Source: a virus (taxonomy: Duplodnaviria; Caudoviricetes). Taken from it: a stretch of 64,000 nucleotides of DNA. This document shows positions 1 to 64,000 of the stretch, in pieces; position 1 is the first letter of the stretch, and every line of letters starts with the position of its first letter. The stretch spans positions 288,001 to 352,000 of the IMG/VR virus record IMGVR_UViG_3300017716_001697, one strand, 5' to 3'. The notes beneath the pieces are model-generated. The model did no database searches and had not been told where the DNA came from. It saw only the letters and a list, made by a program, of their open reading frames with translations. The position numbers were made by a program, and so were the translations under genes.

Positions 1-39
1 ATATCTGATGCGCTCAACTTCGTGCGGGCGTAGTATCAA

Positions 40-68
40 TTGACTGTTTTACCCGACTATACTATAAT
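40..68 (+). promoter_or_regulatory. sigma70-type promoter (TTGACT-17-TATAAT)
   Basis: TTGACT at 40-45, 17-bp spacer, TATAAT at 63-68, directly upstream of the ORF at 75. Confidence 0.75.
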
Positions 69-74
69 AAATGT

Positions 75-407
75 ATGAACTATCTATTAATTGCATTAAT
101 CGTCCTTGTATCAGCTATTGCGCTCATTCTGCTAGCTGTGTATCGTACTCGTGGTGACCGTAATGCCCGTATTACAGCAGCCAAAGATAGGGCAGCTGAA
201 ATTAGCACCAGGAATAAACCTGATGTGGTAGATAGTCATTATCATCCCGAACCTGTTGCAAGTGGCGTCAATGTTATAGTCACTGATGGATTAACAGAGG
301 AGCAAACTCGGATTCTCAGCAAGATATTCGACGATGATAGCTTATATGCACGGCCAGAAGACACTCATTGGAAGCCGACCGAACCATCTCCATTAACCAA
401 GGAATGA
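75..407 (+). CDS. hypothetical protein with N-terminal membrane anchor
   Basis: 110 aa; hydrophobic N-terminus YLLIALIVLVSAIALILLAVY; follows a sigma70 promoter. Confidence 0.7.
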   Translation: MNYLLIALIVLVSAIALILLAVYRTRGDRNARITAAKDRAAEISTRNKPDVVDSHYHPEPVASGVNVIVTDGLTEEQTRILSKIFDDDSLYARPEDTHWKPTEPSPLTKE

Positions 408-408
408 A

Positions 409-591
409 ATGAATTTAGATAAACACGACGTAGAACGCATTGTCGAAACAATGTTGAGTTCACTAACTCTTGAAATCAAAGATGGCGGGTTTACTGACCC
501 AAATAGCAGGACTGTGTTGTTGAAATATAAAGGCACAGAGCTTACTAGAACATATTTTGATGTTGTGCAGAAAGACGAATATGAAGGATAA
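409..591 (+). CDS. small hypothetical protein
   Basis: 60 aa, AAGGA RBS, tightly packed in the operon. Confidence 0.6.
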   Translation: MNLDKHDVERIVETMLSSLTLEIKDGGFTDPNSRTVLLKYKGTELTRTYFDVVQKDEYEG

Positions 592-859
592 TATTGTGGA
601 AAAGATTGAACTGTTTGAAAAAATGAAATCCATGTCTAAGGATGAACTTATCGATTACATGGGCACAGTCAAAATTGCAAGCAATATCTGCAACGTTGTA
701 GGAATTAGTGCGGTGATGTTAGCACTGGTATTCACAAATATCTATATGTTGTCAATTGCAGGAGTAGTGCTGTGGGGGTTTGGGCAACTTGCGGTAGGCG
801 CTGACGTTACCAAGGCGTTTATCAACAACCTGCTAGAAACTAAATTTAATGGTAAATAG
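581..859 (+). CDS. hypothetical membrane protein (two predicted TM helices)
   Basis: Likely start MKDNIVEK at 581; hydrophobic stretch VVGISAVMLALVF...IAGVVLWGFGQLAVG. Confidence 0.65.
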   Translation: MKDNIVEKIELFEKMKSMSKDELIDYMGTVKIASNICNVVGISAVMLALVFTNIYMLSIAGVVLWGFGQLAVGADVTKAFINNLLETKFNGK

Positions 860-862
860 TAG

Positions 863-1225
863 ATGGATTACCCTTACCCGAATTATGGTGTTAGAACAAC
901 CGAAGGCTATGTAGCACTTGGTGCCAATGTTCAGGCTGTAGTAAACGCTATAAACACGAACACCGTTGTTCCGTATGGCGATTATGGCGGCCCAAACCTG
1001 TATTGGTTTCAAACTATGAATAACGGACTAGGTAACATTATCTATACGATATTTGATCGTGATACTACACTAGGGTTAGCAAGCTTTTCGGTTAGATATG
1101 GCGCGGCATCGACTATACAGCAAATATTATTCGAACAATATCCACGCAGTCAAATTGATCTTCAATTCCTAATCCTCCCACATGTCGATCATCCGCTGCC
1201 TACAAACGGGACCGTCATTGGATGA
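863..1225 (+). CDS. hypothetical protein
   Basis: 120 aa ORF; GGTAAATA late-promoter-like variant at 851-858. Confidence 0.65.
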   Translation: MDYPYPNYGVRTTEGYVALGANVQAVVNAINTNTVVPYGDYGGPNLYWFQTMNNGLGNIIYTIFDRDTTLGLASFSVRYGAASTIQQILFEQYPRSQIDLQFLILPHVDHPLPTNGTVIG

Positions 1226-1569
1226 AATTATTTGAATTTGTAGAATCATTGGATGAAGGCGTACAGGTCAAGAATATAAAAGGTATATGCGTATTGGTTG
1301 CCGATCATGTGTATGACAGAATGCGTACACGCACCGCAATTACACCCGAAGTCCTGAATACGTTGCTCAAAAGAATCCCAGATGTAAAGAATAAGTACAA
1401 GTCACTCGAAATAGGTACACCTACTAAGCTGTGGTCAAAGTCATTGAATCTTGGCATTGGGATACGCAAGCTCGAAGATAAGGACGGTTATCAACGCTTA
1501 CTTGTCGGAACTGTGCTAGATAAACCATTATTCGATAATGCAACTGATGTAATTTTTTACGTAGGATAG
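1222..1569 (+). CDS. hypothetical protein, possible prohead-targeted protein
   Basis: 115 aa; ATGA overlap with the previous gene; N-terminus MKLFEFVESLDEG. Confidence 0.6.
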   Translation: MKLFEFVESLDEGVQVKNIKGICVLVADHVYDRMRTRTAITPEVLNTLLKRIPDVKNKYKSLEIGTPTKLWSKSLNLGIGIRKLEDKDGYQRLLVGTVLDKPLFDNATDVIFYVG

Positions 1570-1575
1570 GGCATA

Positions 1576-1980
1576 ATGAATCATTGGTTCGAATACGTTA
1601 AATGTTGTCATTCATTAGTAGTCGAATCTGAAGAAAAGATTAATGTACCACTCGACCACGAAGTCGAAGCATACATTGTACATTTAATGGCAAAGAATTT
1701 CGAGCGGACCGACATCGGCCAACGTGCAATGGCTATCCCACTTCTTGAGGCTGTAAGCGAAAATAGAAGCGATAAATTGATATCTGTAGCTGACGAATGC
1801 TTACTAATCCACAGTTACCCAATGCGCCAGTCTAAATGGCCGACAGCCACTTACTATAAAGACATCGGCGTCACTGCATACGGATTGGCTAACCACATGA
1901 TGGAATTTAATTTTGCACCTTCTTCCCGTGTCCTAGCTGCTGTATTTTGCAGAGTACACACTAATCTTGACCACAAGTAA
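1576..1980 (+). CDS. hypothetical protein
   Basis: 134 aa ORF with AGGA/GGG RBS. Confidence 0.65.
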   Translation: MNHWFEYVKCCHSLVVESEEKINVPLDHEVEAYIVHLMAKNFERTDIGQRAMAIPLLEAVSENRSDKLISVADECLLIHSYPMRQSKWPTATYYKDIGVTAYGLANHMMEFNFAPSSRVLAAVFCRVHTNLDHK

Positions 1981-1995
1981 ATAATCTGTTATACT
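1967..1995 (+). promoter_or_regulatory. sigma70-type promoter (TTGACC-17-TATACT)
   Basis: TTGACC 1967-1972, TATACT 1990-1995, upstream of the exonuclease gene. Confidence 0.65.
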
Positions 1996-2020
1996 ACTAA
2001 TTTACGGAAAGTAGTATAAT

Positions 2021-2542
2021 ATGAGTCGTGATGTTTCAGTAGATGTAGAGAGTGATGGCCCATGTCCGGGTATGCATTCGATGATTTGTTTCGGTGCTGT
2101 TATCGTCGAGGCTGGTTTGCAGCGCACATTCTATGCACAACTAAAGCCTATTTCAGAAATTTATATCCCCGAAGCACTTGCTGTTAGTGGATTCACACGT
2201 GAGCAAACGCTGAAATTCCCTGATCCACGAGATGCTATGCAAAATTTTGAAGCGTGGCTAGGCAAGAATGTTAATGGCAGACCTATCCTCTGGTCTGATA
2301 ACAATGGATATGATGCTGCATTCATTAATTACTATATGTGGCAGCAGCTAGGTCGTAATCCTTTCGGGTGGTCGTCAGCAAACATTGGTTCGTTCTACAA
2401 AGGCATTATGGGCAATGTGCATGCTAAGTTTAATCATCTACGCGATACTCCACATACACATGACCCGGTGGATGATGCAAAAGGCAATGCCGAAGCATTG
2501 TTGAAGATGTACTACATGAATAAAACAGGGAACAAATACTAA
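2021..2542 (+). CDS. DEDDh 3'-5' exo(ribo)nuclease
   Basis: DVESD (Exo I), NNGYD (Exo II), HTHDPVDDA (Exo III, DEDDh). Confidence 0.8.
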   Translation: MSRDVSVDVESDGPCPGMHSMICFGAVIVEAGLQRTFYAQLKPISEIYIPEALAVSGFTREQTLKFPDPRDAMQNFEAWLGKNVNGRPILWSDNNGYDAAFINYYMWQQLGRNPFGWSSANIGSFYKGIMGNVHAKFNHLRDTPHTHDPVDDAKGNAEALLKMYYMNKTGNKY

Positions 2543-2543
2543 C

Positions 2544-2798
2544 ATGGATAATCAACAATACCGAATAAATCGTGTAACAGGAATTATGAAACTTGCAATC
2601 GAAGCAGGGTTTCGCGAAGATGATTTAGATACACATACATTTGATTCTATCAATAATATGTTTGACTTGATTGTTAAACAATGTGCTGAACGTGTCGAAA
2701 AGGCGGCGTGGTCTAAATCCGAAGTACACGAGTTCGAAGGAATAAAGAGCGGCAGTGATATCGTCCGTGCATATGGATACTCGATAGGTCAAAAATGA
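2544..2798 (+). CDS. hypothetical protein
   Basis: 84 aa ORF in the operon. Confidence 0.55.
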   Translation: MDNQQYRINRVTGIMKLAIEAGFREDDLDTHTFDSINNMFDLIVKQCAERVEKAAWSKSEVHEFEGIKSGSDIVRAYGYSIGQK

Positions 2799-3175
2799 GC
2801 ATGCATCTGGAATCCCCGGCATTAACTATGTCCGGTAAGAAGAAAGGTAAGAAAAAATTTGCATCTGCAGAAGCAAAACGTAATGCAGATATACTAGCAA
2901 AAGAATGGGAAGACATTAATAAAAAATGGGCACCCAAGGCAGTTGTAAGAAAAGTGTTTAAAACAGAGTCACTTTCTCCTGCAATGTCTACACCGCGTAA
3001 CACAAACACTAGCAACGTACCCAGCTTGGTTACACCTGGTGGAAATTGTGCCAAAAAAGACCCGATTTTGTACACTGGCACTAAAGTATTAGGCGTCGCT
3101 ACAATGCACAAAAGTAATATGGTACCTATATTCTCTGACCAAGAGGCAGTTGACGTAGCAACAATGAGAAGATAG
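2795..3175 (+). CDS. basic hypothetical phage protein
   Basis: 126 aa; C-terminal YTGTKVLGVATMHKSNMVP motif that I recognise as recurrent in T4-like phages. Confidence 0.6.
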   Translation: MSMHLESPALTMSGKKKGKKKFASAEAKRNADILAKEWEDINKKWAPKAVVRKVFKTESLSPAMSTPRNTNTSNVPSLVTPGGNCAKKDPILYTGTKVLGVATMHKSNMVPIFSDQEAVDVATMRR

Positions 3176-3184
3176 TCCATTCAT

Positions 3185-3213
3185 TTGACCTATACCCCTG
3201 ATTGTGGTAATAT
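3185..3213 (+). promoter_or_regulatory. putative sigma70 promoter (TTGACC-17-TAATAT)
   Basis: -35 at 3185-3190, -10 at 3208-3213, upstream of the AGGAG RBS and ATG 3239. Confidence 0.5.
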
Positions 3214-3238
3214 ACAGTTTTACACACAGGAGATTCAA

Positions 3239-4270
3239 ATGAAGCGCGTTCTTGCATTATTGGTAGTAGCATCGTTGACAGCATGCGGAGGTGGTGGAGG
3301 TGGTAGTTCTACTGCCGGACCCGTAACATCGTCGGTTAAAGTAACATTATCTGCGGTGGCCAATCTTAATGGTACTACAGATCTGTCATGGTCATCCACT
3401 AATGCAACTGCATGCGATCTATCGGGGTCAACAACTAGTTCTGTACCAGTGAATGGGACCAGACGCGTCACTGCACCTATTATCGAGTCCCAAACATATA
3501 CGATAAAATGCTCAGGTGGAGGTCAATCATCCGCGGCAACAGAAACACCGGTATTGCCTAGTGTAGCAGCCGAGAACTGCAATGCCGGCAGTGCACCCGA
3601 AACGCATATGTGGTTATCGAATATTATTTTGATGAACAATGCATGGGGTGTCAACAGTGTGGGAGTGAATACAGCGACTAGGGTCCAGTGTGTTAAAGGG
3701 AATGTGACTAACAACACAATCAATGCAGAATGGGAATGGAATTTCGATAATTCACAGGGAATAAAATCATATCCGAGCATCGTGCATGGTTTGATTGGCC
3801 CCGGTTGGGCATCCACTACTAAGAATTTACCTGCAAAGATTTCTACTCTCAGTGATACATACGGGGTAACATATTCGGAATCGGTATCAGGGACAGATAA
3901 TGCTAGTGCGTACAATTTCTTGATTGATTTGTACTTCAACAGATCCGATGCTGTAAATAATGACATCGAAATGTCAATTGCTCAGGTATGTGTAAACACA
4001 TGCCACGGACAAGTTTCCGATATTGTTACAATCAATAATACAGTATACCGTGTGTATGTAGGTACCAATGTAGATGGAAAGACACACATTTCCTTCGCAA
4101 GCGTAGCTGTGCCACAGTATTCGGGAAATGTTACATTCAAGCCATTTATTGACTACGCGGTAGCACGTGGATATATGACTGCTGCGTGGAACCTAAGCCA
4201 GGTTACTGTCGGTAACGAAGTATACTCCGGCAAAGGTAAGGCAGTTATGTCAGCTAGATTTAATAACTAG
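3239..4270 (+). CDS. lipoprotein with glycoside hydrolase family 12 (endoglucanase-like) domain
   Basis: AGGAG RBS; signal peptide MKRVLALLVVASLTA-C (lipobox LTAC) then a Gly/Ser linker; GH12 motifs NNAWG, WEW, KSYPS, DIEMSI (nucleophile Glu), VGNEVYSG (acid/base Glu). Confidence 0.7.
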   Translation: MKRVLALLVVASLTACGGGGGGSSTAGPVTSSVKVTLSAVANLNGTTDLSWSSTNATACDLSGSTTSSVPVNGTRRVTAPIIESQTYTIKCSGGGQSSAATETPVLPSVAAENCNAGSAPETHMWLSNIILMNNAWGVNSVGVNTATRVQCVKGNVTNNTINAEWEWNFDNSQGIKSYPSIVHGLIGPGWASTTKNLPAKISTLSDTYGVTYSESVSGTDNASAYNFLIDLYFNRSDAVNNDIEMSIAQVCVNTCHGQVSDIVTINNTVYRVYVGTNVDGKTHISFASVAVPQYSGNVTFKPFIDYAVARGYMTAAWNLSQVTVGNEVYSGKGKAVMSARFNN

Positions 4271-5495
4271 ATCTTGTGTTACCGTAGTGTATAACCCTAC
4301 AGCCTGTAATCGCAGGCTGTTTTCTCCATAAGTCCAATATAATAGATCCTTCTTTAGGATCTATTTCCTGTTTAGTGACAGTGTCCTTTAGCGGCGAGTC
4401 ACAGTAAGTAATTGCCGCGTCGTGCATCAACAAATAAAGACACGGCCCATTTATAATTTCACTTGGCGGATGATCGTTTGTGTATTTGTCTAAATAATAA
4501 CTTCCTTTACCTAGTTCGGTTATATAATGTGCAACTAACAAACTGCCCGAACCTTCGAGGTAATCCACGCCAGGTTTATATGCCTTACCTACAATAACAA
4601 TAGGCAAGTCGCCCGCCTCAGCAATTACCTTCTTAGCAAGATTCCTGGTTTGCACTTCTCGTGCTTCCATGATTGCCCCAAACAAATCGTATTCTAAATT
4701 AAGTTCGTTGGCCATAAATCTTAGTGCAATATTATCACGTGGGTGACATGCTCCACCATCGGGGCCACCCGCAATCATATATTTTGGTCCCATAATTCGT
4801 TGAGTCGAGTTTGCTAGGGCACGCGTCACGACATCAACATCTATATTACCCTGTTTCTCGGCTACATCCTGTACCATGTTTACTAGACCGATCTTTGCAG
4901 AAATGAATGTATTATAAAATACCTTGATAGCTTCCGCTTCATCCCAGGTGCCAACTTCGTACCTAGGATTATTCTGCATAATAGATTCATAGAATGCAAT
5001 CAATTCTTTAGCATCACCTGTAACTGTTCCGTCCTCAGTACCTATAATAACCATCTCCGGGTTCACCATATCCCATGCAACGCTACCCATTGCAATAAGG
5101 TATGGATTATATATAAAACGTGCATTATTAATGAGATGTACAAACTCGCGGCGTGTAGTGCCGGGTAACACTGTACTAATAAGCACAATCAGTTGATTTT
5201 TAGTGGCTGTCTTGTTCACTTCTGTTAATATTGTTTTAACAGTTGAATAATCAAAATCACGAGGAGTAAGATGAGCAGTCGGTGTTTCGCCGCCGTACTT
5301 AGGGTCATGTGGCGTAGGGACCGCAATAAAAACAATGTTCTTATCAGCAATGACATCAGCAATAGAATTCACCATTTCGAAGTTTTTAGGAGTACGTTTA
5401 GTGGTATCATAACCTTCAACGAAATGGCCACCTGCGGCAATAGCTTCGGCACAATCTTGTCCTAATTTCCCTACACCTATAAATCCAATCTTCAT
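4260..5495 (-). CDS. ugd: UDP-glucose/GDP-mannose 6-dehydrogenase family protein
   Basis: GFIGVGKLG Rossmann motif, IAVPTP, STVLPGTT, EAIKVFYNTF, GGACHPRD (catalytic Cys), AYKP. Confidence 0.85.
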   Translation of the reverse strand: MKIGFIGVGKLGQDCAEAIAAGGHFVEGYDTTKRTPKNFEMVNSIADVIADKNIVFIAVPTPHDPKYGGETPTAHLTPRDFDYSTVKTILTEVNKTATKNQLIVLISTVLPGTTRREFVHLINNARFIYNPYLIAMGSVAWDMVNPEMVIIGTEDGTVTGDAKELIAFYESIMQNNPRYEVGTWDEAEAIKVFYNTFISAKIGLVNMVQDVAEKQGNIDVDVVTRALANSTQRIMGPKYMIAGGPDGGACHPRDNIALRFMANELNLEYDLFGAIMEAREVQTRNLAKKVIAEAGDLPIVIVGKAYKPGVDYLEGSGSLLVAHYITELGKGSYYLDKYTNDHPPSEIINGPCLYLLMHDAAITYCDSPLKDTVTKQEIDPKEGSIILDLWRKQPAITGCRVIHYGNTRSSY

Positions 5496-6145
5496 ACTTT
5501 TCTCCTTAATAATATATTTCTATGTGTAACCATTTCCTTAACTAGATCGTGCTCTTCAGCAAACTGATCAACAGCACGGATTACACCCGGGAACTGTGTT
5601 GCTTCATAATCATCGATAATTATCACGCCATCCGGTAATAATTTCGGAAACCAGTGCACCAGATCTTTATATACACCGTCGTATTCGTGGCTAGCATCGT
5701 GAAAGATAAAGTTGAACATCGGGAATTTGTCTGTAGGCATCATTGTATTTCCACGAATGCCGAATTTATTTTCTATGCCACTAGTATATGTATCCCACAA
5801 TTTATAGAATGCATGGCCGGGCAGTGAATCCGCAACTTCACCACGCACTATAGCGTCCTGCAATAATTTAGATTCGGTTGGTCCAATTTTTGAATCATGG
5901 ATCCATACTTCTTTATGTACAGATAAATCTATTGTAGGCCAGAAATCTATAGTGTATAATTTAACTGATGCCGGTTTATTATGACCTAGAGAATAGGTCG
6001 ATCTTCCGAAGAGTGCACCTAGTTCTAGTATGTTACCATCCTCAGGGACAGCCATAGCATAGTTGGCAATGACATCTAATATTTCGCGGCCATTCCAGCC
6101 CGGTATATTAGTATTGTGTTTTATATTCTGGTCGGGTGTGTGCAT
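5492..6145 (-). CDS. class I SAM-dependent methyltransferase (Methyltransf_24-like)
   Basis: ILELGALFGRST motif I, FIFHDASHEY, GVIIIDDY. Confidence 0.8.
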   Translation of the reverse strand: MHTPDQNIKHNTNIPGWNGREILDVIANYAMAVPEDGNILELGALFGRSTYSLGHNKPASVKLYTIDFWPTIDLSVHKEVWIHDSKIGPTESKLLQDAIVRGEVADSLPGHAFYKLWDTYTSGIENKFGIRGNTMMPTDKFPMFNFIFHDASHEYDGVYKDLVHWFPKLLPDGVIIIDDYEATQFPGVIRAVDQFAEEHDLVKEMVTHRNILLRRKV

Positions 6146-7337
6146 ATTCGTATTTCTTTCTATTAATTAATATATTATAGTTATGGTCTACAATTTCTTT
6201 TATGTTTTCTTGCCATGTGATCCACTCGGCGTCTGTAAAGGTTGACAGTCTTTTCAATTCGTTAACAATGGCATTTAGTCTGCCCGAATTGTCCTGAAGT
6301 GTGTCATATTCCTCATTTATGTGTGGTGCAAATGTTTTGTAACCCATCTGCCTTAAGGCAGCTAATGAGCCAGGCCTTGATGCTAGTATAAACGGGTGCC
6401 GCATCAATATGGGTTTGTATGTCTTTTCGGAAAAGAATATAGACTGTTCATCTACCTGTTTATTGCACATAGATGTAAAGAAATATGTTTCGGTGACTAA
6501 TGATAGATAGCTATTATCGAAAAATGCCAAATCGTCAGCTTTCACATAATTTGCATTCTCTGTCCAATCTATATTTAATTTCAGTGGAAGTTGTGGCACA
6601 AGTTGACTAAATGCATTAGCCACTGTGGTGTACATATCTGTTGGCATATTATGTTTCATGCGACTGAATAACAATTCACTATCTATCTTACTTCCGTCGT
6701 ATGATGCATCCATGAAGAATGAATAGTATGATTTAGCCACAATCCCTGCCTGATACAATAATGCAACAAGGCACAATCGGTGTTGCCTTAGTATACGGTT
6801 AAAACACACAAGTAATTTGTCTTTTGGTGATGTATTAAAATCCCTACCCGTTAACTTACTTTCTTTTCTCAACGAGTATTCCCATGTATTGCACGAAATA
6901 ACATTTATTTTCGACATTATAGCATGTTCATTACAATATATATCGTGCAGATTATCAGAGTCTAGTGCTGCGGAAAAATAATAACATTGAGATGGTTTTA
7001 TGTTTGTGCCGCGTATAGCATTGTATATATTATGTATAATAGGTGTAAAATTACCTTCGTATAAATTATCAAAGCATAGTTTAGTCTGGTCAGTGACATT
7101 ATCTACAAGATAATTACGTAAGAGGTCTACAGGTACGTTAAGGGAATTAATACCTGTAGGACCGACGCATAATCCTGCATTAATTACCAACACGTTAGGG
7201 TCACCATTGAACTCATAGAAAAAATGTGGTATCATGGAAAATATGGGCGCAGAATCATTCCCGGTGCATATAGAATCCATACTTTTACCGAATACATTAT
7301 AAATTTCAGAAGGTGTTTTAGTATAGATATCAGTCAT
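6108..7337 (-). CDS. putative glycosyltransferase-like protein
   Basis: LVCFNR..RQHR, SLVTET, FSEKTYKPI..HPFI motifs resembling GT-B type sugar transferases; located in the sugar cluster. Confidence 0.45.
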   Translation of the reverse strand: MTDIYTKTPSEIYNVFGKSMDSICTGNDSAPIFSMIPHFFYEFNGDPNVLVINAGLCVGPTGINSLNVPVDLLRNYLVDNVTDQTKLCFDNLYEGNFTPIIHNIYNAIRGTNIKPSQCYYFSAALDSDNLHDIYCNEHAIMSKINVISCNTWEYSLRKESKLTGRDFNTSPKDKLLVCFNRILRQHRLCLVALLYQAGIVAKSYYSFFMDASYDGSKIDSELLFSRMKHNMPTDMYTTVANAFSQLVPQLPLKLNIDWTENANYVKADDLAFFDNSYLSLVTETYFFTSMCNKQVDEQSIFFSEKTYKPILMRHPFILASRPGSLAALRQMGYKTFAPHINEEYDTLQDNSGRLNAIVNELKRLSTFTDAEWITWQENIKEIVDHNYNILINRKKYEYAHTRPEYKTQY

Positions 7338-7930
7338 GTCTTCCCTATAATCATATATCGCGTATACATGGGTAGCACCAGTTCACCTGTGTATATAATT
7401 TCATTTAATTTAACTTGGTTTAAAAACTCATCTTTACTGTTAACACAATTAATATGTCCGCCACCTGCGACATAATTATTCGACTGTAAGACAACCATTG
7501 TGTTCTTAGATAATAAATCTAACCACGCATTTACAGAGGATATGTGTTCACAACTGGTGTTGATAACACAATCTTCAGTGTAATTATACCTATACATATC
7601 CTCTGTGACAGTACTTAGTGTGCTAGAATTATATATTATGTTCTTTATGAATTTTTCGCAGCGCGGGTCAATGTCTAGCATTGTGATATGTGTGCTAGGC
7701 ATTTGTTTAGATAACATAATACCTAGTGTGCCATACCATGCACCAACAATTGCGATAGATGATATATCCGTAAAGAATGCTACCTTAGTCAGTTCTTGTA
7801 TGATCCATTCTTTACTGTGTATTTGTCCGGAACTAAACATGTCACGAAATTCGTCATATCGTGGCGCATATTCTGCAGGCGTCGAATATAGTGCATTTGT
7901 GTAGCTAATGATAAGTTCCGAATCTATCAC
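7334..7930 (-). CDS. class I SAM-dependent methyltransferase
   Basis: IAIVGAWYG motif I, MLDIDP motif II, INTSCEH. Confidence 0.75.
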   Translation of the reverse strand: MIDSELIISYTNALYSTPAEYAPRYDEFRDMFSSGQIHSKEWIIQELTKVAFFTDISSIAIVGAWYGTLGIMLSKQMPSTHITMLDIDPRCEKFIKNIIYNSSTLSTVTEDMYRYNYTEDCVINTSCEHISSVNAWLDLLSKNTMVVLQSNNYVAGGGHINCVNSKDEFLNQVKLNEIIYTGELVLPMYTRYMIIGKT

Positions 7931-8928
7931 TTATTTAACTTCCTTAATTCGTTCAATTCTTCTTCTGTGAACATCTTATTCATACGAGGTGCATGAATAA
8001 TTGCCGATTTATAAAACTTGCTTTGCAAATCATCTAGTTCAGCAACCTGTATGCCGAGCCCTTTTCTTAGCTCATTACCTAGGTCAGTGATAGATTGATC
8101 TAGTCTAGCGGCATCCCACTTGTAACTTGTTTTATAACAATTATTGATGTTCACAGTGTTAGCATCGGCCGCAAACTGTGGCGCAATCATTTCTCTCCAC
8201 AATGCATTCAAATATTCAAAATCGCGTACATTGACATAATCCCAGTCGGTTAAATTGGTCATCTGACACCCTAATCTGGCACCATACATTGCCCATTTAC
8301 CGTGTTCCACGTCTGCACCAACACTACACCATGTGATAAGTCTCTTATAATTACCCCACCAGATGCTTTTCTCGAAGTTATCTTTATCAGCAATGCCGCC
8401 CTGATTTAAACTCATTTTCACGCCTTCACGGAAGCCTGCCCTAAATGCCTGGCGCGGACTCCCATTAGGATAGGTGACACTATATTGGTTAGTCATTTGC
8501 ACATAGTTATTATCCCAACAAAATTCTACCTGATTACGCTTGTCATCTGATTCAGAGTTCTCGTGTGTACGCATATTGAGTACATATTGTTTAGGCCACA
8601 ATTTTAGGCCACCGTTACCATATTCTAACCCGTTTATGTAATTCTGTGCGGCCCAACTAATTGCCTTATCTTTTAATTTAGGATGATCAAGGTCTAGTTC
8701 CATATCAAAGAAAGAAGTATCGACAACATTGTCAGCATCTACCGATATAAACATGTCTGTATCAGATAATTCGGCAGCGGCCTTGTGTGCCGCATCACTA
8801 CCCTCTACGCCATGCACACGTTTAGCCCACGGGGCCTTACTTTCTAAATCAGCCCAATTTTCTTCACAATTGTCCTCATCGTAGCTAATGAAAATAATAT
8901 CATACTCGTTTAGTAATTTAAATGCCAT
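7927..8928 (-). CDS. GT-A fold glycosyltransferase (family 2-like)
   Basis: DIIFISYDE start, AHKAAA, VDADN DxD motif. Confidence 0.65.
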   Translation of the reverse strand: MAFKLLNEYDIIFISYDEDNCEENWADLESKAPWAKRVHGVEGSDAAHKAAAELSDTDMFISVDADNVVDTSFFDMELDLDHPKLKDKAISWAAQNYINGLEYGNGGLKLWPKQYVLNMRTHENSESDDKRNQVEFCWDNNYVQMTNQYSVTYPNGSPRQAFRAGFREGVKMSLNQGGIADKDNFEKSIWWGNYKRLITWCSVGADVEHGKWAMYGARLGCQMTNLTDWDYVNVRDFEYLNALWREMIAPQFAADANTVNINNCYKTSYKWDAARLDQSITDLGNELRKGLGIQVAELDDLQSKFYKSAIIHAPRMNKMFTEEELNELRKLNK

Positions 8929-9542
8929 TATGCACCTTTCTCTGAATAGCTATAGCCATTTATTAATTTCTGCGTATATACGCTCACATTCTTTAATTCC
9001 ATCGGATATTTTATATACAGTGCACCTTCTTCGAACAACTTGGCAGGCACAAAATCAATAGTATGTAATAAGAAATATGGATCATCTTTCTTAGTAAAGA
9101 ACAGAGATACTACGGGGGTATCGATGAATTTTTCTATGCCATCCTTTTCTTCATCGGTGCCATCTTCCCGGAGCACTCTCACTGATGGATTTATCTTAAG
9201 TTTCATGTGTTTATCGGATACGATATTTTCAATTATTATACTTGCATCCCTATTTCTTGGAATGTTCTCTATTTGCGTTAAATATGTATCTGCACGTCTT
9301 AACAGATTAGGGACAGATGCTATCTTCTTTTCAATTGTATAATCAGTTGACAATGTAGTCTTAACAACCTTAATACGGTAGTTGAATGTATTGAGTTTTC
9401 CTGTTAGGAAATCACCAACAGTTTCTAACGGGAGTGTTGTAGAGTTATATAGGTTATCGAGCGCTGTATCGTGATGCGGACAGATTGACTTAATGTCGCC
9501 ATTAACATCGTAATATACATACATAAGAGTTAGTGTGGTCAT
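8928..9542 (-). CDS. hypothetical protein in glycosylation cluster
   Basis: 204 aa, overlapping start/stop with both neighbours. Confidence 0.65.
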   Translation of the reverse strand: MTTLTLMYVYYDVNGDIKSICPHHDTALDNLYNSTTLPLETVGDFLTGKLNTFNYRIKVVKTTLSTDYTIEKKIASVPNLLRRADTYLTQIENIPRNRDASIIIENIVSDKHMKLKINPSVRVLREDGTDEEKDGIEKFIDTPVVSLFFTKKDDPYFLLHTIDFVPAKLFEEGALYIKYPMELKNVSVYTQKLINGYSYSEKGA

Positions 9543-10399
9543 TTAGTTGCTACCGCTATTTCTAATTTGTCAATCATACTATCTGTTAACCAATCTTTTA
9601 TGTGATAATGAAAAGGTAACGACTGTGCGTAATTACCTATCTTAAAGCTACCGTCTTCCTTGAAGTATGTCGGTATATGTTTCGTCCAGTCCTCGGATAT
9701 AAATTTCTCGCTTATATTCTGAAGATGCCCCTTCATGTGCACAAACGACGGCATAGAGTCTAGATTACCAAAACATTCATTTTCTATACCGAGCAACTTA
9801 ATCGCGAGTGCATACGCCACATCTCCGGACAGGTGTTTAGGCCGAGTCTGATCTAGGAATTCATAGAAGAATCTTTCCCAATTATTAAATATAATTTCTA
9901 TCATCTTAAACAATTCTGCAGTAAATTCGGTCTTCTTAAAATACATGAATGCAGTATACACGTTTGGCAAATCATTTGCAACAAACGAATCCCTGTAGCG
10001 TGTAGATGTAATAACTTCGCCGCGATATGTTCTCGGTTTATTCGTTATCCATACATCCTGCGATGCCATAATGTCCCACCAGTGACTTATATCTTCCGGA
10101 AATAGCATGTCGGCATCTAGTATAACAGTTTCGTCAAACGGAGTCATGTAATAATACTTCCATTTATTTTCGATTTTCCATTTAGAATTTGCCGCATGAT
10201 CAATCCATGGAATAGGTATTATATGGTCAAAGACTGCTATAACTTTCGGATCAAGTAACGCAATGTTGGCATCAGTCGCAAGGCATATCTTATTTTCAGA
10301 CGACTGGCTGTTCTTTATGCTTAATGCAAGTGCATAGGCCATTCGAATGTAATCTTCGTTGCACGAATCCTGGGCTAAGACTAGATATCCTCTGCTCAT
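9539..10399 (-). CDS. GT-A glycosyltransferase (GT8-like)
   Basis: Start MSRGYLVLAQ at 10399 (ATGA overlap); LALSIK, TPFDETVILDADML DxD motif. Confidence 0.7.
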   Translation of the reverse strand: MSRGYLVLAQDSCNEDYIRMAYALALSIKNSQSSENKICLATDANIALLDPKVIAVFDHIIPIPWIDHAANSKWKIENKWKYYYMTPFDETVILDADMLFPEDISHWWDIMASQDVWITNKPRTYRGEVITSTRYRDSFVANDLPNVYTAFMYFKKTEFTAELFKMIEIIFNNWERFFYEFLDQTRPKHLSGDVAYALAIKLLGIENECFGNLDSMPSFVHMKGHLQNISEKFISEDWTKHIPTYFKEDGSFKIGNYAQSLPFHYHIKDWLTDSMIDKLEIAVATK

Positions 10400-11271
10400 T
10401 TGTATAATCCAATCAGTGTATCGCTGTGGCGATTTATCGACCATTTATTCATAATGTGGATATCTTGGTCTTTTATTCTAGCCATTGTGTAAGTACCTTT
10501 CGCTGGCTTTTCTGCAAATATAGTAATATCATTTAGCCCATTTACTGAATGAATATCGTGTGTATCCCAGGACATCATTAATCCAGGTATAGGCAGATTT
10601 ACTGTTGACGAGTTTATATTCGAGAACCCATTTAACATGTGCACCGCTATACTGAACGCATTATCGTTTCTAAACATACCATTTGAGAAATAGTACAGTT
10701 GCTTATAATATGCATAATTATCTTGTATATGCCTTACTGTGTCGAATAGAAACTCTGCATATTCGCATTTCTTGAAGTATATAACTGTAGCCCAATATTG
10801 TGTTATGCCAAAGTCGTCTATATTCTTAACATAAGGCTCATCTGAATTTCCGGGATTAAAGATCCTGTTGTCAATCATAACTTCGGAATCACTGCCCCAA
10901 CATTTATCAAGCGCATCACTCATTATAAGATAATCAGCATCAATAAACAACGTTTCATCATATGGTGATAAGCTATATGCTTCCCAGTGATTACAATTAT
11001 AGAATTGTAATGTTTTACTAGCAGTAGCATCTGCATAGCTTCGTTTATTGCTAAAATTAGTGTCTGATTTGACTGTTAGTATATTTTCGAAACACTGATT
11101 TATTAATTCATCACCTAACGATTTCTTGCCCCAGCCCAGAGTACCAGCATCAGTTACTAATGTAACCTTTACTTGTAGATTTTTCTGCACCATCAGTGCA
11201 TTAGCACATGCTACCTTAAAATAATCAATTTCGGTATTGTTGTGTGCATACATTAATACGCCACGTGTCAT
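10396..11271 (-). CDS. GT-A glycosyltransferase (GT8-like), paralog of the downstream gene
   Basis: MTRGVLMYA start, SPYDETLFIDADYL DxD motif, W.TVIYFKK shared with the neighbour. Confidence 0.7.
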   Translation of the reverse strand: MTRGVLMYAHNNTEIDYFKVACANALMVQKNLQVKVTLVTDAGTLGWGKKSLGDELINQCFENILTVKSDTNFSNKRSYADATASKTLQFYNCNHWEAYSLSPYDETLFIDADYLIMSDALDKCWGSDSEVMIDNRIFNPGNSDEPYVKNIDDFGITQYWATVIYFKKCEYAEFLFDTVRHIQDNYAYYKQLYYFSNGMFRNDNAFSIAVHMLNGFSNINSSTVNLPIPGLMMSWDTHDIHSVNGLNDITIFAEKPAKGTYTMARIKDQDIHIMNKWSINRHSDTLIGLYK

Positions 11272-11627
11272 TATACGTCCTTAATATCTAGGATGGATTT
11301 AACACTCCTTGATTGTTTGATTATTTGTGATTCCCTAAAGTAGTCATTTGTTACTTCAAAGTATAAGGTTGTGATTTTCTGCAAGAATGCAGCAGTGTCT
11401 TTGATAGACACCGGAGATTTATTGTCGTCAAGCAATGTAGCTTCTGAATATCCGTTGCGCACTAGATAATCAAGGAAACATATTAGTTGTTGGTTTATTG
11501 TGAATTTTCCACCAGCTTCGGCCACCATAAGTGTACCTTCAGCCTTAGTCTTTAATTTGTGGAGTTGGTTGTTAAGTGTTTGCTTATAATTGGCAAACGC
11601 AATTGCATTTTGTAATCTGTCGTCCAT
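11271..11627 (-). CDS. hypothetical protein
   Basis: 118 aa; first gene after the GATAAATA at 11646-11653. Confidence 0.7.
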   Translation of the reverse strand: MDDRLQNAIAFANYKQTLNNQLHKLKTKAEGTLMVAEAGGKFTINQQLICFLDYLVRNGYSEATLLDDNKSPVSIKDTAAFLQKITTLYFEVTNDYFRESQIIKQSRSVKSILDIKDV

Positions 11628-11645
11628 TAAAACCCCCGTTAAAGC

Positions 11646-11653
11646 TATTTATC
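11646..11653 (-). promoter_or_regulatory. putative late promoter GATAAATA
   Basis: Intergenic, 19 nt upstream of 11627, inside an inverted repeat (11636-11667). Confidence 0.6.
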
Positions 11654-11687
11654 GTTAGCATTAACGGTGGTTATTAGTTTTGGTCTA

Positions 11688-12635
11688 TTACATTGTTGAT
11701 GTAAATACAGGGTTGATAATTGTAGGTAATGCAATTACGACAGCATCGGTTGATCTAAGAGTATTAATATGAAATGTAGTGATGCCTGTCTTTGTGTTCG
11801 GTAGCGCATCTAAGTCGTCCATTTCAAACTTCAAATCTACAAGGCCACTAGCACCGGCTGATGCATATTTTGCACTAACTGTAATAGAGCTACCAGCATA
11901 ATATGGGCCACTTGTTGGGACGCCGTGATACAAAATCTTATACGAATTTGTTAAGCTATAGAACCCAACATTAGGCACTGCGCCACCAATAGTGTTAGTT
12001 GTTGTGAAATAATTCATTACAGTCGGCGCGCTCATGTTTGATAACAATGTATTCCACATAACATCCTCTGGTGAAGATGTCGGTGTATACGACCCCGTAA
12101 ATGAAAGATAACCGCCGGTGTTGAAGAAATATCGTGCGTTATCCCATGAACCAAAATTAACCTGACATGTAAATGTTAATTTAGATTTCCATGATCCTGA
12201 GGATTGCGTCTGTGCGGCACCCGACACTAAAGTGGATTGTCCTAACGCTAAATTGAATCTATTTGTTATCAGCGATGTTACTACTGAACTAAAAGTTGCA
12301 GGGGTATTATGCGCAGTGACAACATTACCTGCCACTGGGTCAGCAACAGGCAACGGTGGAGAAACAGTTGTACCCTGATGTGTACCAGACGCCCTCATCG
12401 TATCGAACAATGCGGCCCATTCTGACGCCTGCACAGGTGCTCCTACGAGCACAGTGGATAGCGATGGCGTACGGCCATAGCCGTACGTACACGGATCGGT
12501 AGGATTGTATGTTCCTAATGTTAGTGGCACAGTCCCCGGATACAAATCGGAATACACTTGATTCATTCCACCCACTAATGTAGAAAAGGTGTTATAGTCA
12601 AGGGCCTGTATTGGGCCGCCTGTAGCGTAAGTCAT
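11688..12635 (-). CDS. putative virion structural protein
   Basis: 315 aa, Thr/Ser/Gly-rich beta-type composition, in the tail/baseplate strand block. Confidence 0.55.
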   Translation of the reverse strand: MTYATGGPIQALDYNTFSTLVGGMNQVYSDLYPGTVPLTLGTYNPTDPCTYGYGRTPSLSTVLVGAPVQASEWAALFDTMRASGTHQGTTVSPPLPVADPVAGNVVTAHNTPATFSSVVTSLITNRFNLALGQSTLVSGAAQTQSSGSWKSKLTFTCQVNFGSWDNARYFFNTGGYLSFTGSYTPTSSPEDVMWNTLLSNMSAPTVMNYFTTTNTIGGAVPNVGFYSLTNSYKILYHGVPTSGPYYAGSSITVSAKYASAGASGLVDLKFEMDDLDALPNTKTGITTFHINTLRSTDAVVIALPTIINPVFTSTM

Positions 12636-12653
12636 ATATTATCTCCAGTTGGT

Positions 12654-13154
12654 TTAAGAATAGACCGCTGGGAATATTTGGCGATATGCTCCATTTGCCC
12701 ATATAGAAATAACTGATCCTACAATAAGGATATCGCCGTCTTCTTCTAACCCCGGAGTCGGATTAACAACAGGTACGTGGCCGCCGCGAATAATAATTTC
12801 GCCTGCTGGATTTGCCACAACCACCTGACTCCAGTTTGCTGCGCCACCCGAAGTTGCACTAGAATTTCTGACGTGCAACACCCCTGTAGTGGTAGATGTC
12901 TTTTCAAACCACAGCTGACCTTGTACCGCGAATGCGTCACCTGGCCTAAATGCTGTAGTGCTTGCAAAGTTCTCAGTCATTTGCAAGAAGTTTTGTGCAG
13001 TAGGTGCACCGTAATTAATTGCGTTACGGCCTACAAGCTGAGTACCGACACCAACACCCGGGCCGTGTGCATTTGCATTATAGAATGCGGTATCTATTGC
13101 ATTATCCGGCACAATAACCGGTGTACCGTCTGCATGATAAATTGTGTATGACAT
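12654..13154 (-). CDS. putative virion structural protein
   Basis: 166 aa; QLVGRNAINYG..AQNFLQMTENFA motif seen in large-myophage structural proteins; GATAAATA at 13178-13185. Confidence 0.55.
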   Translation of the reverse strand: MSYTIYHADGTPVIVPDNAIDTAFYNANAHGPGVGVGTQLVGRNAINYGAPTAQNFLQMTENFASTTAFRPGDAFAVQGQLWFEKTSTTTGVLHVRNSSATSGGAANWSQVVVANPAGEIIIRGGHVPVVNPTPGLEEDGDILIVGSVISIWANGAYRQIFPAVYS

Positions 13155-13183
13155 TAGTGAAATTCCTTAGTTTTTGTTATTTA

Positions 13184-13945
13184 TCAATTTGCACCCATCT
13201 GTATGCGTAAGGTGTAGATGATTTCGAGTGACCTGTTTGATGCTTTTTGAATTGGATGAAAAACAACATGTGTTATCATCAACTTAGATTTGGCACCTAT
13301 TTGCTTAGAGAAATTTACGCCCTGGTTAATAAAATTATCAACCTCGGAAGTTGTTTGAGTAAAATTACCAGCAAATAAATTCTCAGACCCAACGAACAGG
13401 CCTATTTCGTTGAATACCATCTCGTTTGCGTTAGAGATACCGTTTGTTGATAACGGAGTACCAACGAACGTCGAATTATCGAGTAACGATTGTGTTATAG
13501 AAGTTGGGCCTGCTGCACTCGACGGCGGCTCGCTGTAGCTTAACGTAACATCCACGACTATGTCTTCGTAATTCGTAGATATATCAGCAGACGGGATATA
13601 TGCCTTAGAAAACTGTTGATAGTTCAGGGAATCAGTTGAATCATTTGATAATTTCTTTACGTATATAGTGTTATACAAATTAGCGGTAGGATTCTTTACT
13701 AAACTAGACGAACCACCGATTGACGGTTTGTATGAAATGATACCGGTCGGGCCGACATATGCTCCGCCATTACCGAATGCCATATAGCACAGAAAGCTAT
13801 CTGGATTACCTATAAGGGCGTGCGCCAAAGCGGTAGATAGGTTCCCATATAGGACATCATTATGAGTATCAAGTAATACCTCTTTAGTATCTTTATCAAT
13901 AATCTTAACAAATCCCTGGATTGAACCACGAATAAATTCCTGCAT
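13184..13945 (-). CDS. putative baseplate/tail structural protein
   Basis: 253 aa; FNEIGLF and THVVFHPIQKASNRSLEIIYTL motifs; downstream of the giant baseplate gene. Confidence 0.55.
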   Translation of the reverse strand: MQEFIRGSIQGFVKIIDKDTKEVLLDTHNDVLYGNLSTALAHALIGNPDSFLCYMAFGNGGAYVGPTGIISYKPSIGGSSSLVKNPTANLYNTIYVKKLSNDSTDSLNYQQFSKAYIPSADISTNYEDIVVDVTLSYSEPPSSAAGPTSITQSLLDNSTFVGTPLSTNGISNANEMVFNEIGLFVGSENLFAGNFTQTTSEVDNFINQGVNFSKQIGAKSKLMITHVVFHPIQKASNRSLEIIYTLRIQMGAN

Positions 13946-13946
13946 C

Positions 13947-14096
13947 TTAACCCCTTTTATTTACAAACACTTCGCCTGTATCTTTATCTCTTATCAGCAC
14001 ATGACAATGTACTTCTACATTAGCAATATCCATATACCCGGATTCCTTTACTGGCTCGGGTTTCGGTGTGTCTACTTTGTCTTCAACGTTGTCCAT
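13947..14096 (-). CDS. small 49-aa protein missed by the ORF track
   Basis: MDNVEDKVDTPKPEPVKESGYMDIANVEVHCHVLIRDKDTGEVFVNKRG*; AAGGA RBS; GATAAATA at 14118-14125; stop 1 nt before the next ATG. Confidence 0.75.
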   Translation of the reverse strand: MDNVEDKVDTPKPEPVKESGYMDIANVEVHCHVLIRDKDTGEVFVNKRG

Positions 14097-14150
14097 AATG
14101 TCCTTTGCTATTTGCTTTATTTATCATCATAATTATATACTCATTTTATA

Positions 14151-17100
14151 TTACAGGATTGCAGTACCTGGCTCACGCTTTAGCATCTCTGCTTCGGGGG
14201 TCGCAGCATACCAGATACCACCATCCGACGCCTTTGTTATGTTTGTGTACATATCCGAATCCCACCCGTAGCTATCCCACGGCAAGAAATCATATTGCCC
14301 CGGACCGGTTACTCCAGCAGGGTCGACTGCATTCCATACAGTGCTGTTGGAGATAGCAGGTAACTCATTGAATTTTTCAATCCAGACAATATTCGGTACC
14401 AGTGTTAATGGATCTGCGAAACTAGGTACAAGGGCAGTGTGTTCAACAGGCGCTGTACCATTTGTTCCGCGACGTACCAAAGATAACTCCCATGTGTTGG
14501 CCGCAGATTCGGTCTTTGATCTGTACTCAATTCGTTCACCGTTAATCCATATAACGCCCGGTGTCGAGCTAGGACCCGGGTTAGGTAGAATATCTGTAGT
14601 TATAGGATGTGTCAACGGATCGATAAACACAGTAATAATTTCGGTATAATCTGTTCCAGCTGATGGTGCAGGCAAATCAAACATTAATATACCCGAATCT
14701 AATTCAGAATTTCTATAGATATGATTTTGCCCTATGCCTAAATTCTGCCTGTAACTAACAGTCACTGGCAAGAATTCCAGTGTAACAGGGTCAGCAGGAT
14801 TATATATAGGGCTTCCACCTGCAGCGACTATCTGTGCCGCAACCAATGGATCGACATCGGATACGGAATCACCCCACGGTGCATATGGATGCAATATACC
14901 ACCTACATTGTTAACAGGCAGACGTGTATCTACATTAACAACAAAGTCATCTTTAGGGAAACCGTATGCAACTTCTGTACGGTTTGTTCCGTAGTTAAAG
15001 CGCATTATTCCGCCACCATTCCACAACACTAGCGCAACAGGTGTTGATGCCACAGGTGCAAAGAAATATGCTGTATAATTAAGGTCTACTTCATTGTACT
15101 CTACATAATAATCCTTGCCATACAACAATATGTCGGCACCAATTGTAACGCTAACAACACTAGACGGTGTAATGAATGTCTGTGGATTGTTTAAATTGAT
15201 ACTGTTAAAATCAAATGTGTAAGGATACAACTGTGAATAGCCGATCTTAGAAGCATCAAAATTAGTCAACTCTATTGTGTAGACATCCTCTTCTGCTACA
15301 AATTGTTTTGCTAAACATGTATCCCACCAGAATGTATCCCATTGCGAATTTGCTAATGGATCAATACAGTTGACTTCCCACGGTGCAGGTGCATATGGAT
15401 CTACTGTAAGTGAATAATTTTCAGGGCAGACATCCCAGGACACTGCTTCCCAATATCCTACTTCGTTCGGATCTTCGCAGCTAACGTCCCAGTTACCATT
15501 TTCGTAAGGGCCACCAAAATCAGGGCCGAACTGGATGATAGTCTTAAGTTTGAAATCATTATCAAACGCTGTACCTGTTGCAATATCAGAAATAAGGTGA
15601 GTACTCGTGTAATCACGTATTTGTGTATGGTAAGGCTTAGAATCAACAATATAACTCATGATATTGTTAATCTGATCTGGTTGATAGATACGAGATTGTT
15701 TAATCGGTATGTTATTTTCCTTTATGTATATGTAGGAAGACTTGAATGCCCAATTCTGGTTCTTCTGCTCGCTGAAGACATAATTCAACATTGCAAAATA
15801 CAATTCATTCTGGAACACAACATAACTATTAACGAACACTTCTGTTCTAAATGCCTTTAGAAGTTCTCTTAATTCAACCGATAATCCATATACATTATGT
15901 GTTGTATATATCGTATCTAGTAATTTTATAGCAGATGCTTCTATACCGACCTTCAAGAAACTCTGTGTAGCGACATTGGTGTTAAGTTGCACAACTGCAT
16001 ACAACACATATCTTCCATCAGGTGTTCCTTCAATTACTTCGACAATTGCGCCAGTGTTTAGCTTACCGGCATTCAGTGCAGTAGTGGCCTGTGTAAGCGA
16101 TGTGAACACAACAGATGGTGCTACATCGTCGTAACCGAGTTCATACCATGTTGTGTAATCCCAGTATTCGCTTGTTTTAACGCCTGTGTTCCAGTCTGGT
16201 GTCTTGTCCCTGATAGCGATACGTTTTAGCAAATTGTTACCTGCTTGCACAAATATCTTTCTTGCTGCGTAAAGATCCATGAACATACCCTGACGTGGGC
16301 GGTAAGTGATACCGAACTTCTCAGCTTCGCTCAACGATGGATCAGGTACAGGTAACACTTCGCCGTAGAATGCTGATACTGTGTCAATTGCATCATCCCA
16401 CGGTGCTATATCCCATCCGTATATATCCCACGGTAAGTCATGCCCAACAAAGATGCTGTTACTCCACTCTTCAGATGCAGGTAGTACCTTTGTGTATGCA
16501 CAAATACTATCTACCATTTTATTCCAGAATTGATCAGTAATCAACGATGCAGTGTCACCTTCGCGGAATAATTTCCATTGCGAATGCTCTTGGTCGTTAC
16601 GTTCTGCAAGACGATACTTGATCTGAACATTATCACCCTTGTAGGCAAGAATTTCTTGTACATTATAGAACATGTAAGAATTGTTTATTTCGGACTGTTG
16701 TATAGGCGAGAAGAATACAAACTGCTGACTTCTAGGTGCGAATAGCAATCTAGAAACATCAAGGGCAGCTAGTGTACGATTTTCGATAACAGGCTTACTA
16801 ATAGGATTTAACACCCAGAAGTAATAGTTAACTTCGGTTATGTTAGTAAATCTGTTCGAAGATTCTATTCTTACATAGGTAGTCAAACTTCTAGGTGTAC
16901 CAGATCCTGCATATTTTGCAGGTGGAACTGGACTCTTAACCCATTCGTAAATATCTACAGAACTGCCTGGAAACATTTGTCCCCAACGATCGCGACGGTA
17001 CACTAGATTTTGTGTAGGTGTTTCACTACCATCTAAAGCAGCAGGTTGTTCATAATAAGCATATCTCATGCTAGACATATCCCACCATAGTTTACCAACT

Positions 17101-20100
17101 TGTGGTTCACCGAATATAATGTTTTCACTATAAAGACGTGCATCCCCGGTGACATTATATCTTGCAGGATCTTGCAATAACATATATGTGATATTCTGTT
17201 TTGCAGGACCAGGTAAGATTGCCTTAAATGGATCATACACTGGAAGCAATACCAATTCGTTTTCGATTCTGCGCTGGAATACCTGCGCACTACTGAACAA
17301 CGAAGTGTTGATTAATGTTTCTTGCACACGGTATGGTGTGAAGTACATTGGTCCAATGGTATCCCATCCGTAGTCGTATGTGTACGGATAAGCCCAGAAT
17401 TCCTTCACAGTAGGATCCCAGTAAGTAATGTCCCAATAGCCAGGATCTGCTGTAATCCTGACGACTGCCCATTTATTAGCAATATCGTCGACCCATATTA
17501 GATCACCTAAGCCTACATACTTAGGTAACAACGGTTCAATCGGCTGCTCAGTCCAGCGCATTGTCTTGAACAATAGCAAGTCGGTAAAGAATTCAAATAC
17601 CCCGATTTCGTCGGCTTGTATAGGGTCACCAGCTACATTTAATAATTTATAACTGTTATAAGATATCAGTGTAGTAGGATCTGTGTATAATCCGTTATCT
17701 TCGAATCTAACTGCATAGTTTGTTGCAGGATCAACCTTTCCATCAATAACAATCTGCAAACAAATCATATTACCGTAATCAGTTCTACCATCAGACGATG
17801 CTGAAAGTTGTGGTAATATTTCTTGATTTACTACATTCTGATATCCACTTCCTTGGTTCACTACAGCTACAGAGACAATCTGTCCTGCATTAGTAACTGA
17901 TGTAATTTGGAACTTAGCGTCTACATATCCGGGATCATACGAAATTGCCCTGCTTGCGACAATTACATCAGCGGAAGAATACCCCGTGCCTTGATCAACA
18001 ATAGTTACAGAAGTTATATATCCATTATCGTCTACAGTAGGATATAATACAGCACCGTAACCTGTTGCTGTCTGAGTCGCTTGCTCAATGGTTATAATAG
18101 GCGTAATTTCGTATCCTGAGCCGCCATTGGTAATAGTGAATCCTGTGATAACACCGTATTCAATTATTGCTGTAACTTTTGCTGTTTCTGTACACGGCCC
18201 GTCGATAATGATTTCGGGTGTAACGGTATAATAACCACCAGGATTAGTAAGTTCAATAGATGTAAGTATCCCGTCGGTTATCTCTGGATATAATACAGCA
18301 GGTGTCGTAGAAGATCCTGTTATCGTAATCGTAGGTGTGGTTGTGTAACCGCTGCCACCTTCGGTTATAGTAACTTTGTTTATAACCCCATTATTAATGG
18401 TAGATGTAAAAGATGCATCTACAATGGCAGGTACTGGCAATGTTACTACCGGATTTGTGCTATATCCAGCGCCCGGATTAGTGATGCTGACACTTGTTAT
18501 GATACCGCCCACGATGCCAGCAATGCCTGTAGCGGTGATTGCGATAGGTGCGTCGACTACACATGTAGGAGGAATCATAAAATATGATCCTCCGTCTACT
18601 ATATCAACATCAATAAGTTTTCCATCAACTATTACTGCATTCAATACAGCCGGATGATACGTAAATCCACCTACTACAGTAATTACGGGAATTGTTGTAT
18701 AATATCCACCTTGCTCCGTAATAGTAGCAGTGTTAACAACACCATCTTCTGTTGTACATGTCAATGATGCAGGTGTCGTACATGGCCCCGTAATTACCAA
18801 TGATGGTGGTGTTAGATATCCACTTCCGCCATCATCAATAGTGGCCGAAGTAATGACGCCATCAGTAACATATATTGTAATTTGAGCAGATGTTATATTG
18901 CTTCCTACTACAGAAATTGTTGGTGGAATAAAATTACTATATCCGGTACCGCCGTTAACGATAGTTACACCAGTAACAACTCCGTCGGCTGTCGATAAAG
19001 TTACTTCGGCCCGGGTTGTTACTGGTGGCGCAATAGTAAGTATCGGTGCGGAAGTATAGCCGGAACCAGATACAACAATCGTTAAATTACCAACAATGCC
19101 ACCGATTGCTGTTGCAGTTATGACGCCACCAATTAGAGACGGTTTTACCGCAGTTACTGTAGGTGGTACTGTGTATCCAGAACCACCGCTAGCAATGTAT
19201 ATCCCGTTGATAACTCCGCCTGCAATAGTTGCCAATGCAGACGCAGGTGTAGTACATGCGCCGGTAATTGAAATTTCCGGCGCAACTGCATATCCACTGC
19301 CACCGTTTACTATGCTAATACTGGTTACTACGCCATCTGCTATCTCAACAATTGCCGACGCCGGGGTTATACATGCACCAGTAATTTCGACTGTAGGTGC
19401 AACTGCAAATCCACTACCACCATTTACTATGATAAAATTAGTAATGATACCGTCTGTTATATTTGCATTTGCGGACGCATCACTAGGTGGAATGATGTCA
19501 AGACGACTACGAGTTTCACGATCGGTTAGCAGTAACAAATCAGATGCAGTTTGTGCCACTCTCCATGTATTAGCAAGGTACGGTGCTGATTTTATATTCA
19601 CCATCTTATAGACATCCCAGTCTTCTGTGAATGTCTTAGCAACCCATACTGTGTCATTTTCTGCAGGATTGAATAATCTTGTGCCCCACAATGTTTGTGT
19701 CTGGATAGGGTCAAATGATGTCCATGTGACGTCATTGAAATTCACATATCCTGCGTTTGGCATAGAATATTCTATGTTGGTCGTAGTCGGGAATTCCAAC
19801 GAATATGCTGGATCATTTGGTCTAACAATCCATTTTGCCACATCATCGACATCAATGTCGACTACATTATCAAGCTTCTCGTCTCTAGCTATCTGGCCTT
19901 GCCATACGGCATACAATCTGTCTAACTGGTGTAGATCTACAGTTGATTCAACAGTAACATTAGGTGCCGATAGATATCCATATCCTTTGTCTGTCATATC
20001 TACACGCGAAATTTTGCCAAGCGCATCTAATACTGCGAATGCTTTTGCAGGACGTAGCGGACCAGTCAGACCCGGATCTGTAGGATCAGCATCGGGAAGA

Positions 20101-23100
20101 GAAATTGCAATGCGCGGAACACTTGTATATCTGTTCTGTGCATTTACTATATTAACTTCTCTTACAAATCCTATATTAGACGGAATAAAATTCAAACGTG
20201 CAACAATAACTTCACCGGAATTCTGTTCAGGTGTTAACACGAACTCAGTAGAAACCTGTTCTATTGTGTTACCTAAATCAGATAATTTAAGTGCCCATTC
20301 TTCGTACACTTCAATTGTTTCGTTATCCTGCACCTTTGTTGATCTAAATAACTTATCAAATGCTTGGCGCGTACCCTTCTGTCTGATAGCACCTTGATAG
20401 AACAAATACTGAACGTCATTAGACACCTGTAGATTATCTAGATAGCTCTTGCTTTCATATCCAATAAGGTGCTGTCCTAACGCTTCTAGGCTTGGATTAT
20501 CTAACAACACATCGGGATCATAGAAAAATCTCATCGAATCTACAATGGTGTTGAAGTTAGGCACCAATTCGTTATCTAAGATTAAATAACCGGGCGCTTC
20601 TTTCTTACCGAACCACGCATTGCTTCTGGCGCCAGTAAATTTTAGACGTTGTTGTCTTGCACGTAATAGTGGATCATAAACAATATCGTTGAAACTGGTC
20701 GTGTTATCAAATATCAACACATGTTCTGTTTCGGCTGCACTTACTTGTAGGAAGTATATTCCGCCAGCCTGCAAATCAGCCGGAGAAACTGCAATATACA
20801 TGTTATCTCTATCAGTAACCGTGCTATTAGGCGGGATAGCAATACCGTATTTGTCTAAGATACTGTAGACACCATTAGCAATAGTTTCTACATCGTTAGG
20901 GTAGCCGCGCTCAACAACAAGCATGGCGTTATTTGCCGCTGGGCTAAGTTGGATACTCGAATCTGGCATCCAGTTGGTGTTTATCCAGAATAAGAACTGT
21001 TTGGCTGAATACAACCAGTCGCTAATTTGATTTGTGTCTATACTTACATCAGTGAATTGCCAACCCTGCGACTCTAGATATGCACCCCAACCGATAAGGA
21101 AATCAAATACATCTTGTGGAGTATCTAATATTGTGCCATAAGGTATGGTATGAGATGTGACTTCCGAAATTGGTCTGTATATAACAGACGAGCCGCCGAT
21201 TGTCGGTAATGCCCGCAATTTTTGCCAGTTGTCTATGTTAAACTTGCCTGCAACAATCGTACCTATGCTGGTATAATATACACCATTGTATCTAACAATT
21301 TCGCCCGGTGTATATGTTTCGCCGAGTGTGTATATATGGAATTCAGCAGGAGTTCCACCGATAGTTATATCAATGATCTGAGCATTTGACCTGTCTAAAA
21401 TTGTGAATTCAGAATTCAACAAATCATATCCGTATACAACAAATTTGCCCTCGGTGCTAACCCTAATAATGACACCACTATATGCGTAAGTCTTTATAGG
21501 TTGACCTTTATGCAAGATTGTCTGGAAATTGTTTGTAGGCACTAGCAGACTAGTTGTGGTCGCTGTTGGCGATACAGATTCTATGTATGTAGATACTGTA
21601 TCTTTATTTGTGAATCCAGCAAATTTATTAGCAAGATTTACATCCAAAGTACGAACCTTGTTACCAAATACGGTAGAAATATCTTGTCCCAGGAATAACA
21701 ATCTATCGCTAATCCAGCGTTGGTATCCAAAGCGAACTGCCGGAGTACCATCAACGGATTCGGCATGCACTACTTGAGTTGCATTCTTTGGGCGCATCCA
21801 TGCAAAGAATGGATCACTATCTGTGAATGTATCATTCTGCACATATTGCCAATTGTTGTTGGACATGACTGGTCCGTAGACACCCGGTATATCAATTAAG
21901 CCAGGCGATAAATCAGTGCCGATTGTGTCGAATAGTAATTCGCCGAATGGGCCCGGCTTCATTAGGTACAAGAATTCTTGCACAGAGAATGCATAACCGG
22001 ATGTAGACATCCATGCTTGCTCAACCGGAGCACCATCACCATACACCCACGGATTATCAAATCCGTCAAACGGTGCATACATGTTACCGGACATTGCGAC
22101 ATTAAATATTGTCGGTACAGGTATAATATTACCCATTGTATCAACAGGCATAACTGTTGATAGGCCAGGTCGTGCCCACATTTCTTGCACTTGTGGCAAT
22201 AATGTTTCAGGATCAAAAATAGCCGTTGGCCCTTGTCTAATCATACCCAATTCTAAATCAGCCCATAATGCTGTATTAGTAGATGACCAATTTGTGCCAT
22301 ATTCCGCAACCCACCACACTGGCTGAGAGCTGAACCCTAGCATTTCCCATGGGCGTGTATTAGGGTAAATGGTGTCATAGTAATACTGGAAAATACCTTT
22401 CCAATTACCGGGTAAATTAAGTTTTGTGCCGCCGGGGGTTACTGCTTCAGCATAATTATATAGCTTCCATAATTGTGGCGAATTTGTTGGTAAATCAGCA
22501 CTTGCGTACAGCCAATCGTTAACATGATAGTTCGCTTTATTACTTGCTGTCCACTTGTTTAGATAAGACTGCGTTATGTCTAAAAATTCTGCACGAGAAT
22601 ATCTTGTCTGTCTAAAGTAACCAGACTTAACATCTTCAAGACGCAATGGCAAATGATATTCATTTCTGAATCTGTATTGCAATAAATTGTAGATTCGCTT
22701 TTCTAATTCAAGCAACAACTGATCGCGGTAATCGCCGTAAGCAATGGTCTTAGAACCATCATGCCCAATAATTACATTCGTTGGGATTGTGTAAGATGTA
22801 TCTAATTCTATACGTGGGATATACACACTATATGCACCAACCTTGGTAGGTGTAGATGGAACATAAGCAGGTATATAGGCAGGCACTGGGTTTGTGTAAA
22901 GTGCCACAAACATATTCTTACCTATCAACGATGCATCAAATTTAATTTCTATAGCAAGGTTGGTCGATATAATTTCGTAATCGACGCCGATTGTTAGTAT
23001 TCTCTCATGTCCGGAAATATCGTAGATATACAGTGCCGAACGTGGATTATCTAAATCTAAATATGTATCTAGTGTCACAAGTTGGCTGACCGGAACAACA

Positions 23101-25670
23101 TGTGTCTCTGTTGCAAACGGTGTGCCATTGGCAATCATATACGAATATGCAAATGCATTCGAGAATTCTTTAGATATGTTTATCGTCTTGATAATCGCAT
23201 CTACCCACGCACTAATCACAATTGTATTATTGTGATACTGTACTGGATTGAATTCTTGATTAATCAGCTGCAATGCAGTCTGCAAATATTTGTTTTTAAA
23301 TTTAGTGTACTCAGACTGACTGAATCTAATGCCGGCAATGACATCTAAATTATCATCAGACGAAACTAACATCGACTTCAGTGTCGGTGCAACGTTCTGC
23401 AAAATAAACGATCCCACTGATCTATTCTTTGTGGTGTCTCTATAGTTGTTTGTTCCACCAAATGCTACACCAGAGAAATATGCCTGATTATAGATTATAG
23501 ATGAAAATTGTTCTATTAAATTACTCGCACTAATTTCACCAACCTCTTGTTGAATAGGGTTAGCTTCTAGTTGCTGTGGTATAGCTGAATATCCCGGCGC
23601 GGCTGGGTCAAGCATATCTCTTGTATATGTCTGAATTTCGACAACAGGTGCAACTGCCTGCGGTACAGCAAGCAAGTTAGTAAGATAGGTTTCTAAGTCT
23701 ACATATAGGTCGTTGTTTATACCGACGATATAGTAACCATCTAGTTGATGTGTTTCGTTTTTAACTTCTACACCATTAACACTCACAATGATATCGGGTG
23801 CAGCAGGATAGTTGTACGGAACAACACTTAATCTAAATTGATATTCTACGCCGTAACCTACAGCAAATTTATCTATAACACGTTGTTTGCTTAATGCAAC
23901 GCGGCTATAATCAACCGGTACTGTTGTACCTGCTTGTACAGGAGTAAATAAATTCCAATCATTATACATAACAGGTGTATAGTGGAACATGTAATAGTAG
24001 TATCCGTCGATTGGCACACGGGCTGAACTGTACACATATCTATCTGTTATTAGGTCATTCTGAAACATGATATCAGACGACTGGCCTAAAGAAGTGTACA
24101 CTATAGGAAATCTTAGTACAGGATCTACAGTGGCCCCTGGTTGTGGATTCACCTTATAAGAGAATATTTTGCTACCAGCAAATGTGCTGAGTGGGTATGT
24201 AGTCACGTCGTCAAGTGGTACACCATTATGATCATATAACTGAAATAGTGGTGGTTGGTTTACTGCTACCTTATCATTAGCTGCCTGCACCCATTCGTTT
24301 ATATCATAATACCATGTTTCACCACGTTGTGCACCATCCCACGGTGCATCTTCGGAGATAAGAATAATATCACCATCAACAATAGGTGGCGGCACTGGTA
24401 TAAACATAACCGTATCGAAGTCAGGGTCAATACGCACCTGATAAATTGTCTGGTTAGAAATATACGGAGTCACGATAGGTTCGCCGTCCCAATGCAATAG
24501 ATCCCATTGTTCGTTGATCGCTCTGTCCCATGGTATCAAGTCAGTCGTAACCAGTGTTGTGTCATTCATAAACACAACTAACTGACCGTCAGTGAATTCT
24601 ACCTGAAGCTCTTCATTTACTGTATCACGCAATCTTAGTTGATAATCTAGCATCTGTAGCGGAATGCCGAATTCATTATCGCGGAATCCAAATGTCACAT
24701 CGGCCCTGAACTGTGTGCCTGAATTGTATAAGAACAAATCAGCAGAGAATTGAATAATCGGTCTTAATGCTCGAGTAGCATTTGTCGGAAATGCAATTCC
24801 CGTTGCTGCAACAGTTGCATTTATTGCATCTATGTGGACCCATTTGTTTGTGCGTGACCATGCATTTCTGTCAATAGCACCACGTTCGATTGTTATGTAA
24901 TCACAATTTCCGGGCTGTGGTTGTACGTCCCACGTTAATGTATCCCAGTTGGTATTCTGTATAACCCTACCATTAGACAACTGTGTAGTTCCATCCCATG
25001 GTAGGAATTCTAGTACAGTCCCAGGTGTGTAATCAGGGTAACGTGGCACTAGTCTAATGCCTATGCCTACACCGATGTTTTCTACAATCAATGGATCAGG
25101 GTACAATGTGGACCCGACGAATTGAATTGTTAGACCTGTAGTGAATGTTAGGTTGGCAGGCAGTGCGCCAGGGATAGATGAAGTGTTGAATGACTGCGCA
25201 CCCAATATCATAGATGTTATTTGTGTATCGGAAATGCCTGTTACATTTATAGCCGCTAGTCCCTGGAACACCCAGTAGTAATTGTGATAGTTAATAAACA
25301 TATCAAAATCGATAGGTGGCGCCCAGCTGTAATATTCAGATTCAAAAAGTCTATCTTGATTTAATGTGTTTCCACCGTAATAATTAATCCTGTTTAACAG
25401 GTCATCATAGAAGAATATATTTGATTTTGTATTATCTGTATTGCGTGAGAAGCCAGTGGCTTCTAATTGCCACCAGGTACGGTCTTTCGACGGTTCTGGT
25501 AAGTAGAAATCACTGACAGGATTATATAATCCCGGCGTGCGTCTGCCGATATACCCACTTAACTGGTCACCATCTTTCTTAGAGAATACTTGGTCGAACG
25601 TCGCATCGAAGAACTTCTTCTCCGTAACCGTTTGGAAGACGGCGGGTAATTTCTTAATAAACTGAGTCAT
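14151..25670 (-). CDS. giant (3839 aa) baseplate wedge / tail-associated structural protein
   Basis: Uninterrupted ORF next to the gp6-like gene; N-terminal LPAVFQTVTEKKF; 14 tandem GxGY repeats; late promoter at 25713-25720. Confidence 0.75.
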   Translation of the reverse strand: MTQFIKKLPAVFQTVTEKKFFDATFDQVFSKKDGDQLSGYIGRRTPGLYNPVSDFYLPEPSKDRTWWQLEATGFSRNTDNTKSNIFFYDDLLNRINYYGGNTLNQDRLFESEYYSWAPPIDFDMFINYHNYYWVFQGLAAINVTGISDTQITSMILGAQSFNTSSIPGALPANLTFTTGLTIQFVGSTLYPDPLIVENIGVGIGIRLVPRYPDYTPGTVLEFLPWDGTTQLSNGRVIQNTNWDTLTWDVQPQPGNCDYITIERGAIDRNAWSRTNKWVHIDAINATVAATGIAFPTNATRALRPIIQFSADLFLYNSGTQFRADVTFGFRDNEFGIPLQMLDYQLRLRDTVNEELQVEFTDGQLVVFMNDTTLVTTDLIPWDRAINEQWDLLHWDGEPIVTPYISNQTIYQVRIDPDFDTVMFIPVPPPIVDGDIILISEDAPWDGAQRGETWYYDINEWVQAANDKVAVNQPPLFQLYDHNGVPLDDVTTYPLSTFAGSKIFSYKVNPQPGATVDPVLRFPIVYTSLGQSSDIMFQNDLITDRYVYSSARVPIDGYYYYMFHYTPVMYNDWNLFTPVQAGTTVPVDYSRVALSKQRVIDKFAVGYGVEYQFRLSVVPYNYPAAPDIIVSVNGVEVKNETHQLDGYYIVGINNDLYVDLETYLTNLLAVPQAVAPVVEIQTYTRDMLDPAAPGYSAIPQQLEANPIQQEVGEISASNLIEQFSSIIYNQAYFSGVAFGGTNNYRDTTKNRSVGSFILQNVAPTLKSMLVSSDDNLDVIAGIRFSQSEYTKFKNKYLQTALQLINQEFNPVQYHNNTIVISAWVDAIIKTINISKEFSNAFAYSYMIANGTPFATETHVVPVSQLVTLDTYLDLDNPRSALYIYDISGHERILTIGVDYEIISTNLAIEIKFDASLIGKNMFVALYTNPVPAYIPAYVPSTPTKVGAYSVYIPRIELDTSYTIPTNVIIGHDGSKTIAYGDYRDQLLLELEKRIYNLLQYRFRNEYHLPLRLEDVKSGYFRQTRYSRAEFLDITQSYLNKWTASNKANYHVNDWLYASADLPTNSPQLWKLYNYAEAVTPGGTKLNLPGNWKGIFQYYYDTIYPNTRPWEMLGFSSQPVWWVAEYGTNWSSTNTALWADLELGMIRQGPTAIFDPETLLPQVQEMWARPGLSTVMPVDTMGNIIPVPTIFNVAMSGNMYAPFDGFDNPWVYGDGAPVEQAWMSTSGYAFSVQEFLYLMKPGPFGELLFDTIGTDLSPGLIDIPGVYGPVMSNNNWQYVQNDTFTDSDPFFAWMRPKNATQVVHAESVDGTPAVRFGYQRWISDRLLFLGQDISTVFGNKVRTLDVNLANKFAGFTNKDTVSTYIESVSPTATTTSLLVPTNNFQTILHKGQPIKTYAYSGVIIRVSTEGKFVVYGYDLLNSEFTILDRSNAQIIDITIGGTPAEFHIYTLGETYTPGEIVRYNGVYYTSIGTIVAGKFNIDNWQKLRALPTIGGSSVIYRPISEVTSHTIPYGTILDTPQDVFDFLIGWGAYLESQGWQFTDVSIDTNQISDWLYSAKQFLFWINTNWMPDSSIQLSPAANNAMLVVERGYPNDVETIANGVYSILDKYGIAIPPNSTVTDRDNMYIAVSPADLQAGGIYFLQVSAAETEHVLIFDNTTSFNDIVYDPLLRARQQRLKFTGARSNAWFGKKEAPGYLILDNELVPNFNTIVDSMRFFYDPDVLLDNPSLEALGQHLIGYESKSYLDNLQVSNDVQYLFYQGAIRQKGTRQAFDKLFRSTKVQDNETIEVYEEWALKLSDLGNTIEQVSTEFVLTPEQNSGEVIVARLNFIPSNIGFVREVNIVNAQNRYTSVPRIAISLPDADPTDPGLTGPLRPAKAFAVLDALGKISRVDMTDKGYGYLSAPNVTVESTVDLHQLDRLYAVWQGQIARDEKLDNVVDIDVDDVAKWIVRPNDPAYSLEFPTTTNIEYSMPNAGYVNFNDVTWTSFDPIQTQTLWGTRLFNPAENDTVWVAKTFTEDWDVYKMVNIKSAPYLANTWRVAQTASDLLLLTDRETRSRLDIIPPSDASANANITDGIITNFIIVNGGSGFAVAPTVEITGACITPASAIVEIADGVVTSISIVNGGSGYAVAPEISITGACTTPASALATIAGGVINGIYIASGGSGYTVPPTVTAVKPSLIGGVITATAIGGIVGNLTIVVSGSGYTSAPILTIAPPVTTRAEVTLSTADGVVTGVTIVNGGTGYSNFIPPTISVVGSNITSAQITIYVTDGVITSATIDDGGSGYLTPPSLVITGPCTTPASLTCTTEDGVVNTATITEQGGYYTTIPVITVVGGFTYHPAVLNAVIVDGKLIDVDIVDGGSYFMIPPTCVVDAPIAITATGIAGIVGGIITSVSITNPGAGYSTNPVVTLPVPAIVDASFTSTINNGVINKVTITEGGSGYTTTPTITITGSSTTPAVLYPEITDGILTSIELTNPGGYYTVTPEIIIDGPCTETAKVTAIIEYGVITGFTITNGGSGYEITPIITIEQATQTATGYGAVLYPTVDDNGYITSVTIVDQGTGYSSADVIVASRAISYDPGYVDAKFQITSVTNAGQIVSVAVVNQGSGYQNVVNQEILPQLSASSDGRTDYGNMICLQIVIDGKVDPATNYAVRFEDNGLYTDPTTLISYNSYKLLNVAGDPIQADEIGVFEFFTDLLLFKTMRWTEQPIEPLLPKYVGLGDLIWVDDIANKWAVVRITADPGYWDITYWDPTVKEFWAYPYTYDYGWDTIGPMYFTPYRVQETLINTSLFSSAQVFQRRIENELVLLPVYDPFKAILPGPAKQNITYMLLQDPARYNVTGDARLYSENIIFGEPQVGKLWWDMSSMRYAYYEQPAALDGSETPTQNLVYRRDRWGQMFPGSSVDIYEWVKSPVPPAKYAGSGTPRSLTTYVRIESSNRFTNITEVNYYFWVLNPISKPVIENRTLAALDVSRLLFAPRSQQFVFFSPIQQSEINNSYMFYNVQEILAYKGDNVQIKYRLAERNDQEHSQWKLFREGDTASLITDQFWNKMVDSICAYTKVLPASEEWSNSIFVGHDLPWDIYGWDIAPWDDAIDTVSAFYGEVLPVPDPSLSEAEKFGITYRPRQGMFMDLYAARKIFVQAGNNLLKRIAIRDKTPDWNTGVKTSEYWDYTTWYELGYDDVAPSVVFTSLTQATTALNAGKLNTGAIVEVIEGTPDGRYVLYAVVQLNTNVATQSFLKVGIEASAIKLLDTIYTTHNVYGLSVELRELLKAFRTEVFVNSYVVFQNELYFAMLNYVFSEQKNQNWAFKSSYIYIKENNIPIKQSRIYQPDQINNIMSYIVDSKPYHTQIRDYTSTHLISDIATGTAFDNDFKLKTIIQFGPDFGGPYENGNWDVSCEDPNEVGYWEAVSWDVCPENYSLTVDPYAPAPWEVNCIDPLANSQWDTFWWDTCLAKQFVAEEDVYTIELTNFDASKIGYSQLYPYTFDFNSINLNNPQTFITPSSVVSVTIGADILLYGKDYYVEYNEVDLNYTAYFFAPVASTPVALVLWNGGGIMRFNYGTNRTEVAYGFPKDDFVVNVDTRLPVNNVGGILHPYAPWGDSVSDVDPLVAAQIVAAGGSPIYNPADPVTLEFLPVTVSYRQNLGIGQNHIYRNSELDSGILMFDLPAPSAGTDYTEIITVFIDPLTHPITTDILPNPGPSSTPGVIWINGERIEYRSKTESAANTWELSLVRRGTNGTAPVEHTALVPSFADPLTLVPNIVWIEKFNELPAISNSTVWNAVDPAGVTGPGQYDFLPWDSYGWDSDMYTNITKASDGGIWYAATPEAEMLKREPGTAIL
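17830..19465 (-). repeat. 14 tandem ~39-aa repeats (V-x-S-x-x-I-x-N-G-G-S-G-Y-x-x-x-P) inside the giant protein
   Basis: e.g. VVTSISIVNGGSGYAVAPEISITG, VINKVTITEGGSGYTTTPTITITG; counted by eye from the translation. Confidence 0.85.
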
Positions 25671-25712
25671 GTATATTTCCGCAATAAGGTGTAGATAATG
25701 TTATCTACATCG

Positions 25713-25720
25713 TATTTATC
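25713..25720 (-). promoter_or_regulatory. putative late promoter GATAAATA
   Basis: Intergenic, upstream of 25670; followed by inverted repeat 25690-25709. Confidence 0.65.
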
Positions 25721-25746
25721 ACGGAAATTATATATGCTGTAAACTA

Positions 25747-28700
25747 TTAAACACGCATGTTCTGATCTGTTAAATTAGATACAATAGCTACGTTATTTAC
25801 GGTGGCTGTAGACATAAACAACTGATTAGGGCTGGCCACAATTTCAAATAAATTACCAAATTGTGAAGTTGCATTACTAGGTACAATAACAACCGAGCTA
25901 ATAAGCGTGGAAAGTTGTTGGTGAATGAATGCTGCTAATTCTGTGTAGAAGAATTTTTCACCAAAATCCCAGTTTCTTATATCAAAATATATGTCAACTG
26001 CCTGAACAACTCTTGTCTTTATTTCATTGTCGCTAACACTGCTCGATGGTGCCTTAACTACTTTAAAGATTGCCTGCAATTCAGGTTCGGCCTGCTGCCC
26101 AAATAATACCTTAAATTCACCCGAATTCCAAATCATCGAATCACTAACCATTTTATACTGGTCTAAATCCTGGAATTGTATTCTTAGATCTTCGGTGGTT
26201 GGTTTAACTGGCATAGTGTATTTCGTGCCATTATTATTCTTCCAATTGATAATGTCTGTATAATACCCATTTGTTATTGCAATCATATCGATGATATTAG
26301 ATGGTGACGGATCTATACGCTGGTCAATCGCTGCGTAATGGCTCCACTTAAAGTAGAATGGTAACTGCTCTATTGCCGGTATAGAGGTGTTCTGCGTGAA
26401 TACCTTACCGTTCTTGTCATACCTATATTTGTCGGGTGTAGATACTACAATCTTACCAGTCGGGAAACCAGTGACCGGTGTAGTGTTTGCTGTATTTTCA
26501 TAAACAAATGTGTAATATACACCAAAGCCGGGTTCTGTCGACGATATTAGATAAGATTTGCTATTGAAGAATGTAGTCACTATAGCCGATCTGTCTAATA
26601 CTGCTGCCGTTCCAACAAGCCACGGATATGTCGTTGTATCGTAGTTGAAGAATGCAGTAAGTTGATTTGCTATCGTGACAGGTGCAACAGTTGTAGATTG
26701 AAATTCTAACTGTGCAAGACTATCGACAAACATTAAATCTGTTTCATCCATATACACATATTTTAGTGTAGGCGCATAGGTAGTTCTAATAAAATCTGGA
26801 GACAATATAAAGTCCATGAACCCTTCTGCATAATGCGGCAACGGGGCAGATGTAGTATAAAGAGTCCACAGATTCATATTAGCAATATACGGTGCACTGT
26901 ATAGTGTTTCGACATCGGTAGAATCTACAGGGAAGTATACATACATATCACCGGTGTAGCCTTCTAGGCCTAAACCCCATTTTGCGATCCACGGTCTAGT
27001 GCTTTGATACCCGGAAACTTCATTGTCGTAATATTCGAACACAATACGGTCTGTAGGCGAAACAATCCTATCGAACCCGTTTGGGTCGTCAGGTATGCCG
27101 TCGTTGTTCACGTCAACTAACGAAACTTTAATTTTGGCAGGATCTTGATAGCCGTCATCTTGAATAAACACGCCGGTAACGTTAAAATTCACAGGTGTGT
27201 CGATGAATGGTTTAATAGGCGGTGGTGGTATTACCGGCTCATTGTTATCTACTAAATTATTTGTGTTAACAAATGGCATGATTTCAATTGTATCCTGCAA
27301 CGCCTGACCAGTTGCGCTGTCTACTACTATTTGGTTAGGTTCCCAATAGAATCTTACATCTCTATAAGATTCGAATATGTAGATGCGGCCACGTGCAGTC
27401 AAATCATATGTAGTGGTAGCTAATTCGTTATTGCTTGCGATATTTACATACAATAATCCACTGTTAGGATATTCTGCCCAATTAGAATAAATCTCCGGAA
27501 TACTGCCGTCCATCATGACAGGGGCATACTTTAATGCTTGCGCTGATTGATCAGATATACCGGGTGTCGTCTCAGTCGAGGTATGCCACTCATCTTGCAA
27601 CACATCATAGAATAACCAGAACGAAATACCATCAGCAAGCCTGCCTAACACTTCGGAAATTTCTACTGTAGTCAGTTCACTTCTGAATGTTGGATATACT
27701 TTTGTCGCATGTGCATTGTTGTTTATTTCTAGACCTAATTCGACTGGACCCACATTAGCATAAGGATTAGACGAGTTAACAATCAACGGAAGGCCATTCT
27801 GAATAACTGTGTTGACAGATACTGATTTTATATCTGCAGATGTTTCGAATTCTAATACCGCGCCATTATTGATGAATCCCCACGGCTGATATATCCCGTT
27901 AGGCTCGTTTTGTGTATCAAACGAGTTTACTAAGATGGCAGCAGCGGCATTAGAAACAGTGCTGTTAGCAAAATAGCCAGTATCATTTTTAAATTTAGCT
28001 GGGCTTGTCTTCCAGTATAATTGCGACTGTGCAGGATTATTTAAGTCTAATATAGAATATCCTGTAGGTTTGCTAGGTGTACTATTCACTCTGACAACAT
28101 TCTCAAATTGCGATATGTATTCGTCATAGTAGAATGCAGATACACGTGGATCACGTAACATTTCTTTTATAGAATTCATTAAGATAGTATTGATATTACC
28201 TTCGTTAGATGAATCACGAACCACTTCTTCTAGTACGTTTTGATTATCCCTGTATAGGGCGCCATCTTGACCAAATATAATTAGGTCTCTGTGGAATCCA
28301 GTCGGGTCGTTAATATCTATATATCTACTCTGGCCGCTATATGTTCTGTCAATTGCTTGTATCTTTGCAATCTGATTTCCGTATATAAGTGGTAAGACAT
28401 TATAATCACTGCCATTGACCATACGCGACTGTGTAGAGAACACTTCGGGCGCACGTAATCTAATTTGCTCGTTTGTTTCGGATGGTGCAGCATTGCTTAT
28501 AGTCTGCTCTAGATTGAAAACTATGCCTAACGTATATTGTTGCTGATCTGCACCGATGTATGGAATTGTAATCTGCATACCTTGGGCGCTGTCTGGTCTA
28601 ATAACAAGAGCTTGGTTTGCACTTATACGCACCCATGTTCTAAATAATCCCGTAGGTACATTACCGAAATTGCCGTCTGCAAATCGGATAGATATAGAAT

Positions 28701-29712
28701 CGTTTGCACCAGAGATAACATCAAATATATTTCGTTTCGAGTTTTGTATGCTGTTGTATATAATATTCTCGCCAGCCAATGCCGGTACCTTGAGCCAATT
28801 ATTAATAACCGAACCATTTTGATCAGTTTCTTGCACATAAACATCGTACTGGTTAATATTCTGCAAATCAATAGGGTATACACGATTAGGAACAGGAAAC
28901 TCAAAATTCGTATCTAAGTTTATTAAATTGCCTTGTTTAAAGTACAAGAAGAAACCTGTGTTTGCCGAGCCAACGCCTAAGCTATCGTTTCGATATATAA
29001 AGTTAAATGCATTTTCGGGATTAGGATTTCTTTCAAAGATTGTTTGGCCGGAAATGAAGTCTGGGTTGCATACATCAATTGGGTATTTTTGTCCATTTAT
29101 AGATATAGCCAGCGGGTATGTAACTGCTTGACGCAATACGTTGCTTAATTGGTATAAATCCGTAGGAATACTGCCTATGTTGCCGCTCTTTGTGGGGCGG
29201 CCAAAAGGGTTAAGTGTGTTGAACGCTGCATTACATATCTGCACAAATTGATCGAACCAATCTGGATTGTTTGGATCATTCCAGAATATAGTCGAATCCG
29301 ATATGTCAACACCGTTGGCATCGACTAACGGTTGGTTAGTCTGTATAGCTGATATTTTGAATAGTCCACTTGCAGGGATATTTCTACGAGGTACATAGTT
29401 AACCATCTGCGCAAGGCGGATAATACTTTCCCTACGTTCAGCAGTATCAATAAAATTTTCTCTACTATTTAGGTCTGTCCTAAATGCAAGACTTGTGCCC
29501 AGATAGGCAATTAATTCTACAATTGCAATAAATTCCGAACTTTCAATGTAATCATTGAAATCTTCCGGGTAATACGACTGTATGTAATTTATTAATGCCT
29601 GCTTTAAGGTAGGAAAATCATATGCGGTATAATCTATAAACGAATATGCTTTAAATACTTTCTTATAATCTTCCGCGGCGAAAAGATTTGACTGACGGAT
29701 CGATTCTGACAT
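25747..29712 (-). CDS. gp6: baseplate wedge protein, T4 gp6-like (extended)
   Basis: DFPTLKQALINY, IVELIAY, SRENFIDTAERRESIIRLA..NYVPRR; ETNEQIRLRAP...QSRMVNGSDY. Confidence 0.8.
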   Translation of the reverse strand: MSESIRQSNLFAAEDYKKVFKAYSFIDYTAYDFPTLKQALINYIQSYYPEDFNDYIESSEFIAIVELIAYLGTSLAFRTDLNSRENFIDTAERRESIIRLAQMVNYVPRRNIPASGLFKISAIQTNQPLVDANGVDISDSTIFWNDPNNPDWFDQFVQICNAAFNTLNPFGRPTKSGNIGSIPTDLYQLSNVLRQAVTYPLAISINGQKYPIDVCNPDFISGQTIFERNPNPENAFNFIYRNDSLGVGSANTGFFLYFKQGNLINLDTNFEFPVPNRVYPIDLQNINQYDVYVQETDQNGSVINNWLKVPALAGENIIYNSIQNSKRNIFDVISGANDSISIRFADGNFGNVPTGLFRTWVRISANQALVIRPDSAQGMQITIPYIGADQQQYTLGIVFNLEQTISNAAPSETNEQIRLRAPEVFSTQSRMVNGSDYNVLPLIYGNQIAKIQAIDRTYSGQSRYIDINDPTGFHRDLIIFGQDGALYRDNQNVLEEVVRDSSNEGNINTILMNSIKEMLRDPRVSAFYYDEYISQFENVVRVNSTPSKPTGYSILDLNNPAQSQLYWKTSPAKFKNDTGYFANSTVSNAAAAILVNSFDTQNEPNGIYQPWGFINNGAVLEFETSADIKSVSVNTVIQNGLPLIVNSSNPYANVGPVELGLEINNNAHATKVYPTFRSELTTVEISEVLGRLADGISFWLFYDVLQDEWHTSTETTPGISDQSAQALKYAPVMMDGSIPEIYSNWAEYPNSGLLYVNIASNNELATTTYDLTARGRIYIFESYRDVRFYWEPNQIVVDSATGQALQDTIEIMPFVNTNNLVDNNEPVIPPPPIKPFIDTPVNFNVTGVFIQDDGYQDPAKIKVSLVDVNNDGIPDDPNGFDRIVSPTDRIVFEYYDNEVSGYQSTRPWIAKWGLGLEGYTGDMYVYFPVDSTDVETLYSAPYIANMNLWTLYTTSAPLPHYAEGFMDFILSPDFIRTTYAPTLKYVYMDETDLMFVDSLAQLEFQSTTVAPVTIANQLTAFFNYDTTTYPWLVGTAAVLDRSAIVTTFFNSKSYLISSTEPGFGVYYTFVYENTANTTPVTGFPTGKIVVSTPDKYRYDKNGKVFTQNTSIPAIEQLPFYFKWSHYAAIDQRIDPSPSNIIDMIAITNGYYTDIINWKNNNGTKYTMPVKPTTEDLRIQFQDLDQYKMVSDSMIWNSGEFKVLFGQQAEPELQAIFKVVKAPSSSVSDNEIKTRVVQAVDIYFDIRNWDFGEKFFYTELAAFIHQQLSTLISSVVIVPSNATSQFGNLFEIVASPNQLFMSTATVNNVAIVSNLTDQNMRV

Positions 29713-30131
29713 TAAGTGGTTTCCTTGTCTTTAAGACTAAACGTTACAAACATATTATCGGTTATAGATTCTGGCTGAAATAAGAGCACCATTACGACAT
29801 TTAATGCCTGCTCTTCTTGATACACATCTATGCTAACTAATTCGACTCGTGGATCAGATTTAATAACGTTTACTGCATCTTCTATGATAATGTTCTTTGT
29901 ATACTCGTCAAACGGATCAAATAGATAATCATAAATGCTTGTACCAAAATTAGGTAGCATTACACGTGACCCTTTAGGCGTAGCAAAATGATTGTTTATA
30001 TCACGTTTTACTAGTTCTATGTTTGTTAATGAATATGGTGGAGCAGGTTGTCCCACCGTATTGAATCCCACGAAATAAGGTTTACGTGTTATTCTATTTT
30101 GCTGTACTAAACCGGTTTGATTGCTTGCCAT
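29712..30131 (-). CDS. gp25: baseplate wedge protein, gp25/GPW family
   Basis: TPKGSRVMLPNFGTSIYDYLFDP, SDPRVEL. Confidence 0.85.
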   Translation of the reverse strand: MASNQTGLVQQNRITRKPYFVGFNTVGQPAPPYSLTNIELVKRDINNHFATPKGSRVMLPNFGTSIYDYLFDPFDEYTKNIIIEDAVNVIKSDPRVELVSIDVYQEEQALNVVMVLLFQPESITDNMFVTFSLKDKETT

Positions 30132-30185
30132 ATATTCTCTTTTCTGTTATTTATCAAGAAAATTAAATACTAGTTTTAATAAGCT

Positions 30186-31259
30186 CTATCCGTATCGATG
30201 TAGGCCGGAACTATAGTTGTTTCTATACATAGTCATTACCTTAGTTGTAGCACTAGCTGGTCTGTTACCTGCCCTGTTGAAGCTTAAATGATACCATGCA
30301 AGTCCTGTTGTTGAACTGTGCTCGAATATAAATTGATCATACGGGATATTGTCCTTTACCCACAGTGCATTATTCCAGTACATTTCATAGGTCCATCCGG
30401 AAAACTGTATGTCTATTGCCTGTCCAGCTACATGCTGGCTTATACCTGATTTGGTTGTTGACTCGTTTCGTATACCCGAATTTACCCGCATAGTACCAAA
30501 TTTTGCATACATAGGTTCAGCTATGTTTAGTGCCACTGCCTGTAGATTACAGAAACGTGTCTGCATGCTGAATCCTGCAACATCGCCTGATGTGAGAGGA
30601 TGTGGCCAATATGCACCTGTGGAAAAATCTTCTAACTTAAAATGTGGACTTATCGAAACACCGTAATTGGTGCCGTCCCATATCATACACGTTGTCGGCC
30701 ACCCATTTCCACCCGGTGGCGGTGTTAGCTCTGTTACCTCGGCGGCCGGTACAGTAGGTGGTGGCAATGATGTTTGAACTGGTGGCTTTGTGTTAGGTGT
30801 GTTAGGTGGCTGGGAGCCTTTTGTGCCGGTTGTGTTGTTTCCGTTGGCAATGTTTTCTTCATATTCGTCGTATGTAGGGTCGCCACCACCACCGCTTACC
30901 CCGTTCATTAAATTCATTGCAGCACCGAAGGGGCTTCCTGCAGGTGTGCAACCACCACCACCTCCACCGCCGCCGCCACCAGATCTAAATCCGGGCATTG
31001 TGCTGTTAGATTTAGGTAAGCTATCCCCGGGGTTTGTGATACTGACTACACCGGGTGGCAAATTGCTTGCTGCATAAGACGGTGCGATTCCCCCACCCGG
31101 TAATATGCCTGTAGCGCCGATTGGCACGCTGCTCATTGATGTCAGGACTACCGGGCTGACTGGTATACTGTTTAGGTTAGGTCGAGCATTATCAGCAGGG
31201 TTAGTACTGATGAAACTGAAGTTTGCGCCCGTAAGTGGTGTACCTATTTGTGTTGCCAT
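30186..31259 (-). CDS. peptidase M15A-family endopeptidase with low-complexity N-terminus
   Basis: SGIRN, SQHVAGQAIDI (H, D Zn ligands), DQFIFEH, WYHLSF; Pro/Gly/Thr-rich N-terminal half. Confidence 0.8.
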   Translation of the reverse strand: MATQIGTPLTGANFSFISTNPADNARPNLNSIPVSPVVLTSMSSVPIGATGILPGGGIAPSYAASNLPPGVVSITNPGDSLPKSNSTMPGFRSGGGGGGGGGGCTPAGSPFGAAMNLMNGVSGGGGDPTYDEYEENIANGNNTTGTKGSQPPNTPNTKPPVQTSLPPPTVPAAEVTELTPPPGGNGWPTTCMIWDGTNYGVSISPHFKLEDFSTGAYWPHPLTSGDVAGFSMQTRFCNLQAVALNIAEPMYAKFGTMRVNSGIRNESTTKSGISQHVAGQAIDIQFSGWTYEMYWNNALWVKDNIPYDQFIFEHSSTTGLAWYHLSFNRAGNRPASATTKVMTMYRNNYSSGLHRYG

Positions 31260-33742
31260 TATGCCTCCGGTGGGAATTTATCATTGCATCCGTTAGGATC
31301 AATGTTTTGAACAATCATAGCGATAATATTTGGCCCACGGCGCCCAACTTGTGTATACCATATCGAGTCTTGCAAATCTCTACCAGCTTGGTCAAAATTC
31401 TTTATCTTCATAGCAGATATAAATCTCACAAATGTCTGTAATTTACTCTTACCTAGATTGAACACTAAATCTACTAGCGCACGCTTTCTTATATCGGACA
31501 GATCACTCCATATGCTACCGAAGATGTCCTTGGCCCCAGACACTGCCTCAGCCACATCAGCACTATACCATGCATCGATCTGCGATTCCGCAATGGCGGT
31601 GCCGACAGGGAAACTGCTACGCTCAGTCGGTTTAATAAGATGGCCGATGCCACCTGTCGGGTTTCCTAAGGAATCAAGGTATACTCTTGATTTCTTTCCT
31701 TCGTGTATAGTTAGCTGACATTTCAATGCTGCCATATTTAAATCTTTTGGCGAATTGTCCGTAACAATCGGGTCGTCGGGAGTCGAGACAGTGGTGCTTC
31801 CAGTGCCGCCACACGGTGTTAACGGTGCGTTAGGGTGCATCTTATTATAGTCGCTTATCATGTAGTTGGTTATTGCGGTCTGCCCACTTGTACAACCGTA
31901 GCCGAAATTTGCTATACGTGCCCAGTAATCACCCGAGCCCGATGTGTTCGACTGTGGGAATGCTGCAAGGGTATTTGGCTTAACCGGTTGCGGTATAGGG
32001 CAAGGTCCAGTGCCGTGATTTACTAGCCAAGCCCACCATTCATCCCCCTTAGGACCATTAGCATTCCACCAACCACTTACTGCTGATAATATCTGATCAC
32101 ATGTTTGTGGTGTCGAACTGCTAGCAGTTGTGGTATTATTCACGTATGATTCGCTAAAATTTTCATGTTCGGGGCAAGGCTCGTATGTAGGAAATTTCGA
32201 CAATGTCGTCTTGAATTTCTGAGAATTACGTACAAATTTTGATTCAGGATCTTTCCACGTAGCTAATATGTTAGTTTTCTCAATAACAGGTTTAACTGTT
32301 GCACCACCTCCACCACTTGCCGAAAGTGCAGATTGTGTCGGTATAGCCGGCAACGATAAAGGCACACCTGTTGGTAAATTTGCTAATAATTGGCCGGCTG
32401 AGCAAGTAGCCACGCCGCCTGCACCCGTTAACGATAATAAAGACGCGGACTCGATTCTAACTCCGCCACCACCTTTTAAGTCAACAGATCCACCGGATGA
32501 AATCCTAACACCGGAACCACCTAACATACTGTTATCGCCACCTGCTGCCGAACTTATCGATCCTCCAGCACCGAGACTTATATTTCCACCTGCTGTTAAG
32601 TTTGCATTGCCGCCAGCAGATGAATGCCAATTTGAAACTGCTTGGATAACAACGTCACCACCGTGACCTTTTCCCTGGCCTACATATTTAAACAGTGGCA
32701 GGTCTTTTACTTTCTTAGGGACATTGTTAACATCGTATGTAAATTCTGTCTTATCAATTTTCGTGTCTTGTGCAGCCTTGATGTAGACATTCTGTCCAGC
32801 TTCGATATTTACATTTCTGTCGGCTCTGATATTAAAATCATATTGCGCACGCATGGACACATTCTGTGCTCCGAATATATCTATATTACCCTTGTAATCC
32901 ATCTGTACCCACGCGGTACCATCGCGATTAATTAGATAGATAAAACCAGTAGTTTCGTTAATCTTAATTTGTGCACCGGATTTTGTTGCGAGTTGAACGT
33001 ATTCACTATTTTCACCGTCATCCATAATAAACGACGATCCGCCTTTACGTCGAACTTGATCTGGCTCAACATTCTTACTAATGGCGGGCCCGGGTGTCAG
33101 TATGCCATATACATGGCTCGGTGCTTCTCGCCTAGCACTGGTGTCTGTAACACCACGAAACCTATCCTTAATGAGTCCTTGATTTCCTAGGCCCTTAAAC
33201 TTTGTTGCCTCGTATGGTTTTGCTGTGTTATCGGGGTGTGTAACTTTCGTATCGTTCTTGTTGTATTCGGCAACTGGGACAAATTTCTTAGGATACTGAT
33301 AGTTGTTTACATTACCTGCCATCCCCGGGACCATGTTGTTCATAAATTGGTTATATAGACAACCAATAAATACCCCACGCGACGGGTCACCGTTAATAAA
33401 GACAACCAGCACCTGATTATTAATATCGGGCGGAATCATCCACATACCATACGATGTCTGTGTACCTTCGAAGATCCGTGTATTGTTGGTATCTGTGGCG
33501 TCAATATTAGTTGCACCAGCAAACGGCGATGAATAATTTACTATAACCCACCCGTTTTCATCATCGGGTGTTGACCCGAATTCAGGTATCCATACCTGTA
33601 AACGACCGTTTAAATTTATATCAGAATTTTTCTTAACAAATCCCAGATATACACCGGTAAGGACGGGTACGCGACCCATCGGCTGTAATGAAGAATTTGT
33701 ATTTGTTTTGGATGACCTACGGCCTGCGTCTGTATAACTCAT
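31259..33742 (-). CDS. gp5: baseplate hub / spike gp5-like with C-terminal T4-type (GH24) lysozyme
   Basis: OB-fold GRLQVWIPE...GMWMIPPDINNQVLVVFINGDPSRG; beta-helix-like middle; HEGKKSRVYLDSLGNPTGGIGHLI lysozyme motif. Confidence 0.8.
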   Translation of the reverse strand: MSYTDAGRRSSKTNTNSSLQPMGRVPVLTGVYLGFVKKNSDINLNGRLQVWIPEFGSTPDDENGWVIVNYSSPFAGATNIDATDTNNTRIFEGTQTSYGMWMIPPDINNQVLVVFINGDPSRGVFIGCLYNQFMNNMVPGMAGNVNNYQYPKKFVPVAEYNKNDTKVTHPDNTAKPYEATKFKGLGNQGLIKDRFRGVTDTSARREAPSHVYGILTPGPAISKNVEPDQVRRKGGSSFIMDDGENSEYVQLATKSGAQIKINETTGFIYLINRDGTAWVQMDYKGNIDIFGAQNVSMRAQYDFNIRADRNVNIEAGQNVYIKAAQDTKIDKTEFTYDVNNVPKKVKDLPLFKYVGQGKGHGGDVVIQAVSNWHSSAGGNANLTAGGNISLGAGGSISSAAGGDNSMLGGSGVRISSGGSVDLKGGGGVRIESASLLSLTGAGGVATCSAGQLLANLPTGVPLSLPAIPTQSALSASGGGGATVKPVIEKTNILATWKDPESKFVRNSQKFKTTLSKFPTYEPCPEHENFSESYVNNTTTASSSTPQTCDQILSAVSGWWNANGPKGDEWWAWLVNHGTGPCPIPQPVKPNTLAAFPQSNTSGSGDYWARIANFGYGCTSGQTAITNYMISDYNKMHPNAPLTPCGGTGSTTVSTPDDPIVTDNSPKDLNMAALKCQLTIHEGKKSRVYLDSLGNPTGGIGHLIKPTERSSFPVGTAIAESQIDAWYSADVAEAVSGAKDIFGSIWSDLSDIRKRALVDLVFNLGKSKLQTFVRFISAMKIKNFDQAGRDLQDSIWYTQVGRRGPNIIAMIVQNIDPNGCNDKFPPEA

Positions 33743-36303
33743 GCTTCGTCACTCTCTAAATGTGGCGGTATATTAGAGGAGGCACCTAATCCTGAATTTA
33801 ATGTGTTAATAATGTATTCTTGTGTATTAACATATGCTACACCGTCTGCACCTATTCGTGTTATTGCTATCCTGCTAGGTGTTTTAAGTGACGTAGATGG
33901 CACAGATATAGGCACTCCTTCGACAATAGCAATATTAGGAGTAGCATCTGCCTTATCTAGTTCTCCTAAGAAATCTACAAGATTAATTGCCGGATCTAAT
34001 AGGCAGCTTAATTCCTGCGTAAATTTACCCATTTCGAACGTATTAGAAATTGTTGCAATTTTATACACACCGCTGAATGTTTCTACTTCGTTGTAGACTG
34101 TATCACTATCAGCAATTATGCCGTCATTATCAAATAATCTAGGAGTCCTAAAACGTATCACTATAAAATTATCACTAGAATGTATGTTGACTGATTTTTT
34201 GCTAGTGTTATCTTTAATATCATTAATTGCTTCTAATTTATCCATCAGTGACCTATATTTAAGGACCTTGCTAGTCGAATCTACACCACGAGGGAAAAGC
34301 CAATATGGGTCACCTTTGATAGTGAGTTTTACAGCAGCCATTGCATTATCGACCTGAGTTGTATACAGTGCTGTAGCGAATATACTAGATACTCGCGAGC
34401 GTGCTGCCATTTTCGATGGATCGATCCCGAATGTTACAGCAGCCTCTTGAATACCTTCAGAAAAGGCTACGGGGTGCAGTTTGCTTGCACTAAGGGATAG
34501 TGCTGCTTCGTGTGCAGCCTTAGTAAGTTCGTCATTTGTGTTTATGTCTGATAAGAAGGTTGTTGTGCCGATAACATTGCCATGACTATTTGTTAAATTA
34601 ACGGGTGCCCCTATCAGTCGTGCATACCGCCTTGCATCGTCGATCTTATCTTTCTTTGTTTTCGCTACATATGCCCTGCGATCTTCTGCCCTGGCATTAT
34701 TTAACAAATCTATATATTTTTGTACTATAGACGGATCCAAACTAGTTGCCTCACTTATTGCCGCTTGCGCATATTCTATCTTCCTAAGAACCGATGAGTC
34801 GTTTGGCGAGTTATGTATGAATGCTATTGTATCTTTAACTAGTTTCTTTACACGTTGTTCCTGTGATAATGCATCACGCCTGACTGCTATACCGGGTGTT
34901 GATATGAACGAATCATAATACGCGCCACCAAATCGCGGCTTAACTGATTGAAATGCAAAATTCATATCGAGGTCAAATTTAATTATTTGGTCATTAAGGC
35001 CGGTGAATATATAGTTATATTTTTTCTTCATTATCTTCTTACGAACGTACTCGCCCATTCGTAATTTAGATGCGGTGATGTCTTTAGAGGTCTGTCCGGT
35101 TTGGGCGGCAGTCACATCTAACGCACCGATGTCGTACTGTACTATAAAGATAGTAATGTCCACAGCAGGTTGTTGTCGTAATGTATCGTATGCAACTGGG
35201 CGCGTCTCGGTAACAATTCTCCAGAGTTTCTTCATCTGATCTGATACAGCAGTAATTGGCTTAGGGGTTGAATCTGGCGTGTCAGATTGTTGCATAGTCA
35301 CTTGCACACGAGATGTGTTAATGAGAAGACTATCGACTATCTTATCGATACCGGTTCCTGCATTATATTGCGCTGTCTTTTTACCGTAGTTGACATCTTT
35401 ACTATATTCACTGCTAAATTTAGTAGATATGTTGTCACCTGGATCCGAAATATCAATTACAGCAAGGGCAGGGTCCACAACAATTGTGTATGAGTCTGGA
35501 ATTTCGTAGTTTTCAATTAATTTATCATACTGATCAACATTTAATTTATCCTCTAATTGTTGCATGGCGGCGCCGAACGTGGAAAGTCCGTCTAATGATA
35601 CTTTTTGTTGCAATACATAATATAAATCTGTCTGCGCCTTCTCGTTATACATAATTCCATTAAATTTATACCGGGTACCTACGTGACTCACATGTGCCTC
35701 TACTGTAGTCACCTGCACATCCCATAACCATGTTGTACCTTCCATCCCGGGCGGAGTACCGGTTTCGTTTGTTTCGGACGTAGACGGACTTCTTCCTTTG
35801 AAGTTAAGTTGTAAGAAAAACGGTGTTACTTTCCAATTGCCCAGACCCAGGCCCACGGCCTGGTAAAACATCTTATCTATGAGACCAGCACCAGATGGCT
35901 CAATCAACTCAAATGTGAATGTAGTTGATGTGCCGGTCCCATTGCGGGCATTAGGACCAGCGACTGATTCTATTCTAACCTTATCTATTGTCATATCAGT
36001 CACACCGCTTTCTGCTATAATGACTTGGTTTTTAGTCTCTAATATAGCACCACTGTGTGCATTCTCTAAAGACGTCATGAAGAATTTCCAGTGGTAGGTG
36101 AACTGATCATAATTGTCTAAGATATTAGGTATAAACTCAAATTTGTAATCTCTGCCGTCGGCGACGGACTGATTAGGGTCATGAACAAACGAATCTCGAC
36201 GATTTAAGTCGGCGCGACCATCTGCGTTAATCGGTAATGAATTATTGTTTCTTAATAATTTATTCCATTCTGCTTCATATTCTGGGGTGTTCGGTGATGG
36301 CAT
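33739..36303 (-). CDS. putative baseplate hub protein
   Basis: About 854 aa (start MPSPN at 36303); NILDNYDQFTYH, IEPSG, LTIKGDPYWL and SGVYKI motifs of hub-type proteins; lies between the gp53-like and gp5-like genes. Confidence 0.5.
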   Translation of the reverse strand: MPSPNTPEYEAEWNKLLRNNNSLPINADGRADLNRRDSFVHDPNQSVADGRDYKFEFIPNILDNYDQFTYHWKFFMTSLENAHSGAILETKNQVIIAESGVTDMTIDKVRIESVAGPNARNGTGTSTTFTFELIEPSGAGLIDKMFYQAVGLGLGNWKVTPFFLQLNFKGRSPSTSETNETGTPPGMEGTTWLWDVQVTTVEAHVSHVGTRYKFNGIMYNEKAQTDLYYVLQQKVSLDGLSTFGAAMQQLEDKLNVDQYDKLIENYEIPDSYTIVVDPALAVIDISDPGDNISTKFSSEYSKDVNYGKKTAQYNAGTGIDKIVDSLLINTSRVQVTMQQSDTPDSTPKPITAVSDQMKKLWRIVTETRPVAYDTLRQQPAVDITIFIVQYDIGALDVTAAQTGQTSKDITASKLRMGEYVRKKIMKKKYNYIFTGLNDQIIKFDLDMNFAFQSVKPRFGGAYYDSFISTPGIAVRRDALSQEQRVKKLVKDTIAFIHNSPNDSSVLRKIEYAQAAISEATSLDPSIVQKYIDLLNNARAEDRRAYVAKTKKDKIDDARRYARLIGAPVNLTNSHGNVIGTTTFLSDINTNDELTKAAHEAALSLSASKLHPVAFSEGIQEAAVTFGIDPSKMAARSRVSSIFATALYTTQVDNAMAAVKLTIKGDPYWLFPRGVDSTSKVLKYRSLMDKLEAINDIKDNTSKKSVNIHSSDNFIVIRFRTPRLFDNDGIIADSDTVYNEVETFSGVYKIATISNTFEMGKFTQELSCLLDPAINLVDFLGELDKADATPNIAIVEGVPISVPSTSLKTPSRIAITRIGADGVAYVNTQEYIINTLNSGLGASSNIPPHLESDEA

Positions 36304-36304
36304 G

Positions 36305-36592
36305 TTATTTTTGTAATATATTAATCGGCACAAATATTTCTAATCCTGCCACGAAGTCTTCTATAGGATCATTTATTAAATCTGGGTTCCTCATTGCGAA
36401 AACCCACCACAGCATAGGGGTACCGTATTCAGCATTACTCATCAAATCAGGCCTTTGAGCAAATGCTGCAGGAATTCTAATTATTTTATCGTAATCACTT
36501 TTAGGTATAGTACGTGGCACCATTACATCTAGGTACCAATTAGTTATAGGTGTTAATAGGTATTCGCTGGTTGTTTTTGAATTATTAGCCAT
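36305..36592 (-). CDS. gp53: baseplate wedge protein gp53-like (LysM-like)
   Basis: RPDLMSNAEYGTPMLWWVFAMRN..I.DPI motif. Confidence 0.75.
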   Translation of the reverse strand: MANNSKTTSEYLLTPITNWYLDVMVPRTIPKSDYDKIIRIPAAFAQRPDLMSNAEYGTPMLWWVFAMRNPDLINDPIEDFVAGLEIFVPINILQK

Positions 36593-36593
36593 A

Positions 36594-37316
36594 TTAAATG
36601 TATCCGCCTGTTATTAGGTTACCTGAGCGAAATTTATCTAGATTAAATTCGTTACGCATTCTGATTGGTATATATTGCGTATCTAGTTCTAATTTCACTG
36701 AAATGTGTGTAGGTACCTGAGTCCAACCGCCATTGGGTCCTCCGCCGATCGGTAATGACACACCTATATTCGACGAATATCCCTCATTTTCTGCTGTATC
36801 GACTGCAACATAGTCGATTGTTGCATCATATGTATAGTCGAACGATTTAACAACAACAGGTACATTATTGAATTGATATTGCCCCATGTAATTAAACAAT
36901 AATACAGGTGGCGGCGTACCGGCTTTCTGGTATGGGTTCACACCAAAATAAGATTTCGTAACGGCCCTGAAGAAATGTAACACTGCCAATAAATATAATG
37001 CTTCATCGCTGGTCTGCGCAGTAAACTCTGCAGCTATCGATATAGGCTTTGGATTAGACCTAACATATGCATTATAGTTATAGTTAGAATGAATAAAATT
37101 AGTGGGATCGTATTCTACCGTACTACCGGACGAAATAGCCGGTGTATACGGAAATAATACTCCTCTGGTTTGCCATAGAGGAAATAATATATTGTTAGAG
37201 TTCTGTGGACCCAGCACATCATTACACGCTGCCATATTTTTTGGCTGTAACCTGGCTCTAAAATCTGCTCGTTTGGCTACGGTGGTTACTGTGTTTAATA
37301 TTAGTGGTGCTGCCAT
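36594..37316 (-). CDS. putative tail-tube initiator / baseplate protein (gp48/gp54-like)
   Basis: LFPYTP, AEFTAQ, HFFRAVTK, GTPPPVL, FNNVPVVVKSF; GATAAATA at 37336-37343. Confidence 0.5.
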   Translation of the reverse strand: MAAPLILNTVTTVAKRADFRARLQPKNMAACNDVLGPQNSNNILFPLWQTRGVLFPYTPAISSGSTVEYDPTNFIHSNYNYNAYVRSNPKPISIAAEFTAQTSDEALYLLAVLHFFRAVTKSYFGVNPYQKAGTPPPVLLFNYMGQYQFNNVPVVVKSFDYTYDATIDYVAVDTAENEGYSSNIGVSLPIGGGPNGGWTQVPTHISVKLELDTQYIPIRMRNEFNLDKFRSGNLITGGYI

Positions 37317-37377
37317 ATAATTCTCCTTGCTCCCGTATTTATCACTATCATAAACTACTACTTTTATACAGAAACTC

Positions 37378-37405
37378 TTGACTTATTATGCAGATGTGTT
37401 ATACT
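37378..37405 (+). promoter_or_regulatory. sigma70-type promoter (TTGACT-16-TATACT)
   Basis: Upstream of the gp55-gp47-gp46 operon, divergent from the late promoter at 37336. Confidence 0.6.
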
Positions 37406-37433
37406 GTATGAAACCCTCTCTAGGAGAAACTAA

Positions 37434-38351
37434 ATGAGCGAATACGAGTTTGATGATGAAGATGAGACGCAAGAAGAAGTGGCTGTTGTCTCTGTCTTTC
37501 CTGCCAAGAAAATTAACTACCTAAACAACAAGGACATGTTGAAGGAAATCCACAAGAGCAAGAATTCGTTCTGTGAATACACTGATCAAAAGTATGGAGA
37601 TTATGATGTTATTGTCGAAAATGTTAATGATATCTTCTTACCAGAAACATTAGAAAAGGGCAAGGCTGCTCGCGCCGCTAGATTGGCTGCTATCGCATAC
37701 GAAGCCGCATTATTAGCAGCAGGCGTAGTGACAAAAGCTGATAAGCCGCGCCTTGCCGAATATAAAATCAAGCCTGATACCATATCAGTTGATGATCTAG
37801 TATTTCGCGTATTAGGATTCAGTCATATTCCGTTGGCGCCGGGTCGCAAGAAAAATCCTAAATCTGTTGCTGACAATTATGTTAAGCTGAATTTCTATCC
37901 ATTCATACACTATATTATCGACAATGGTGTAGCAAGAGAAGTAGGCAGATCGCACACTAAGAAAGGTAAATTTAGCTTAGATCACGGATCAATGACTAAT
38001 AAGTTAGCTAAGATGTTCACGCTAATGGTTAACAAATATGGCCAGCGTGGTAATTGGAGAGGGTATACATATCTAGATGAAATGAAAGGACAGGCCTTGT
38101 TACAACTTGCGATGATGGGATTACAATTCGACGAGTACAAATCCGATAATCCATTCTCGTATTATACAGCTAGTGTATCCAACAGTTTTACACGAGTGTT
38201 TAACCTAGAAAAGAATCATCAGACATTGCGAGATGATTTGTTAATTGATTCTGGTGCAAGCCCTAGCTTCTCTCGCCAACTAGCATTAGAAAATGAAATT
38301 AGACACTTAAGAGAAGATGCACAGGAGGCCGCAAAAGATGACGCAATCTAA
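37434..38351 (+). CDS. gp55: late-transcription sigma factor, T4 gp55-like, with large insertion
   Basis: YLNNKDML N-terminal motif; YTYLDEMKGQAL; FDEYKSDNPFSYYT..SNSF; directly upstream of gp47/gp46 as in T4. Confidence 0.75.
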   Translation: MSEYEFDDEDETQEEVAVVSVFPAKKINYLNNKDMLKEIHKSKNSFCEYTDQKYGDYDVIVENVNDIFLPETLEKGKAARAARLAAIAYEAALLAAGVVTKADKPRLAEYKIKPDTISVDDLVFRVLGFSHIPLAPGRKKNPKSVADNYVKLNFYPFIHYIIDNGVAREVGRSHTKKGKFSLDHGSMTNKLAKMFTLMVNKYGQRGNWRGYTYLDEMKGQALLQLAMMGLQFDEYKSDNPFSYYTASVSNSFTRVFNLEKNHQTLRDDLLIDSGASPSFSRQLALENEIRHLREDAQEAAKDDAI

Positions 38352-39360
38352 TTTGTTCGAAAAGGTTATATGTTTTAGTGATATCCATTTTGGACTACGG
38401 CATAACTCCAAAGAGCATAATCAAGATTGTTTAGACTTTGTCGACTGGGTTATCGAGCAAGCAGATTTGCGTAACTGTGATACATGTTTCTTCCTCGGGG
38501 ACTGGCATCACCATAGATCTAATATCAGCGTCCTTACTTTAGATTATACGATGCAAGCATTGCGTAAACTAAATTCTTACTTCAAGAAGACGTATATTAT
38601 GGTAGGCAATCACGATTTATTCTACAGAGAGAAGCGCGATGTTCACTCTTTAATAATGGGTGGCGAGTTTGACAATATTATCTTAGTCGATAAGATTATG
38701 TTAGAAGGCAATGTTGCACTGATTCCGTGGCTAGTGGAAGAAGAATGGAAAGAAGTGTCAACAATCGAGTCTAAGTACATTTTCGGGCATCTCGAACTTC
38801 CCGGATTCAAAATGAATGCACAGGTAGAGATGCCAGATCACGGCTTGCTCAATGCAGAACATTTTGTCCATCAAGATTTAGTCTTTTCTGGCCATTTCCA
38901 CAAGAGACAAACAAAGGGCAAAGTCAATTACATAGGCAACCCGTTTGGACATAACTTTGCCGATGTTTGGGATTTCGAGCGTGGTGCAATGTACATGGAT
39001 TGGGGTGGTGAACCTGAATTCATAGATTATGAAAGTGGGCCACGGTTTATTAATATTAATCTGTCTGCTTTATTGGCTAATCCCGATATCTATCTTAAGC
39101 CTAAAACATATCTACAGGTAGTACTAGACGTAGATATCACATACGAAGAAGCTGCGTTCCTTAGAGAAACATTTATCGAGCAGTATGATGTTCGCGAATT
39201 TAAGCTAATTAGGAGCAAAGAGTCCGATACCGAACAAGAGTTCAAGGGTGACATAACTATGAAGACTGTTGACGAAATTGTTACTGAGCAATTATTGAAC
39301 ATTGACAAGGAAGGTAGTTTTGACTCGGCAAAATTAATAGAAATATACGATAGGTTATAA
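38338..39360 (+). CDS. gp47: recombination endonuclease subunit gp47 (Mre11/SbcD-like)
   Basis: FSDIHFG, LGDWHH, VGNHD, GHLE, SGHFH metallophosphoesterase motifs; AGGAGG RBS before ATG 38338. Confidence 0.9.
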   Translation: MTQSNLFEKVICFSDIHFGLRHNSKEHNQDCLDFVDWVIEQADLRNCDTCFFLGDWHHHRSNISVLTLDYTMQALRKLNSYFKKTYIMVGNHDLFYREKRDVHSLIMGGEFDNIILVDKIMLEGNVALIPWLVEEEWKEVSTIESKYIFGHLELPGFKMNAQVEMPDHGLLNAEHFVHQDLVFSGHFHKRQTKGKVNYIGNPFGHNFADVWDFERGAMYMDWGGEPEFIDYESGPRFININLSALLANPDIYLKPKTYLQVVLDVDITYEEAAFLRETFIEQYDVREFKLIRSKESDTEQEFKGDITMKTVDEIVTEQLLNIDKEGSFDSAKLIEIYDRL

Positions 39361-39363
39361 TAC

Positions 39364-41154
39364 ATGTTTAAACTGAATGGATTAACAATACGAAATTTTA
39401 TGAGTATCGGTGCGGTAACGCAGTCGATAAATTTCAGCAAGGACGACTTAGTCCTTGTATTAGGGGAAAATTTAGATTTAGGCGGAAATGATAATCGTAA
39501 CGGTGTCGGTAAATCTACAATTGTGAATGCATTGAGCTATGCGCTATATGGCGTCGCCTTAACAAATATCAAGAAAGATAACCTAATTAATAAATCTAAT
39601 ATGAAAAACATGTTAGTGACACTAAAGTTTGATATCAATGGCAAAGGATACACCATCGAAAGAGGTCGTCGCCCTAACGTATTTAGATTTATTGAAGATG
39701 GTAAAGAGGATTTAGAAGAAGAAAATAAATCTGAGAAGGATACCGACGAATCACAGGGCGAAGGCCGGCATACACAAGAAGAAATTGTAAGGGTTATCGG
39801 TATAACACACGACATGTTTAAACATATTCTGGCGTTAAATACCTATGTAGAGCCGTTTCTTGCATTACGTACAAACGATCAGCGCAATATCATCGAGCAA
39901 TTACTAGGTATCACTAAGCTATCCGAGAAGGCTGAGAAGCTCAAAGAAGAAGCAAAGGTTACCAAAGACGAAATCAAGGAAGAAGAGTTTCGTATTGCTG
40001 CCACATCTGCTGCAAATAAACGGATAGAACAGAATATATCCGGACTTGAAATTAAATCTACAGCATGGGAACGCGATAAGGTTAAAAGGATTGACAAATT
40101 TCAGTCCTCTATCTTAGAGTTATTGGATGTAGATATTGATAGTGAAATTGCATTGCATAAGGCAAGAAAAGAAGTCGATGACTTAGCTGCCGAATATAGG
40201 TCGTTGTCACGAGAATTAACTTCACTAGAAAACGATGTATCTACGGCAACAAAGACCGTTGCACGATTAGACAGAGTAATTTCTACATCAGTGGAGAAGA
40301 TCTGCCCGACGTGTAGTCAAGAAATGGATAAAGATACACATGCACAAGTGCATGCCGAATACCTGGGTCAACATAAAGATGAAAAAAAGCGACTAGATGA
40401 AAAGAGCTCAAAACGTGACGAAGTTAAAAGTCTTGCCACAACAGTTAAATCACTGATACCGGTATTAGCTGAAACATTCTATGACACAATTGACGAGGCG
40501 TACAATCATAAGACCACGCTTACAACAATAGGTAACAGTCTAGAAACAGAATTAGCAACTGTTAATCCATATGTTGATCAGATCGAAGCATTAAAGAAAG
40601 ATAGCATACAAGAAATTGAGTTTGCTGTAATGAATGAATTAGTTAGATTGCGTGATCACCAGGAATTCCTGCTCAAACTATTAACAAGCAAAGACAGTTT
40701 TATTCGTAAGAAGATTATCGATCAGAATCTTGCATATTTGAATCATAGGTTAGCATTCTATCTAACGGAAATCGGCTTGCCGCATCTTGTTAAATTTAAG
40801 TCCGATCTAGAAGTTGAGATCACAATGTATGGAAAAGAATTTGACTTTGATAATCTAAGCCGTGGCGAAAGAACTCGGTTAATCTTGTCACTATCGTGGT
40901 CGTTCCGTGATGTGTTTGAATCAATGAATGATAAGATTAATTTGCTTTTCATCGACGAATTAATTGACAGTGGTCTAGATACAAGCGGCGTTGAAGCTTC
41001 TCTATCTATACTTAAGAAAATGAGCCGTGAACATAAACGCAATATTTTCTTAATTTCCCACCGAGACGAACTTGTTGGTAGGGTCACAAACGTGCTGAAA
41101 GTCATTAAGGAAGGTGGATTCACTTCGTTAGAAACTACTGATACGCAAGTTTGA
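39364..41154 (+). CDS. gp46: recombination ATPase gp46 (Rad50/SbcC-like)
   Basis: NGVGKST Walker A, CPTC zinc hook, LSRGE signature, LFIDE Walker B, LISH. Confidence 0.92.
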   Translation: MFKLNGLTIRNFMSIGAVTQSINFSKDDLVLVLGENLDLGGNDNRNGVGKSTIVNALSYALYGVALTNIKKDNLINKSNMKNMLVTLKFDINGKGYTIERGRRPNVFRFIEDGKEDLEEENKSEKDTDESQGEGRHTQEEIVRVIGITHDMFKHILALNTYVEPFLALRTNDQRNIIEQLLGITKLSEKAEKLKEEAKVTKDEIKEEEFRIAATSAANKRIEQNISGLEIKSTAWERDKVKRIDKFQSSILELLDVDIDSEIALHKARKEVDDLAAEYRSLSRELTSLENDVSTATKTVARLDRVISTSVEKICPTCSQEMDKDTHAQVHAEYLGQHKDEKKRLDEKSSKRDEVKSLATTVKSLIPVLAETFYDTIDEAYNHKTTLTTIGNSLETELATVNPYVDQIEALKKDSIQEIEFAVMNELVRLRDHQEFLLKLLTSKDSFIRKKIIDQNLAYLNHRLAFYLTEIGLPHLVKFKSDLEVEITMYGKEFDFDNLSRGERTRLILSLSWSFRDVFESMNDKINLLFIDELIDSGLDTSGVEASLSILKKMSREHKRNIFLISHRDELVGRVTNVLKVIKEGGFTSLETTDTQV

Positions 41155-41166
41155 TCGTGAATAGCA

Positions 41167-41194
41167 TTGCTTTTAGCAACGAAATTGCTATACT
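41167..41194 (+). promoter_or_regulatory. putative sigma70 promoter overlapped by an inverted repeat
   Basis: TTGCTT 41167-41172, TATACT 41189-41194; TAGCAA/TTGCTA repeat 41174-41190. Confidence 0.45.
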
Positions 41195-41224
41195 AGCGAT
41201 ATGTTAACAACACAGAAGGGCACA

Positions 41225-41755
41225 ATGATAACAATAAATGATTTAACTATACATTCCTTTATACCCGATGGATTTAAACATGTATGCGATATTTGTTCCG
41301 AAACATCTACAGTTGATGCCTGGACCTATATTAATGTCGATGAAAATATTATGTATGATACCCACGGCGGGTGGGTATACCTAATAACAGTGAATGAATC
41401 AGTATATAAAATTGGTGAAACTGGCCAACCTCTCGGTAAAAGGTCTAAACGAGTTAAAGTTACCCATCCTGTGGGTGGAACCAAGGCAAGATTAAGTAGA
41501 TACAGAAGTCACTGTAACAAGAAGAAATACGATACTGATCATGCCATACGCCAAAAGTTACAGGAACATCTAGATAATAAGGCTGTAGTATCTTTCTGGG
41601 CTAAAAAATGTGATAATATAGATGTAATGGAAACTGTATTAGGTGAACTAGTAAGCATAAAAACCGAAACACACAAAATATTAGAAAAGAAATATCTAAG
41701 AATAATTAAAGATGAATATGGCGAACTCCCTAAATTACATGTAGCAATTAACTAA
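41225..41755 (+). CDS. GIY-YIG-like putative nuclease
   Basis: GWVYLI...VYKIGET with downstream ARLSRY; AT-rich; likely start MITIND at 41225 after GAAGGG. Confidence 0.4.
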   Translation: MITINDLTIHSFIPDGFKHVCDICSETSTVDAWTYINVDENIMYDTHGGWVYLITVNESVYKIGETGQPLGKRSKRVKVTHPVGGTKARLSRYRSHCNKKKYDTDHAIRQKLQEHLDNKAVVSFWAKKCDNIDVMETVLGELVSIKTETHKILEKKYLRIIKDEYGELPKLHVAIN

Positions 41756-41761
41756 TACAAT

Positions 41762-42379
41762 ATGAGTACAACTACTTTAACAATTAAACCTAAATCACAT
41801 TACGTACAACTAAAGGACTTGTTTGTATTACCTGATTCGGACAAAAAATTCTGCGAAGAAATGGCGATATCAGATGGTGTGTCATGTAGCTCTCATATAG
41901 CAGGTGACCCAACTCTTACCCTTGCATTTTTTGATCATCTATGGGAATATGCCTATCCAAGATTCAGCAAGATACCGTTTGTAACTAGAATTGCACGTAA
42001 CATTGCTAAAGATTGTGTTATAAACACAGCTATATTATTTGAAAAGGCAATATCAAAAACTGGTAAAATAAAAAGAGATGCCACAGTAGGTCGAGATTTT
42101 GTTGACTTGTCAGACGCTAAATCTGTATCTGTTAGATTGCGTAATCTAGATAAAACATATAGCGCCAATGTAGCTGATTTAAAAACAAAACAAGGTGCTA
42201 TACGAATTATATGTTACGAACGTGTAACAAAGAAATTTTACTATTTCATTGTACCTGCTGATAAGAATCCACGAACATCTATAGAAATTCCATTTAACTT
42301 AGATGGATGGCCAAATAAAAATAGTCATTGGTGGAGATACGAAGTTAATTCTTTTGTTGAGTTATGTCGACCAGTCTAA
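41762..42379 (+). CDS. hypothetical protein, possible PD-(D/E)XK nuclease
   Basis: LFEKAI...GRDFVDLSDAKS resembles the E...D...DAK catalytic pattern; AT-rich. Confidence 0.35.
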   Translation: MSTTTLTIKPKSHYVQLKDLFVLPDSDKKFCEEMAISDGVSCSSHIAGDPTLTLAFFDHLWEYAYPRFSKIPFVTRIARNIAKDCVINTAILFEKAISKTGKIKRDATVGRDFVDLSDAKSVSVRLRNLDKTYSANVADLKTKQGAIRIICYERVTKKFYYFIVPADKNPRTSIEIPFNLDGWPNKNSHWWRYEVNSFVELCRPV

Positions 42380-42873
42380 CCAAAGAACTTGTCATCACTC
42401 AATGCTAGCACAGATGACAATGTGTATGCATAACGGTCTTTGTACTGTAAAATCTCGCTAATTTCTAGCTTATTTTTAAGCAAAACGAACTCGGGCACGT
42501 TGTTGTACTTTATTATAAGTAACGACAATTTGTCCGAGTTTTTTGCGTCCTGATCAGACTGCTCGATCCATTTGTCCCACTGTGTTACCTCTTTGGCAAA
42601 TACAGATTGAAATGACGGTGCACTCTTATAGTGTTTGCATTCTACAGCATATTTAAAATTCTTCGGGCACATCAAATCACCAAAGCATGCATTGTCTAAA
42701 TCGTGTTGTTCTACACGATATGTATTGGTACCACCAAAATAGCTACCGCTGTCAGAATTGCGCCTGAAGCCCTTTTCGATACCTAACACACCTGCAAACC
42801 TATCAGACAGCAGGTTAGCCATCTTGCGTTCGAACGTGTTTCCCTTGTTCTTCCCATTCACTTTTGTTGCCAT
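42376..42873 (-). CDS. Hjc-type Holliday junction resolvase
   Basis: KNKGNTFERKMA, FGDL, AVECKHY PD-(D/E)XK motifs. Confidence 0.75.
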   Translation of the reverse strand: MATKVNGKNKGNTFERKMANLLSDRFAGVLGIEKGFRRNSDSGSYFGGTNTYRVEQHDLDNACFGDLMCPKNFKYAVECKHYKSAPSFQSVFAKEVTQWDKWIEQSDQDAKNSDKLSLLIIKYNNVPEFVLLKNKLEISEILQYKDRYAYTLSSVLALSDDKFFG

Positions 42874-42935
42874 ATTAAATCCCTATTTATTATATTTACC
42901 ATACAGGTTAAATACTAAAAATATCTGGAGAACAT

Positions 42936-43523
42936 ATGGAATACACAACAGCATTCAACAAGGCAGTAAATCACGCCATGCTTTATGAAGTAGGCGGATT
43001 TTGGAGATTAACACCCGATGTAGAAGCTGGTCTGATCAACACACAGGATCAGCGCAAGGCATGTGGTTATGTCAACGATCCGCAGGACCGCGGCGGCGAA
43101 ACAAAATTTGGAGTTGCAAAGAATGCCAATCCGGATTTAGATATTGTCAATCTAACATGGGAAGAAGCGAAAGCTGTATATTACACCCGTTACTGGGTAA
43201 AGGCTCATTGTCAAGAATTACCATCGCGGCTAGCTGTGCTACATTTCGACGGTGCGGTAAATAGCGGATGTGGTAGAGCAGCTAAATTTTTACAGAGAGC
43301 TGTAGGCGCAGTTGCAGACGGCGCAATAGGTCCTGCAACCATTGCTCTTGTACAGCAAAAAGACGAAATAGAGATGTGTCACGAAGTTTGCGACTACAGA
43401 ATGCGATTCTACGAAGAGATTGTTGCTAACGACCCTACGCAGTCAAAATACCTAAAAGGCTGGTTACGTAGAATTCAAGAAATGCGTGACTTCACAACAA
43501 CACCTTCACACGACTTCGAATAA
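42936..43523 (+). CDS. glycoside hydrolase family 108 lysin with C-terminal PG-binding domain
   Basis: YEVG...NDPQDRGGETKFGV, FDGAVNSG, LQRAVG..ADGAIGPAT, YLKGWLRRI. Confidence 0.85.
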   Translation: MEYTTAFNKAVNHAMLYEVGGFWRLTPDVEAGLINTQDQRKACGYVNDPQDRGGETKFGVAKNANPDLDIVNLTWEEAKAVYYTRYWVKAHCQELPSRLAVLHFDGAVNSGCGRAAKFLQRAVGAVADGAIGPATIALVQQKDEIEMCHEVCDYRMRFYEEIVANDPTQSKYLKGWLRRIQEMRDFTTTPSHDFE

Positions 43524-43533
43524 TACCGACGAC

Positions 43534-43564
43534 TAAGAGCCCTTTAAACGGGCTTTTAGTTTTT
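43534..43564 (+). terminator. intrinsic terminator after the GH108 lysin
   Basis: TAAGAGCCC-TTTAAAC-GGGCTTTTA stem followed by GTTTTT. Confidence 0.75.
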
Positions 43565-43577
43565 GTGTTCGATATTC

Positions 43578-43607
43578 TTGACGATCACACATACGATCAG
43601 ATAAAAT
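43578..43607 (+). promoter_or_regulatory. putative promoter (TTGACG-18-TAAAAT) firing into the non-coding region
   Basis: -35 at 43578-43583, -10 at 43602-43607; no protein-coding gene downstream on this strand. Confidence 0.5.
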
Positions 43608-43611
43608 AGTG

Positions 43612-44170
43612 TAACAACAAAAAGTTGTTCATAAACAAAAACATAAATCATAGGTAACAAGGGTGATGCGCCTTGTTAACAGTAAAGCCAATTGCATATA
43701 GATTTTTTAAATCCAATTCTCAACAATTTAATCACAAAAACACTTCATCACATTTTAAGGTTGGCGAGCCGAGTTAATATTTCGCAAGACGTGTCGTTCG
43801 GAATGGAGCGCAACAGTCAGGTCCGCTGGATGTGCAGTGGCAAACTTCAATGAAAAGAGACGGCTGGCGCCTTGCATCTCTTCTAAGTGAAGTGAATTAA
43901 AAATTTGTTGCGGGTATGTGAATGAAAGGTATGGCCTGCAAGCGGTGTAGTAATTAGCTGAATAAGAACTACGATAAACCGCGAGGATGTATGTGGTTTA
44001 AATCCACTTGTCCCCCTTACAGGCCGCTTAAATGCGTGGAGTTGACATAATCAATCCAATACTCCAAAAATAGTCTGTTTCAGTCTCTGGTGATGTAGTC
44101 AAGAACATTGCAAGGAAGGGTATACGAACGTCGGTTATTATTTTTTAATCTACGTTCGTATACCCTTTTT
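43612..44170 (+). ncRNA. candidate large structured non-coding RNA (~560 nt)
   Basis: No ORF >=60 aa; bounded by a promoter and a 16-bp hairpin plus T-run; many complementary segments (see findings). Confidence 0.45.
44116..44170 (+). terminator. perfect 16-bp inverted repeat followed by a T-run
   Basis: AAGGGTATACGAACGT (44116-44131) / ACGTTCGTATACCCTT (44152-44167), then TTT. Confidence 0.6.
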
Positions 44171-44245
44171 CTGACTCCGATGTCAAGTATTAAAAAATAT
44201 TATTGTCTTATATCTATTTAATAGCTAAACGAATGCGATTCGAGT

Positions 44246-44815
44246 TTACGAGATGAGCATTTCGTGCAAGCTATGGTCCGTAGGACCGATTATATGAATA
44301 AGATCGTTTTTCTTATATATTCTCTTAATGAGCTTTATTAATTCACTATCTGTAATTAAGTCTAGATCTGATATGGGTCTCAGACAGATTGAATATATCT
44401 CGTTTCCGTAAGTTGTAACAGAAATTACCCCATTGAATTTTTGAAAGTACATAGACACAAATGCATTGATACGTAATTCTACATCTCCCATTGATTCTGT
44501 GATAATTTCGTTCGTGGACTTATCCTTGATGCATATATTCTTTACTTCACCTTTAATAATATACACTTCTGACACATATTGATTATTGCTTGCGATGTTT
44601 GAGAATATCACACCTGACTCTAAGAACATATTGTCAAACTTCATGTTAATGGATTTATGTTGTAACAATTCAGTTCTGAATGGGCTCCACTTGATGTGTT
44701 GAGCATCTAATAGCCGTGACAAATCATAAACCCATTTGTATTTGGGATATCTTTCCCAGCATTCTAGATCATTCTTAGGAATGTCTAGATCTTGTATGTC
44801 TATCTTTTTATGCAT
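44246..44815 (-). CDS. hypothetical protein
   Basis: 189 aa; DLECWERYPKYKWVY motif; AAGGA RBS. Confidence 0.65.
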   Translation of the reverse strand: MHKKIDIQDLDIPKNDLECWERYPKYKWVYDLSRLLDAQHIKWSPFRTELLQHKSINMKFDNMFLESGVIFSNIASNNQYVSEVYIIKGEVKNICIKDKSTNEIITESMGDVELRINAFVSMYFQKFNGVISVTTYGNEIYSICLRPISDLDLITDSELIKLIKRIYKKNDLIHIIGPTDHSLHEMLIS

Positions 44816-44824
44816 AATGCATCC

Positions 44825-45064
44825 TTACATATACTCTTTTCCCGAAGGGTTCTGTTCTTTAAGTCGTCTATTGATAACCTTTGTAAGCAGTTCTCTATCC
44901 TTGAAACTCATACCCCACGCTGAATTGAACTCTACACCACCTTTCATGAAATAGCAGATTTCTGCTATTTGCTCTCTCAGTATTTCTGATTCTTTATTGT
45001 ACGAGTTTATAAGGTCACCTAGTTGCTCTGGTGGCAGAAAAATTAAGGACCTTATGAAAAATTT
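44825..45064 (-). CDS. -1 frame extension of the gp26-like chaperone (gp51/GT-like C-terminal part), missed by the ORF track
   Basis: Open -1 frame FIRSLIFLPPEQLGDL...CYFMKGGVEFNSAWGMSFKDRELL...KEYM*; no start codon at its 5' end; begins at slippery A-AAT-TTT. Confidence 0.7.
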   Translation of the reverse strand, partial: KFFIRSLIFLPPEQLGDLINSYNKESEILREQIAEICYFMKGGVEFNSAWGMSFKDRELLTKVINRRLKEQNPSGKEYM

Positions 45065-45897
45065 ACTGGATTAAAGTCAACTTCGTTGTCCCACTCGTGC
45101 CCGCACGATGTGCATTTTGCAGTAAATGTTTTCTTAATTCCGATAGCGTTAATAGTCTGTACTAGATCAGAAATTTTATCAACATTCTTCTTATCGATAT
45201 TGAATAAGAATTCTTTAATAAATTCTTTATTGGTAACATTAACATCATTGCTTTCGTCGACTACCTTAACAACAGAATCTACCATAAGTTCAAATGTTAG
45301 TACGGCCAATTTTTTAAACGAAGAACCGTAGATTTTAGCTCGTTCTTCGTCACTAAGGGTATCGCTGCTAGCGGCTCTTGTAAGCTTATTCTGTTCAAAT
45401 TGTGTGTGCAAACCTTTTAGCAGTTCGGGGAACGCATATGGTTTGACAAACACACTAACACCGGAATCCAAGTTTACTACATATTCTTGTTCAAGAAATT
45501 CCATGTTGTCGAGCGCATATTGCAAATCTAATTTAAATGTATTTTCGGCCGTGCATTTTGGACATTTAATTGATGTTTCTAGACTGTCATCATACGTAGC
45601 ATAGCGGATTGCGGTAATTAAGGCATCAATATCATTTGTTAACAGCATTCTTGGATTCTTGACTGCCGGTACGCAGCTAACAAGAACTTCGATAAGTGAT
45701 TCTCCATTTAATAATCCGTCGGGATTCTTAAGCGACAGCTCATCCTTACCTGTCATTGGGTAAACCCCTACTTCCCCTTTATCTGTAAAATTTACAATAT
45801 CAGCATTGTAATATGATGTTCCGCTAGGTAACTTCATGTACAGCTTGAATTGCCTGAAGTACTGTTTTAGCGGGTTATGTTGTGTAGTCTGTTCCAT
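45052..45897 (-). CDS. gp26: baseplate hub assembly chaperone, T4 gp26-like
   Basis: NPLKQYFRQ..LYMKLPSG, VYPMTGKDE, CPKC and CTSC Zn pairs, ends FNPVNF; divergent from the tape-measure-like gene. Confidence 0.65.
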   Translation of the reverse strand: MEQTTQHNPLKQYFRQFKLYMKLPSGTSYYNADIVNFTDKGEVGVYPMTGKDELSLKNPDGLLNGESLIEVLVSCVPAVKNPRMLLTNDIDALITAIRYATYDDSLETSIKCPKCTAENTFKLDLQYALDNMEFLEQEYVVNLDSGVSVFVKPYAFPELLKGLHTQFEQNKLTRAASSDTLSDEERAKIYGSSFKKLAVLTFELMVDSVVKVVDESNDVNVTNKEFIKEFLFNIDKKNVDKISDLVQTINAIGIKKTFTAKCTSCGHEWDNEVDFNPVNFS

Positions 45898-45921
45898 GTA
45901 AATCCTTAATAAAAAATATTT

Positions 45922-45955
45922 GATAAATAGCTCGAAAGCTTTTCATTTATTTATC
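45922..45955. promoter_or_regulatory. pair of oppositely oriented GATAAATA late promoters
   Basis: GATAAATA at 45922-45929 (+) and 45948-45955 (-). Confidence 0.6.
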
Positions 45956-45977
45956 ACGGGACTTAATATACATACTT

Positions 45978-48215
45978 ATGGTTGATGCAGTTAACATTGT
46001 AGGAATTGACGGCGAGGCACTTGCTTCGGCTCTTAGATCGTCGCCGGCGTGGGCTACAGAAAGGACCCTTAACGAAATAAAGGGATTACTTGCAGGTAGT
46101 GGCAGCGCAAGTAAACAGAAGGATGTATTTAGTTTAGCCCAACGATCTGTCTTGAAAGATTTATTCAGCGAATTAGAAAAGGAATCTAAAGCAGCTAAGA
46201 CGCGAGCCGAGCGTGAGAAAAAAGTAGCAGAAGGACGCGCCGACCGTGAATTATTATTTGGCAAAGGGCTTACTACCTTAAACCAAAAAATACTATTTGT
46301 TTCCGCAGCCCTGAATAAAATGGGTGATGCTATACAGGATACATTTAAGAGTAATATCAACTCATTTGCAACATTGCAAAGCAGTGGCCTAGACCTAATG
46401 AGAGGCATGGATAATGCCTCAAACGGGTTTCAGTCATTGCAACAACTTTCGTCCCTTACTGGAATTAGATTTACTGAATTATCATCTACTATGATAAAAT
46501 ATAATTCCGCTATAAATGCGTTTGGCGTTGGTAAATTTGCTAAAACGTTAGGTAAATCAACTGATGCATTAACTAAATTTGGATTCTCTTCAAAGGAAAC
46601 CGGTGACTTATTAGGTGCATATCTTGAAATACAACGCGGCCACACAGACATGCAAAATAAGACAACCGACGAAACATCAGCAGAATTAGTGATATTTGGT
46701 AAAAGGATTAATAATTTATCTTTAGCAACAGGTATGGCAAGAGGTGCTATACTTGCTAATATGGATGCGATGAGTAAGAACACAAGTATGGCGATTTTAG
46801 CAGCCCAACAAGGCTCTAAATCAGCAGAGGCTACTACCGGATTCCTTGCCTCGCTAAAAGATCAAGATTTAGCAAACACCTTGGCAAAAATGATGACTGA
46901 TCCTGTCAAAGCATTAAACGCTTCATTTGCAGCCCTTCAGAAGGGTGGTATGGGCGACCTTGCCGCCGAGCTTGAAACATTATTGGCGGGTATGGAAGGT
47001 CTCAGCGAATCGGAAAAAGCTAAAGCCTTGGCAAATTTTGCCGCTGCCCATGATCAAGATCTTAGATCTAAATTACTTGACGCTAATTTTCAGTCCCAGG
47101 CGCCCGGAATGGAAGCAATAGGTGCGGCCAATGTTAAACTTATAACAAGCCTACAAGCAGCTGGACGCCAAATAAACAAGTTTGCAGAAGAATCAAACGA
47201 TCCTGCTGCTATTGCTCGGGCTGATTTTGCAAAGTCATGGGAAAATTTGATGTCGCAGATGCAATCCACATTTTCTTTGCCGATAAAAGCATTGGAATTG
47301 CTTACATGGGGTATCAACGGTATAGCAGAATCCATAAAATGGTTTACCGGGTTATTTAGTTCCGAAACAAAGGGGTGGATAGGTGCAATAGGTGTTGTTG
47401 TAGGCTCTCTTGCAGGCTTGGTATTAGGATTTAAAGGTGTAACCCTTGTATTGAGTCTATTTAAATCTTCCATTCCGCTATTACTTAGGGGATCTATAGG
47501 AATGATCGGTACTGCTATAGCAGCGCCATTTAGAATATTTAGTACTGGCCTCACTACAGCATCAGCAGCACTGGGGCGACTAAGTGCATCCGCCAGTGCC
47601 GCTAGTGCTGCAACAGGCGCAGCTGGAGTAGCCGGTAAATTTGGCGGCCTCGGTAAGATATTGGGATTTCTTTCCGCAGCGGCGGTGGTAGCTAATATAG
47701 GCGATGCTGCTGGCGGCGCAATGGGCGTAGGTAAAGATAAAGATGGCAATGATATAGAACTTAATAAGGCACAAGATGATGCTAATTGGGAAATGATGTC
47801 AATGCCACAGAAGATGATGTCAGGATTGCTGAGAGGTATTGAGGGTGTGGGTGGTATTATTGGTATGGATAATATTGCTAGATCCGCCGCCAATGATCGC
47901 ATTAAGGCAGAAACTGCCGGACTAAAGACTAAGAAATCTACTGAAATTTCTGTACCTAAAGATCCTGCACCATCGACTATTGAAAGTCCGTCTGCAAAAC
48001 CTGCAAAGGTTACAGAAAAATCTGCAGAAACTGCACCTGATGTATCTGATCCAAAGACGTCAACTCCTGCCGGTTTAGACACTAACGCCGGCAGCAATGA
48101 CATAAATAACTTACTAACATTCCAAAGCTCGGTTCTGCAACAAATTCTATTGAGTACACAGGATGTTGTGTCGATTAACCGAGATATTCTTAAATTTACA
48201 AGAGCTAACGCATGA
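45978..48215 (+). CDS. tape-measure-like protein
   Basis: 745 aa, Ala/Gly/Leu/Ser-rich helical composition with hydrophobic segments; adjacent to the frameshifted chaperone. Confidence 0.6.
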   Translation: MVDAVNIVGIDGEALASALRSSPAWATERTLNEIKGLLAGSGSASKQKDVFSLAQRSVLKDLFSELEKESKAAKTRAEREKKVAEGRADRELLFGKGLTTLNQKILFVSAALNKMGDAIQDTFKSNINSFATLQSSGLDLMRGMDNASNGFQSLQQLSSLTGIRFTELSSTMIKYNSAINAFGVGKFAKTLGKSTDALTKFGFSSKETGDLLGAYLEIQRGHTDMQNKTTDETSAELVIFGKRINNLSLATGMARGAILANMDAMSKNTSMAILAAQQGSKSAEATTGFLASLKDQDLANTLAKMMTDPVKALNASFAALQKGGMGDLAAELETLLAGMEGLSESEKAKALANFAAAHDQDLRSKLLDANFQSQAPGMEAIGAANVKLITSLQAAGRQINKFAEESNDPAAIARADFAKSWENLMSQMQSTFSLPIKALELLTWGINGIAESIKWFTGLFSSETKGWIGAIGVVVGSLAGLVLGFKGVTLVLSLFKSSIPLLLRGSIGMIGTAIAAPFRIFSTGLTTASAALGRLSASASAASAATGAAGVAGKFGGLGKILGFLSAAAVVANIGDAAGGAMGVGKDKDGNDIELNKAQDDANWEMMSMPQKMMSGLLRGIEGVGGIIGMDNIARSAANDRIKAETAGLKTKKSTEISVPKDPAPSTIESPSAKPAKVTEKSAETAPDVSDPKTSTPAGLDTNAGSNDINNLLTFQSSVLQQILLSTQDVVSINRDILKFTRANA

Positions 48216-49924
48216 CATGGAAAAAATTCTTCAAGCCCGTTAATTCGGTCTTACCCGCTGCTCAACGAACAGTTGACAGTACATCTGCTTATGCATCTAC
48301 GGCAAAATATAGTAATTGGTTGCCGGAGGTATATGCCGGTCCACCAGATAGATTACAGAGATATGCTGTATATGATCAGATGAACTATGATCATGAAATT
48401 AGCGCAGCATTGGACACTATTGCAGACTTTGCAACAGATCCAGACGAAGTAACAAAACTTCCACTTGTAATTGAGTACAATGACGAACCTACACCATCAG
48501 AAATTCAGATTCTAGAAAAATCTCTTAATCAGTGGGTTAGGATGAACAAGTTATCTAGACGCCTATGGCGCATGTTTAGGTCAGTATTGGTTTACGGTGA
48601 TCAATTCTTTATTCGCGACCCGGAGACGTTCGAATTATACTGGATTGATCCAGCTAAGGTAGAAAAGGTTATTGTAAACGAAAGCGAAGGTAAGAAGATT
48701 GAAAGCTACTTTGTTAAGGACATTGATCTTAACATGAAGAATCTTGTTGCTACCAATCAGTTAAACAAAGCATCTAATGCCGCTATGGGCGGCAACAGTA
48801 TTGTATTTTCACCACCAATGGCAGGAAATCTAAACTATGTATCTGGTGGCTTTGGCAGTGCAGGCAGCGCCAATTACAAAGATGGTGGTGCAACAGCAGT
48901 GGATGCCGAACATATTGTGCAATTATCGTTAACTGACGGTATGAATGCTGCATGGCCCTTTGGCCTAAGTATTTTAGAGCAAATTTACAAGGTTTACAAG
49001 CAAAAAGAACTACTAGAAGACGCTATTCTTATATATCGTGTACACCGCGCACCAGAGCGTCGTGTATTCTTTATTGACGTAGGTACAATGCCACCTAATA
49101 AGGCGTCACAATACTTAGAGCGCATCCGCTACGAAGTTCAACAGAAGCGTATTCCTAGCCGTACAGGCGGCGGAGCCAACGTTGTTGATTCTACATACAA
49201 CCCTATGTCTATATTAGAAGATTATTTCTTTGCAGTAACTTCTGAGGGTCGCGGCTCTAAAGTCGAAGTATTACCGGGTGGCGAAAACCTAGGTGATATT
49301 GATGACTTGCGTTATTTCAATAACAAGATGCTTCGTGCATTAGGTGTACCTAGTTCTTACTTACCAACAGGCCCAGAAGATGGTACGGCAGCAGTAACAG
49401 ACGGCAAAGTAGGCACGGCATTTATTCAGGAATTTAGGTTTGCTAAGGTTGTAACACGTTATCAGCAACAAATCATTGAACCACTCGATGATGAGTTTAA
49501 GTTATTCATTAAGCATCGTGGTATAACAATCGACAATAGTTTGTTCCAATTGAAATTCACACCTGCGCAATCGTTCTCTGAATATCGTCAGCTTGAATTA
49601 GACGCAGCAAGAATTAATACATTTACTGCGCTTACTGATATTTCGTTTGTATCCAAGAGATTCATTCTTAAGACATATTTAGGATGGACAGAAGAGCAAT
49701 TAGCTGAGAATGAGCGTATGTGGAAAGAAGAACGTAGTCGTCTTACTAAGACATTTGCTCCAGAGGCTAGCGGTGGTGGCAGTGCTACATCGGGACTATC
49801 TGATGTAGGTATTACCAGTTCTGGAATTGACGATATGGCACCTGATGCTGAAGAAGCAGGTGCACCAGCTGATACAGGTGCAGCACCAGTTTCTGATACA
49901 GAAGTAGATAGTTTCGGTAGTTAA
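48212..49924 (+). CDS. gp20: portal protein, T4 gp20-like
   Basis: EISAALD, LEDAILIYRVHRAPERRVFFIDVGTMP, EDYFF..GRGSKVEVLPGG. Confidence 0.92.
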   Translation: MTWKKFFKPVNSVLPAAQRTVDSTSAYASTAKYSNWLPEVYAGPPDRLQRYAVYDQMNYDHEISAALDTIADFATDPDEVTKLPLVIEYNDEPTPSEIQILEKSLNQWVRMNKLSRRLWRMFRSVLVYGDQFFIRDPETFELYWIDPAKVEKVIVNESEGKKIESYFVKDIDLNMKNLVATNQLNKASNAAMGGNSIVFSPPMAGNLNYVSGGFGSAGSANYKDGGATAVDAEHIVQLSLTDGMNAAWPFGLSILEQIYKVYKQKELLEDAILIYRVHRAPERRVFFIDVGTMPPNKASQYLERIRYEVQQKRIPSRTGGGANVVDSTYNPMSILEDYFFAVTSEGRGSKVEVLPGGENLGDIDDLRYFNNKMLRALGVPSSYLPTGPEDGTAAVTDGKVGTAFIQEFRFAKVVTRYQQQIIEPLDDEFKLFIKHRGITIDNSLFQLKFTPAQSFSEYRQLELDAARINTFTALTDISFVSKRFILKTYLGWTEEQLAENERMWKEERSRLTKTFAPEASGGGSATSGLSDVGITSSGIDDMAPDAEEAGAPADTGAAPVSDTEVDSFGS

Positions 49925-49927
49925 TAA

Positions 49928-49935
49928 GATAAATA
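49928..49935 (+). promoter_or_regulatory. putative late promoter GATAAATA
   Basis: Immediately after the portal stop, upstream of the ATT-start ORF. Confidence 0.6.
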
Positions 49936-49966
49936 ATTTATACATTTAGTATTAGAGGCACCCAAA

Positions 49967-50194
49967 ATTAACGCACGCGAATTACTTACAGAATTCTATG
50001 ATCCTGCTGATGATCAACTCGGTAAGGCTGAGCTCGATGATACACGCCGTCCACGATTAACTATGATTCATTTACAGAAACTTAGGAAGTCTCGCGACGT
50101 CGAAAAATACGAAACCGCCCAACATACTAATTTCTTACCAGATATGTATGGTGTATCTGCAGCACCTGCAGATAACGGAATGGGCGGTCTATAA
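49967..50194 (+). CDS. 75-aa head-module protein with ATT start (T4 gp67 position), missed by the ORF track
   Basis: (M)NARELLTEFYDPADDQLGKAELDDTRRPRLTMIHLQKLRKSRDVEKY...GGL*; AGAGG RBS 8 nt before ATT; no ATG/GTG/TTG between in-frame stop 49934 and ATT. Confidence 0.7.
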   Translation: MNARELLTEFYDPADDQLGKAELDDTRRPRLTMIHLQKLRKSRDVEKYETAQHTNFLPDMYGVSAAPADNGMGGL

Positions 50195-50365
50195 AGCAGT
50201 CGTTTATCACGTGTCATGCGTGACTAAATAACTCTATTAGCTTAACAATCAAAAGTGGCGTCTTTTATAGCCATTTCCACCTACATTCTCTCGGTCTATG
50301 TTAAATATCAAGAATACCATTATTTGTGGTTAATTTGAATTTAACAAATCAAGGAGAGATTAGGC

Positions 50366-51382
50366 ATGTCACAACAAAAAAAGCTTGAGCAAGTATTAGA
50401 CCTTCTATTATCAGAAGATTCCGATCGTGCTGCTGAATTACTCCACCAAATTATCGTTGAAAAAGCAAGAACCATCTATGAAAGCATCGTTGACGAAACT
50501 GATGAACCAGAAGATGAAGGCGCTATTAGTGAAGAAGACGACGAAGTTGGTGGCGAACCAGATACAGATTTCACTGATGAAATCTCTGATGATGAAACAG
50601 AAATTGCATCCGACGAAGAAAATGACGGCGAAGCCGATGACTCCGACGAAGACGGTGAATCCGAATTCGGTGGTGACGACGAAGGTGACGACGAAATGGG
50701 CGAAGGTTCGACAGAAGATCGCGTAGAAGATCTAGAGTCGCAACTTGCTGAATTACGTGCTGAATTTGACGCACTTATGGGTGAAGAAATGCAAGAACCT
50801 AATCATGATGATTTAGGTGACGAGTTCGGCGGTGACGACGAGTTCGGCGGTGAGGAAGATATGGGCGGTGACGAGTTCGGCGGTAACGACATGCCTAGCA
50901 TGGGCGGCGAAGAACAAGTAGTTGGCGAAGTTGTAGCAAAATTCATGGAAAAGAAGAAGGCTTCTAAACTTGAAGTAGCTAAACAAGCTAAGAAGGGTGA
51001 CCTTAAGAAGAAAGGCGAAAAGAAAGTAGACGAAGAAACTCAATTCTTGTCTAGAGTAGCCGATACAGGTCAACGCGGTACAGCAAAGTTAGTCGGAACT
51101 GGTAAGGACACACCATTAGGTGCTGAACAAACTAAGTCTTCGTTTACTAATATTCCTGCACGTAAAGACTACGGCGGCAAGCCTTCCAAGATCGGTGGCG
51201 GCACTGGTGGTGAATACGGCAAATACAATGGCGACTCTGCACAAAGCAAGACACCTACAGATAATGTAAATGTCAAGCCTAAGAACTCGTCTGTGAAAGC
51301 CGACACTACAGCTAAGTACACTGGTGGTAAAGTAGCAGGCGAAGGCTTTGCTAAATCCCCATTGTCAAAGAAGCCGGCGTAA
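50366..51382 (+). CDS. acidic prohead core-like protein (T4 gp68 position)
   Basis: 338 aa, very Asp/Glu-rich N-terminal half with DEFGG repeats and basic C-terminal half; between portal and protease. Confidence 0.65.
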   Translation: MSQQKKLEQVLDLLLSEDSDRAAELLHQIIVEKARTIYESIVDETDEPEDEGAISEEDDEVGGEPDTDFTDEISDDETEIASDEENDGEADDSDEDGESEFGGDDEGDDEMGEGSTEDRVEDLESQLAELRAEFDALMGEEMQEPNHDDLGDEFGGDDEFGGEEDMGGDEFGGNDMPSMGGEEQVVGEVVAKFMEKKKASKLEVAKQAKKGDLKKKGEKKVDEETQFLSRVADTGQRGTAKLVGTGKDTPLGAEQTKSSFTNIPARKDYGGKPSKIGGGTGGEYGKYNGDSAQSKTPTDNVNVKPKNSSVKADTTAKYTGGKVAGEGFAKSPLSKKPA

Positions 51383-51397
51383 GGATTGATGTCTATC

Positions 51398-52030
51398 ATG
51401 GCAAATAAACTGTACGAGTTTCTGTCTTTTGACAGGGCACACGTTCAACTTCTTGAAGAAGATAACAAGACTGGTGGTAAAGATCTCTTTATGAAAGGGA
51501 TCTTTATTGAGGGTGATATCAGAAATCAGAACCAGCGCGTTTATCCTAAGGGAGAAATTGCTAGGGCAGTCAATACTATTACAGAAAAATTAAGTACTGG
51601 TCAATCAGTTATGGGAGAGCTCGACCATCCGGAAGAGCTGTCTATTAACCTTGACCGTGTTAGTCACCTTATCACAGAAATGTGGATGGAAGGTGCAAAC
51701 GGATACGGTAAGTTGAAAATTGTCCCGACACCGATGGGAAACATTATTAAGACATTGTTACAATCGGGTGCTAAGTTGGGGGTTTCGTCCCGTGGTTCCG
51801 GTAACGTTGGTGACAACGGTTCAGTTTCGGAATTCGAAATTGTTACTGTTGACATTGTTGCACAACCAAGTGCACCTAATGCGTTTCCGAGAACAGTATA
51901 TGAAAGTCTTTATAACATGAAAGGTGGATCGCGTATAGTAACTACTGCAAAGGAAGCATTATACGAAGCCGCCGCACAGAAACAGCTTGCTAAAGACATT
52001 CAGAGATTTATTCAAGAGTTAAAAATTTAG
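51398..52030 (+). CDS. gp21: prohead protease, T4 gp21-like
   Basis: KGIFIEGDIRNQNQRVYP, GELDHP, RVSH, LGVSSRGSG, VDIVAQPSAPNAF; start could be 51389 or 51398. Confidence 0.92.
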   Translation: MANKLYEFLSFDRAHVQLLEEDNKTGGKDLFMKGIFIEGDIRNQNQRVYPKGEIARAVNTITEKLSTGQSVMGELDHPEELSINLDRVSHLITEMWMEGANGYGKLKIVPTPMGNIIKTLLQSGAKLGVSSRGSGNVGDNGSVSEFEIVTVDIVAQPSAPNAFPRTVYESLYNMKGGSRIVTTAKEALYEAAAQKQLAKDIQRFIQELKI

Positions 52031-52041
52031 GAGAACTCAAG

Positions 52042-53163
52042 ATGGCAAAAAAATTAGATGAACTCTTGAGTGAAAGCGTTGGATTATCCGAAGACACCAA
52101 AACTCAAATTGTGGGGTTATGGGAAGCAAAGATTACCGAAGCTCGTGAAGAAGTAGCTGCAACACTCCGCGAGGAATTTGCACGTAAGTTCGAACACGAC
52201 AAGGGAGTACTTGTTGAGTCTATGGATCGTTTCTTAACAGACAAAGTCCGCGTTGAACTCGAAGAATTCGCCGAAGACAAGAGGAAACTTGTTGCAGAAC
52301 GTATCGCTTACAAGAGCAAAGTCGTTGAACACACAGGAATGCTAAACAAATTCATTACAGAATCCGTAGCTAAAGAGATGAAAGAGTTTTATGCCGAAAA
52401 GAAGGCTATGAAGGAAAACTTCGCAAAACTTGAAAATTTCCTATTGAAGCAACTTGCCGAAGAAATTCGCGAGTTCCGTATTGACAAGAAGTCCTTAGTT
52501 GAACAGAAAGTCAAAATGGTTACTGAAGGTAAGCAGAAACTACAGGAAACAAAGACACAATTCATTAAGCGTGCCGCACAGATTATCGAGTCTAACATTG
52601 AAAAGACTCTGCGTACAGAAATTAGTCAATTCAAGGATGACATTCGTGTTGCCCGTGAGAATGATTTCGGTCGCAAGATTTTTGAAAGCGTAGCTGCTGA
52701 ATTTATGACTTCGTACCTTAGCGAAGGCACTGAGCTCAGAAAGATGCAAAAGATTGTTGAGTCTAAGTCACAAGAAATGAAAGCACTTCAAGACACTGTC
52801 AAGAAGAGCAAACAGCTTGTTGAATCGATGGATTCGAAGTTAAAAACATCACAAGACTTAGTGGTAAGACAAAAGGTTATGAATGAGTTACTTGCTCCAT
52901 TGTCGAAAGACAAGCAAGGGGTAATGAAGGAATTGCTTGAATCGGTTCAGACAAAGAATTTGCAAGGTTCGTACAACAAGTACTTGCCGAGCGTTCTAAA
53001 TGAAGCTGAAACACGTAAATCTGTATCTTCAAAGACACAGTTGAATGAGGCATCATTGTCAGCCAAGACAGGTGACAGAGCGAAGGTCGCTCAAACTAGC
53101 GAAGAACACGAAGTATCGTTAGAACTTAACAGAATCTTAGCCCTAGCCGGCAGAACAAAGTAA
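52042..53163 (+). CDS. gp22: prohead scaffold protein, T4 gp22-like
   Basis: Coiled-coil Glu/Lys-rich 373 aa between protease and capsid; FGRKIFE motif. Confidence 0.8.
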   Translation: MAKKLDELLSESVGLSEDTKTQIVGLWEAKITEAREEVAATLREEFARKFEHDKGVLVESMDRFLTDKVRVELEEFAEDKRKLVAERIAYKSKVVEHTGMLNKFITESVAKEMKEFYAEKKAMKENFAKLENFLLKQLAEEIREFRIDKKSLVEQKVKMVTEGKQKLQETKTQFIKRAAQIIESNIEKTLRTEISQFKDDIRVARENDFGRKIFESVAAEFMTSYLSEGTELRKMQKIVESKSQEMKALQDTVKKSKQLVESMDSKLKTSQDLVVRQKVMNELLAPLSKDKQGVMKELLESVQTKNLQGSYNKYLPSVLNEAETRKSVSSKTQLNEASLSAKTGDRAKVAQTSEEHEVSLELNRILALAGRTK

Positions 53164-53178
53164 TTTAGGAGAAATATA

Positions 53179-54351
53179 ATGGCAACAAAGCTATTTGAAT
53201 CAAACTGGGGCGCTACAAAAGAAGCCCTTTTAGAAGGCCTTACAGGTACTCGCCGTCAGTCCATGGATGTCGTGTTTGAAAACACACGTCGTCACTTGTC
53301 TGAATCGGCAACTGCCGGTGCCACACAAGCGGGTAATATCGCTGTACTTAACAAGGTAATGTTGCCGTTAATCCGTCGTGTCATGCCGACAGTTATCGCT
53401 AACGAAATCATGGGCGTTCAGCCAATGACTGGCCCTGTTGGTCAAATCCACACATTGCGCGTTCGTTATGCGAACACAGCAGCTGGTGTTACAGCCGGTA
53501 CAGAAGCACTTGGTCCATTCGAAATTGCTAAGGCATATTCGGGTAACGAAGTACAAGCTGATCCAGCAGCAGCATCTACAGCACGTATGGAAGGTGTTCC
53601 AGGTAACAAGTTAAGCATCCAAATCTTGAAAGAGACAGTAGAAGCTAAGACACGTAAGTTATCTGCACGTTGGACATTTGAAGCAGCTCAAGATGCTAAT
53701 GCTATTCATGGTATTGACATCGAAGCCGAAATCATGCAAGCACTTGCACAAGAAATCACAGTTGAAATCGACCAGGAAATGATCTACCGTTTAGGTAGCT
53801 TGGTTCCAGTTGCTCCAACAACATTCAATCAAGCCGCTGTATCTGGTACAGCAACTTACGTTGGTGACGAAATGGCTGCTCTTGCAGTTATGATTAACCA
53901 ACAAGCTAACTTGATCGCTTCCCGCACACGTCGTGGTGCAGCTAACTGGGCAGTTGTTTCGCCAACAGCGTTGACAATTCTTCAGTCTGCTACAACATCT
54001 TCGTTTGCACGTACTACAGAAGGTACATTCGAAGCACCTACAAACACAAAGTTTGTTGGTACATTGAACAGCACAATGCGTGTTTATGTTAACCAGTACG
54101 CTGGCGATGGCGAAGCTATTTTGTTAGGTTATAAAGGCCCAACAGAAACAGACGCAGCAGCTTACTACTGCCCATACATTCCATTGATGAGCGTTGGTCC
54201 AGTTATGGATCCACAGACTTTCGAGCCTGTAGTTTCGTTCATGACACGTTATGGTTACCTTGAATTGACTAACACAGCAAACAGCTTCGGTAACGCAGCT
54301 GACTACTTGTCTAAGGTCGGTATCAACAGCGCAACATTGAAGTTCTATTGA
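53179..54351 (+). CDS. gp23: major capsid protein, T4 gp23-like
   Basis: LIRRVMPTVIANEIMGVQPMTGPVGQIHTLR, KTRKLSARWTFEAAQD, YCPYIPL, FMTRYG. Confidence 0.95.
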   Translation: MATKLFESNWGATKEALLEGLTGTRRQSMDVVFENTRRHLSESATAGATQAGNIAVLNKVMLPLIRRVMPTVIANEIMGVQPMTGPVGQIHTLRVRYANTAAGVTAGTEALGPFEIAKAYSGNEVQADPAAASTARMEGVPGNKLSIQILKETVEAKTRKLSARWTFEAAQDANAIHGIDIEAEIMQALAQEITVEIDQEMIYRLGSLVPVAPTTFNQAAVSGTATYVGDEMAALAVMINQQANLIASRTRRGAANWAVVSPTALTILQSATTSSFARTTEGTFEAPTNTKFVGTLNSTMRVYVNQYAGDGEAILLGYKGPTETDAAAYYCPYIPLMSVGPVMDPQTFEPVVSFMTRYGYLELTNTANSFGNAADYLSKVGINSATLKFY

Positions 54352-54393
54352 TCCAAACGGGTTGCTTGCAACCCTTTGTATATAGAAAATAAG

Positions 54394-54420
54394 AAGCACC
54401 TTTCGGGGTGCTTTTTCTTT
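54394..54420 (+). terminator. intrinsic terminator after the major capsid gene
   Basis: AAGCACCT-TTCG-GGGTGCTT stem-loop followed by TTTCTTT. Confidence 0.85.
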
Positions 54421-54443
54421 GGCTATTATATCTTTGATTTTAT

Positions 54444-54451
54444 GATAAATA
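54444..54451 (+). promoter_or_regulatory. putative late promoter GATAAATA
   Basis: After the capsid terminator, upstream of 54474; 16 nt identical to the site at 61948. Confidence 0.65.
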
Positions 54452-54473
54452 TACGAAGTAGCAGGAATATTAA

Positions 54474-54989
54474 ATGACACAACAAATTAAAGTTCAAGAT
54501 GGTAAACTAGTTTACGGTAACACAGATCCGCAGTTACCAGTGGACGTTGATGTAATTGGTAATGTAAACATACAGAATGCATTTACTATAGGAAGCGCAA
54601 CATTTGAGGATGCTACGTTAACGACTGCTGATGCTTTGGTTGCACCGGGCGCAGATTTAGAAATAACGACAGGTACTAATGGGTCGCTCAGTATACATCA
54701 AAACGCCGTGGGCGGCACGCTATTATTTAATAACGTTCAGTGGCCCACTGGGGTAATTACACCTGTCCCGGGCATGTTTGTAGGAGTGTCTGGTTTAAAT
54801 ACGTTAGAGTACTTTCCGTTTATAATGGGTTATGAATCAAACGATGCATTAACTCTAAGCGAATTAAACTCTACATATCCTGCTGCCCAACCAGGTCAGT
54901 ATGTTGTTTCTGCCAATGTTATATATTTTTGTGTAAGTGCCGGAGAGTGGAGAATAATAGCTACTACTCTACCACTTAATCCTACTTAA
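54474..54989 (+). CDS. hypothetical (possibly virion) protein
   Basis: 171 aa, AGGA RBS, late promoter upstream. Confidence 0.6.
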   Translation: MTQQIKVQDGKLVYGNTDPQLPVDVDVIGNVNIQNAFTIGSATFEDATLTTADALVAPGADLEITTGTNGSLSIHQNAVGGTLLFNNVQWPTGVITPVPGMFVGVSGLNTLEYFPFIMGYESNDALTLSELNSTYPAAQPGQYVVSANVIYFCVSAGEWRIIATTLPLNPT

Positions 54990-55409
54990 TTATTTCGTAT
55001 GCTGGCTTAGCATAAGTTTAATCTTCTCTGTTGCCTTAAGATTACAAAAGCTTATTCTTGCACCTTGGTGCATTGGTTTAGGCCACTCACCTAGGTCTAT
55101 CCAGCAATAGCCACAACTCTCGGCGTTAAGTATAGGTACAAATTCGTCTTCGACAATGCATACGAACGAATAATATTTGAAGTGTTTATCTCTACTTTGG
55201 TAAACATCGAACGGGTATATTTTTTCTATATCGGGCACGAATCCCATTTCCTCAGACAATTCCCTGAGTAATGCATCTTTTGGTTGTTCGCCGTGTTCGA
55301 CCATGCCACCCCAGACTGCCCAGCACATAGGGTGCGTCTTGTGAGTGGCTCTTAAGTTTAAGAGCACTCTATTTGTTTTTGTTGACACAAATAGAGTGCC
55401 TACACCCAT
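54990..55409 (-). CDS. NUDIX hydrolase
   Basis: Nudix box GGMVEHGEQPKDALLRELSEEMG; likely start MGVGTL at 55409 just after the upstream stop. Confidence 0.85.
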   Translation of the reverse strand: MGVGTLFVSTKTNRVLLNLRATHKTHPMCWAVWGGMVEHGEQPKDALLRELSEEMGFVPDIEKIYPFDVYQSRDKHFKYYSFVCIVEDEFVPILNAESCGYCWIDLGEWPKPMHQGARISFCNLKATEKIKLMLSQHTK

Positions 55410-55410
55410 T

Positions 55411-56856
55411 TTATTCGTATATTGAGATTGGGAGTCCATTAGGTACCTGAATTATGTTATCTATTCTCCAATACCCCGGCGAATATACACCGTAATATGT
55501 ATATGACCAATTTGTTCCATCGAACGTATACTGAGAACTATTTGAGTTATTTACTACATAATTTAAACCTGTTGCAGTTCGTGAATCAAAAATGACTACC
55601 CATGTGCTTCCATTAAACTCTATAATGTCATTTGGGTAGGCAACAATTGTTACGCCCCACGGACTACCGACAACGCCTGGCGGTATAGCAGGTTCTTCGC
55701 CTGCGCTGTCTGCAGATGTTAACAAATACCTTTGCCCTGGTGCTGCTAGTGGCAATCCACTACCAGGTGTTATTTCGGTAGGATCAATAATCGAATCAAT
55801 CGGCATGATAGTTGTAGGTGGCAACGTGTCGATGTCTGGTGTGAAAATAAGCACGTTTTGACGCATAGGGTCTTGTGCGATTCCGCCGATAACATCAGAA
55901 TCGCTGACATCTATGTTAGGGTTTAATTTTAGCCGAATTTTGGTGATATTAGGGTCTATCTGCCCGTATATTTGTATGAGGTTCTGCCAGCTTTGTATAG
56001 GTTGAACATTGCCTGCTTGGTTCAGCAATGTGATTTCGTCAACTGCACCAACTCTTGCTACGGATACCTTATAATTTCCTTCAGTAGTAATGAGTTGTGA
56101 CGGTATACCAGAGAAACATGTTTTAAAAATATCATAATCGCCGTCTAATGTTGCTTCTAGATTTTGCACATCTTCAACTTCATAGATGTTAGTAACAATT
56201 TCAGCAATGATTCCGCTCTTCTTAACTTTAGCAGGTGGATTGATCCAAATAGGTACTTTAAATTTCCATGTCATTACATCACGTACTGTATCACCACTTT
56301 GCGGAATTGCGCGATTAGACCATGTAAATTCTTCCATCCATACTTCAAAGATACTTGTCCAATCTAATAGATTACTATTCTGCTGTAATTGCACTGACGG
56401 ATTGAATATGGAATTAATCTGTTCCATAACCTGTAATTTGTTTGTTGTGTTTGTTGTCCAGCAATCTAATTTGAAATACATATCATACGGCACTGGCATA
56501 TAACGATCAACATCATATCTTATCCCCGGCCCGTCACCGTATGTGTTTGTATCTTTATCGAATTCTCTTTCGACAGTCGACACCTTACCTACAAACTGGG
56601 AATCTTGTCTCCTGTTTGGTGCCATGCGTATGCTATCAATGTACACACTGAACATAGGAGAAGGCATAACAGTGTTGTCACTAGCACCTTTAATTAGTTG
56701 TGCAACCATGTATGATGGGTCACCGTACAGCAATGGTATGCGAGTAATAGAATACAAACCATTGGCATCTGGGCCATTTCTAACTTTTATGTCAGAAAAA
56801 ATTCGCATAAATTGCAGCAGGTAACGCCTGTGCTGAGAATCGTAAAAAAAATCTAT
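55411..56856 (-). CDS. gp15: tail terminator / sheath stabiliser, T4 gp15-like, with ATA start
   Basis: RIPLLYGD, MPSPMFS, MPVPYD, KLQVMEQI..IFNPS motifs; frame extends 16 codons above the track ATG as (M)DFFYDSQHRRYLLQF to ATA at 56856. Confidence 0.65.
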   Translation of the reverse strand: MDFFYDSQHRRYLLQFMRIFSDIKVRNGPDANGLYSITRIPLLYGDPSYMVAQLIKGASDNTVMPSPMFSVYIDSIRMAPNRRQDSQFVGKVSTVEREFDKDTNTYGDGPGIRYDVDRYMPVPYDMYFKLDCWTTNTTNKLQVMEQINSIFNPSVQLQQNSNLLDWTSIFEVWMEEFTWSNRAIPQSGDTVRDVMTWKFKVPIWINPPAKVKKSGIIAEIVTNIYEVEDVQNLEATLDGDYDIFKTCFSGIPSQLITTEGNYKVSVARVGAVDEITLLNQAGNVQPIQSWQNLIQIYGQIDPNITKIRLKLNPNIDVSDSDVIGGIAQDPMRQNVLIFTPDIDTLPPTTIMPIDSIIDPTEITPGSGLPLAAPGQRYLLTSADSAGEEPAIPPGVVGSPWGVTIVAYPNDIIEFNGSTWVVIFDSRTATGLNYVVNNSNSSQYTFDGTNWSYTYYGVYSPGYWRIDNIIQVPNGLPISIYE

Positions 56857-56873
56857 TTTGGGTGCCTCTTTAT

Positions 56874-58094
56874 TTAATTAGGTTTTGTCTTAGCTCGTTG
56901 CTCGGCTATATTAGCTCTAATATCTTCGGCAGCAGTAACATCAATTTTTCGTTGTGCATACAGATCAACTTTCTGTTTCACTACTTGAGATACAGCTTGT
57001 TTCTCAGGTATCACTGTGCCGTTAGGTAACAATGTATCTCTGTTGTTATCAATAAATGTATCTAGTACACGGTTATAAGCAGTCCAACTTTTCAAAACAT
57101 CTACCTCTATAAGTCTGAAACAATTACCTTGTTTTTGGAATAATCTCTCTGGGTAATAATCTAATCGTAGATAATATTGCCCGTCTTGCATATTAGGCGG
57201 GAATGTTATTCCTGCACCAACTAACGGCCCACCATTTGGTGGTGCACCATCGCCGCTGTAGAAGTTACTGCCAATAACAGGGTAGTTTGTTTCAGGATCA
57301 ATGTAGATATACAAATTTGCACTCTCAAAGAATTTCGGATCAAAGAACGCATACTTTTCAGCTTCGGCTACGTTTTGATCTGTAATAGATATAATTTTAC
57401 AAAATAGATCCAAAGATGCCTTAATGTCTGGGTTACAACCTAGACCGGGTTCGCCACCATTAGTTGCAATCCCGGTAAATCCTTCAGGCATAATACCTAT
57501 GCCTTGTCCGACACCGCCTGCCGTATCGCCTGTCGCAGCTTGATCAACAATTTCTTTGAATTCTGGCGAAGCTGTCATTAATTTAGCTCTTACAAGCCAA
57601 ATATGTGGAAACCATTTCTGTCCATATCCAGCAGCCGCGTATAATGCGTCGTGAACTACGTAATACCTATTTATACCTACAGCATTATCAAAGATAGGGA
57701 CATCTCTCATACTAGGGAATTCTAAGACATCACCTGCTATTAATTTTCGTCCTATAGCATCAACCATATCGTTATAATGAAACTGTATGCGAATCATGTC
57801 TGAGCTAAGGAATATACCGAACTGGGATAAATCGTAGTTTACGTCCTGTGGGGTATGATGTCCACGCAATTCTATGACATCTGGGTTGTATTTCCTTGAT
57901 GTGTTCTCTAAGAATAGCACATCTTGTATAGATGTTAGTGATGTATCAGTGCTACCAGTCGAGTCAATTTCGGGCCCTTCATACATATGGACAAGGATGC
58001 CGTCCCCAGATATGCGGAGTGCTTCGCCGACCACTCTGTCAGTAAAATTGAAATCACTGCCTTTTTGCGGTGACCACAAACTAATTCTTGGCAT
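56874..58094 (-). CDS. neck / head-completion protein, T4 gp14-like
   Basis: LFLENTSRKY, DLSQFGIFL, GRKLIAGDVLEFP, WFPHIW motifs; next to the gp15-like gene. Confidence 0.55.
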   Translation of the reverse strand: MPRISLWSPQKGSDFNFTDRVVGEALRISGDGILVHMYEGPEIDSTGSTDTSLTSIQDVLFLENTSRKYNPDVIELRGHHTPQDVNYDLSQFGIFLSSDMIRIQFHYNDMVDAIGRKLIAGDVLEFPSMRDVPIFDNAVGINRYYVVHDALYAAAGYGQKWFPHIWLVRAKLMTASPEFKEIVDQAATGDTAGGVGQGIGIMPEGFTGIATNGGEPGLGCNPDIKASLDLFCKIISITDQNVAEAEKYAFFDPKFFESANLYIYIDPETNYPVIGSNFYSGDGAPPNGGPLVGAGITFPPNMQDGQYYLRLDYYPERLFQKQGNCFRLIEVDVLKSWTAYNRVLDTFIDNNRDTLLPNGTVIPEKQAVSQVVKQKVDLYAQRKIDVTAAEDIRANIAEQRAKTKPN

Positions 58095-58113
58095 AATTAT
58101 CCCCTTATTGCAT

Positions 58114-58147
58114 TATTTATCAATCGAATGCATTCGATTGATAAATA
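58114..58147. repeat. perfect 34-bp palindrome containing two divergent GATAAATA promoters
   Basis: TATTTATCAATCGAATG-CATTCGATTGATAAATA. Confidence 0.9.
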
Positions 58148-58210
58148 GTCTAAAGCAACAGACTGGTGTACGGTGCGCCAGACGGGACATAATCCCGAAC
58201 AGGAGAGCTT

Positions 58211-59116
58211 ATGACAGTAACTATTAACGCCAAAGGTACTAGCGTTCCGTTCTTTACGATCGGGAAAAACGGCACCACTATATATCAAGGGACCACTGAC
58301 CCGTCGGGTTCCTACACTGTTAGCAACGGTGATTATTGGTTAAACAACACAGCCAATTCATTAAATGTCAGGACTGCTGGCGCATGGGCCGCTCCGGCTA
58401 TTGGGTCGCTTAAATTCCCAACGAGTTCTGGTAGTAATGGTCAGACATTAGCGACAGATGGCAATGGTAATTTGTCATGGTCCTCGGCAGGCACTGGGAC
58501 AGTCACTTCAGCCTCTGTAGTTTCGGCAAACGGATTTGCAGGAACTGTTGCTACTGCTACAACCACACCTGCAATCACGTTAACAACATCAGTTACAGGT
58601 ATTTTAAACGGCAATGGTACATCAGTGGCAGCGGCAATTGCTGGTGATTTTCCAACATTAAATCAAAACACAACTGGCACAGCAGCATTAGCAGATAATA
58701 TAACTGGTGGACTAGGTGGTCAGATATTATACCAGTCGGCAGCGGCTACAACAGCGAGGCTAGCCAATGGCACTGCCGGTCAAATCCTTCAAAGTAATGG
58801 CACAACATTGGCGCCATCGTGGGTGGCTGCACCATCATCTAGTTCAATGGGTGTGGTAATTGTTTCGGGCACAAGCCAGACAGCTACGGCAGGAAATCAG
58901 TATGTGTTAACAAATGTTGCGTTAACGACAGTGACCTTGCCTGCATCTGCATCGGAAGGCGACACTGTATGGGTTACTGTTGCTAATGGACTCTCGACAA
59001 ATATTATTGCCCGCAATGGATTGACTATTATGGGCGGAACAGACGACATTGTAATTGATGTTCCTAATGCAACAATTCAATTAAGATATGTTAATTCATC
59101 TTGGAGATTCGTATGA
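58211..59116 (+). CDS. tail fibre / baseplate-fibre connector-like protein
   Basis: Thr/Gly/Ala-rich; C-terminal VTLPASASEGDTVWV...RNG..I.G..DD resembles the gp9/gp10-type domain; N-terminus paralogous to 62013. Confidence 0.55.
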   Translation: MTVTINAKGTSVPFFTIGKNGTTIYQGTTDPSGSYTVSNGDYWLNNTANSLNVRTAGAWAAPAIGSLKFPTSSGSNGQTLATDGNGNLSWSSAGTGTVTSASVVSANGFAGTVATATTTPAITLTTSVTGILNGNGTSVAAAIAGDFPTLNQNTTGTAALADNITGGLGGQILYQSAAATTARLANGTAGQILQSNGTTLAPSWVAAPSSSSMGVVIVSGTSQTATAGNQYVLTNVALTTVTLPASASEGDTVWVTVANGLSTNIIARNGLTIMGGTDDIVIDVPNATIQLRYVNSSWRFV

Positions 59117-61440
59117 CAACAGCAAATTTGAGTTCATTTTATAGCTCAGTGCCCATCGGTGGGGTTATTCCTGTCAGTAATGCAATGAGTACAGTGGGCA
59201 GCAATTTTCTAAAAGCAGATGGTGGCGATATTACTGCTGCATCTTATCCGGCGATTGCGAGTAACTTATTACCAGCAACGTCTGCAGCCATACGTGGAGT
59301 ATTTGGAACTTCACAGAACTTTTCGGGTGTCGCATACGGCAATGGCATGTATGTGGCTATACCGTTTATTACGCCGTTTTCTACAACTAGATATAGCGGC
59401 TGGTACGCTACATCCACCGATGGTACCAATTGGGTCCAACAAAATATGCGAAGTTTGCCTGCAATTGTTGGGTATTATATGAGCGCCATATCATTTCTTA
59501 ATGGCAAATTTTATATAGCAGCTCACGGTTATGGTCTTAGCAACTACATATTCTCTTCCACCGACGGTGTTAATTGGTCTCAGGTTATGGCTACTACGCA
59601 ATATGCATCGACTAATACCGGTGATCCCAATTATTATATAGTTGATGCGAGAATATGTAGTATTTCGTATGTTAATGGTGTTTATTTTGCACCAAGTTGG
59701 ACATCGGCGGCCCCACTAGGGCAGACATTAGATGGATATTACACCTCTACTGATGGAATAACGTGGACACCACGTGCCTCGCCAATTGGGTACGGCATTT
59801 CTATATCCTATGGCGCAGGTGTATATGTTATGGTAGGCTCAAACGGAGCAACATATTCATCGACTAATTATACTAGTTGGACTGTTCGGACAAACACTGC
59901 CACTGGCAGCGGTGGGTGGGCATGTGTATGTTTTGGTGTAGGTGCATCTGTTAATGGCGGCGCCGGAGCATTTGTGTCATGCCAGGGGATAACCGGCGCA
60001 GGAACATCAATTGGTTACTCAACTGACGGTATCACATGGCAGCAACGAACTGTCCCGAGTGGCAGGTATTACCGTGTTATCTATGCTAATGGTATATTTA
60101 TAGCAGTAGGTGAAACAACTGCTGGCGTCGGTGGAAAATGCGTTACATCAACCGACGGCCTTACGTGGACATCACAAACAATGCCAACCGGGAGTTGGTA
60201 TGATGTGGCGTATAACGCAGCTGGAGGTTTTGTTGCCGTAGGAAATGGAACAGCAAGAAACTATAGTGCAAAGTCAACAGACGGTGTAACATGGACAATG
60301 CAGCCATTAAATGATCCGACTAATATTGTAGATTCTTGCTATGGTACTGGTCTAGGATATATGACTGTAACTGCTACCGGCATCACATCAACATCAACTG
60401 ACGGCAATACATGGACTCAACGTACATCTCTTCCGGCAGCACTCAGTGTAACCTGCAACCCGTCAGGGTCGATATATGTAGCATGTACTAACAGTAGCGG
60501 CGCCATATACTCGACTACAGACGGTATAACATGGACATCTCGGTTTGGTGGAGTTACAAGTGCCGGCTCAACACCACGAGTGCGTTGGTGTAACGACAAA
60601 TTTATTGTTGTAGTTTCATATGGGACACTTACTGCAGGCGGCGGCAGAGTTGCATATTCGTATGATGGTATAACATGGACATTCTCGGATGCATCAGTGA
60701 TTACTGCTGACGGAAGCACCAATCAATTTGGATTACAATATCTTGACGTTGTTTATGGTAACGGAATGTATGTTATAGTAGGTGCAGATTCATACAATGC
60801 TGCGGGGTATGGTATCAACGGTTTTGACACAAATATGTCAGCATGGTCGAATGATGGTATTGTGTGGAATATGACACAAAACATGCCTACTAAATCTATG
60901 TGGACTGGCTGTGCATACGGTAATGGTGTATTTGTGGCAGTATCTAAACATGCGAGAAATACAGTAGGAAATGGTGCAATTTCTTTGTACAATGCAACGT
61001 ACGGAGGGTACGCCGGTTACAATTATCAAGGTGAAACTACCGGCAGGTTAGGTAGAGAATGCGCAGTGTCTACGAATGGAATTGATTGGGTTAGTTCGTT
61101 GTTGCCATTTGCTGCTGAATGGTCTTCTGTAACGTTTAATGGCCGTATGTTTATTGCGGTCGCCGCTTATGCTAAGGATTATGCAGTATCTAAAGATGGT
61201 TATAACTGGACAATCAGACCGGGCGCCGTGCAGGGATTTTGGAATAATATATGTGCTGGTCCAAACTATGAAGCCCTTGCTGTAAGTGGCAGCGGCGCCG
61301 TTCCGACTATTACTAGTTCGGCAATCACACCGGTAAACATACCTTCGGTGGCACTGAAGATTACTGAGTCTGCCACTCAGGTAACTTTACCTTACATCAG
61401 ACCGAGCGATGGCATTAATTACGCAGTGAGGGTTAAATAA
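59113..61440 (+). CDS. tail-fibre / receptor-binding protein with 13 Asp-box-like repeats
   Basis: Repeated S-T-D-G-x-x-W-T motifs; start MTTAN at 59113 overlapping the upstream stop; collar-like termini. Confidence 0.6.
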   Translation: MTTANLSSFYSSVPIGGVIPVSNAMSTVGSNFLKADGGDITAASYPAIASNLLPATSAAIRGVFGTSQNFSGVAYGNGMYVAIPFITPFSTTRYSGWYATSTDGTNWVQQNMRSLPAIVGYYMSAISFLNGKFYIAAHGYGLSNYIFSSTDGVNWSQVMATTQYASTNTGDPNYYIVDARICSISYVNGVYFAPSWTSAAPLGQTLDGYYTSTDGITWTPRASPIGYGISISYGAGVYVMVGSNGATYSSTNYTSWTVRTNTATGSGGWACVCFGVGASVNGGAGAFVSCQGITGAGTSIGYSTDGITWQQRTVPSGRYYRVIYANGIFIAVGETTAGVGGKCVTSTDGLTWTSQTMPTGSWYDVAYNAAGGFVAVGNGTARNYSAKSTDGVTWTMQPLNDPTNIVDSCYGTGLGYMTVTATGITSTSTDGNTWTQRTSLPAALSVTCNPSGSIYVACTNSSGAIYSTTDGITWTSRFGGVTSAGSTPRVRWCNDKFIVVVSYGTLTAGGGRVAYSYDGITWTFSDASVITADGSTNQFGLQYLDVVYGNGMYVIVGADSYNAAGYGINGFDTNMSAWSNDGIVWNMTQNMPTKSMWTGCAYGNGVFVAVSKHARNTVGNGAISLYNATYGGYAGYNYQGETTGRLGRECAVSTNGIDWVSSLLPFAAEWSSVTFNGRMFIAVAAYAKDYAVSKDGYNWTIRPGAVQGFWNNICAGPNYEALAVSGSGAVPTITSSAITPVNIPSVALKITESATQVTLPYIRPSDGINYAVRVK

Positions 61441-61892
61441 TGAAATACGCAATTATTAAAGACGAAGAAGTATCTAACTTAGTTTTTTCTGAAGTAGAAA
61501 CACCTGATAGCGAGTGGGTAGTATGTGCAGACGAAGTTGAATTAGGGTGGGGATATGTGGGAGGCGTGTTTATTGCACCCGTGGTACCACCACCTCCACC
61601 TCCACCTCCAAATACTACAGAATGGTTTATTGACTTAGGTCCATTTTATGATCGCTTCGGTAGTGTAAAGATGGCAATTCTTACAAGTCAGGATGTTGGA
61701 GTAAAGGCTGTAATAGCTGATTTAAATATTCGTGCATGGGTCAACCTTAAGGCTTCTGCGGTTAATGACGGTCTTATCTATATACATTATATTATTCCTG
61801 AATTAACAACAGAGCTTATCAACACAATTCTGACGACCCCAGTTGATCCTGCTGACAATCTAGCCTTGCGCAGAGCGTTTTTTTACATCTAA
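61440..61892 (+). CDS. putative tail-fibre assembly protein
   Basis: MKYAIIKDEEVSN...LGWGYVGGVFIAP followed by a poly-Pro linker; coupled to the fibre gene. Confidence 0.5.
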   Translation: MKYAIIKDEEVSNLVFSEVETPDSEWVVCADEVELGWGYVGGVFIAPVVPPPPPPPPNTTEWFIDLGPFYDRFGSVKMAILTSQDVGVKAVIADLNIRAWVNLKASAVNDGLIYIHYIIPELTTELINTILTTPVDPADNLALRRAFFYI

Positions 61893-61947
61893 TGTCACAT
61901 CGGTGATATGTATGAATATATGCTGTTGTCATAATATTGTGTTGGAA

Positions 61948-61955
61948 GATAAATA
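61948..61955 (+). promoter_or_regulatory. putative late promoter GATAAATA
   Basis: Intergenic, upstream of 62013. Confidence 0.65.
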
Positions 61956-62012
61956 TACGAAGTCAATGACTGATAATATATCAGACGGGGTTATACCCGA
62001 ACAGGAGCGTGA

Positions 62013-63197
62013 ATGTCTATAGTAATAAATGCCAAAGGAACAAGTGTACCATTCTTCAGGATCGGTAAGACTGGCATTACACTGTATCAGGGCCCTGTAG
62101 ATCCGAGCCTTACGTATACTCCTATCAATAGTGATGTATGGATTAACACTTCTACAAACGCATTAGAGATGTGGTCAGCGGCCGACACCGCATGGCGCGC
62201 ACCGAGATTGGCAGATTTGCATTTCAGTGGTAGCGCATTGGTCGCAGGCCCCACTGCCGACTTAACATTACGAACTGATGCCGGCAACAGTGTCATATTA
62301 GATGCTGCGGCAGCGGCGGCCCGCCTTACAGCAATTGTTGGTAAAGATCTTCATATTAATGAATCCATTGGTGGCTCTTTGTATCTAAATACGAACAAAT
62401 GGCCACCAATAGACGGTAGCGTGAATCAAGCATTGACAACAAACGGTGCCGGTGTATTATCCTGGTCGCCTATAGGGACGGTTACATCAGTTGGATTGGT
62501 TGATATATCGACTACTTCAATATTCTCTATTACTAATTCACCGGTTACTACATCAGGGTCTTTAACAGTTTTATTGAGCGATCAGCTTGCTAATACAGCA
62601 TTTTTAGCACCGACTGCTACAACAGGTCAACCGACATTTAGACAGTTAGAATATGTCGACCTACCTGTTAAATTATACGTCGAAAATCCTGTAGCGCCTG
62701 TAGCGCCTATTGCTACAGGTACTAATTCGTCAGCATTCGGGGCGTCTGCAAAGGCAGTATTATATGGGTCCAAAGCATACGCCAATGGGCAATTTTCTAA
62801 CCCGGGTGACTCTCAGCACGGTGTATATATTTTACGAAATAGCACAACAAACTCTACCCCAACTCCTCTGTTCCTCGACGGCTCTAGTGAACAGTTGGTA
62901 ATGCCGTTTAATTCAGTTGTCAGTTTTTCAATTGTAGTGGCAGCAAGGCAGGTAGATGTACCCACTGGTGGCGCCGGCTATAAATTCGACGGAGTGATTA
63001 AGAAGGATGGCACACATGCATCTTTATCATTCATTGGTGTCCCATCAAAAACTATATTAGGTGAAACTGATATAGCATGGGACATCACACTAGCATCTAA
63101 CACATCTACAGGAGCAATAGAAGTAATTGCTGTAGGTGAAAATACTAAAACGATACGGTGGACAGCAACAGTGCTTACAACTGAAGTATCGAACTAA
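62013..63197 (+). CDS. tail-fibre-associated protein
   Basis: N-terminus INAKGTSVPFF.IGK.G.T.YQG shared with 58211. Confidence 0.55.
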   Translation: MSIVINAKGTSVPFFRIGKTGITLYQGPVDPSLTYTPINSDVWINTSTNALEMWSAADTAWRAPRLADLHFSGSALVAGPTADLTLRTDAGNSVILDAAAAAARLTAIVGKDLHINESIGGSLYLNTNKWPPIDGSVNQALTTNGAGVLSWSPIGTVTSVGLVDISTTSIFSITNSPVTTSGSLTVLLSDQLANTAFLAPTATTGQPTFRQLEYVDLPVKLYVENPVAPVAPIATGTNSSAFGASAKAVLYGSKAYANGQFSNPGDSQHGVYILRNSTTNSTPTPLFLDGSSEQLVMPFNSVVSFSIVVAARQVDVPTGGAGYKFDGVIKKDGTHASLSFIGVPSKTILGETDIAWDITLASNTSTGAIEVIAVGENTKTIRWTATVLTTEVSN

Positions 63198-63214
63198 ATC
63201 AAGGAGATAATAAA

Positions 63215-64000
63215 ATGGATTTTGATTTTTCAACCGAGACGATTACACCGGATACGACAGCACTGTTGACAATTGGTGGCACAGGCGCATTAGAAGTGCC
63301 ATCTGGAACTACTGCAAACAGACCATCCGGCCCTGCCAATGGCGGCCTGCGTTACAACTCTGATATTAACAATATTGAGGGTTTTGTAAACAGTTCATGG
63401 ACAACAATTGCAACTGGCACCACAACACTAACACTAACTGGTGATGTGACAGGCACCGGCGCAGGATCCATCACAACATCGCTTGCCACAGTGAATGCCA
63501 GCGTCGGTACCTTTGCTGTACAGACGGTTAACGCTAAAGGTTTAGTGACCGCAGCTACTAATTTAACCGGAGATGCTACATCGTCCGGTTCCGCGTTAAC
63601 ACTTGCTACAGTGAATGCTAGCATTGGCACATTTACATCAGTCACAGTGAATGCTAAAGGGTTGGTAACAGCAGCTACAGATATGACAGCATCCGGCGAC
63701 GCCACTGGATCGGCCTCCGGGTCAGTGCTGGCATTAACTCTTGCGACAGTAAACGCATCACCGCAGACAGATACATTCCGTAAAATTACTGTTAATGGTA
63801 AAGGACTTGTTACTGCAACTAGTACAGTTTCATCAGGTGATATTACTACAGCGTTAGGATACACACCAGTCAACAAAGTCGGCGATACAATGACTGGTAA
63901 TTTAATTATGTCTGGCGCAACAGTTACTGGTTTACCGACGCCAGTTAACGCATCTGATGCTACTCCTAAGGGATATGTTGACAGTGCAGTCCAGGGTCTA
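63215..64000 (+). CDS. tail fibre protein (partial, runs off the window)
   Basis: AAGGAG RBS, ATG 63215; MDFDFSTETITP...; three TVN(A/G)KGLVTA repeats; GYTPVNKVGDTMTGNL; DATPKGYVD; not in the ORF track because there is no stop in the window. Confidence 0.75.
   Translation, partial: MDFDFSTETITPDTTALLTIGGTGALEVPSGTTANRPSGPANGGLRYNSDINNIEGFVNSSWTTIATGTTTLTLTGDVTGTGAGSITTSLATVNASVGTFAVQTVNAKGLVTAATNLTGDATSSGSALTLATVNASIGTFTSVTVNAKGLVTAATDMTASGDATGSASGSVLALTLATVNASPQTDTFRKITVNGKGLVTATSTVSSGDITTALGYTPVNKVGDTMTGNLIMSGATVTGLPTPVNASDATPKGYVDSAVQGL

Follow-up and report, generated by a model that had tools for sequence, protein, structure and literature searches.

To our knowledge, few structured RNAs of large size possess a complex tertiary fold, and nearly all such classes (the ribosome, RNase P, group I and II introns, riboswitch-scale RNAs, OLE, ROOL and GOLLD) represent a ribozyme, the core of an RNP or an RNA-only assembly. 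OLE, raiA and HEARO/omega RNAs occur in cells or are linked to transposons, and partner proteins or neighbours (OapA/B, IscB) are known for them. The pRNA of phage phi29 is a phage-encoded structured RNA of ~120–174 nt that is transcribed from an early promoter and acts as a folded molecule, not as a message; it forms a ring on the portal via loop-loop pairing and is restricted to phi29-like podophages. ROOL and GOLLD form RNA-only oligomers in the shape of a cage or ring (bioRxiv 10.1101/2024.12.08.627333). From the Pseudomonas jumbo phage PA5oct four ORF-free RNAs of 236–619 nt (ncRNA001–004) have been described, two of them at ~5% of the phage reads (PMC7318152).

The locus reported here lies in a window of 64,000 nucleotides of a T4-like jumbo phage. 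Like ROOL (RF03087) and GOLLD (RF01998), the RNA is large, multi-pseudoknotted and phage-borne, and it appears as a stand-alone gene with its own predicted expression signals and without an associated protein gene; by analogy, these are the classes that it would most resemble in its mode of action. With ~0.6 kb (core ~355 nt) it has nearly the length of ROOL and falls short of GOLLD. However, covariance models detect no sequence or structure similarity to either class, which belong to Lactobacillales or rumen phages, whereas the present RNA is found in T4-like jumbo phages, does not lie beside tRNA genes and has two paralogues per genome. OLE (RF01071), raiA and HEARO/omega RNAs are alike in size class, in their complex conserved fold and in their discovery by comparative genomics, but none of their models matches and no reverse transcriptase, nuclease or membrane partner adjoins the RNA. 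The fold also differs from that of phi29 pRNA, and nothing ties the RNA to packaging. In PA5oct, the nearest cultured relative (baseplate hub, 43% amino acid identity), no homologue was detected genome-wide with a covariance model of the 201-position 3′ domain (best E 0.69) or in the syntenic region with nhmmer, and none of its four ncRNAs occupies a syntenic position.

Genomic context

The longest non-coding gap of the window spans 43524–44245. Its 722 bp compare with 441 bp for the runner-up, and 95% of the window is coding (greedy ORF cover), so that the description of this gap in the first-pass annotation as the only long one (~720 bp) in densely coding DNA was correct. The whole phage genome measures 365 kb; its 45 tRNAs and its single tmRNA are all encoded outside the window, and it appears to invest heavily in RNA.

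The features of the locus are compiled in Table 1. The endolysin gene lies outside the RNA as its 5′ neighbour and is syntenic at every locus of this kind (type A, see below), while the position of its terminator-like hairpin is poorly conserved among relatives. On the other side, type A RNA genes are always followed by the gene of a 189-aa protein, which has no match in Pfam or PHROG and no homologue among 50,697 phage records. Its AF2 model (pLDDT 82) leads in Foldseek to ATP-grasp enzymes (E 3e-5, TM ~0.5); in the ESM Atlas the model was poor and gave no usable feature match.

Table 1. Features of the type A locus in window coordinates (helices P1–P11, pseudoknots PK1 and PK2).
Feature	Position	Strand	Remarks
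GH108 endolysin with PG_binding_3 domain	42936–43523	+	Pfam PF05838 and PF09374; PHROG endolysin
Terminator-like hairpin and T-run closing the endolysin transcript	43531–43561	+	consensus scan
Sigma70-like promoter, TTGACG-18 nt-TAAAAT	43578–43607	+	10/12 consensus matches
5′ hairpin 1, AACAAC/GUUGUU	43613–43629	+	at or just past predicted start
5′ hairpin 2, conserved loop with UGACGCG	43655–43678	+	inner pairs swap A-U and G-C, 41 relatives
Conserved AGCGUAUAG-like block, then variable A/C-rich linker	43679–43748	+	without supported pairing
RNA core, ~355 nt, P1–P11 with PK1 and PK2	43749–44104	+	profile matches, covariation
PK2 5′ strand, CACAU	43749–43753	+	pairs with P4 loop 43830–34 (AUGUG)
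P1 5′ strand, AAGG	43757–43760	+	with 44015–18 (CCUU); tentative long-range closing helix
P2 hairpin, 12-nt loop	43764–43785	+	43764–68 with 43781–85
P3/P3a hairpin	43788–43818	+	43788–90/43816–18, 43793/43814, 43795–99/43806–10
P4 hairpin, 6-nt loop to PK2	43821–43841	+	pair 43825/43838 shows 5 pair types
P5	43844–43893	+	43844–49 with 43888–93; 6/6 pairs change on both sides
P5a, variable arm	43855–60 with 43877–82	+	length 15 to 55 nt
P6	43908–43941	+	43908–14 with 43935–41; 99% paired, 7 pairs compensated
P7 and P7a	43942–43982	+	43942–46/43978–82, 43948–52/43967–71; 10/10 pairs change on both sides
P8	43985–44013	+	43985–87 with 44011–13; 100% paired, 3/3 compensated
P8a, optional arm	43993–96 with 44004–07	+	several relatives lack it or have a short loop in its place
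P9, three-way junction	44020–44077	+	44020–24 with 44073–77; 5/5 compensated
P10, within P9 junction	44025–27 with 44034–36	+	
P11, within P9 junction	44038–42 with 44061–65	+	100% paired, 3/5 compensated
L11, 18-nt loop UGACAUAAUCAAUCCAAY	44043–44060	+	almost invariant in both paralogue types
PK1 3′ strand, UUCAG	44079–44083	+	pairs with P7a loop 43958–62
Repeat R1, ends GUCAAG	44084–44103	+	conserved
3′ hairpin, 16-bp stem, then U-rich CCCUUUUUCU	44116–44167	+	long form in 9/45
Repeat R2, UCUGACUCC..GUCAAG	44169–44187	+	conserved tail past 3′ hairpin
189-aa clade-specific protein, convergent 3′ neighbour	44246–44815	−	ATP-grasp-like predicted fold

Homologues and a second paralogue

About 70 distinct homologues were collected from IMG/VR and metagenome contigs with an nhmmer profile (E 1e-101 to 1e-15), all of them from one clade of T4-like jumbo phages of ~360–385 kb from freshwater, wastewater and sediment. 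A search pattern derived from L11 recovered 51 viral stretches, 61 from metagenomes and none from 185,579 prokaryote genomes; likewise, the gap and the surrounding 6 kb had no blastn or megablast match among 50,697 phage records.

A diverged paralogue, type B, is located at genome position 139 kb in conserved synteny, always flanked by a HAD-like gene on one side and a PhoH-like gene on the other. It shares the 3′ domain of type A including the invariant surfaces, while its 5′ domain differs. Three of the four complete clade genomes carry both copies and the remaining one type A only. The neighbouring genes of the two types differ and the context therefore gives no clue to a partner. In one relative (L005) an unrelated core is found at the type A locus and a second copy was not found.

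Evidence for a structured + strand RNA

Massive compensatory covariation is observed across the homologues, which bears out the structured RNA proposed in the first-pass annotation, where a lack of covariation had been named as the finding that would speak against it. In the 3′ domain 93.5% of the alignment cells are paired (76% in shuffled and 32–42% in slid controls) and double-sided changes affect 39 of 46 pairs; none of 500 shuffles attains any of the five measures. The 5′ domain is 92.5% paired with 27 of 36 pairs changing on both sides, and slid controls of both domains reach 31–44%. The resulting 66 double-sided pairs are well above the shuffled and slid controls. Folding energy, which the first-pass annotation had likewise named as such a finding, behaves differently: compared with dinucleotide shuffles the full stretch has a z-score of −4.1 but the 360-nt core alone is no better than its controls (z = −0.6), a measure that carries low weight for pseudoknotted RNAs. 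Presumably, the value of the full stretch originates from the flanking 5′ and 3′ hairpins and not from the core, and the structural claim made here is based on covariation instead of on folding energy.

The + strand is fixed by the G-U cells, which number in the hundreds (among them GU in 45/45, UG in 36/45 and GU in 20/45 sequences), since the opposite strand would contain A-C mismatches at these positions. Promoter and U-run are both found on the + strand as well. A coding function is not apparent: the longest ORFs vary in strand and place among the homologues with no conserved ORF, and indel lengths modulo 3 (469/123/110) show no triplet pattern.

Fold of the core

The core comprises eleven helices, with the tentative P1 around seven hairpins, followed by a three-way junction and by loop-to-tail pseudoknots; RNAalifold yields 58 pairs, 46 of them compensated. 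P1 is 89% paired with zero double-sided changes, and the AAGG of the P6 loop could compete for its CCUU strand. P2 is 96% paired and all five pairs change on both sides, with a varying loop. P3/P3a (99–100% paired, 8/9 pairs compensated) harbors a conserved internal loop GUGU/CAACA and a GGAAUG loop, and P5 encloses the conserved internal loops AUGAAAG/GUAAG besides its variable arm. The apex of P6 is near-invariant (GGUAUGUGAA..GGUAUGG), and its candidate apex pairs never vary. L11 contains a series of adjacent columns without any variation among the 45 aligned sequences.

Both pseudoknots are supported by independent compensations. In PK2, four of five pairs changed on both sides, with UGCA/UGCA, UACAU/AUGUA, CAUAC/GUAUG and UCUAC/GUAGA in relatives. 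PK1, whose 5′ side is the CUGAA of the P7a loop, is 94.6% paired with four of five pairs changing on both sides, and switches to CUAUA/UAUAG, CUGAG/CUCAG, UUAUA/UAUAA, AUUGAA/UUCAAU or ACUAA/UUAGU.

Of the secondary structure that the first-pass annotation had drawn by eye, the local hairpins AACAAC/GTTGTT, TAACAAGG/CCTTGTTA, AAGAGA/TCTCTT (P5a) and GTGG/CCAC (P8a) are kept by compensatory changes, and the hairpin TGGAGT/ACTCCA survives in its part GGAGT/ACTCC, compensated in relatives as P11. The long-range pairings had to be abandoned. The closing helix 43721–32 with 43896–910, CACTTCA (43741–47)/TGAAGTG (43888–94), GGCCTG/CAGGCC and the pseudoknot CCTTGCA/TGCAAGG, tested jointly on 30 homologues, were 47% paired versus 45.5% in shuffled and 32–46% in slid controls. 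UGAAGU (43888–93) instead forms P5, the two strands of GGCCTG/CAGGCC belong to P6 and P9, respectively, and GCGGU (43942–46), which overlaps the AAGCGG strand of the proposed AAGCGG/CCGCTT, pairs within P7. The central idea of that annotation is nevertheless supported, and only the drawing required major correction.

Promoter, 5′ region and 3′ end

A promoter of its own had been postulated for the RNA and is found just past the terminator-like hairpin of the endolysin gene. Its −10 box and start region (CTAAAATAGTGTAAC) are kept in ~44 relatives, and TTGNCN is located 17–18 nt upstream of the −10 box in the three relatives inspected (L006, L007, L008). Hexamers, a spacing within 16–18 nt and a position conserved among relatives are those of a sigma70-type promoter at the sequence level, and activity is predicted. 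Hairpin 1 recurs in relatives as AACAG/CUGUU, AACGA/UCGUU and AAUAG/CUAUU; in the linker, the conservation profile falls to 0.34 at 43714–33.

The gap had also been described as closed by a perfect 16-bp stem and a T-run. Such a stem (44116–31 with 44152–67, followed by UUUUUCU) is indeed present in the window and in eight close relatives, but it is not general as a terminator: the other 36 sequences lack the U-run and have CCCUUGGUCUGA after a short hairpin. Conservation remains at 0.75–0.91 across 44154–93 and extends 25 nt past the short 3′ hairpin, and this conserved R2 tail suggests that the RNA runs beyond the T-run. The terminal hexamers of R1 and R2 change in parallel in at least five lineages, and no internal partner co-varies with them, including the loop of hairpin 2 and L11.

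Traces in RNA libraries

In a 7.6-Mb metatranscriptome a 161-nt contig of depth 29 matches 43841–44001 with one mismatch, and two wastewater cDNA runs contain near-identical contigs spanning 43728–44242; strand and ends are unreadable from these contigs. One contig of cDNA run X14 corresponds to 44011–44242. As this run also contains some words of the flanking genes, DNA carry-over in the cDNA libraries is possible. Parts of the stretch lack cover in runs X13, X14 and X18, to which no weight is given, and no RNA run was listed as matching the flanking genes. Words of the RNA gene occur at a share of at least 0.35 in 17 runs and those of the flank at a high share in the source run only, a wider spread that may reflect higher nucleotide conservation; the pairwise nucleotide identities (0.79 for the RNA vs 0.72–0.75 for flanking genes) are aligner-inflated and unusable in this respect.

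Comparison with known RNA families

Rfam 15 gave no match in the whole window at the gathering score, with ROOL, GOLLD, OLE, raiA and HEARO among the models. At E ≤ 10 in 43400–44400 only microRNA/snoRNA noise on hairpins was obtained, and at E ≤ 5 in six further copies including type B again only noise. ARAGORN found no gene in the window and RNase P models did not match, in agreement with the first-pass annotation, which had noted no hallmarks of tRNA, tmRNA or RNase P. Its reading as a large, possibly new phage RNA in the size class of ROOL, GOLLD and OLE is supported by the ~70 homologues, covariation, strand-specific G-U pairs, the promoter, the lack of a triplet pattern and of a conserved ORF, and the negative Rfam searches. 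A group I or group II intron was rejected: no such Rfam model matched, two complete convergent genes flank the RNA and the topology differs. In a separate comparison, the conserved elements showed complementarity or mimicry no better than shuffles with respect to E. coli 16S, 23S and 5S rRNA and tRNA-Glu, and the idea that the RNA imitates the 16S 790 loop was abandoned.

Some likeness exists to the specificity domain of RNase P and to T-loop RNAs that bind the tRNA elbow, namely a UGAAA-type loop and GCAACAG in a tRNA-rich genome. The motifs GCAACAG and GGUAAG..UGAAAG..GGUAUG, which we take to recall the RNase P specificity domain by comparison with E. coli M1, serve as a lead only. The P4 core of RNase P (GGAAAGUCC-type motif) was not seen in the sequence, the topology differs, and RF00010 had no match over the whole phage genome while positive controls matched.

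Proposed function

According to the reading we prefer, with a probability of about 0.55, the gap is the gene of the founding type A member of an undescribed RNA family, a + strand RNA of ~580–630 nt that functions as a trans-acting binding platform. As far as the sequence signals indicate, host RNA polymerase with sigma70 would start at ~43612 from TTGNCN-17/18-TAAAAT. The transcript would comprise, in this order, two protective 5′ hairpins, an unstructured CA-rich linker, the ~355-nt core and the 3′ hairpin, and would probably end between 44171 and ~44240. In the least certain step, the folded core would present a few almost invariant unpaired surfaces in trans to one conserved partner, namely the 18-nt loop L11, the apex of P6, the internal loop of P3 and both GUCAAG repeats. 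This partner may be a protein or an RNA from host or phage, and the RNA would act during infection as its scaffold, decoy or cofactor. The common 3′ domain and the different 5′ domains of types A and B fit one common partner and two accessory specificities. The active site of a ribozyme, or contacts in an RNA-RNA assembly, would be just as likely to show invariant loops.

Less probable, and put forward tentatively, is a broader formulation, in which a new class of ~600-nt doubly pseudoknotted RNAs of T4-like jumbo phages with two paralogues would have an activity of its own and not be a passive regulator. Candidates for this activity are catalysis or self-processing at the co-changing GUCAAG repeats, RNA-only (possibly A/B) assembly, and docking of tRNA-like partners via T-loop-like modules.

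The same gene could instead encode an RNA-only homo-oligomer or A/B hetero-oligomer, a cage or ring in which PK1 or L11 pairs in trans, by analogy with ROOL and GOLLD; we consider this unlikely. Compatible with it are a size in the range of ROOL and OLE, a phage-borne gene without a dedicated protein gene and the loop-to-tail nature of PK1. Covariation is blind to cis versus trans pairing, and the PK1 letters of types A and B are identical within one genome. Moreover, L11 contains UUGA...UCAA, and UUGAC complements the GUCAA of R1 and R2. However, covariation does not support this pairing, L11 being invariant and the R1/R2 hexamers variable; a conserved palindromic loop is lacking, the P2 loop varies, and one complete genome carries type A alone.

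Rather improbable is a ribozyme or self-processing RNA in which R1 and R2 are sites of cleavage, ligation or processing that free or rearrange the 3′ hairpin. No known ribozyme model matched, hammerhead, twister or HDV-like cores were not seen by eye, and a co-varying internal guide complementary to R1/R2 was not found, although the fold is complex and pseudoknotted with invariant unpaired nucleotides, and the hexamer identity of R1 and R2, kept through the lineage-specific changes, would be expected if one active site or guide reads both.

We regard as quite doubtful an antisense regulator whose L11, exposed on a covarying stem, pairs with a target GGAUUGAUUAUG and blocks translation of host or phage mRNAs. 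The complement of L11 does resemble a translation start, with a ribosome-binding site (SD-like GGA) ahead of a start codon (AUG). Outside the two RNA genes themselves, however, every candidate site in the phage genome differs at two or more of 15 nt, and complementarity to E. coli 16S/23S rRNA is no better than in shuffled controls. In addition, a pseudoknotted scaffold of 355 nt far exceeds the needs of an antisense loop.

A highly diverged RNase P-like, group I-like or tmRNA-like RNA missed by covariance models is very improbable and already largely refuted. The short RNase P-like motifs and a genome with 45 tRNAs and a tmRNA would fit, but the Rfam searches were negative, RF00010 found nothing in the phage genome while its positive controls matched, the topology corresponds neither to the RNase P P4 nor to the group I P3/P7 pseudoknot, and flanking exons are absent.

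Least probable of all is a DNA-level cis element (a replication origin, packaging site or protein-binding array, the replication and packaging variants having been raised in the first-pass annotation), for despite the long intergenic stretch with its R1/R2 repeats, the reverse complement of which (CTTGAC) resembles a −35 box, the pairing is specific to a single strand with abundant G-U, changes preserve helices and not sequence, a conserved promoter lies directly 5′ and a near-identical contig occurs in an RNA library.

Part of the RNA may already be listed in a 2023 catalogue that reports 10,006 unnamed candidate viral RNA motifs from IMG/VR (PMC10690425). The comparative support assembled here is unusually strong, with ~70 sequences, 66 double-sided pairs and two pseudoknots, and the two paralogues with one domain in common provide a built-in comparison within a clear gene structure. 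The RNA hints at a further step in the infection biology of jumbo phages.

Genomic context and distribution

Comparison of homologous loci reveals, between the GH108 endolysin gene and the gene of a 189-aa protein, an RNA with a conserved, strand-specific, pseudoknotted fold and a promoter of its own that is likewise conserved; this RNA is confined to one jumbo-phage clade and exists in two paralogous forms (types A and B). The virus record comprises 364,576 bp with direct terminal repeats, the window represents its bases 288001-352000, and gene annotation depicts a T4-like neighbourhood. The hub protein places the virus nearest, among cultured phages, to Pseudomonas phage PA5oct (43% amino-acid identity), Atu_ph07 and the RaK2/GAP32/CBB group. 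According to a greedy ORF cover, 95% of the window is coding and the gap singled out by the first-pass annotation is indeed the longest (43524-44245, 722 bp); the second-longest non-coding gap is located at 49925-50365 (441 bp). Consensus scans likewise detected the endolysin terminator (43531-61) and the promoter-like TTGACG-18-TAAAAT (43578-43607) read there, the promoter being kept among relatives.

No match to the gap was found among 50,697 deposited phage genomes. Starting from the 189-aa neighbour, five IMG/VR loci with intergenic DNA alignable to the window were obtained. Pattern searches with two invariant blocks yielded 51 and 25 viral stretches, as well as 61 stretches in metagenomes and none in one genome each for 185,579 prokaryote species. 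A profile search over all fetched sequences gave about 70 distinct homologous sequences; the distinct full intergenic regions number 45. In every locus of sufficient length the gene order is SbcC ... GH108 (plus), RNA (plus), 189-aa gene (minus), hub (minus). Conservation in the 45 regions spans the -10 box (about 43594) to about 44190, interrupted by less conserved parts, namely the CA-rich linker, the arms P5a and P8a, and the stretch that precedes the 3′ hairpin; we infer an RNA of about 0.6 kb. As judged from the alignments the region is non-coding: the longest ORF per homologue measures 25-121 aa, evenly divided between the strands, and indel lengths modulo 3 of 1, 2 and 0 (469/123/110) display no preference for multiples of three.

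The 189-aa protein has no Pfam or PHROG match. Its predicted fold is confident (pLDDT 82) and ATP-grasp-like; in Foldseek the model resembles the domains with which ATP-grasp ligases bind ATP (E 3e-5, TM about 0.5). Its clade restriction equals that of the RNA; no link between the two is claimed, because type B, the diverged second copy of the RNA, lacks such a neighbour. Type B is found at G000:C1:139015-139620 of the phage genome, plus strand (L003:1200-1620 in the fetched locus), flanked by genes for a HAD-like hydrolase and, in convergent orientation, a PhoH-like protein, a synteny kept in all type B loci. Both types have P6-P11, PK1, the tail and the 3′ hairpin motif in common, while the 5′ half of type B differs. 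Of the clade's four complete genomes, three contain both types and the fourth type A only; neither was found in the PA5oct genome.

Elsewhere in the phage genome ARAGORN identifies 45 tRNA genes, including one called as a CUA-anticodon suppressor/Pyl type, together with a tmRNA whose tag is ANADTFALVA (G000:C1:3810-56365, 211746-215395 and 30533-30892); it finds none in the window, the first pass having noted no tRNA or tmRNA hallmarks in the gap. Copies of the motif TGATAAATAGT precede ORFs that have ribosome-binding sites, at a distance of 20-40 nt from the start (window 58140, i.e. genome 346140; genome 69986, 73333, 90200, 127713 and 363352); this motif may be a phage-specific, T4-late-like promoter. 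A further intergenic repeat, in which TTGTTGC precedes TGTATTGATTATAAC, occurs in four copies at genome 260185, 264537, 269158 and 270077 (minus strand).

Genes surrounding the RNA and structural elements of type A (window positions)
Feature	Position	Strand	Remark
SbcC-like nuclease subunit	39364-41154
Endonuclease			listed between SbcC-like and RusA-like genes
PDDEXK / RusA-like resolvase	42376-42873	minus
GH108 endolysin	42936-43523
189-aa ORF	44246-44815	minus
T4-type baseplate hub protein	45052-45897	minus
745-aa protein	45978-48215		without family match
P1	43757-60 with 44015-18		tentative, since conserved but not compensated; encloses P2 to P8
P2	43764-68 with 43781-85
P3/P3a	43788-99 with 43806-18
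P4	43821-28 with 43835-41
P5	43844-49 with 43888-93		variable arm P5a
P6	43908-14 with 43935-41
P7/P7a	43942-52 with 43967-82
P8	43985-87 with 44011-13		optional arm P8a
P9	44020-24 with 44073-77		three-way junction with P10, P11
PK1	43958-62 with 44079-83		P7a loop CUGAA with UUCAG; at least 7 different compensated variants
PK2	43749-53 with 43830-34		CACAU upstream of P1 with P4 loop AUGUG; several independent compensations
R1	44084-44103		~19-nt direct repeat flanking 3′ hairpin; GUCAAG at 44098-44103
R2	44169-44187		~19-nt direct repeat flanking 3′ hairpin; GUCAAG at 44182-44187

Covariation and secondary structure

The RNAalifold structure of 30 sequences (58 pairs, 46 with compensatory changes) was refined on larger alignments and then tested by pair counting. 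In the 3′ domain (45 sequences, 46 pairs) 93.5% of the cells are paired, compared with 76.3% after shuffling and 32-42% when the partner is displaced by 1-3 columns; of the 46 pairs, 39 changed on both sides, the covariation score is 0.531 versus 0.203, and none of 500 shuffles reaches any of five measures. The corresponding values for the 5′ domain (30 sequences, 36 pairs) are 92.5%, 79.9% and 31-44%, with 27 pairs changed on both sides. Both 5′ hairpins are likewise maintained by compensation, which also supports the pseudoknots PK1 and PK2. At many pairs of the 45-sequence alignment most sequences contain G-U; hence the structure exists on the plus strand only, as RNA.

The secondary structure drawn at first pass needs correction: its local hairpins are recovered as 5′ hairpins 1 and 2, P5a, P8a and P11, but its long-range helices and pseudoknot are at chance level (47.4% paired versus 45.5% shuffled). 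With respect to folding energy, the full stretch beats its shuffles (z = -4.1 on the plus, -3.3 on the minus strand) but the 360-nt core does not (z = -0.6, plus strand). The stability signal therefore presumably comes from the flanking hairpins, and thermodynamics neither supports nor refutes the RNA.

Invariant surfaces and the 3′ end

Nearly unchanged across all sequences are the 18-nt P11 loop, the P6 apex with two GGUAWG words flanking a UGAAA-type element, the hairpin loop and internal loop of P3, the internal loops of P5, and CCC at 44014-16. The 16-bp stem (44116-31 / 44152-67) followed by UUUUUCU, formerly taken as the terminator, is real in the window, but a long stem with U-rich tail is confined to a window-like subgroup (9 of 45). 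Most relatives possess a short hairpin, then CCCUUGGUCUGA, and conservation runs on to the second GUCAAG. In at least five lineages the last hexamers of R1 and R2 vary in parallel (GUCAUG, GUUAAG, GUGAUG, GGCAAG, GUCGA(G/U)), with the same letters and not complementary, and type B exhibits agreement of the same kind. No co-varying complement was found inside the RNA, a pattern that points to recognition of R1 and R2 by a single trans factor or a single active site.

One relative keeps the promoter, the CA-rich linker and the 5′ hairpins but has, where the core would follow, an unrelated sequence of ~470 nt (L005:4600-5070, minus strand of the locus). This sequence matches no Rfam family, occurs only once in the sequences compared, and looks like a cassette exchange at an RNA expression locus.

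Relation to known RNAs

The whole window yields no Rfam 15 match at the gathering score, and a search of 43400-44400 at E<=10 gives only microRNA/snoRNA noise on the hairpins. Closest in kind are ROOL, GOLLD and OLE, orphan large ornate RNAs as well; membership of these families is ruled out, every model-based test having failed. Two short motifs recall the specificity domain of RNase P RNA (M1 sequence), a lead only; a relationship is supported by neither models nor topology.

The four RNAs without ORFs that PA5oct expresses (PMC7318152), whose function is unknown, are neither syntenic with nor detectably related to the RNA described here. At the syntenic position PA5oct has a stretch of ~1.5 kb (L139:7535-9047; NC_071039.1 about 75.7-77.2 kb) in which four ORFs of 38-50 aa are the sole annotation; no similarity to this RNA is detectable there, and the four published RNAs all lie elsewhere. 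A catalogue from IMG/VR lists 10,006 unnamed viral RNA candidates (PMC10690425), which may include this motif. As far as the libraries compared show, the RNA is undescribed. The earlier interpretation as a large structured phage RNA stands by covariation, promoter and lack of a known family; the finding is real and strongly supported.

Expression and proposed function

A small, true metatranscriptome (7.6 Mb) contains a 161-nt contig (depth 29) that differs from 43841-44001 at one position, and two wastewater cDNA libraries contain near-identical contigs over 43728-43873, 43837-43993, 43942-44090 and 44011-44242. The contigs, which give no ends, strand or level and in one cDNA run are accompanied by some flanking-gene words, are a hint rather than proof of expression.

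The RNA would be transcribed early by host sigma70 polymerase. It may have ribozyme activity, or may undergo RNA-only assembly by analogy to ROOL and GOLLD. The invariant loop may act as antisense; no site complementary to the invariant surfaces was found in the phage genome or in E. coli rRNA. Because an elaborate scaffold presents a few invariant unpaired surfaces common to both paralogues and lacking a complementary site, binding of one conserved partner fits best: the folded RNA would bind this partner as scaffold, decoy or cofactor.

Follow-up and report, generated by a model that had tools for sequence, protein, structure and literature searches.

A single gene of the gp26/gp51 family in a 364,576-bp freshwater phage genome is predicted to give rise to both a short and a long protein by a programmed −1 slip, a reading to which we assign a probability of roughly 0.8. 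The gene is read on the minus strand, and all positions refer to the window, i.e., the whole stretch of 64,000 nucleotides that was analysed. An earlier note on this DNA had proposed that a programmed −1 frameshift fuses a gp26-like protein to a downstream frame, and all comparative tests that we ran support this proposal. The frameshift reading is based on an in-phase slippery site, conservation that starts at this site, the lack of a conserved start codon, the existence of in-frame fusions and a conserved stem-loop. From here we infer ribosome slippage itself, how much of each form is made and what part they play in hub and tape-measure assembly. The site represents a deeply conserved, unannotated predicted −1 frameshift, shared by the hub-chaperone genes of giant phages that form a very large group, and ties its two predicted products to gp26 and gp51 of phage T4.

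The 0-frame ORF (45052–45897, minus strand) encodes 281 residues followed by a stop codon and is a homologue of the baseplate-hub assembly chaperones of the gp26/gp51 family (PF12322). Its product matched PF12322 with an E value of 1e-19 and 71.6 bits (cut-off 24.5), residues 40–270 aligning with positions 11–207 of the 219-position profile, and matched phrog_150 'baseplate hub' with an E value of 1.3e-21. The window gene gave the only PF12322 match in the whole 364,576-bp genome. When aligned with T4 gp26 and the proteins of seven jumbo phages, the two cysteine pairs of a split zinc ribbon (C112/C115 with C262/C265) and F280 are invariant, and the C-terminal Phe-Phe aligns with that of T4 gp26 (...EFFELL).

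On the minus strand the 0 frame ends in ...CCA GTA AAT TTT TCA TAA, the product terminating in PVNFS. The slippery heptamer A_AAT_TTT (45058–45064), read directly, is in phase with the 0 frame and covers its Asn and Phe codons, and only one sense codon (TCA) lies between it and the TAA stop (45052–45054), which shows no variation across 26 distinct aligned relatives. From the slip site, the −1 frame extends over 79 sense codons to a TAA of its own (44825–45064, with the stop at 44827–44825). Just upstream it contains TGA and TAA stops and it opens only at 45070, 6 nt ahead of the heptamer; the upstream stops together with the 0-frame stop thus confine the slip to 18 nt that contain the heptamer. 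Past the slip, 77 codons reading KFFIRSLIFLPPEQ...KEYM follow, and the first 39 codons of the frame include no ATG, GTG or TTG, the earliest start being an ATG at 44947 (MKGGVEF). The predicted long form therefore comprises 280 + 77 = 357 residues with the conceptual junction ...PVNF-FIRS. The earlier note had described an in-phase heptamer of the type X-XXY-YYZ at 45064–45058, near the 0-frame stop, and our rereading of coordinates and phase agrees with it; likewise, the start-less −1 frame, the 77 added residues and the 357-residue fusion with a PVNFFIR junction could be reproduced as a prediction from the sequence. Both A_AAT_TTT and T_TTT_TTC, the heptamer of more distant relatives, belong to the class H_HH.U_UU.Y, one of those that PMC4066793 lists as working most efficiently in E. 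coli.

To follow the site through related phages, we used a close set of 33 IMG/VR relatives with 62–75% identity, two of which are truncated by contig ends, and a further set of 11 sequences (PA5oct, Atu_ph07, Phosso, RaK2, L045-47, CBB, Vibrio 2.275.O, SCTP-2, L050, L051 and L052), most of them ~30–45% identical. The earlier note had suggested looking for the heptamer in orthologs: A_AAT_TTT is unchanged in 33/33 close relatives, and an in-phase T_TTT_TTC is found at the aligned Phe-Phe in 11/11 further sequences. In the close set GTAAATTTTTC(A/T)TAA is kept whereas synonymous sites upstream vary, and the −1 frame is open in every relative whose contig goes on. In the further set the −1 ORF spans 73–81 codons and begins with FFR.(K/R)LL..PEEI, and the 0-frame stop lies at a variable distance of 1 to 12 codons past the site. 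Past the site only the −1 frame is both conserved and free of stops, with a mean BLOSUM62 score of +1.47 versus −0.47 and −0.37, and the tails align from Phe-Phe onward with a gap of at most one residue. The recurrence of the site together with an open −1 frame exceeds chance. Only the clade of the window phage has the A_AAT_TTT variant with its stem-loop; as this clade shows, a switch of the site from U_UUU_UUC to A_AAU_UUU is compatible with continued recoding.

This distribution also bears on whether one in-frame gene has been split, be it by a sequencing error in the homopolymer or by a frameshift mutation of recent date. One added T would indeed join both parts in frame, and in-frame versions occur naturally. 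However, the same −1 arrangement is present in >40 independently assembled genomes or contigs with differing run contexts, finished isolates included; the contig from the source sample has a depth of 77, and an independent metagenome contig with 88% identity spans the site without an indel. Furthermore, where an in-frame fusion could be read in DNA (P0101, from L049), the T-run is absent. We therefore find artefact or decay hardly credible.

We then considered whether the downstream frame could be a separate small gene, whose translation would begin at a weak or non-canonical codon or by re-initiation at the TAA, with the T-run being kept merely as the codons for Phe-Phe. The candidate start would be an ATT (ATG in some relatives) that follows the stop by 11 nt and a TAAGG by 6 nt. 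In 6/33 close relatives the seventh tail codon, preceded by TAAGG, is an ATG, and in Atu_ph07 and Phosso an ATG overlaps the 0-frame stop (ATGA), so that some independent initiation is possible; a separate small ORF is also annotated in several GenBank records. Nevertheless, the position of the candidate start depends on the clade, being the fourth or the seventh tail codon, and PA5oct has none, its −1 ORF being wholly devoid of ATG, GTG and TTG. Across the 33 close relatives the first canonical start in the −1 frame varies in position between −40 and +107 nt, counted from the stop. The residues ahead of the candidate start (FFIRSL, or FFR.KLL in other clades) behave as conserved protein encoded by changing synonymous codons: in the stretch from the 0-frame stop up to a possible start, the −1-frame codons vary synonymously at Ser (TCC/TCA/TCT/TCG) and Leu (TTA/CTA/CTT/CTG/TTG). 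The distance from Phe-Phe to the downstream domain is fixed across all lineages, the leader AGAGGCACCCAAA is absent at the downstream frame of the window, and natural in-frame fusions exist, all of which speak against a small gene of its own. As for the T-run, the Phe-Phe of T4 is written TTC TTT, which means that the protein has no need of such a run, and the ATA codon that follows the run is TTA in L028. Taken with the points in its favour, we regard a separate gene as unlikely and retain the programmed frameshift as the preferred reading.

A stem-loop 3' of the heptamer (45009–45055, minus strand) has a conserved 5-bp core, in which 45052–45048 pairs with 45016–45012, 5 nt past the heptamer. 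In the window genome the stem is extended, ATAAGGTC/GACCTTAT pairing 45055–45048 with 45016–45009 in addition to inner pairs. The extended stem begins 2 nt past the heptamer, which is nearer than usual, and the conserved core alone gives a normal 5-nt spacer. The minimum free energy of the stem-loop is −16.5 kcal/mol (z = −3.7), only 1/200 shuffles folding equally well, and RNAalifold retains the 5-bp core, in support of the stem at 45055–45009 described in the earlier note. Across relatives 79% of cells are paired versus 77% in shuffles, a level attained by 0/500 shuffles. At pair 20-50 the combinations AU, UA, CG and GC are seen, at pair 21-49 CG, UG and UA; this covariation is only moderate evidence, because the arms double as codons (R-S and D-L). 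The same folding test gave no significant structure downstream of the site in RaK2, SCTP-2, L045 and L052, and no Shine-Dalgarno-like stimulator was seen upstream of the window heptamer.

Slippage could in principle also take place during transcription, RNA polymerase adding one U in the T5/T6 run so that a portion of the mRNAs would carry both parts in one frame. The resulting protein would be identical and the T-run would likewise be conserved. Homopolymer runs are known slippage sites, runs of 7 or more being discussed by Sharma et al. (PMC4066793), but the run consists of 5 T here and 6 T in other lineages, which is below that length. Moreover, the conserved feature is the phased heptamer, with the base before the run always in phase and C as the last base in the T6 clades; since phase matters to tRNAs and not to the polymerase, this counts against transcriptional slippage, as does the conservation of a stem-loop at the distance typical of programmed ribosomal frameshifting in the window clade. 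We consider slippage by the polymerase to be very unlikely.

In the ribosomal frameshift that we favour, most ribosomes would read AAT TTT TCA and then stop, giving the 281-residue short form. A minority would slip back by one base with tRNA-Asn and tRNA-Phe on A_AAU_UUU, or alternatively with a single tRNA-Phe slipping on U_UUU, which would yield the identical protein. The slip is probably aided by the stem-loop beginning 2–5 nt downstream, and the slipped ribosomes would translate 77 further codons of the −1 frame, leading to the 357-residue long form, which would gain a helical domain at its C-terminus.

When 1.84 billion representatives were searched with a profile built from the extension, 418 clusters matched at E ≤ 1e-3. 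Its AlphaFold model (pLDDT 82) consists of four helices, and according to this model the 77-residue extension is a helical C-terminal domain of the predicted long form. The extension had no match (E ≤ 0.1) in the Pfam copy used, which lacks PF28602, the precomputed Pfam annotation of small tail ORFs contained no domains, and fold searches with the tail model against PDB and BFVD returned nothing above noise. Protein scans with the Vibrio phage protein gave no matches, and those with the Atu_ph07 protein returned Atu_ph07 alone. The translation of T4 uvsY.-1, which we tried as a counterpart of the extension, bears no resemblance to it. Three full-length natural proteins (P0096, P0101 and P0147) carry PF12322 and the tail within one frame; for P0101 the fusion junction was read in the DNA, and its model has a pLDDT of 83.5 and a pTM of 0.81. 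What these in-frame fusions establish is no more than the viability of a fused architecture. Searches with the natural fusion model against PDB (Foldseek) and VIA wide likewise gave nothing above noise.

Both T4 gp26 (208 residues, 9e-64) and T4 gp51 (249 residues, 4e-52) match PF12322 and are, judged from these matches, paralogues; a second Pfam domain, PF28602, is found in gp51 homologues and not in gp26 homologues. They are listed as hub assembly chaperones in a review of the T4 tail, according to which their roles in hub assembly are contradictory or unknown (PMC3004832). Using hhalign, we compared the conceptual long forms with both families. With the gp26 family (E 9.5e-8) the alignment stops at Phe-Phe, and with the gp51 family (E 8.7e-5, probability 60%) it is collinear to the gp51 C-terminus. 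When family profiles of the tail alone and the gp51 C-terminus alone were aligned, P was 2.3e-4 at a probability of 44%, a score reached by 0/200 column shuffles. This signal came from family-against-family profiles only: the extension against T4 gp51 gave an E value of 53 by BLASTP and a P of 0.064 by single-sequence hhalign. The earlier note had suggested checking whether the −1 frame is homologous to gp51, and the profile match points to such homology, at modest strength, while plain BLASTP finds nothing. Among PDB sequences, the gp51 family profile picked up chance zinc-ribbon matches only.

The window short form has PF12322 and the split zinc ribbon in common with T4 gp26, which ends three residues past Phe-Phe and in this resembles the 0-frame product. 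T4 gp51 shares PF12322, the split zinc ribbon and Phe-Phe, and its helical end, the last ~55 residues, is collinear with the window −1 extension and is the part that corresponds to it, the gp51 linker being ~14 residues shorter. Based on these alignments, the short form corresponds to T4 gp26 and the predicted long form to T4 gp51, the hub 'assembly catalyst'. The proposal that gp26 and gp51 are the two-gene equivalent of the window gene holds by these alignments, with the correction that gp51 is paralogous to the whole long form and not to the extension alone. T4 has two separate, divergently placed genes and no slippery site, its Phe-Phe codons TTC TTT being followed by GAG, whereas the window phage has one PF12322 gene and must therefore recode to obtain a long form.

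We found no published description of this frameshift in a literature search that lay largely outside subscription journals, and none of the genome records examined marks the slip. At this site gene callers leave a 220-nt hole in PA5oct, MIJ3 and Cassandra and elsewhere produce arbitrary fragments of 40–98 residues. Many annotations would be corrected by a simple rule that flags PF12322 genes terminating shortly past an in-phase T-run.

The divergent neighbour of the window gene encodes a tape-measure-like protein of 745 residues (45978–48215, plus strand) and lies outside the recoding signal. Its 100 language-model hits, with scores of 0.93–0.94, belong mostly to tape-measure families, PF10145 occurring in 64 and PF20155 in 34, and its RaK2 counterpart is annotated as tape-measure-like. 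It has no Pfam or PHROG match, and tblastn against phage records gave none; we treat the tape-measure identity as a lead, not proof. Downstream of the PF12322 gene lies a 189-residue ORF, and the portal and head genes come after the tape-measure-like gene.

The window site can be compared with several known recoding systems. Unlike the dnaX and IS3/IS911 orfAB cassettes, the window family has no upstream Shine-Dalgarno-like stimulator, and its downstream structure is undetectable in some lineages. It resembles these cassettes in having an X_XXY_YYZ heptamer with a stem-loop downstream, and IS elements are known to use, among other heptamers, U_UU.U_UU.C (PMC4066793).

As is predicted for the window gene, lambda gpG/gpGT involves a −1 slip at a heptamer close to where the gene of a tail-assembly chaperone ends. 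Frameshifting in such genes is a textbook trait of lambda-like and P2-like phages, a T-rich run being used in P2 E/E+E', and, to our knowledge, T4 and its relatives have so far been treated as an exception. Lambda G and GT are absent from virions; in contrast, CBB_250 is annotated as 'structural protein' in GenBank. A conserved −1 frameshift in the tail assembly chaperone genes of long-tailed phages is attributed to Xu, Hendrix and Duda (2004) as cited in PMC9024508. The window gene differs from lambda G/GT in that it is divergent from the tape-measure-like gene instead of lying between the tube gene and it, and in that its product is a 280-residue zinc-ribbon protein and not a ~140-residue helical chaperone. 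A Pfam search (E ≤ 0.1) for gpG/gpT membership with both parts returned PF12322 and chance zinc-ribbon matches and no chaperone family, and structure searches with the natural fusion model gave no clear fold match to solved tail assembly chaperones. In both systems, however, a short and a C-terminally extended form are made, or here predicted, from one start, the extension lacks a separate start codon, and the gene adjoins a tape-measure (here tape-measure-like) gene in an arrangement kept as sequences diverge. The likeness to lambda G/GT is, by this analogy, functional and not one of homology. The earlier suggestion that gp26/gp51 is the split form of G/GT thus stands for the analogous short/long logic, but not for sequence, as there is no similarity to gpG/gpT, nor for gene order, which differs.

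It is tempting to go one step further and to speculate, at somewhat less than even odds, that what the G/GT tape-measure chaperones are elsewhere, the gp26/gp51 family is in the T4 superfamily, with frameshifting as its common, perhaps ancestral, state. The slip in jumbo phages would then fix a low ratio of the gp51-like 'catalyst' to the gp26-like bulk form, and T4-like phages would have swapped recoding for gene duplication, with one short copy and one in-frame long copy. T4 gp51 is needed in catalytic amounts only and is absent from virions. If true, a counterpart relationship with G/GT would account for both properties and would make the function of gp51 directly testable via its C-terminal domain.

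The 0-frame ORF of 281 codons runs on the minus strand from 45897 to a TAA at 45054-45052, its product ending in ...FNPVNFS. The product matches Pfam PF12322 'T4_baseplate' (E 1e-19) and PHROG 150 'baseplate hub'; no other PF12322 match occurs anywhere in the genome, whose virus record is 364,576 bp long and carries terminal repeats. Because its final codons read GTA AAT TTT TCA TAA, the heptamer A_AAT_TTT at 45064-45058 (minus) lies in phase, confirming the slippery site proposed in an earlier note. Sharma et al. (PMC4066793) place heptamers of the form H_HH.U_UU.Y, which cover both A_AA.U_UU.U and U_UU.U_UU.C, in the group that drives -1 slippage most efficiently in E. coli, and among single-tRNA tetramers they rank U_UU.C second and U_UU.U third. 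The -1 frame, preceded by the stops TGA and then TAA at 45073-45071, opens at 45070 and closes with a TAA at 44827-44825 (minus). As the same note had held, its 5' end is start-less: the earliest ATG, GTG or TTG comes only 39 codons in, at 44947. A conceptual slip at the heptamer joins 280 residues to 77, PVNF to FIRS, and reproduces exactly the 357-aa fusion and junction that had been predicted. The next gene starts at 44815; this 189-aa ORF (44246-44815, minus) adjoins the frameshifted gene at the position held by gene 25 in T4, and gave no Pfam match, a PHROG match only at chance level and no gp25 signature.

We scanned IMG/VR for close relatives and obtained 34 loci with 62-75% protein identity, 33 of which reach the 3' end of the gene. 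All 33 keep the heptamer, within the conserved string GTAAATTTTTC(A/T)TAA, and the codons just upstream differ synonymously (GAT/GAC, TTT/TTC, AAT/AAC, CCA/CCT/CCG). The -1 frame is open for at least 81 codons wherever the contig goes on, and the codons directly after the 0-frame stop also vary synonymously in that frame (Ser TCC/TCA/TCT/TCG, Leu TTA/CTA/CTT/CTG/TTG); it follows that this segment is decoded as protein even ahead of any start. The earliest canonical start codon ranges in position from 40 nt ahead of the stop to 107 nt past it, and public databases accordingly call these tails as arbitrary pieces 40 to 98 aa long.

Using tblastn against phage records, we found the gene in 94 giant phages and the extension directly behind it in the -1 frame in PA5oct-like phages, Atu_ph07, Phosso and SCTP-2. 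Junctions were read in PA5oct, Atu_ph07, Phosso, RaK2, three RaK2-like contigs, CBB, Vibrio phage 2.275.O, SCTP-2 and three metagenome contigs. Every one of these distant junctions has T_TTT_TTC in phase at the aligned Phe-Phe, with the 0-frame stop a variable 1 to 12 codons past the heptamer; specific to the clade of the window phage are the A_AAT_TTT variant, whose T-run is just five long, a stop after a single further codon, and a conserved stem-loop. The distant -1 ORFs span 73-81 codons with the N-terminal pattern FFR.(K/R)LL..PEEI, and that of PA5oct is wholly free of ATG, GTG and TTG. In 12 lineages, the 16 codons following the first Phe have a mean pairwise BLOSUM62 score of +1.47 when read in the -1 frame, which is stop-free, against -0.47 and -0.37 in the remaining two, both full of stops. 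The tails can be aligned from Phe-Phe to their end with gaps of at most one residue, and the tail domain therefore stands in fixed register to the slip site. That the frame break stems from a sequencing error is ruled out: over 40 assemblies agree, and an independent contig spans the site with no indel. The tail is left unannotated in the GenBank records of PA5oct, MIJ3 and Cassandra and called as a separate small ORF in others; none of the records examined joins the frames, and a literature search found no published description of the slip.

The tail profile matched 418 clusters among 1.84 billion representative proteins. Among the best 150, three full-length proteins (P0096, P0101 and P0147, 339-351 aa) carry the PF12322 domain and the tail in one frame, as does the 167-aa fragment P0103. 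The fusion junctions have a single Phe (..NF-RQKL..), and that of P0101, the only one read in DNA, is AAT TTT AGA without a T-run; the slippery run is thus retained when the two parts lie in different frames and missing from the one fusion junction that was read. The AlphaFold model of P0101 (pLDDT 83.5, pTM 0.81) has pLDDT 93-97 in its tail part, and the window tail modelled alone adopts the same four helices (pLDDT 82). Many public tail calls (P0010, P0013, P0026, P0029 and others, and metagenome locus L050:891-1157) are 87-98 aa long and start 11-20 residues before Phe-Phe, several of them at an ATG that the -1 frame forms within the Glu-Trp codons (GA ATG G) conserved in the zinc-ribbon motif HEW; we read these as gene-caller artefacts, not real starts. 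One tail ORF in the public collection (L051:41-322) is translatable only with TGA as Trp; the TGA in question precedes the slip site in the -1 frame, and we read the ORF as mis-called instead of as an alternative genetic code.

The main alternative, that the tail is a separately initiated small gene, draws on an ATT that is ATG in 6 of the 33 close relatives, 6 nt behind TAAGG, and on Atu_ph07 (L002:2510-2513) and Phosso (L003:2507-2510), where a -1-frame ATG, three codons past the heptamer, shares bases with the TGA stop (ATGA). We consider it unlikely: protein-level conservation extends upstream of the candidate starts, whose positions differ between clades, PA5oct has no such codon, the register is fixed and in-frame fusions exist. 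In some clades the tail may nonetheless be initiated independently to some extent, and Atu_ph07 and Phosso might produce it in two ways, fused and as a coupled free protein.

The RNA following the heptamer, where the earlier note had placed a stem, probably adds to the case for programmed -1 frameshifting, which we consider very probable. In the window, the 70 nt behind the heptamer form a predicted stem-loop (-16.5 kcal/mol, z -3.7). Its 5-bp core, AGGUC/GACCU, begins 5 nt after the heptamer and is nearly invariant over 26 distinct relatives, and two pairs next to it covary (AU/UA/CG/GC and CG/UG/UA); none of 500 shuffles reached the observed pairing or covariation. The arms double as codons for Arg-Ser and Asp-Leu. 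In all but three of the 26 sequences the arm Asp is GAC, none of those three shows GAT, and the Leu after it is CTN throughout, a preference that hints at RNA-level selection. We rate the proposed stem as probable. Significant downstream folds occur in PA5oct, Atu_ph07 and Phosso as well; none was detected in RaK2, SCTP-2, a RaK2-like contig (L045) or a metagenome contig (L052). Transcriptional slippage would yield the same protein, but the runs comprise just 5-6 T, and the phased heptamer and stem-loop point to the ribosome; we consider this explanation unlikely too.

A review of the T4 tail (PMC3004832) lists gp26 and gp51 as chaperones of hub assembly, describes gp51 as essential, missing from the particle and without a known function, and gives gp29 as the presumed ruler. 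PF12322 matches span gp26 and gp51 from end to end (E 9e-64 and 4e-52), and the two are paralogues, and in our protein collection a second domain, PF28602, is found in gp51 homologues and missing from gp26 homologues. In DNA, T4 gene 26 ends ...AAA GAG TTC TTT GAG TTA CTA TAA with gene 25 immediately next, and has neither slippery site nor extension. We compared profiles of 22 conceptual long forms and the three natural fusions with each T4-type family. The alignment to gp26 (E 9.5e-8) stops exactly at Phe-Phe, and that to gp51 (E 8.7e-5) is collinear up to the last residues of gp51, placing FKLLLNPDEI on FFR.LL..PEEI and MIPxER..L.L.EKD on AW.MS..DRE....INKK; so gp26 looks like the counterpart of the short form and gp51 that of an in-frame long form. 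The earlier proposal that T4 has in gp26/gp51 a split version of what this phage keeps in frameshifted form was right in substance, but gp51 corresponds to more than the -1 frame. Homology between tail and gp51, which plain BLAST did not find, is likely though not proven from the profiles, the tail alone matching the gp51 end alone at P 2.3e-4 with none of 200 column-shuffled controls reaching the score.

The divergent neighbour (45978-48215, plus; 745 aa) is tape-measure-like by language-model neighbours and RaK2 annotation, and is followed by portal, protease and major head genes, with the portal gene (48212-49924) directly behind and overlapping its stop. Set against T4, whose gene 29 is part of the hub cluster, this place just upstream of portal is unusual. 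A RusA-like Holliday junction resolvase is encoded within about 2.5 kb of the PF12322 gene in the window (42376-42873, minus), PA5oct (L001:4712-5209) and Phosso (L003:4920-5213), and endonuclease VII takes its place in RaK2 and CBB, which looks like a conserved neighbourhood with the resolvase type exchanged. The CBB homologue, CBB_250 (L040:1189-2046), is annotated 'structural protein' in GenBank, a label that we assume comes from virion proteomics; in that case some giant phages may retain the short form in the particle, which would differ from both lambda G/GT and T4 gp51. On sequence and on gene position the window gene falls outside lambda G/GT, and fold searches gave no clear match to tail assembly chaperones; what it shares with that system, by analogy, is its logic.

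Follow-up and report, generated by a model that had tools for sequence, protein, structure and literature searches.

Probable translation of three genes from AUU and AUA start codons behind strong SD leaders in an uncultured jumbo phage

Introduction

AUU and AUA start codons are a known but rare means of keeping a protein scarce, and infC and Staphylococcus aureus ccpN are published examples. The infC gene uses AUU or AUC across bacteria, and this start is discriminated against by IF3; in Escherichia coli, both infC (AUU/AUC) and pcnB (AUU) have an isoleucine-type start that is conserved by selection and limits expression (PMC5499595). In S. aureus, cvfC1 (AUU), ccpN and citZ (both AUA) combine a conserved non-canonical start with a strong SD that aids the weak codon; such AUU and AUA starts, behind strong or extended SDs, yield approximately 10% of the output of AUG (PMC13009471). 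Excess IF3 in E. coli inhibits initiation at non-canonical codons, on leaderless messages and at SD-less coupled sites (PMC2268962). The mRNA of lambda cI is a described case of the leaderless class (PMC9031893).

Here, we describe three genes of a phage genome that appear to belong among these systems. We consider it likely that all three are translated from near-cognate AUU or AUA starts by the initiator tRNA of the host, with a strong SD compensating for the weak codon and a low dose being set as a result. The likeness to infC and pcnB lies in an isoleucine-type start that is conserved by selection and would limit expression. However, infC is autoregulated by its own product, whereas the genes described here include those of virion proteins, a search for the IF3 C-domain found no phage IF3, and no feedback is evident. 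The pairing of a conserved non-canonical start with a strong SD recalls the S. aureus genes, where the SDs are extended and near the start; here the core is only GAGG, followed by an 8-nt G-free spacer ending in AAA. Also unlike the S. aureus cases, the homologues of the phage genes include ATG alleles, in which the SD is either weak or missing. What is particular to this system is the presence of such starts in three genes of one genome, behind a near-identical leader, and the varied start designs of sister phages.

The phage genome and its relatives

The phage is uncultured and its source is a freshwater metagenome. The IMG/VR genome is 364,576 bp long, has direct terminal repeats and a G+C content of 41.6%; the window, meaning the whole 64,000-nt stretch analysed here, comprises bases 288001–352000. 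Megablast of the two loci in the window against GenBank phages found no near relative, and it was protein-level searches that gave the PA5oct, Atu_ph07 and RaK2/121Q groups. The Pseudomonas phage PA5oct is a distant relative, with approximately 45% protein identity for the small post-portal gene and the gp15-like gene described below, and by protein similarity Atu_ph07 and the RaK2/121Q group are more distant still. The neighbourhood of the small gene is a T4-like head module: portal, small gene, 338-aa gene, prohead protease, 373-aa gene and major head protein. On the minus strand of the window, in the tail/fibre region, there are two giant genes, an ORF of 3,839 aa (14151–25670) and then one of 1,321 aa (25747–29712).

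An AUU start in the head module

The portal gene (T4 gp20-like; 48212–49924, plus strand; phrog_213, E 2.5e-106) lies directly upstream of a small gene (49967–50194, plus strand), whose 75-aa product matches the 75-position profile of phrog_13986. The initial annotation had placed the start of this gene at an ATT preceded by a leader, 8 nt from a GAGG and just below a late promoter, in a frame lacking a canonical start before codon 33. Re-reading of the sequence agrees on each point. Positions 49954–49969 read AGAGGCACCCAAA-ATT, with the ATT at 49967–49969; the frame is closed upstream by TAA at 49934–49936, and its first 32 codons include no ATG, GTG or TTG, codon 33 being the ATG at 50063. 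The leader AGAGGCACCCAAA (49954–49966, plus strand) consists of an SD, GAGG at 49955–49958, and the 8-nt G-free spacer CACCCAAA, ending in AAA. The box GATAAATA, for which a promoter role is inferred, lies 18 nt upstream of the leader at 49928–49935 (plus strand) and is conserved before the small gene in relatives.

The PA5oct homologue, gp333, starts with ATG AAA ATA AAC and is annotated 'structural protein, ESI-MS/MS', so that by homology the small-gene product is a virion-associated protein. Pfam gave no match for it, for the product of the third gene described below or for three neighbouring genes. Alignment of 72 IMG/VR relatives, found via the adjacent portal gene, places the start codon (ATG or ATH) level with the ATT in all relatives of at least ~50% identity, and the residues that follow it (K/R-A-K-E/D-L-L) match the I-N-A-R-E-L-L of the small gene. 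A Logan contig of word depth 77 from the probable source sample is identical to 49700–50300 without differences, and thus has ATT rather than ATG; this contig is not independent of the source sample, and the occurrence of the same design in many other metagenomes is the weightier reason to regard an assembly error as unlikely. The small gene begins 42 nt past the portal stops, behind its own promoter-like box. A read-through fusion of the two genes was considered and rejected: they share a frame, but three in-frame stops lie between them.

An AUA start in the tail module

The second gene (55411–56856, minus strand) encodes a gp15-like tail sheath stabilizer/completion protein of 481 aa and starts at ATA (56856–56854). 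Profile matches to phrog_11196 (E 2.5e-91, residues 1–467, from profile position 2) and to the tail sheath stabilizer family phrog_227 (E 4.8e-19) identify it as a full-length member of the T4 gp15 tail sheath stabilizer/completion family. Its first canonical start is the ATG at 56808; the 16 codons that precede it fall inside the conserved N-terminus, and the start of PA5oct gp15, ATG AAC TAT TTT TAC GAC, aligns codon for codon with ATA GAT TTT TTT TAC GAT. For this gene and the small gene together, the alignment of orthologues and the family profiles indicate that a canonical start is lacking and that the frames begin at AUA and AUU, in agreement with the initial annotation.

Immediately before the ATA stands the second exact copy of AGAGGCACCCAAA (56857–56869, minus strand), 4 nt past the stop of the upstream gene. 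The leader followed by AT had been reported from these two places only within the window, and this proved true of the whole 364,576-bp genome, where the 13-mer has two exact copies and still two when one mismatch is allowed. An antisense partner of the leader was also considered and rejected: searched for on both strands throughout the genome, the 13-mer turned up nowhere but in the two leaders.

The upstream gene encodes a virion structural protein of 406 aa (56874–58094, minus strand). Its stop is 17 nt upstream of the ATA, and a GATAAATA box of its own stands at 58121–58114 (minus strand), so that both genes probably belong to one late operon, with the gp15-like gene as its second cistron. 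The two genes are in different frames, which excludes a read-through fusion. In PA5oct the gp15 homologue overlaps the upstream gene as TAATG, with no SD, and in Atu_ph07 it overlaps an upstream lysin gene, also as TAATG. At 58094–58121 (minus strand), the GATAAATA box of the 406-aa gene runs straight into a two-codon mini-ORF (ATG CAA TAA), after which come GGGG and the real ATG.

A third gene and the genome-wide search

In the 492 likely coding frames of the genome, we looked for an in-frame ATH that follows an SD and precedes the first canonical start. This gave the small gene, the gp15-like gene and one further strong case, a gene at genome position 83647, outside the window, which encodes a 167-aa protein of phrog_11279. 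Its start region reads AAAGAGGCATTAAA-ATT-AAC (in shorter form AAGAGGCATTAAA-ATT), with a GAGG-type SD and a 7-nt spacer; 53 codons separate the ATT from the first canonical start, and the upstream stop lies 18 nt before the ATT. The family profile is matched from position 2, 80 relatives align from residue 1, and the PA5oct homologue starts at TTG. Weak ATT candidates at genome positions 193462, 233339, 174952 and 199995 each lie 2–8 codons upstream of a canonical start. The regular expression (GGAG|GAGG)-N3-6-AAA-ATH, when required to open at least 50 codons, has exactly three matches in 364 kb, namely the starts of the small gene, the gp15-like gene and the third gene.

The three genes share further properties. 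From the upstream stop as far as the conserved N-terminus, each of the three frames is free of ATG, GTG and TTG, and each has an SD at functional spacing (GAGG plus 8 nt at both window genes; duplex energy −5.8 kcal/mol). Compared with shuffled sequences, the start regions are poorly structured (z = +2.1, +0.75 and +1.9 for the three genes), and for two of them, the small-gene leader region included, 198 of 200 shuffles fold at least as well. In the gp15-like and phrog_11279 genes, the SD begins 4–6 nt past the upstream stop.

Start designs among relatives

In all three genes, the AUH codon (AUU, AUC or AUA) coincides in alignment with the starts of orthologues from PA5oct, Atu_ph07 and IMG/VR and with the family profiles, and the non-AUG state has been kept in diverged relatives from many metagenomes. 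Alignment of orthologues, which the initial annotation had proposed as a check, reveals that the leader is coupled to an AUH codon in relatives and that the N-terminal segments are conserved. Among the IMG/VR relatives, ATT, ATC or ATA starts go with a strong SD and a spacer that lacks G and ends in AAA, and ATG starts with an SD that is weak, degraded or missing. These sequences show the position of the start, its conservation and the coupling of codon strength to SD strength.

The small gene occurs in two main designs. In design A, GATAAATA is followed after 5–6 nt by ATG; this is seen in ~24 alleles, and a contig derived from the reads of a different sample has the same arrangement. Design B has 11–22 variable nt between GATAAATA and AAGAGG(C/T)A(C/T)(C/T/A)(C/T/A)AAA, and then ATC or ATT; counted as unique start regions, there are 11 such alleles besides that of this phage, giving 12 ATH alleles in all. 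Within design B, GAGGCACCCAAA is exact in five contigs, and the leader AGAGGCACCCAAA itself is also present in relatives L014, L015, L021, L025 and L052. Three alleles combine a leader with ATG, and two of these (L044 and L075) have the degraded SD AGAGAAA.

Among unique start regions of the gp15 family, ATA occurs five times and ATC three times, while the others have ATG or TTG, either behind weak SDs or overlapping the upstream stop. The element GAGG(C/T)A(C/T)C(C/T)AAA precedes ATA in five genomes and ATC in one, and in two genomes the order is AGGAGG, a hairpin and then ATC. The ATA codon is one transition from ATG, and it persists at 65–78% protein identity. For the third gene, the 80 relatives start at ATG (56), ATT (8), TTG (6), ATA (3) or CTG (3); the ATT, ATA and CTG alleles stand behind GGAG or GAGG, with a spacer that ends in AAA in most of the ATT and ATA alleles.

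A dedicated initiation signal, as had been proposed, is not what these comparisons reveal, nor is the 13-mer a unique one: the leader varies, and relatives also pair AUH with other strong-SD leaders (GGAGAACTAAA, GAGGTAAGCAAA, AGGAGGTTTAAA and GAGGTATTTAAA). Common to the AUH leaders are a strong SD, a spacer almost without G, and AAA at −3 to −1. The median SD duplex energy is −6.6 kcal/mol for ATH starts (n = 25) versus −3.9 for ATG starts (n = 73; Mann–Whitney p 2e-6), and AAA at −3 to −1 is found in 21/25 ATH starts versus 5/73 ATG starts (Fisher p 5e-13); both tests are pooled over unique upstream regions and ignore shared ancestry, so that the p values are inflated by kinship and indicative only. 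The exact 13-mer, shared by two unlinked genes and kept where the flanking non-coding DNA has diverged, exceeds the generic need for an SD and may reflect an extra constraint or gene conversion; this counts against near-cognate initiation as a complete account, since it leaves the identity unexplained.

On a portal tree, the ATH state of the downstream gene occupies at least eight separate positions. Since this state needs at least 8–9 changes on the tree, designs A and B are interspersed, which points to repeated switching or, more likely, to recombination of a short promoter–leader segment. The relatives L014 and L016, for instance, encode nearly the same N-terminus behind different start designs.

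Two further arrangements were seen in gp15 homologues. In L010 (1440–1503) and L177, AGGAGG lies ~29 nt before the ATC start with a 6-bp hairpin between them (CGGCAG...CTGCTG and CGACAG...CTGTCG). Split ribosome-binding sites of the same kind are found in T4 genes 38 and 25, to which L010 and L177 add a non-AUG start. In L009 (1103–1116) and L182 (minus strand, ~1499), a canonical start (GTG or ATG) is followed by GAT and seven T, with the remainder of the gp15 homologue one base out of frame; the start frame itself runs for 22 or 8 codons before it meets a stop. The family-like M-D-F-F-Y-D would result if ribosomes slipped by −1 on U UUU UUU A, or from transcriptional slippage. Logan contigs from four runs, belonging to three studies, match the seven-T form of L009 without a gap, so for L009 it is not an assembly error; one of the four runs also contains an allele of the form GAGGTACCCAAA-ATA.

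The promoter-like box and leaderless alleles

The genome holds 76 copies of GATAAATA against 27 expected from composition, and 62 of the 76 are in non-coding DNA, which makes up ~19% of the genome. We take the box to resemble the T4 late promoter TATAAATA; from this likeness and from its place before structural genes, GATAAATA is read here as a late promoter, which would place the AUU of the small gene below such a promoter, as first noted. Between divergent genes at 45052–45897 (minus strand) and 45978–48215 (plus strand), two GATAAATA boxes on opposite strands are contained in an imperfect palindrome (window 45922–45955), an arrangement that looks like overlapping divergent late promoters.

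The distance from GATAAATA to ATG in this genome is bimodal, at 4–6 nt or 18–29 nt. In the ~24 alleles of design A it is 5–6 nt, and because the box is so close to the ATG, these SD-less alleles of the small gene are probably leaderless: if the box is a promoter, the ATG would be at or next to the 5′ end, as in lambda cI mRNA (PMC9031893). This likeness extends to the relatives' alleles of the small gene, not to the gene of this phage, and spacing is the evidence for it. In ~13 genes of this genome, a NATAAATA box (mostly GATAAATA) stands 4–6 nt before the ATG (for example at G000 54239, 157069, 179030 and 127713), an arrangement that hints at a group of late mRNAs without leaders.

Translation factors and tRNAs of the phage

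Outside the window, the genome encodes homologues of bS21 (G000 118510–118665; 52.7 bits) and IF1 (G000 141891–142073; 58.5 bits), both above the Pfam cut-off. A search with the C-terminal domain family of IF3 (IF3_C) gave no match in the genome at E≤1. The suggestion to look for phage IF3 and IF1 genes was thus rewarded for IF1, with bS21 in addition, and not for IF3; with no match to the IF3 C-domain and no feedback loop evident, the genome gives no sign of infC-type autoregulation. Among four complete relatives, bS21 occurs in all four and IF1 in three (not in G005); the small gene begins with ATG in each of the four, and in two the gp15 gene does as well. Because IF1 and bS21 occur in these ATG-using relatives, the co-variation of the two factors with AUH use that was looked for in this set was not seen.

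The genome also has 45 tRNA genes and a tmRNA (tag ANADTFALVA), for which coordinates are given at G000 3810–56365, 30533–30892, 33705–33780 and 53935–54026. One tRNA(CUA) is of the amber-suppressor type, and a 92-nt tRNA(UAU) has a long extra arm and a G1-U72 wobble pair. The hallmarks of an initiator were not found among the 45 phage tRNAs; in ARAGORN structures drawn in full, Ile(GAU), tRNA(UAU) and both tRNA(CAU) lack the combination of three consecutive G:C pairs at the anticodon-stem base and a 1:72 mismatch. The idea that the leader is read by a phage factor therefore fares poorly, since there is no initiator-like phage tRNA, the IF3_C search gave no IF3, and IF1 and bS21 are also present in relatives that use ATG.

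A mechanism for initiation and its alternatives

In the favoured mechanism, the ordinary initiator tRNA of the host would read AUU or AUA and place fMet at the N-terminus. A GAGG 8 nt upstream, a G-free, C/A-rich spacer ending in AAA and an open initiation region would together make the weak codon usable; on this view the AUH codon attenuates, and the leader compensates for it as ribosome-binding site. The net effect would be a low, set rate of initiation and hence control of dose. Low output, decoding by fMet-tRNA and stoichiometry as the purpose are what we infer. T4 gp15 is a hexamer with six copies per virion, and by analogy a low dose fits a gp15-like protein. In the initial annotation, the proposed purpose was control of the dose or timing of low-copy assembly proteins. 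Dose limitation remains the most economical purpose; 'low-copy' holds for gp15 alone, through the T4 analogy, and because the phrog_11279 protein is without a known assembly role, the AUH class is not limited to low-copy assembly proteins.

Alternative readings differ in how the weak codon comes to be used. Ribosomes finishing the upstream cistron could be held by the SD and use the weak AUH of the gp15-like and phrog_11279 genes, whose upstream stops lie so near (at 17 nt from the ATA and 18 nt from the ATT, with the SD 4–6 nt past the stop). SD sequences enhance re-initiation (PMC2268962), and the TAATG overlaps of gp15 homologues in PA5oct and Atu_ph07 speak for the same process. However, the small gene has the same leader 42 nt past the portal stops, behind its own promoter-like box, and for this reason coupling cannot explain all three genes; as a full account, termination–reinitiation is a minority possibility. 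From the placement of the SD just past the upstream stop, terminating ribosomes may supply part of the initiation at the gp15-like and phrog_11279 genes, and reinitiation in that form complements near-cognate initiation by the host tRNA and does not replace it. A phage-encoded initiator-like tRNA with an Ile anticodon, decoding AUH at the P site, might be thought of given 45 phage tRNAs that include Ile(GAU) and the odd tRNA(UAU) with its G1-U72 wobble. It is largely refuted by the tRNA structures, from which the hallmarks are absent; moreover, AUU, AUC and AUA are interchangeable in relatives and one tRNA would not read all three, and we regard this as the least probable of the readings. Scarcely more credible is an artefact, either a sequencing error in an ATG or translation from the internal ATG of truncated genes. 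Gene finders restricted to ATG, GTG and TTG do call the short forms, but the contig of 77x depth has the same bases, dozens of contigs from other metagenomes share the design, and the N-terminal segments are conserved in protein and covered by family profiles, so that comparative data refute it.

A different purpose is served if AUH with a strong SD has been selected for fidelity-dependent output, the phage lowering IF3 discrimination late in infection by its own IF1 or bS21 or by titration of IF3. The phage does encode IF1 (58.5 bits) and bS21 (52.7 bits), and a preference of phage bS21 for late phage mRNAs has been proposed (PMC9723584, PMC7162821). Non-canonical codons, ATG near the box and thus probably leaderless, and the SD-less TAATG overlap of PA5oct also correspond to the three classes that are inhibited when IF3 is in excess in E. 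coli (PMC2268962). Against such an IF3-sensitive timing switch, IF1 is described as assisting, not relieving, IF3 discrimination (PMC5499595), neither IF1 nor bS21 co-varies with AUH among the four complete relatives, the IF3_C search found no IF3 homologue in the genome, and the leaderless status of the alleles is read from spacing; we think the switch unlikely. A broader version, which we rate slightly lower again, treats the GAGG-YAYYY-AAA-AUH, leaderless-AUG and SD-less coupled alleles as one 'initiation-fidelity regulon', all selected for IF3-sensitive translation, in a clade that would reset start-site fidelity late via IF1/bS21 or IF3 titration and so time or dose these genes. Conservation of the CACCCAAA spacer is closer than a generic spacer would call for, and if the regulon were real, this exactness would mark a contact with a modified ribosome or a phage protein. 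Of the sequencing runs that hold the region, none is on record as RNA.

Implications for the phage family

Translation from near-cognate starts has direct consequences for annotation. Standard gene callers, which accept ATG, GTG and TTG, overlook or curtail all three genes: they shorten the small protein from 75 to 43 aa, remove 16 conserved residues from gp15 and take 53 of the 167 residues from the third protein, and the same miscalling is to be expected in many related metagenomic jumbo phages. The leaders provide a defined set for asking whether phage IF1 or bS21 alters start-codon fidelity. The family as a whole is a natural experiment in start-site design, comprising strong SD with AUH, weak SD with AUG, probably leaderless AUG, SD–hairpin–AUC and a canonical start that needs a −1 slip. 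The several start designs that one gene can have in sister phages are an argument for stabilising selection on how fast these genes are initiated, and for more than one molecular route to that rate.

Follow-up and report, generated by a model that had tools for sequence, protein, structure and literature searches.

Background

The gene starts closest to the one described here are the IF3-proofread AUU and AUA starts of infC and pcnB in E. coli and of infC, cvfC1 and ccpN in S. aureus (PMC13009471, PMC5499595). In these genes, a conserved AUH codon (AUU, AUC or AUA) stands behind a correctly spaced Shine-Dalgarno (SD) sequence, the N-terminus is missed by gene finders, and a reduced or conditional output is expected. 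IF3 rejects AUH starts, and in vitro the context can raise AUA to the activity of AUG (PMC5499595). The AUH starts of S. aureus, which are helped by an extended SD duplex, give 10-30% of the output of AUG (PMC13009471). More generally, excess IF3 inhibits non-canonical starts, leaderless mRNAs and SD-less re-initiation (PMC2268962).

In this work, we consider a phage tail gene that very likely starts at AUA behind a 12-base leader, GAGGCACCCAAA. The locus resembles the known cases in all the respects listed above, but its SD is GAGG only, and the conserved part is the spacer, CACCCAAA. Moreover, in contrast to the infC/pcnB type, the 12-mer recurs across unrelated genes and phages and undergoes block exchange with ATG leaders, and an autoregulatory logic is not evident. 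A conserved spacer instead of an extended SD, together with the recurrence across unrelated phages, sets it apart from the known cases. Orthologs of the genes in the window use all three of the modes antagonised by IF3, namely AUH with the leader module, a leaderless-like ATG, and an SD-less TAATG, although we infer both leaderless transcription and IF3 sensitivity here, and some orthologs have a plain SD with ATG.

The gp15-like gene

The window, that is, the whole stretch of 64,000 nucleotides that was analysed, corresponds to bases 288001-352000 of a phage genome recovered from a freshwater metagenome; this genome is 364,576 bp long and has direct terminal repeats. The closest cultured relatives are the PA5oct-like Pseudomonas jumbo phages, with ~45% protein identity; a search for DNA-level relatives among cultured phages found none. 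The features discussed below are collected in Table 1 in window coordinates, and positions in the complete genome are named as such in the text.

Table 1. Features of the window around the two copies of the leader
Feature	Positions	Strand	Basis or remark
Portal gene (T4 gp20 type)	48212..49924	+	context
T4-late-promoter-like motif GATAAATA	49928..49935	+	conserved in all small-gene orthologs
Second leader copy AGAGGCACCCAAA	49954..49966	+	exact match, then ATT
Small gene	49967..50194	+	ATT 49967-49969, 75 codons, stop 50192-50194
gp15-like tail sheath stabiliser / tail completion gene	55411..56856	-	481 codons, plus stop 55413-55411
First in-frame ATG (Met17), very probably not the start	56806..56808	-	Leu in PA5oct
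T8 run, codons 2-5 (GAT TTT TTT TAC)	56844..56851	-	minus-strand reading
ATA, very likely start codon of the gp15-like gene	56854..56856	-	alignment with PA5oct ATG, Pfam profile position about 1
Leader AGAGGCACCCAAA	56857..56869	-	GAGG core 56868-56865 and 8-nt spacer CACCCAAA
In-frame TAA closing the frame 8 codons above the ATA	56878..56880	-	minus-strand reading
Upstream virion structural protein gene, PHROG 11591	56874..58094	-	stop TAA 56876-56874

The gp15-like protein matches Pfam family PF16724 with an E-value of 4e-23 and a score of 82.2 bits, well above the curated cut-off of 25. When the protein is read from the ATA, residues 4-231 lie on profile positions 2-213 of 245, so that the N-terminus is covered. 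The gene stands in a virion/tail neighbourhood whose order is that of EST35_0163, EST35_0162 and EST35_0161 of PA5oct (structural protein, sheath stabiliser and NUDIX protein), and, as stated in the database record, ESI-MS/MS had detected the PA5oct proteins. The gene for the NUDIX/MutT-type hydrolase, at 54990-55439 on the minus strand of the window, overlaps the end of the gp15-like gene by 29 nt; the order of these two genes is identical in PA5oct.

The resemblance to T4 gp15, itself of family PF16724, comprises the profile match from the N-terminus, the FFYD..RRY motif and the structural-gene neighbours. The protein differs from T4 gp15 in the absence of an AUG start and in its length of ~480 aa, as against ~270 aa in T4, which is due to a long C-terminal extension common to the PA5oct-like jumbo phages.

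The ATA start codon

On the minus strand, the region of the start reads TAA, TTA AAT AAA GAG GCA CCC AAA, ATA, GAT TTT TTT TAC. There is no ATG, GTG or TTG in frame between this TAA (56880-56878) and 56808, and the 16 codons above the ATG at 56808, which read (I/M)DFFYDSQHRRYLLQF, encode the best-conserved part of the family. The ortholog in PA5oct begins with ATG AAC TAT TTT TAC GAC, its ATG falling opposite the ATA. Two further metagenomes yielded contigs of 98% and about 88% identity in which the leader, the ATA and the T8 run are unchanged, and in the more distant of them the conservation begins exactly at 56868, the first G of GAGG. In the contigs compared, no sequencing error or strain polymorphism was seen at the ATA or in the T8 run, whose length does not vary, and since two independent metagenomes keep the leader, the ATA and the T8 run, an assembly error does not account for them. 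With no canonical in-frame start above the N-terminus, and with a conserved AUH codon that is aligned with the starts of the orthologs, the gp15-like gene very likely starts at ATA 56856-56854.

The preliminary description of this DNA had identified the gene as gp15-like, had proposed the ATA as its start, and had noted an upstream in-frame stop without any ATG, GTG or TTG. The PF16724 match bears out the identity, and the ATG of PA5oct, the Pfam profile and the orthologs with AUH starts (see below) support the start; the minus-strand reading agrees with the description of the upstream frame.

The leader and its two copies

The 12-base leader consists of the SD core GAGG, which stands 8 nt before the ATA, and a spacer made of C and A only. 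The distance from GAGG to the start is identical in all copies of the module and is a working distance for an SD. The extended SD of the S. aureus type is not found: GAGG alone is constant, and the preceding base may be A, C, G or T. With an SD core of only 4 nt and a variable base in front of it, the leader is not accounted for by maximal ribosome-binding strength.

There are exactly two copies of the 13-mer AGAGGCACCCAAA in the window, and the 364,576-bp genome contains no others, even when up to one mismatch is included. The two copies share 15 identical bases and then diverge, within the start codon (ATT at 49967 in one case and ATA at 56856 in the other), and the flanking sequences are unrelated. 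Among 585 genes with canonical starts, a common 13-nt leader is found in just two pairs, both of neighbouring genes, so the identity of the two copies is not a matter of chance. The earlier view that such a 15-nt identity is unlikely to reflect chance or sequencing error is thus upheld by this comparison and by the independent contigs. The genome contains the word CACCCAAA three times, as against about 10 occurrences expected, and two of the three are the two leaders.

The three AUH start regions of the genome, including that of a third gene described below, fold at only -0.7 to -2.0 kcal/mol, as compared with an average of -5.6 +/- 3.3 kcal/mol for the ATG start regions (n=372). In the 16S, 23S and 5S rRNAs of E. 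coli, nothing complementary to CACCCAAAAU or GGCACCCAAAAU over 7 bp or more was found; the only match between spacer and rRNA, a 4-bp CCAA/UUGG near G1530, was discounted. Rfam 15 covariance models gave no match at either leader with E <= 1, and the literature contained the leader motif in unrelated eukaryotic primers only.

Exchange of leader and start codon among orthologs

We fetched 80 gp15 orthologs from IMG/VR and compared the closer ones (62-78% identity). Twelve of these carry the module with ATT, ATC or ATA at the position of the ATA, all with intact 480-codon frames, and about 24 others have ATG, TTG or GTG at or next to this position behind unrelated leaders. When the window copy is included, a canonical start is found in 0 of 13 gp15 genes with the module, as against 24 of the 28 counted without it (Fisher 1.4e-7, kinship ignored). 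Every GAGG-YAYCY-AAA leader in the closer orthologs precedes AUH; the variants of the leader (GAGGTACCCAAA, GAGGCATCCAAA and GAGGCACCTAAA) contain C/T changes only, at -8, -6 and -4. A maximum-likelihood tree of 45 gp15 proteins contains at least 8 changes of module state, and near-identical gp15 proteins carry different start designs. In one relative, gp15 has ATG while the small gene has the module with ATC; the two genes therefore switch independently.

According to the preliminary description, orthologs with ATG behind unrelated leaders would refute its reading. Taken literally, such orthologs exist, but their ATGs sit at the position of the ATA and not at that of MRIFS (56808), and they therefore confirm both the start and the link between the leader and AUH.

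Two further designs are seen among the relatives. Seven gp15 orthologs (L265, L290, L275, L289, L284, L286 and L282) have a good SD and a start codon, near position 590-620 of each locus, that is one base out of frame with an intact 480-codon reading frame without a start of its own; six of them use ATG or GTG. Four of the seven read ATG/GTG GAT TTT TTT ACG (T7), and slipping by -1 on the U UUU UUU would lead to MDFFYD, and two read ATG GAC TTT TTT CTA TGA (T6C), a 5-codon dead end from which a +1 slip at UUU-C would lead to the same MDFFYD. In the last, L282, the GAGGCACCCAAA leader precedes an ATC that lies in the same dead-end frame as in the T6C pair. This combination of an out-of-frame start and a T-run recurs in independent lineages and samples and, as judged from the sequences, looks like programmed slippage right after the start rather than error.

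The other design is a second class of AUH leader, found in L267, L279, L305 and L303, in which AGGAGG is followed by a 6-bp hairpin with a 7-nt loop and then, after 7-8 nt, by ATC or ATT. The stem shows compensatory changes (CGGCAG/CTGCTG versus CGACAG/CTGTCG), and the hairpin would bring the SD close to the start codon. In the leader of T4 gene 38, likewise, a hairpin bridges the distance between SD and start; the class occurs in the relatives only and is absent from the window.

The small gene after the portal gene

The second copy of the leader precedes a small gene that follows the portal gene, and the PA5oct ortholog of this small gene is a virion structural protein by mass spectrometry. 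Among its orthologs, five distinct sequences combine the exact leader with ATT or ATC, and 13 loci have ATG behind unrelated leaders. The motif GATAAATA upstream of it is a putative T4-late-type promoter, as judged from its likeness to the T4 consensus TATAAATA. In nine small-gene orthologs (L012-L017 and L020-L022), which represent three sequences, the ATG stands exactly 5 nt after GATAAATA, of the ATAAATA type, with AGAAT or AATAT in between. If transcription starts as at T4 late promoters, the mRNAs of these loci are probably leaderless.

Other non-canonical starts in the genome

A genome-wide screen for SD plus AUH was too noisy for counting non-AUG genes, and a screen based on coding scores was cleaner. 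The small gene ranks first in the latter, and next after two contig-end artefacts comes a third AUH gene, located outside the window (genome 83647-84147, plus strand). It encodes 166 aa, belongs to PHROG 11279 (unassigned function) and starts as AGAGGCATTAAA-ATT; the first canonical start is 53 codons downstream of this ATT. In most orthologs the aligned codon is ATG, and the ATT falls on position 1 of PHROG 11279. Of 80 orthologs, 13 have ATT, ATA or CTG as their start codon, preceded by various A-rich leaders, for example GGAGAAATAAA-ATA. Since the AUH orthologs of this gene use other leaders, CACCC is favoured by, but not required for, AUH starts. In addition, the open reading frames at genome positions about 105402 and about 30817 (plus strand) have a positive coding score for 17 and 34 codons, respectively, above their first canonical start, and these are possible additional non-canonical starts.

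The module in other phages and in cellular genomes

IMG/VR was scanned for GAGGCACCCAAAAT, which gave 100 unique contexts among the matches listed. A match was called a gene start on structural grounds, that is, when it was followed by an open reading frame of at least 60 codons, with an in-frame stop at most 20 codons upstream and no canonical start between. Among the matches listed, 18 gene starts had AUH (ATT 13, ATC 3 and ATA 2) and 9 had ATG. In contrast, the permuted spacer GAGGCCCACAAAAT gave 1 AUH and 6 ATG among the matches listed, and GAGGCACACAAAAT, in which C-5 is changed to A, gave 0 AUH and 15 ATG, again among the matches listed (motif versus both controls, Fisher p = 6e-6 on these counts).

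Nine of the 18 AUH cases listed are orthologs of the two window genes and nine are unrelated. The latter are two P22-type major capsid genes, a gp19-type tail tube gene, a cyanophage-type gp15 gene, a gene for a 729-aa tail fibre on a contig with 60% GC, a class-II amidotransferase gene whose catalytic Cys follows directly after the ATT, and three others. In both capsid genes (L071 and L103), the leader is followed by ATT as residue 1, and residue 2 falls on position 2 of the Pfam and PHROG profiles; their cultured or annotated relatives have ATG at the aligned position, with other leaders. No literature on capsid genes starting with ATT was found. Contigs bearing the module have GC contents between 37% and 66%.

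In bacterial and archaeal genomes, GAGGCACCCAAAATT was gene-start-like in 2 of 120 matches listed, and both of these have a canonical start 3-6 codons downstream; the corresponding fraction in IMG/VR was 13 of 34 among the matches listed. From these comparisons, use of the module looks phage-specific. Taken together with the exchange among orthologs, the counts make it likely that a sequence-specific leader is coupled to AUH.

The preliminary description had gone further and had seen in the leader a shared cis-element that defines a non-AUG regulon for head and tail joining components. The cis-element stands, being tied to AUH, but the restriction to head-tail joining does not: the same 12-mer is found on capsid, tail tube, tail fibre and amidotransferase genes. 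As for a regulon in this genome, there are two genes and one variant, and relatives switch each gene independently.

Proposed mechanism and alternatives

The best explanation, which we consider reasonably probable, is that the initiator tRNA, checked by IF3, starts translation at a ribosome-binding region that is both open and sequence-specific and that keeps expression low or late. GAGG and the fixed C/A spacer of 8 nt, CACCCAAA, would place the ribosome at the AUA, where the initiator fMet-tRNA would read the near-cognate AUH, so that residue 1 would be Met. The unstructured, sequence-specific leader may hold the 30S complex long enough to pass IF3 proofreading. As seen among the orthologs, GAGGCACCCAAA plus AUH behaves as one unit that is swapped as a block for an ordinary leader with AUG. 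The output may be lower than that of an AUG start, or timed differently, which would suit low-copy late virion parts. Since the tail terminator and the small portal-adjacent protein are low-copy virion parts, a low or late output is plausible for them. However, the module is also found on major capsid genes, for which a high output is needed; this argues against simple attenuation and indicates that the output can also be high, in agreement with the finding that AUA can equal AUG in vitro when its context is optimised (PMC5499595).

The CACCC spacer may be read by the ribosome platform, by a phage bS21 or IF1, or by another factor. The phage encodes bS21 (genome 118510-118665) and IF1 (genome 141891-142073, with a TTG start behind AGAGG), and no phage IF3 was found in the genome. 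There are also about 45 tRNA genes, including two with anticodon CAU, one with GAU, a doubtful UAU and an amber anticodon CUA, plus a tmRNA-like gene. A phage initiator tRNA dedicated to AUH was considered and rejected, as in none of the tRNAs does the anticodon stem contain three G-C pairs or the acceptor stem begin with an unpaired position. We suggest tentatively, as a proposal that may well prove wrong, that GAGGCACCCAAA-AUH is a phage-specific, sequence-defined initiation element that unrelated phages have adopted repeatedly, mostly for late virion genes, that depends on the state of the infected cell and that has a specific partner reading CACCC. In such a state, IF3 proofreading might be low, or the ribosomes might be altered by phage factors such as bS21 or IF1.

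A related possibility is that a dedicated trans-acting factor binds to the leader, either phage bS21 or IF1 in host ribosomes or another phage protein or RNA, so that specialised ribosomes would translate these genes. This differs from the explanation preferred above only in who reads the spacer. It is consistent with the presence of bS21 and IF1 and the absence of IF3 in the genome, with the apparent phage specificity of the module, with the known contact of bS21 with the SD/anti-SD helix, and with the proposal that phage mRNAs are given preference by phage bS21 at late stages of infection (PMC9723584). That a single base matters, too, fits a recognition site better than general accessibility. 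Nevertheless, nothing ties bS21 or IF1 to the leader sequence, and the module is also present in P22-type contigs and in contigs with 37-66% GC, so that we regard a dedicated factor as unlikely.

Alternatively, the leader could simply be a good generic ribosome-binding site behind which ATG decays neutrally to ATH, with recurrence due to ancestry or sampling. Nine gene starts among the matches listed do have ATG behind the same 12-mer, AUH starts also occur with other leaders, and relatives flip their start types often. On the other hand, none of the 13 gp15 genes with the module has ATG, although ATH and ATG are one step apart, and two other C/A-only spacers, one of the same composition, have almost no AUH among the matches listed. 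Besides, the module occurs in unrelated gene families at very different GC contents, and since only 12-15 nt are common to the copies, it is not an inherited sequence. Neutral decay is therefore improbable.

It is also conceivable that initiation at the AUA is confined to ribosomes coming from termination on the upstream gene, whose TAA (56876-56874) is 17 nt before the ATA. No match to a promoter or terminator was found between the PHROG 11591 gene and the gp15-like gene on the minus strand, which makes co-transcription and coupling possible; in most gp15 orthologs with the module the upstream stop is 2-8 nt before GAGG, and several ATG orthologs overlap the upstream stop as TAATG. Against such re-initiation speaks the small gene, where a 42-nt gap separates the gene from the portal stop and the module lies about 26 nt past the transcription start expected from the promoter-like motif, and L263 and other loci carry the module behind unrelated upstream DNA. 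We consider obligatory re-initiation quite improbable. Finally, a start at ATG 56808 (MRIFS), which is the one called by gene finders restricted to ATG, GTG and TTG, is scarcely credible, since it would remove the 16 best-conserved residues and Met17 is Leu in PA5oct, and the same holds for a dead copy or a sequencing error of ATG, as AUH is kept in 12 orthologs with intact frames and independent assemblies agree.

Implications

Starts other than AUG tend to be regarded as isolated oddities with no effect beyond a lower expression. In the present case, a 12-base leader accompanies AUU, AUC or AUA in genes and phages that are unrelated. Should this be confirmed, the leader would be a portable cis-element for non-AUG initiation and could help in studying how phages steer the host ribosome. 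In practical terms, standard gene callers cut or miss the genes that carry the module, including capsid and tail genes, and a rule of the form GAGGYAYCYAAA + ATH would repair many phage annotations.
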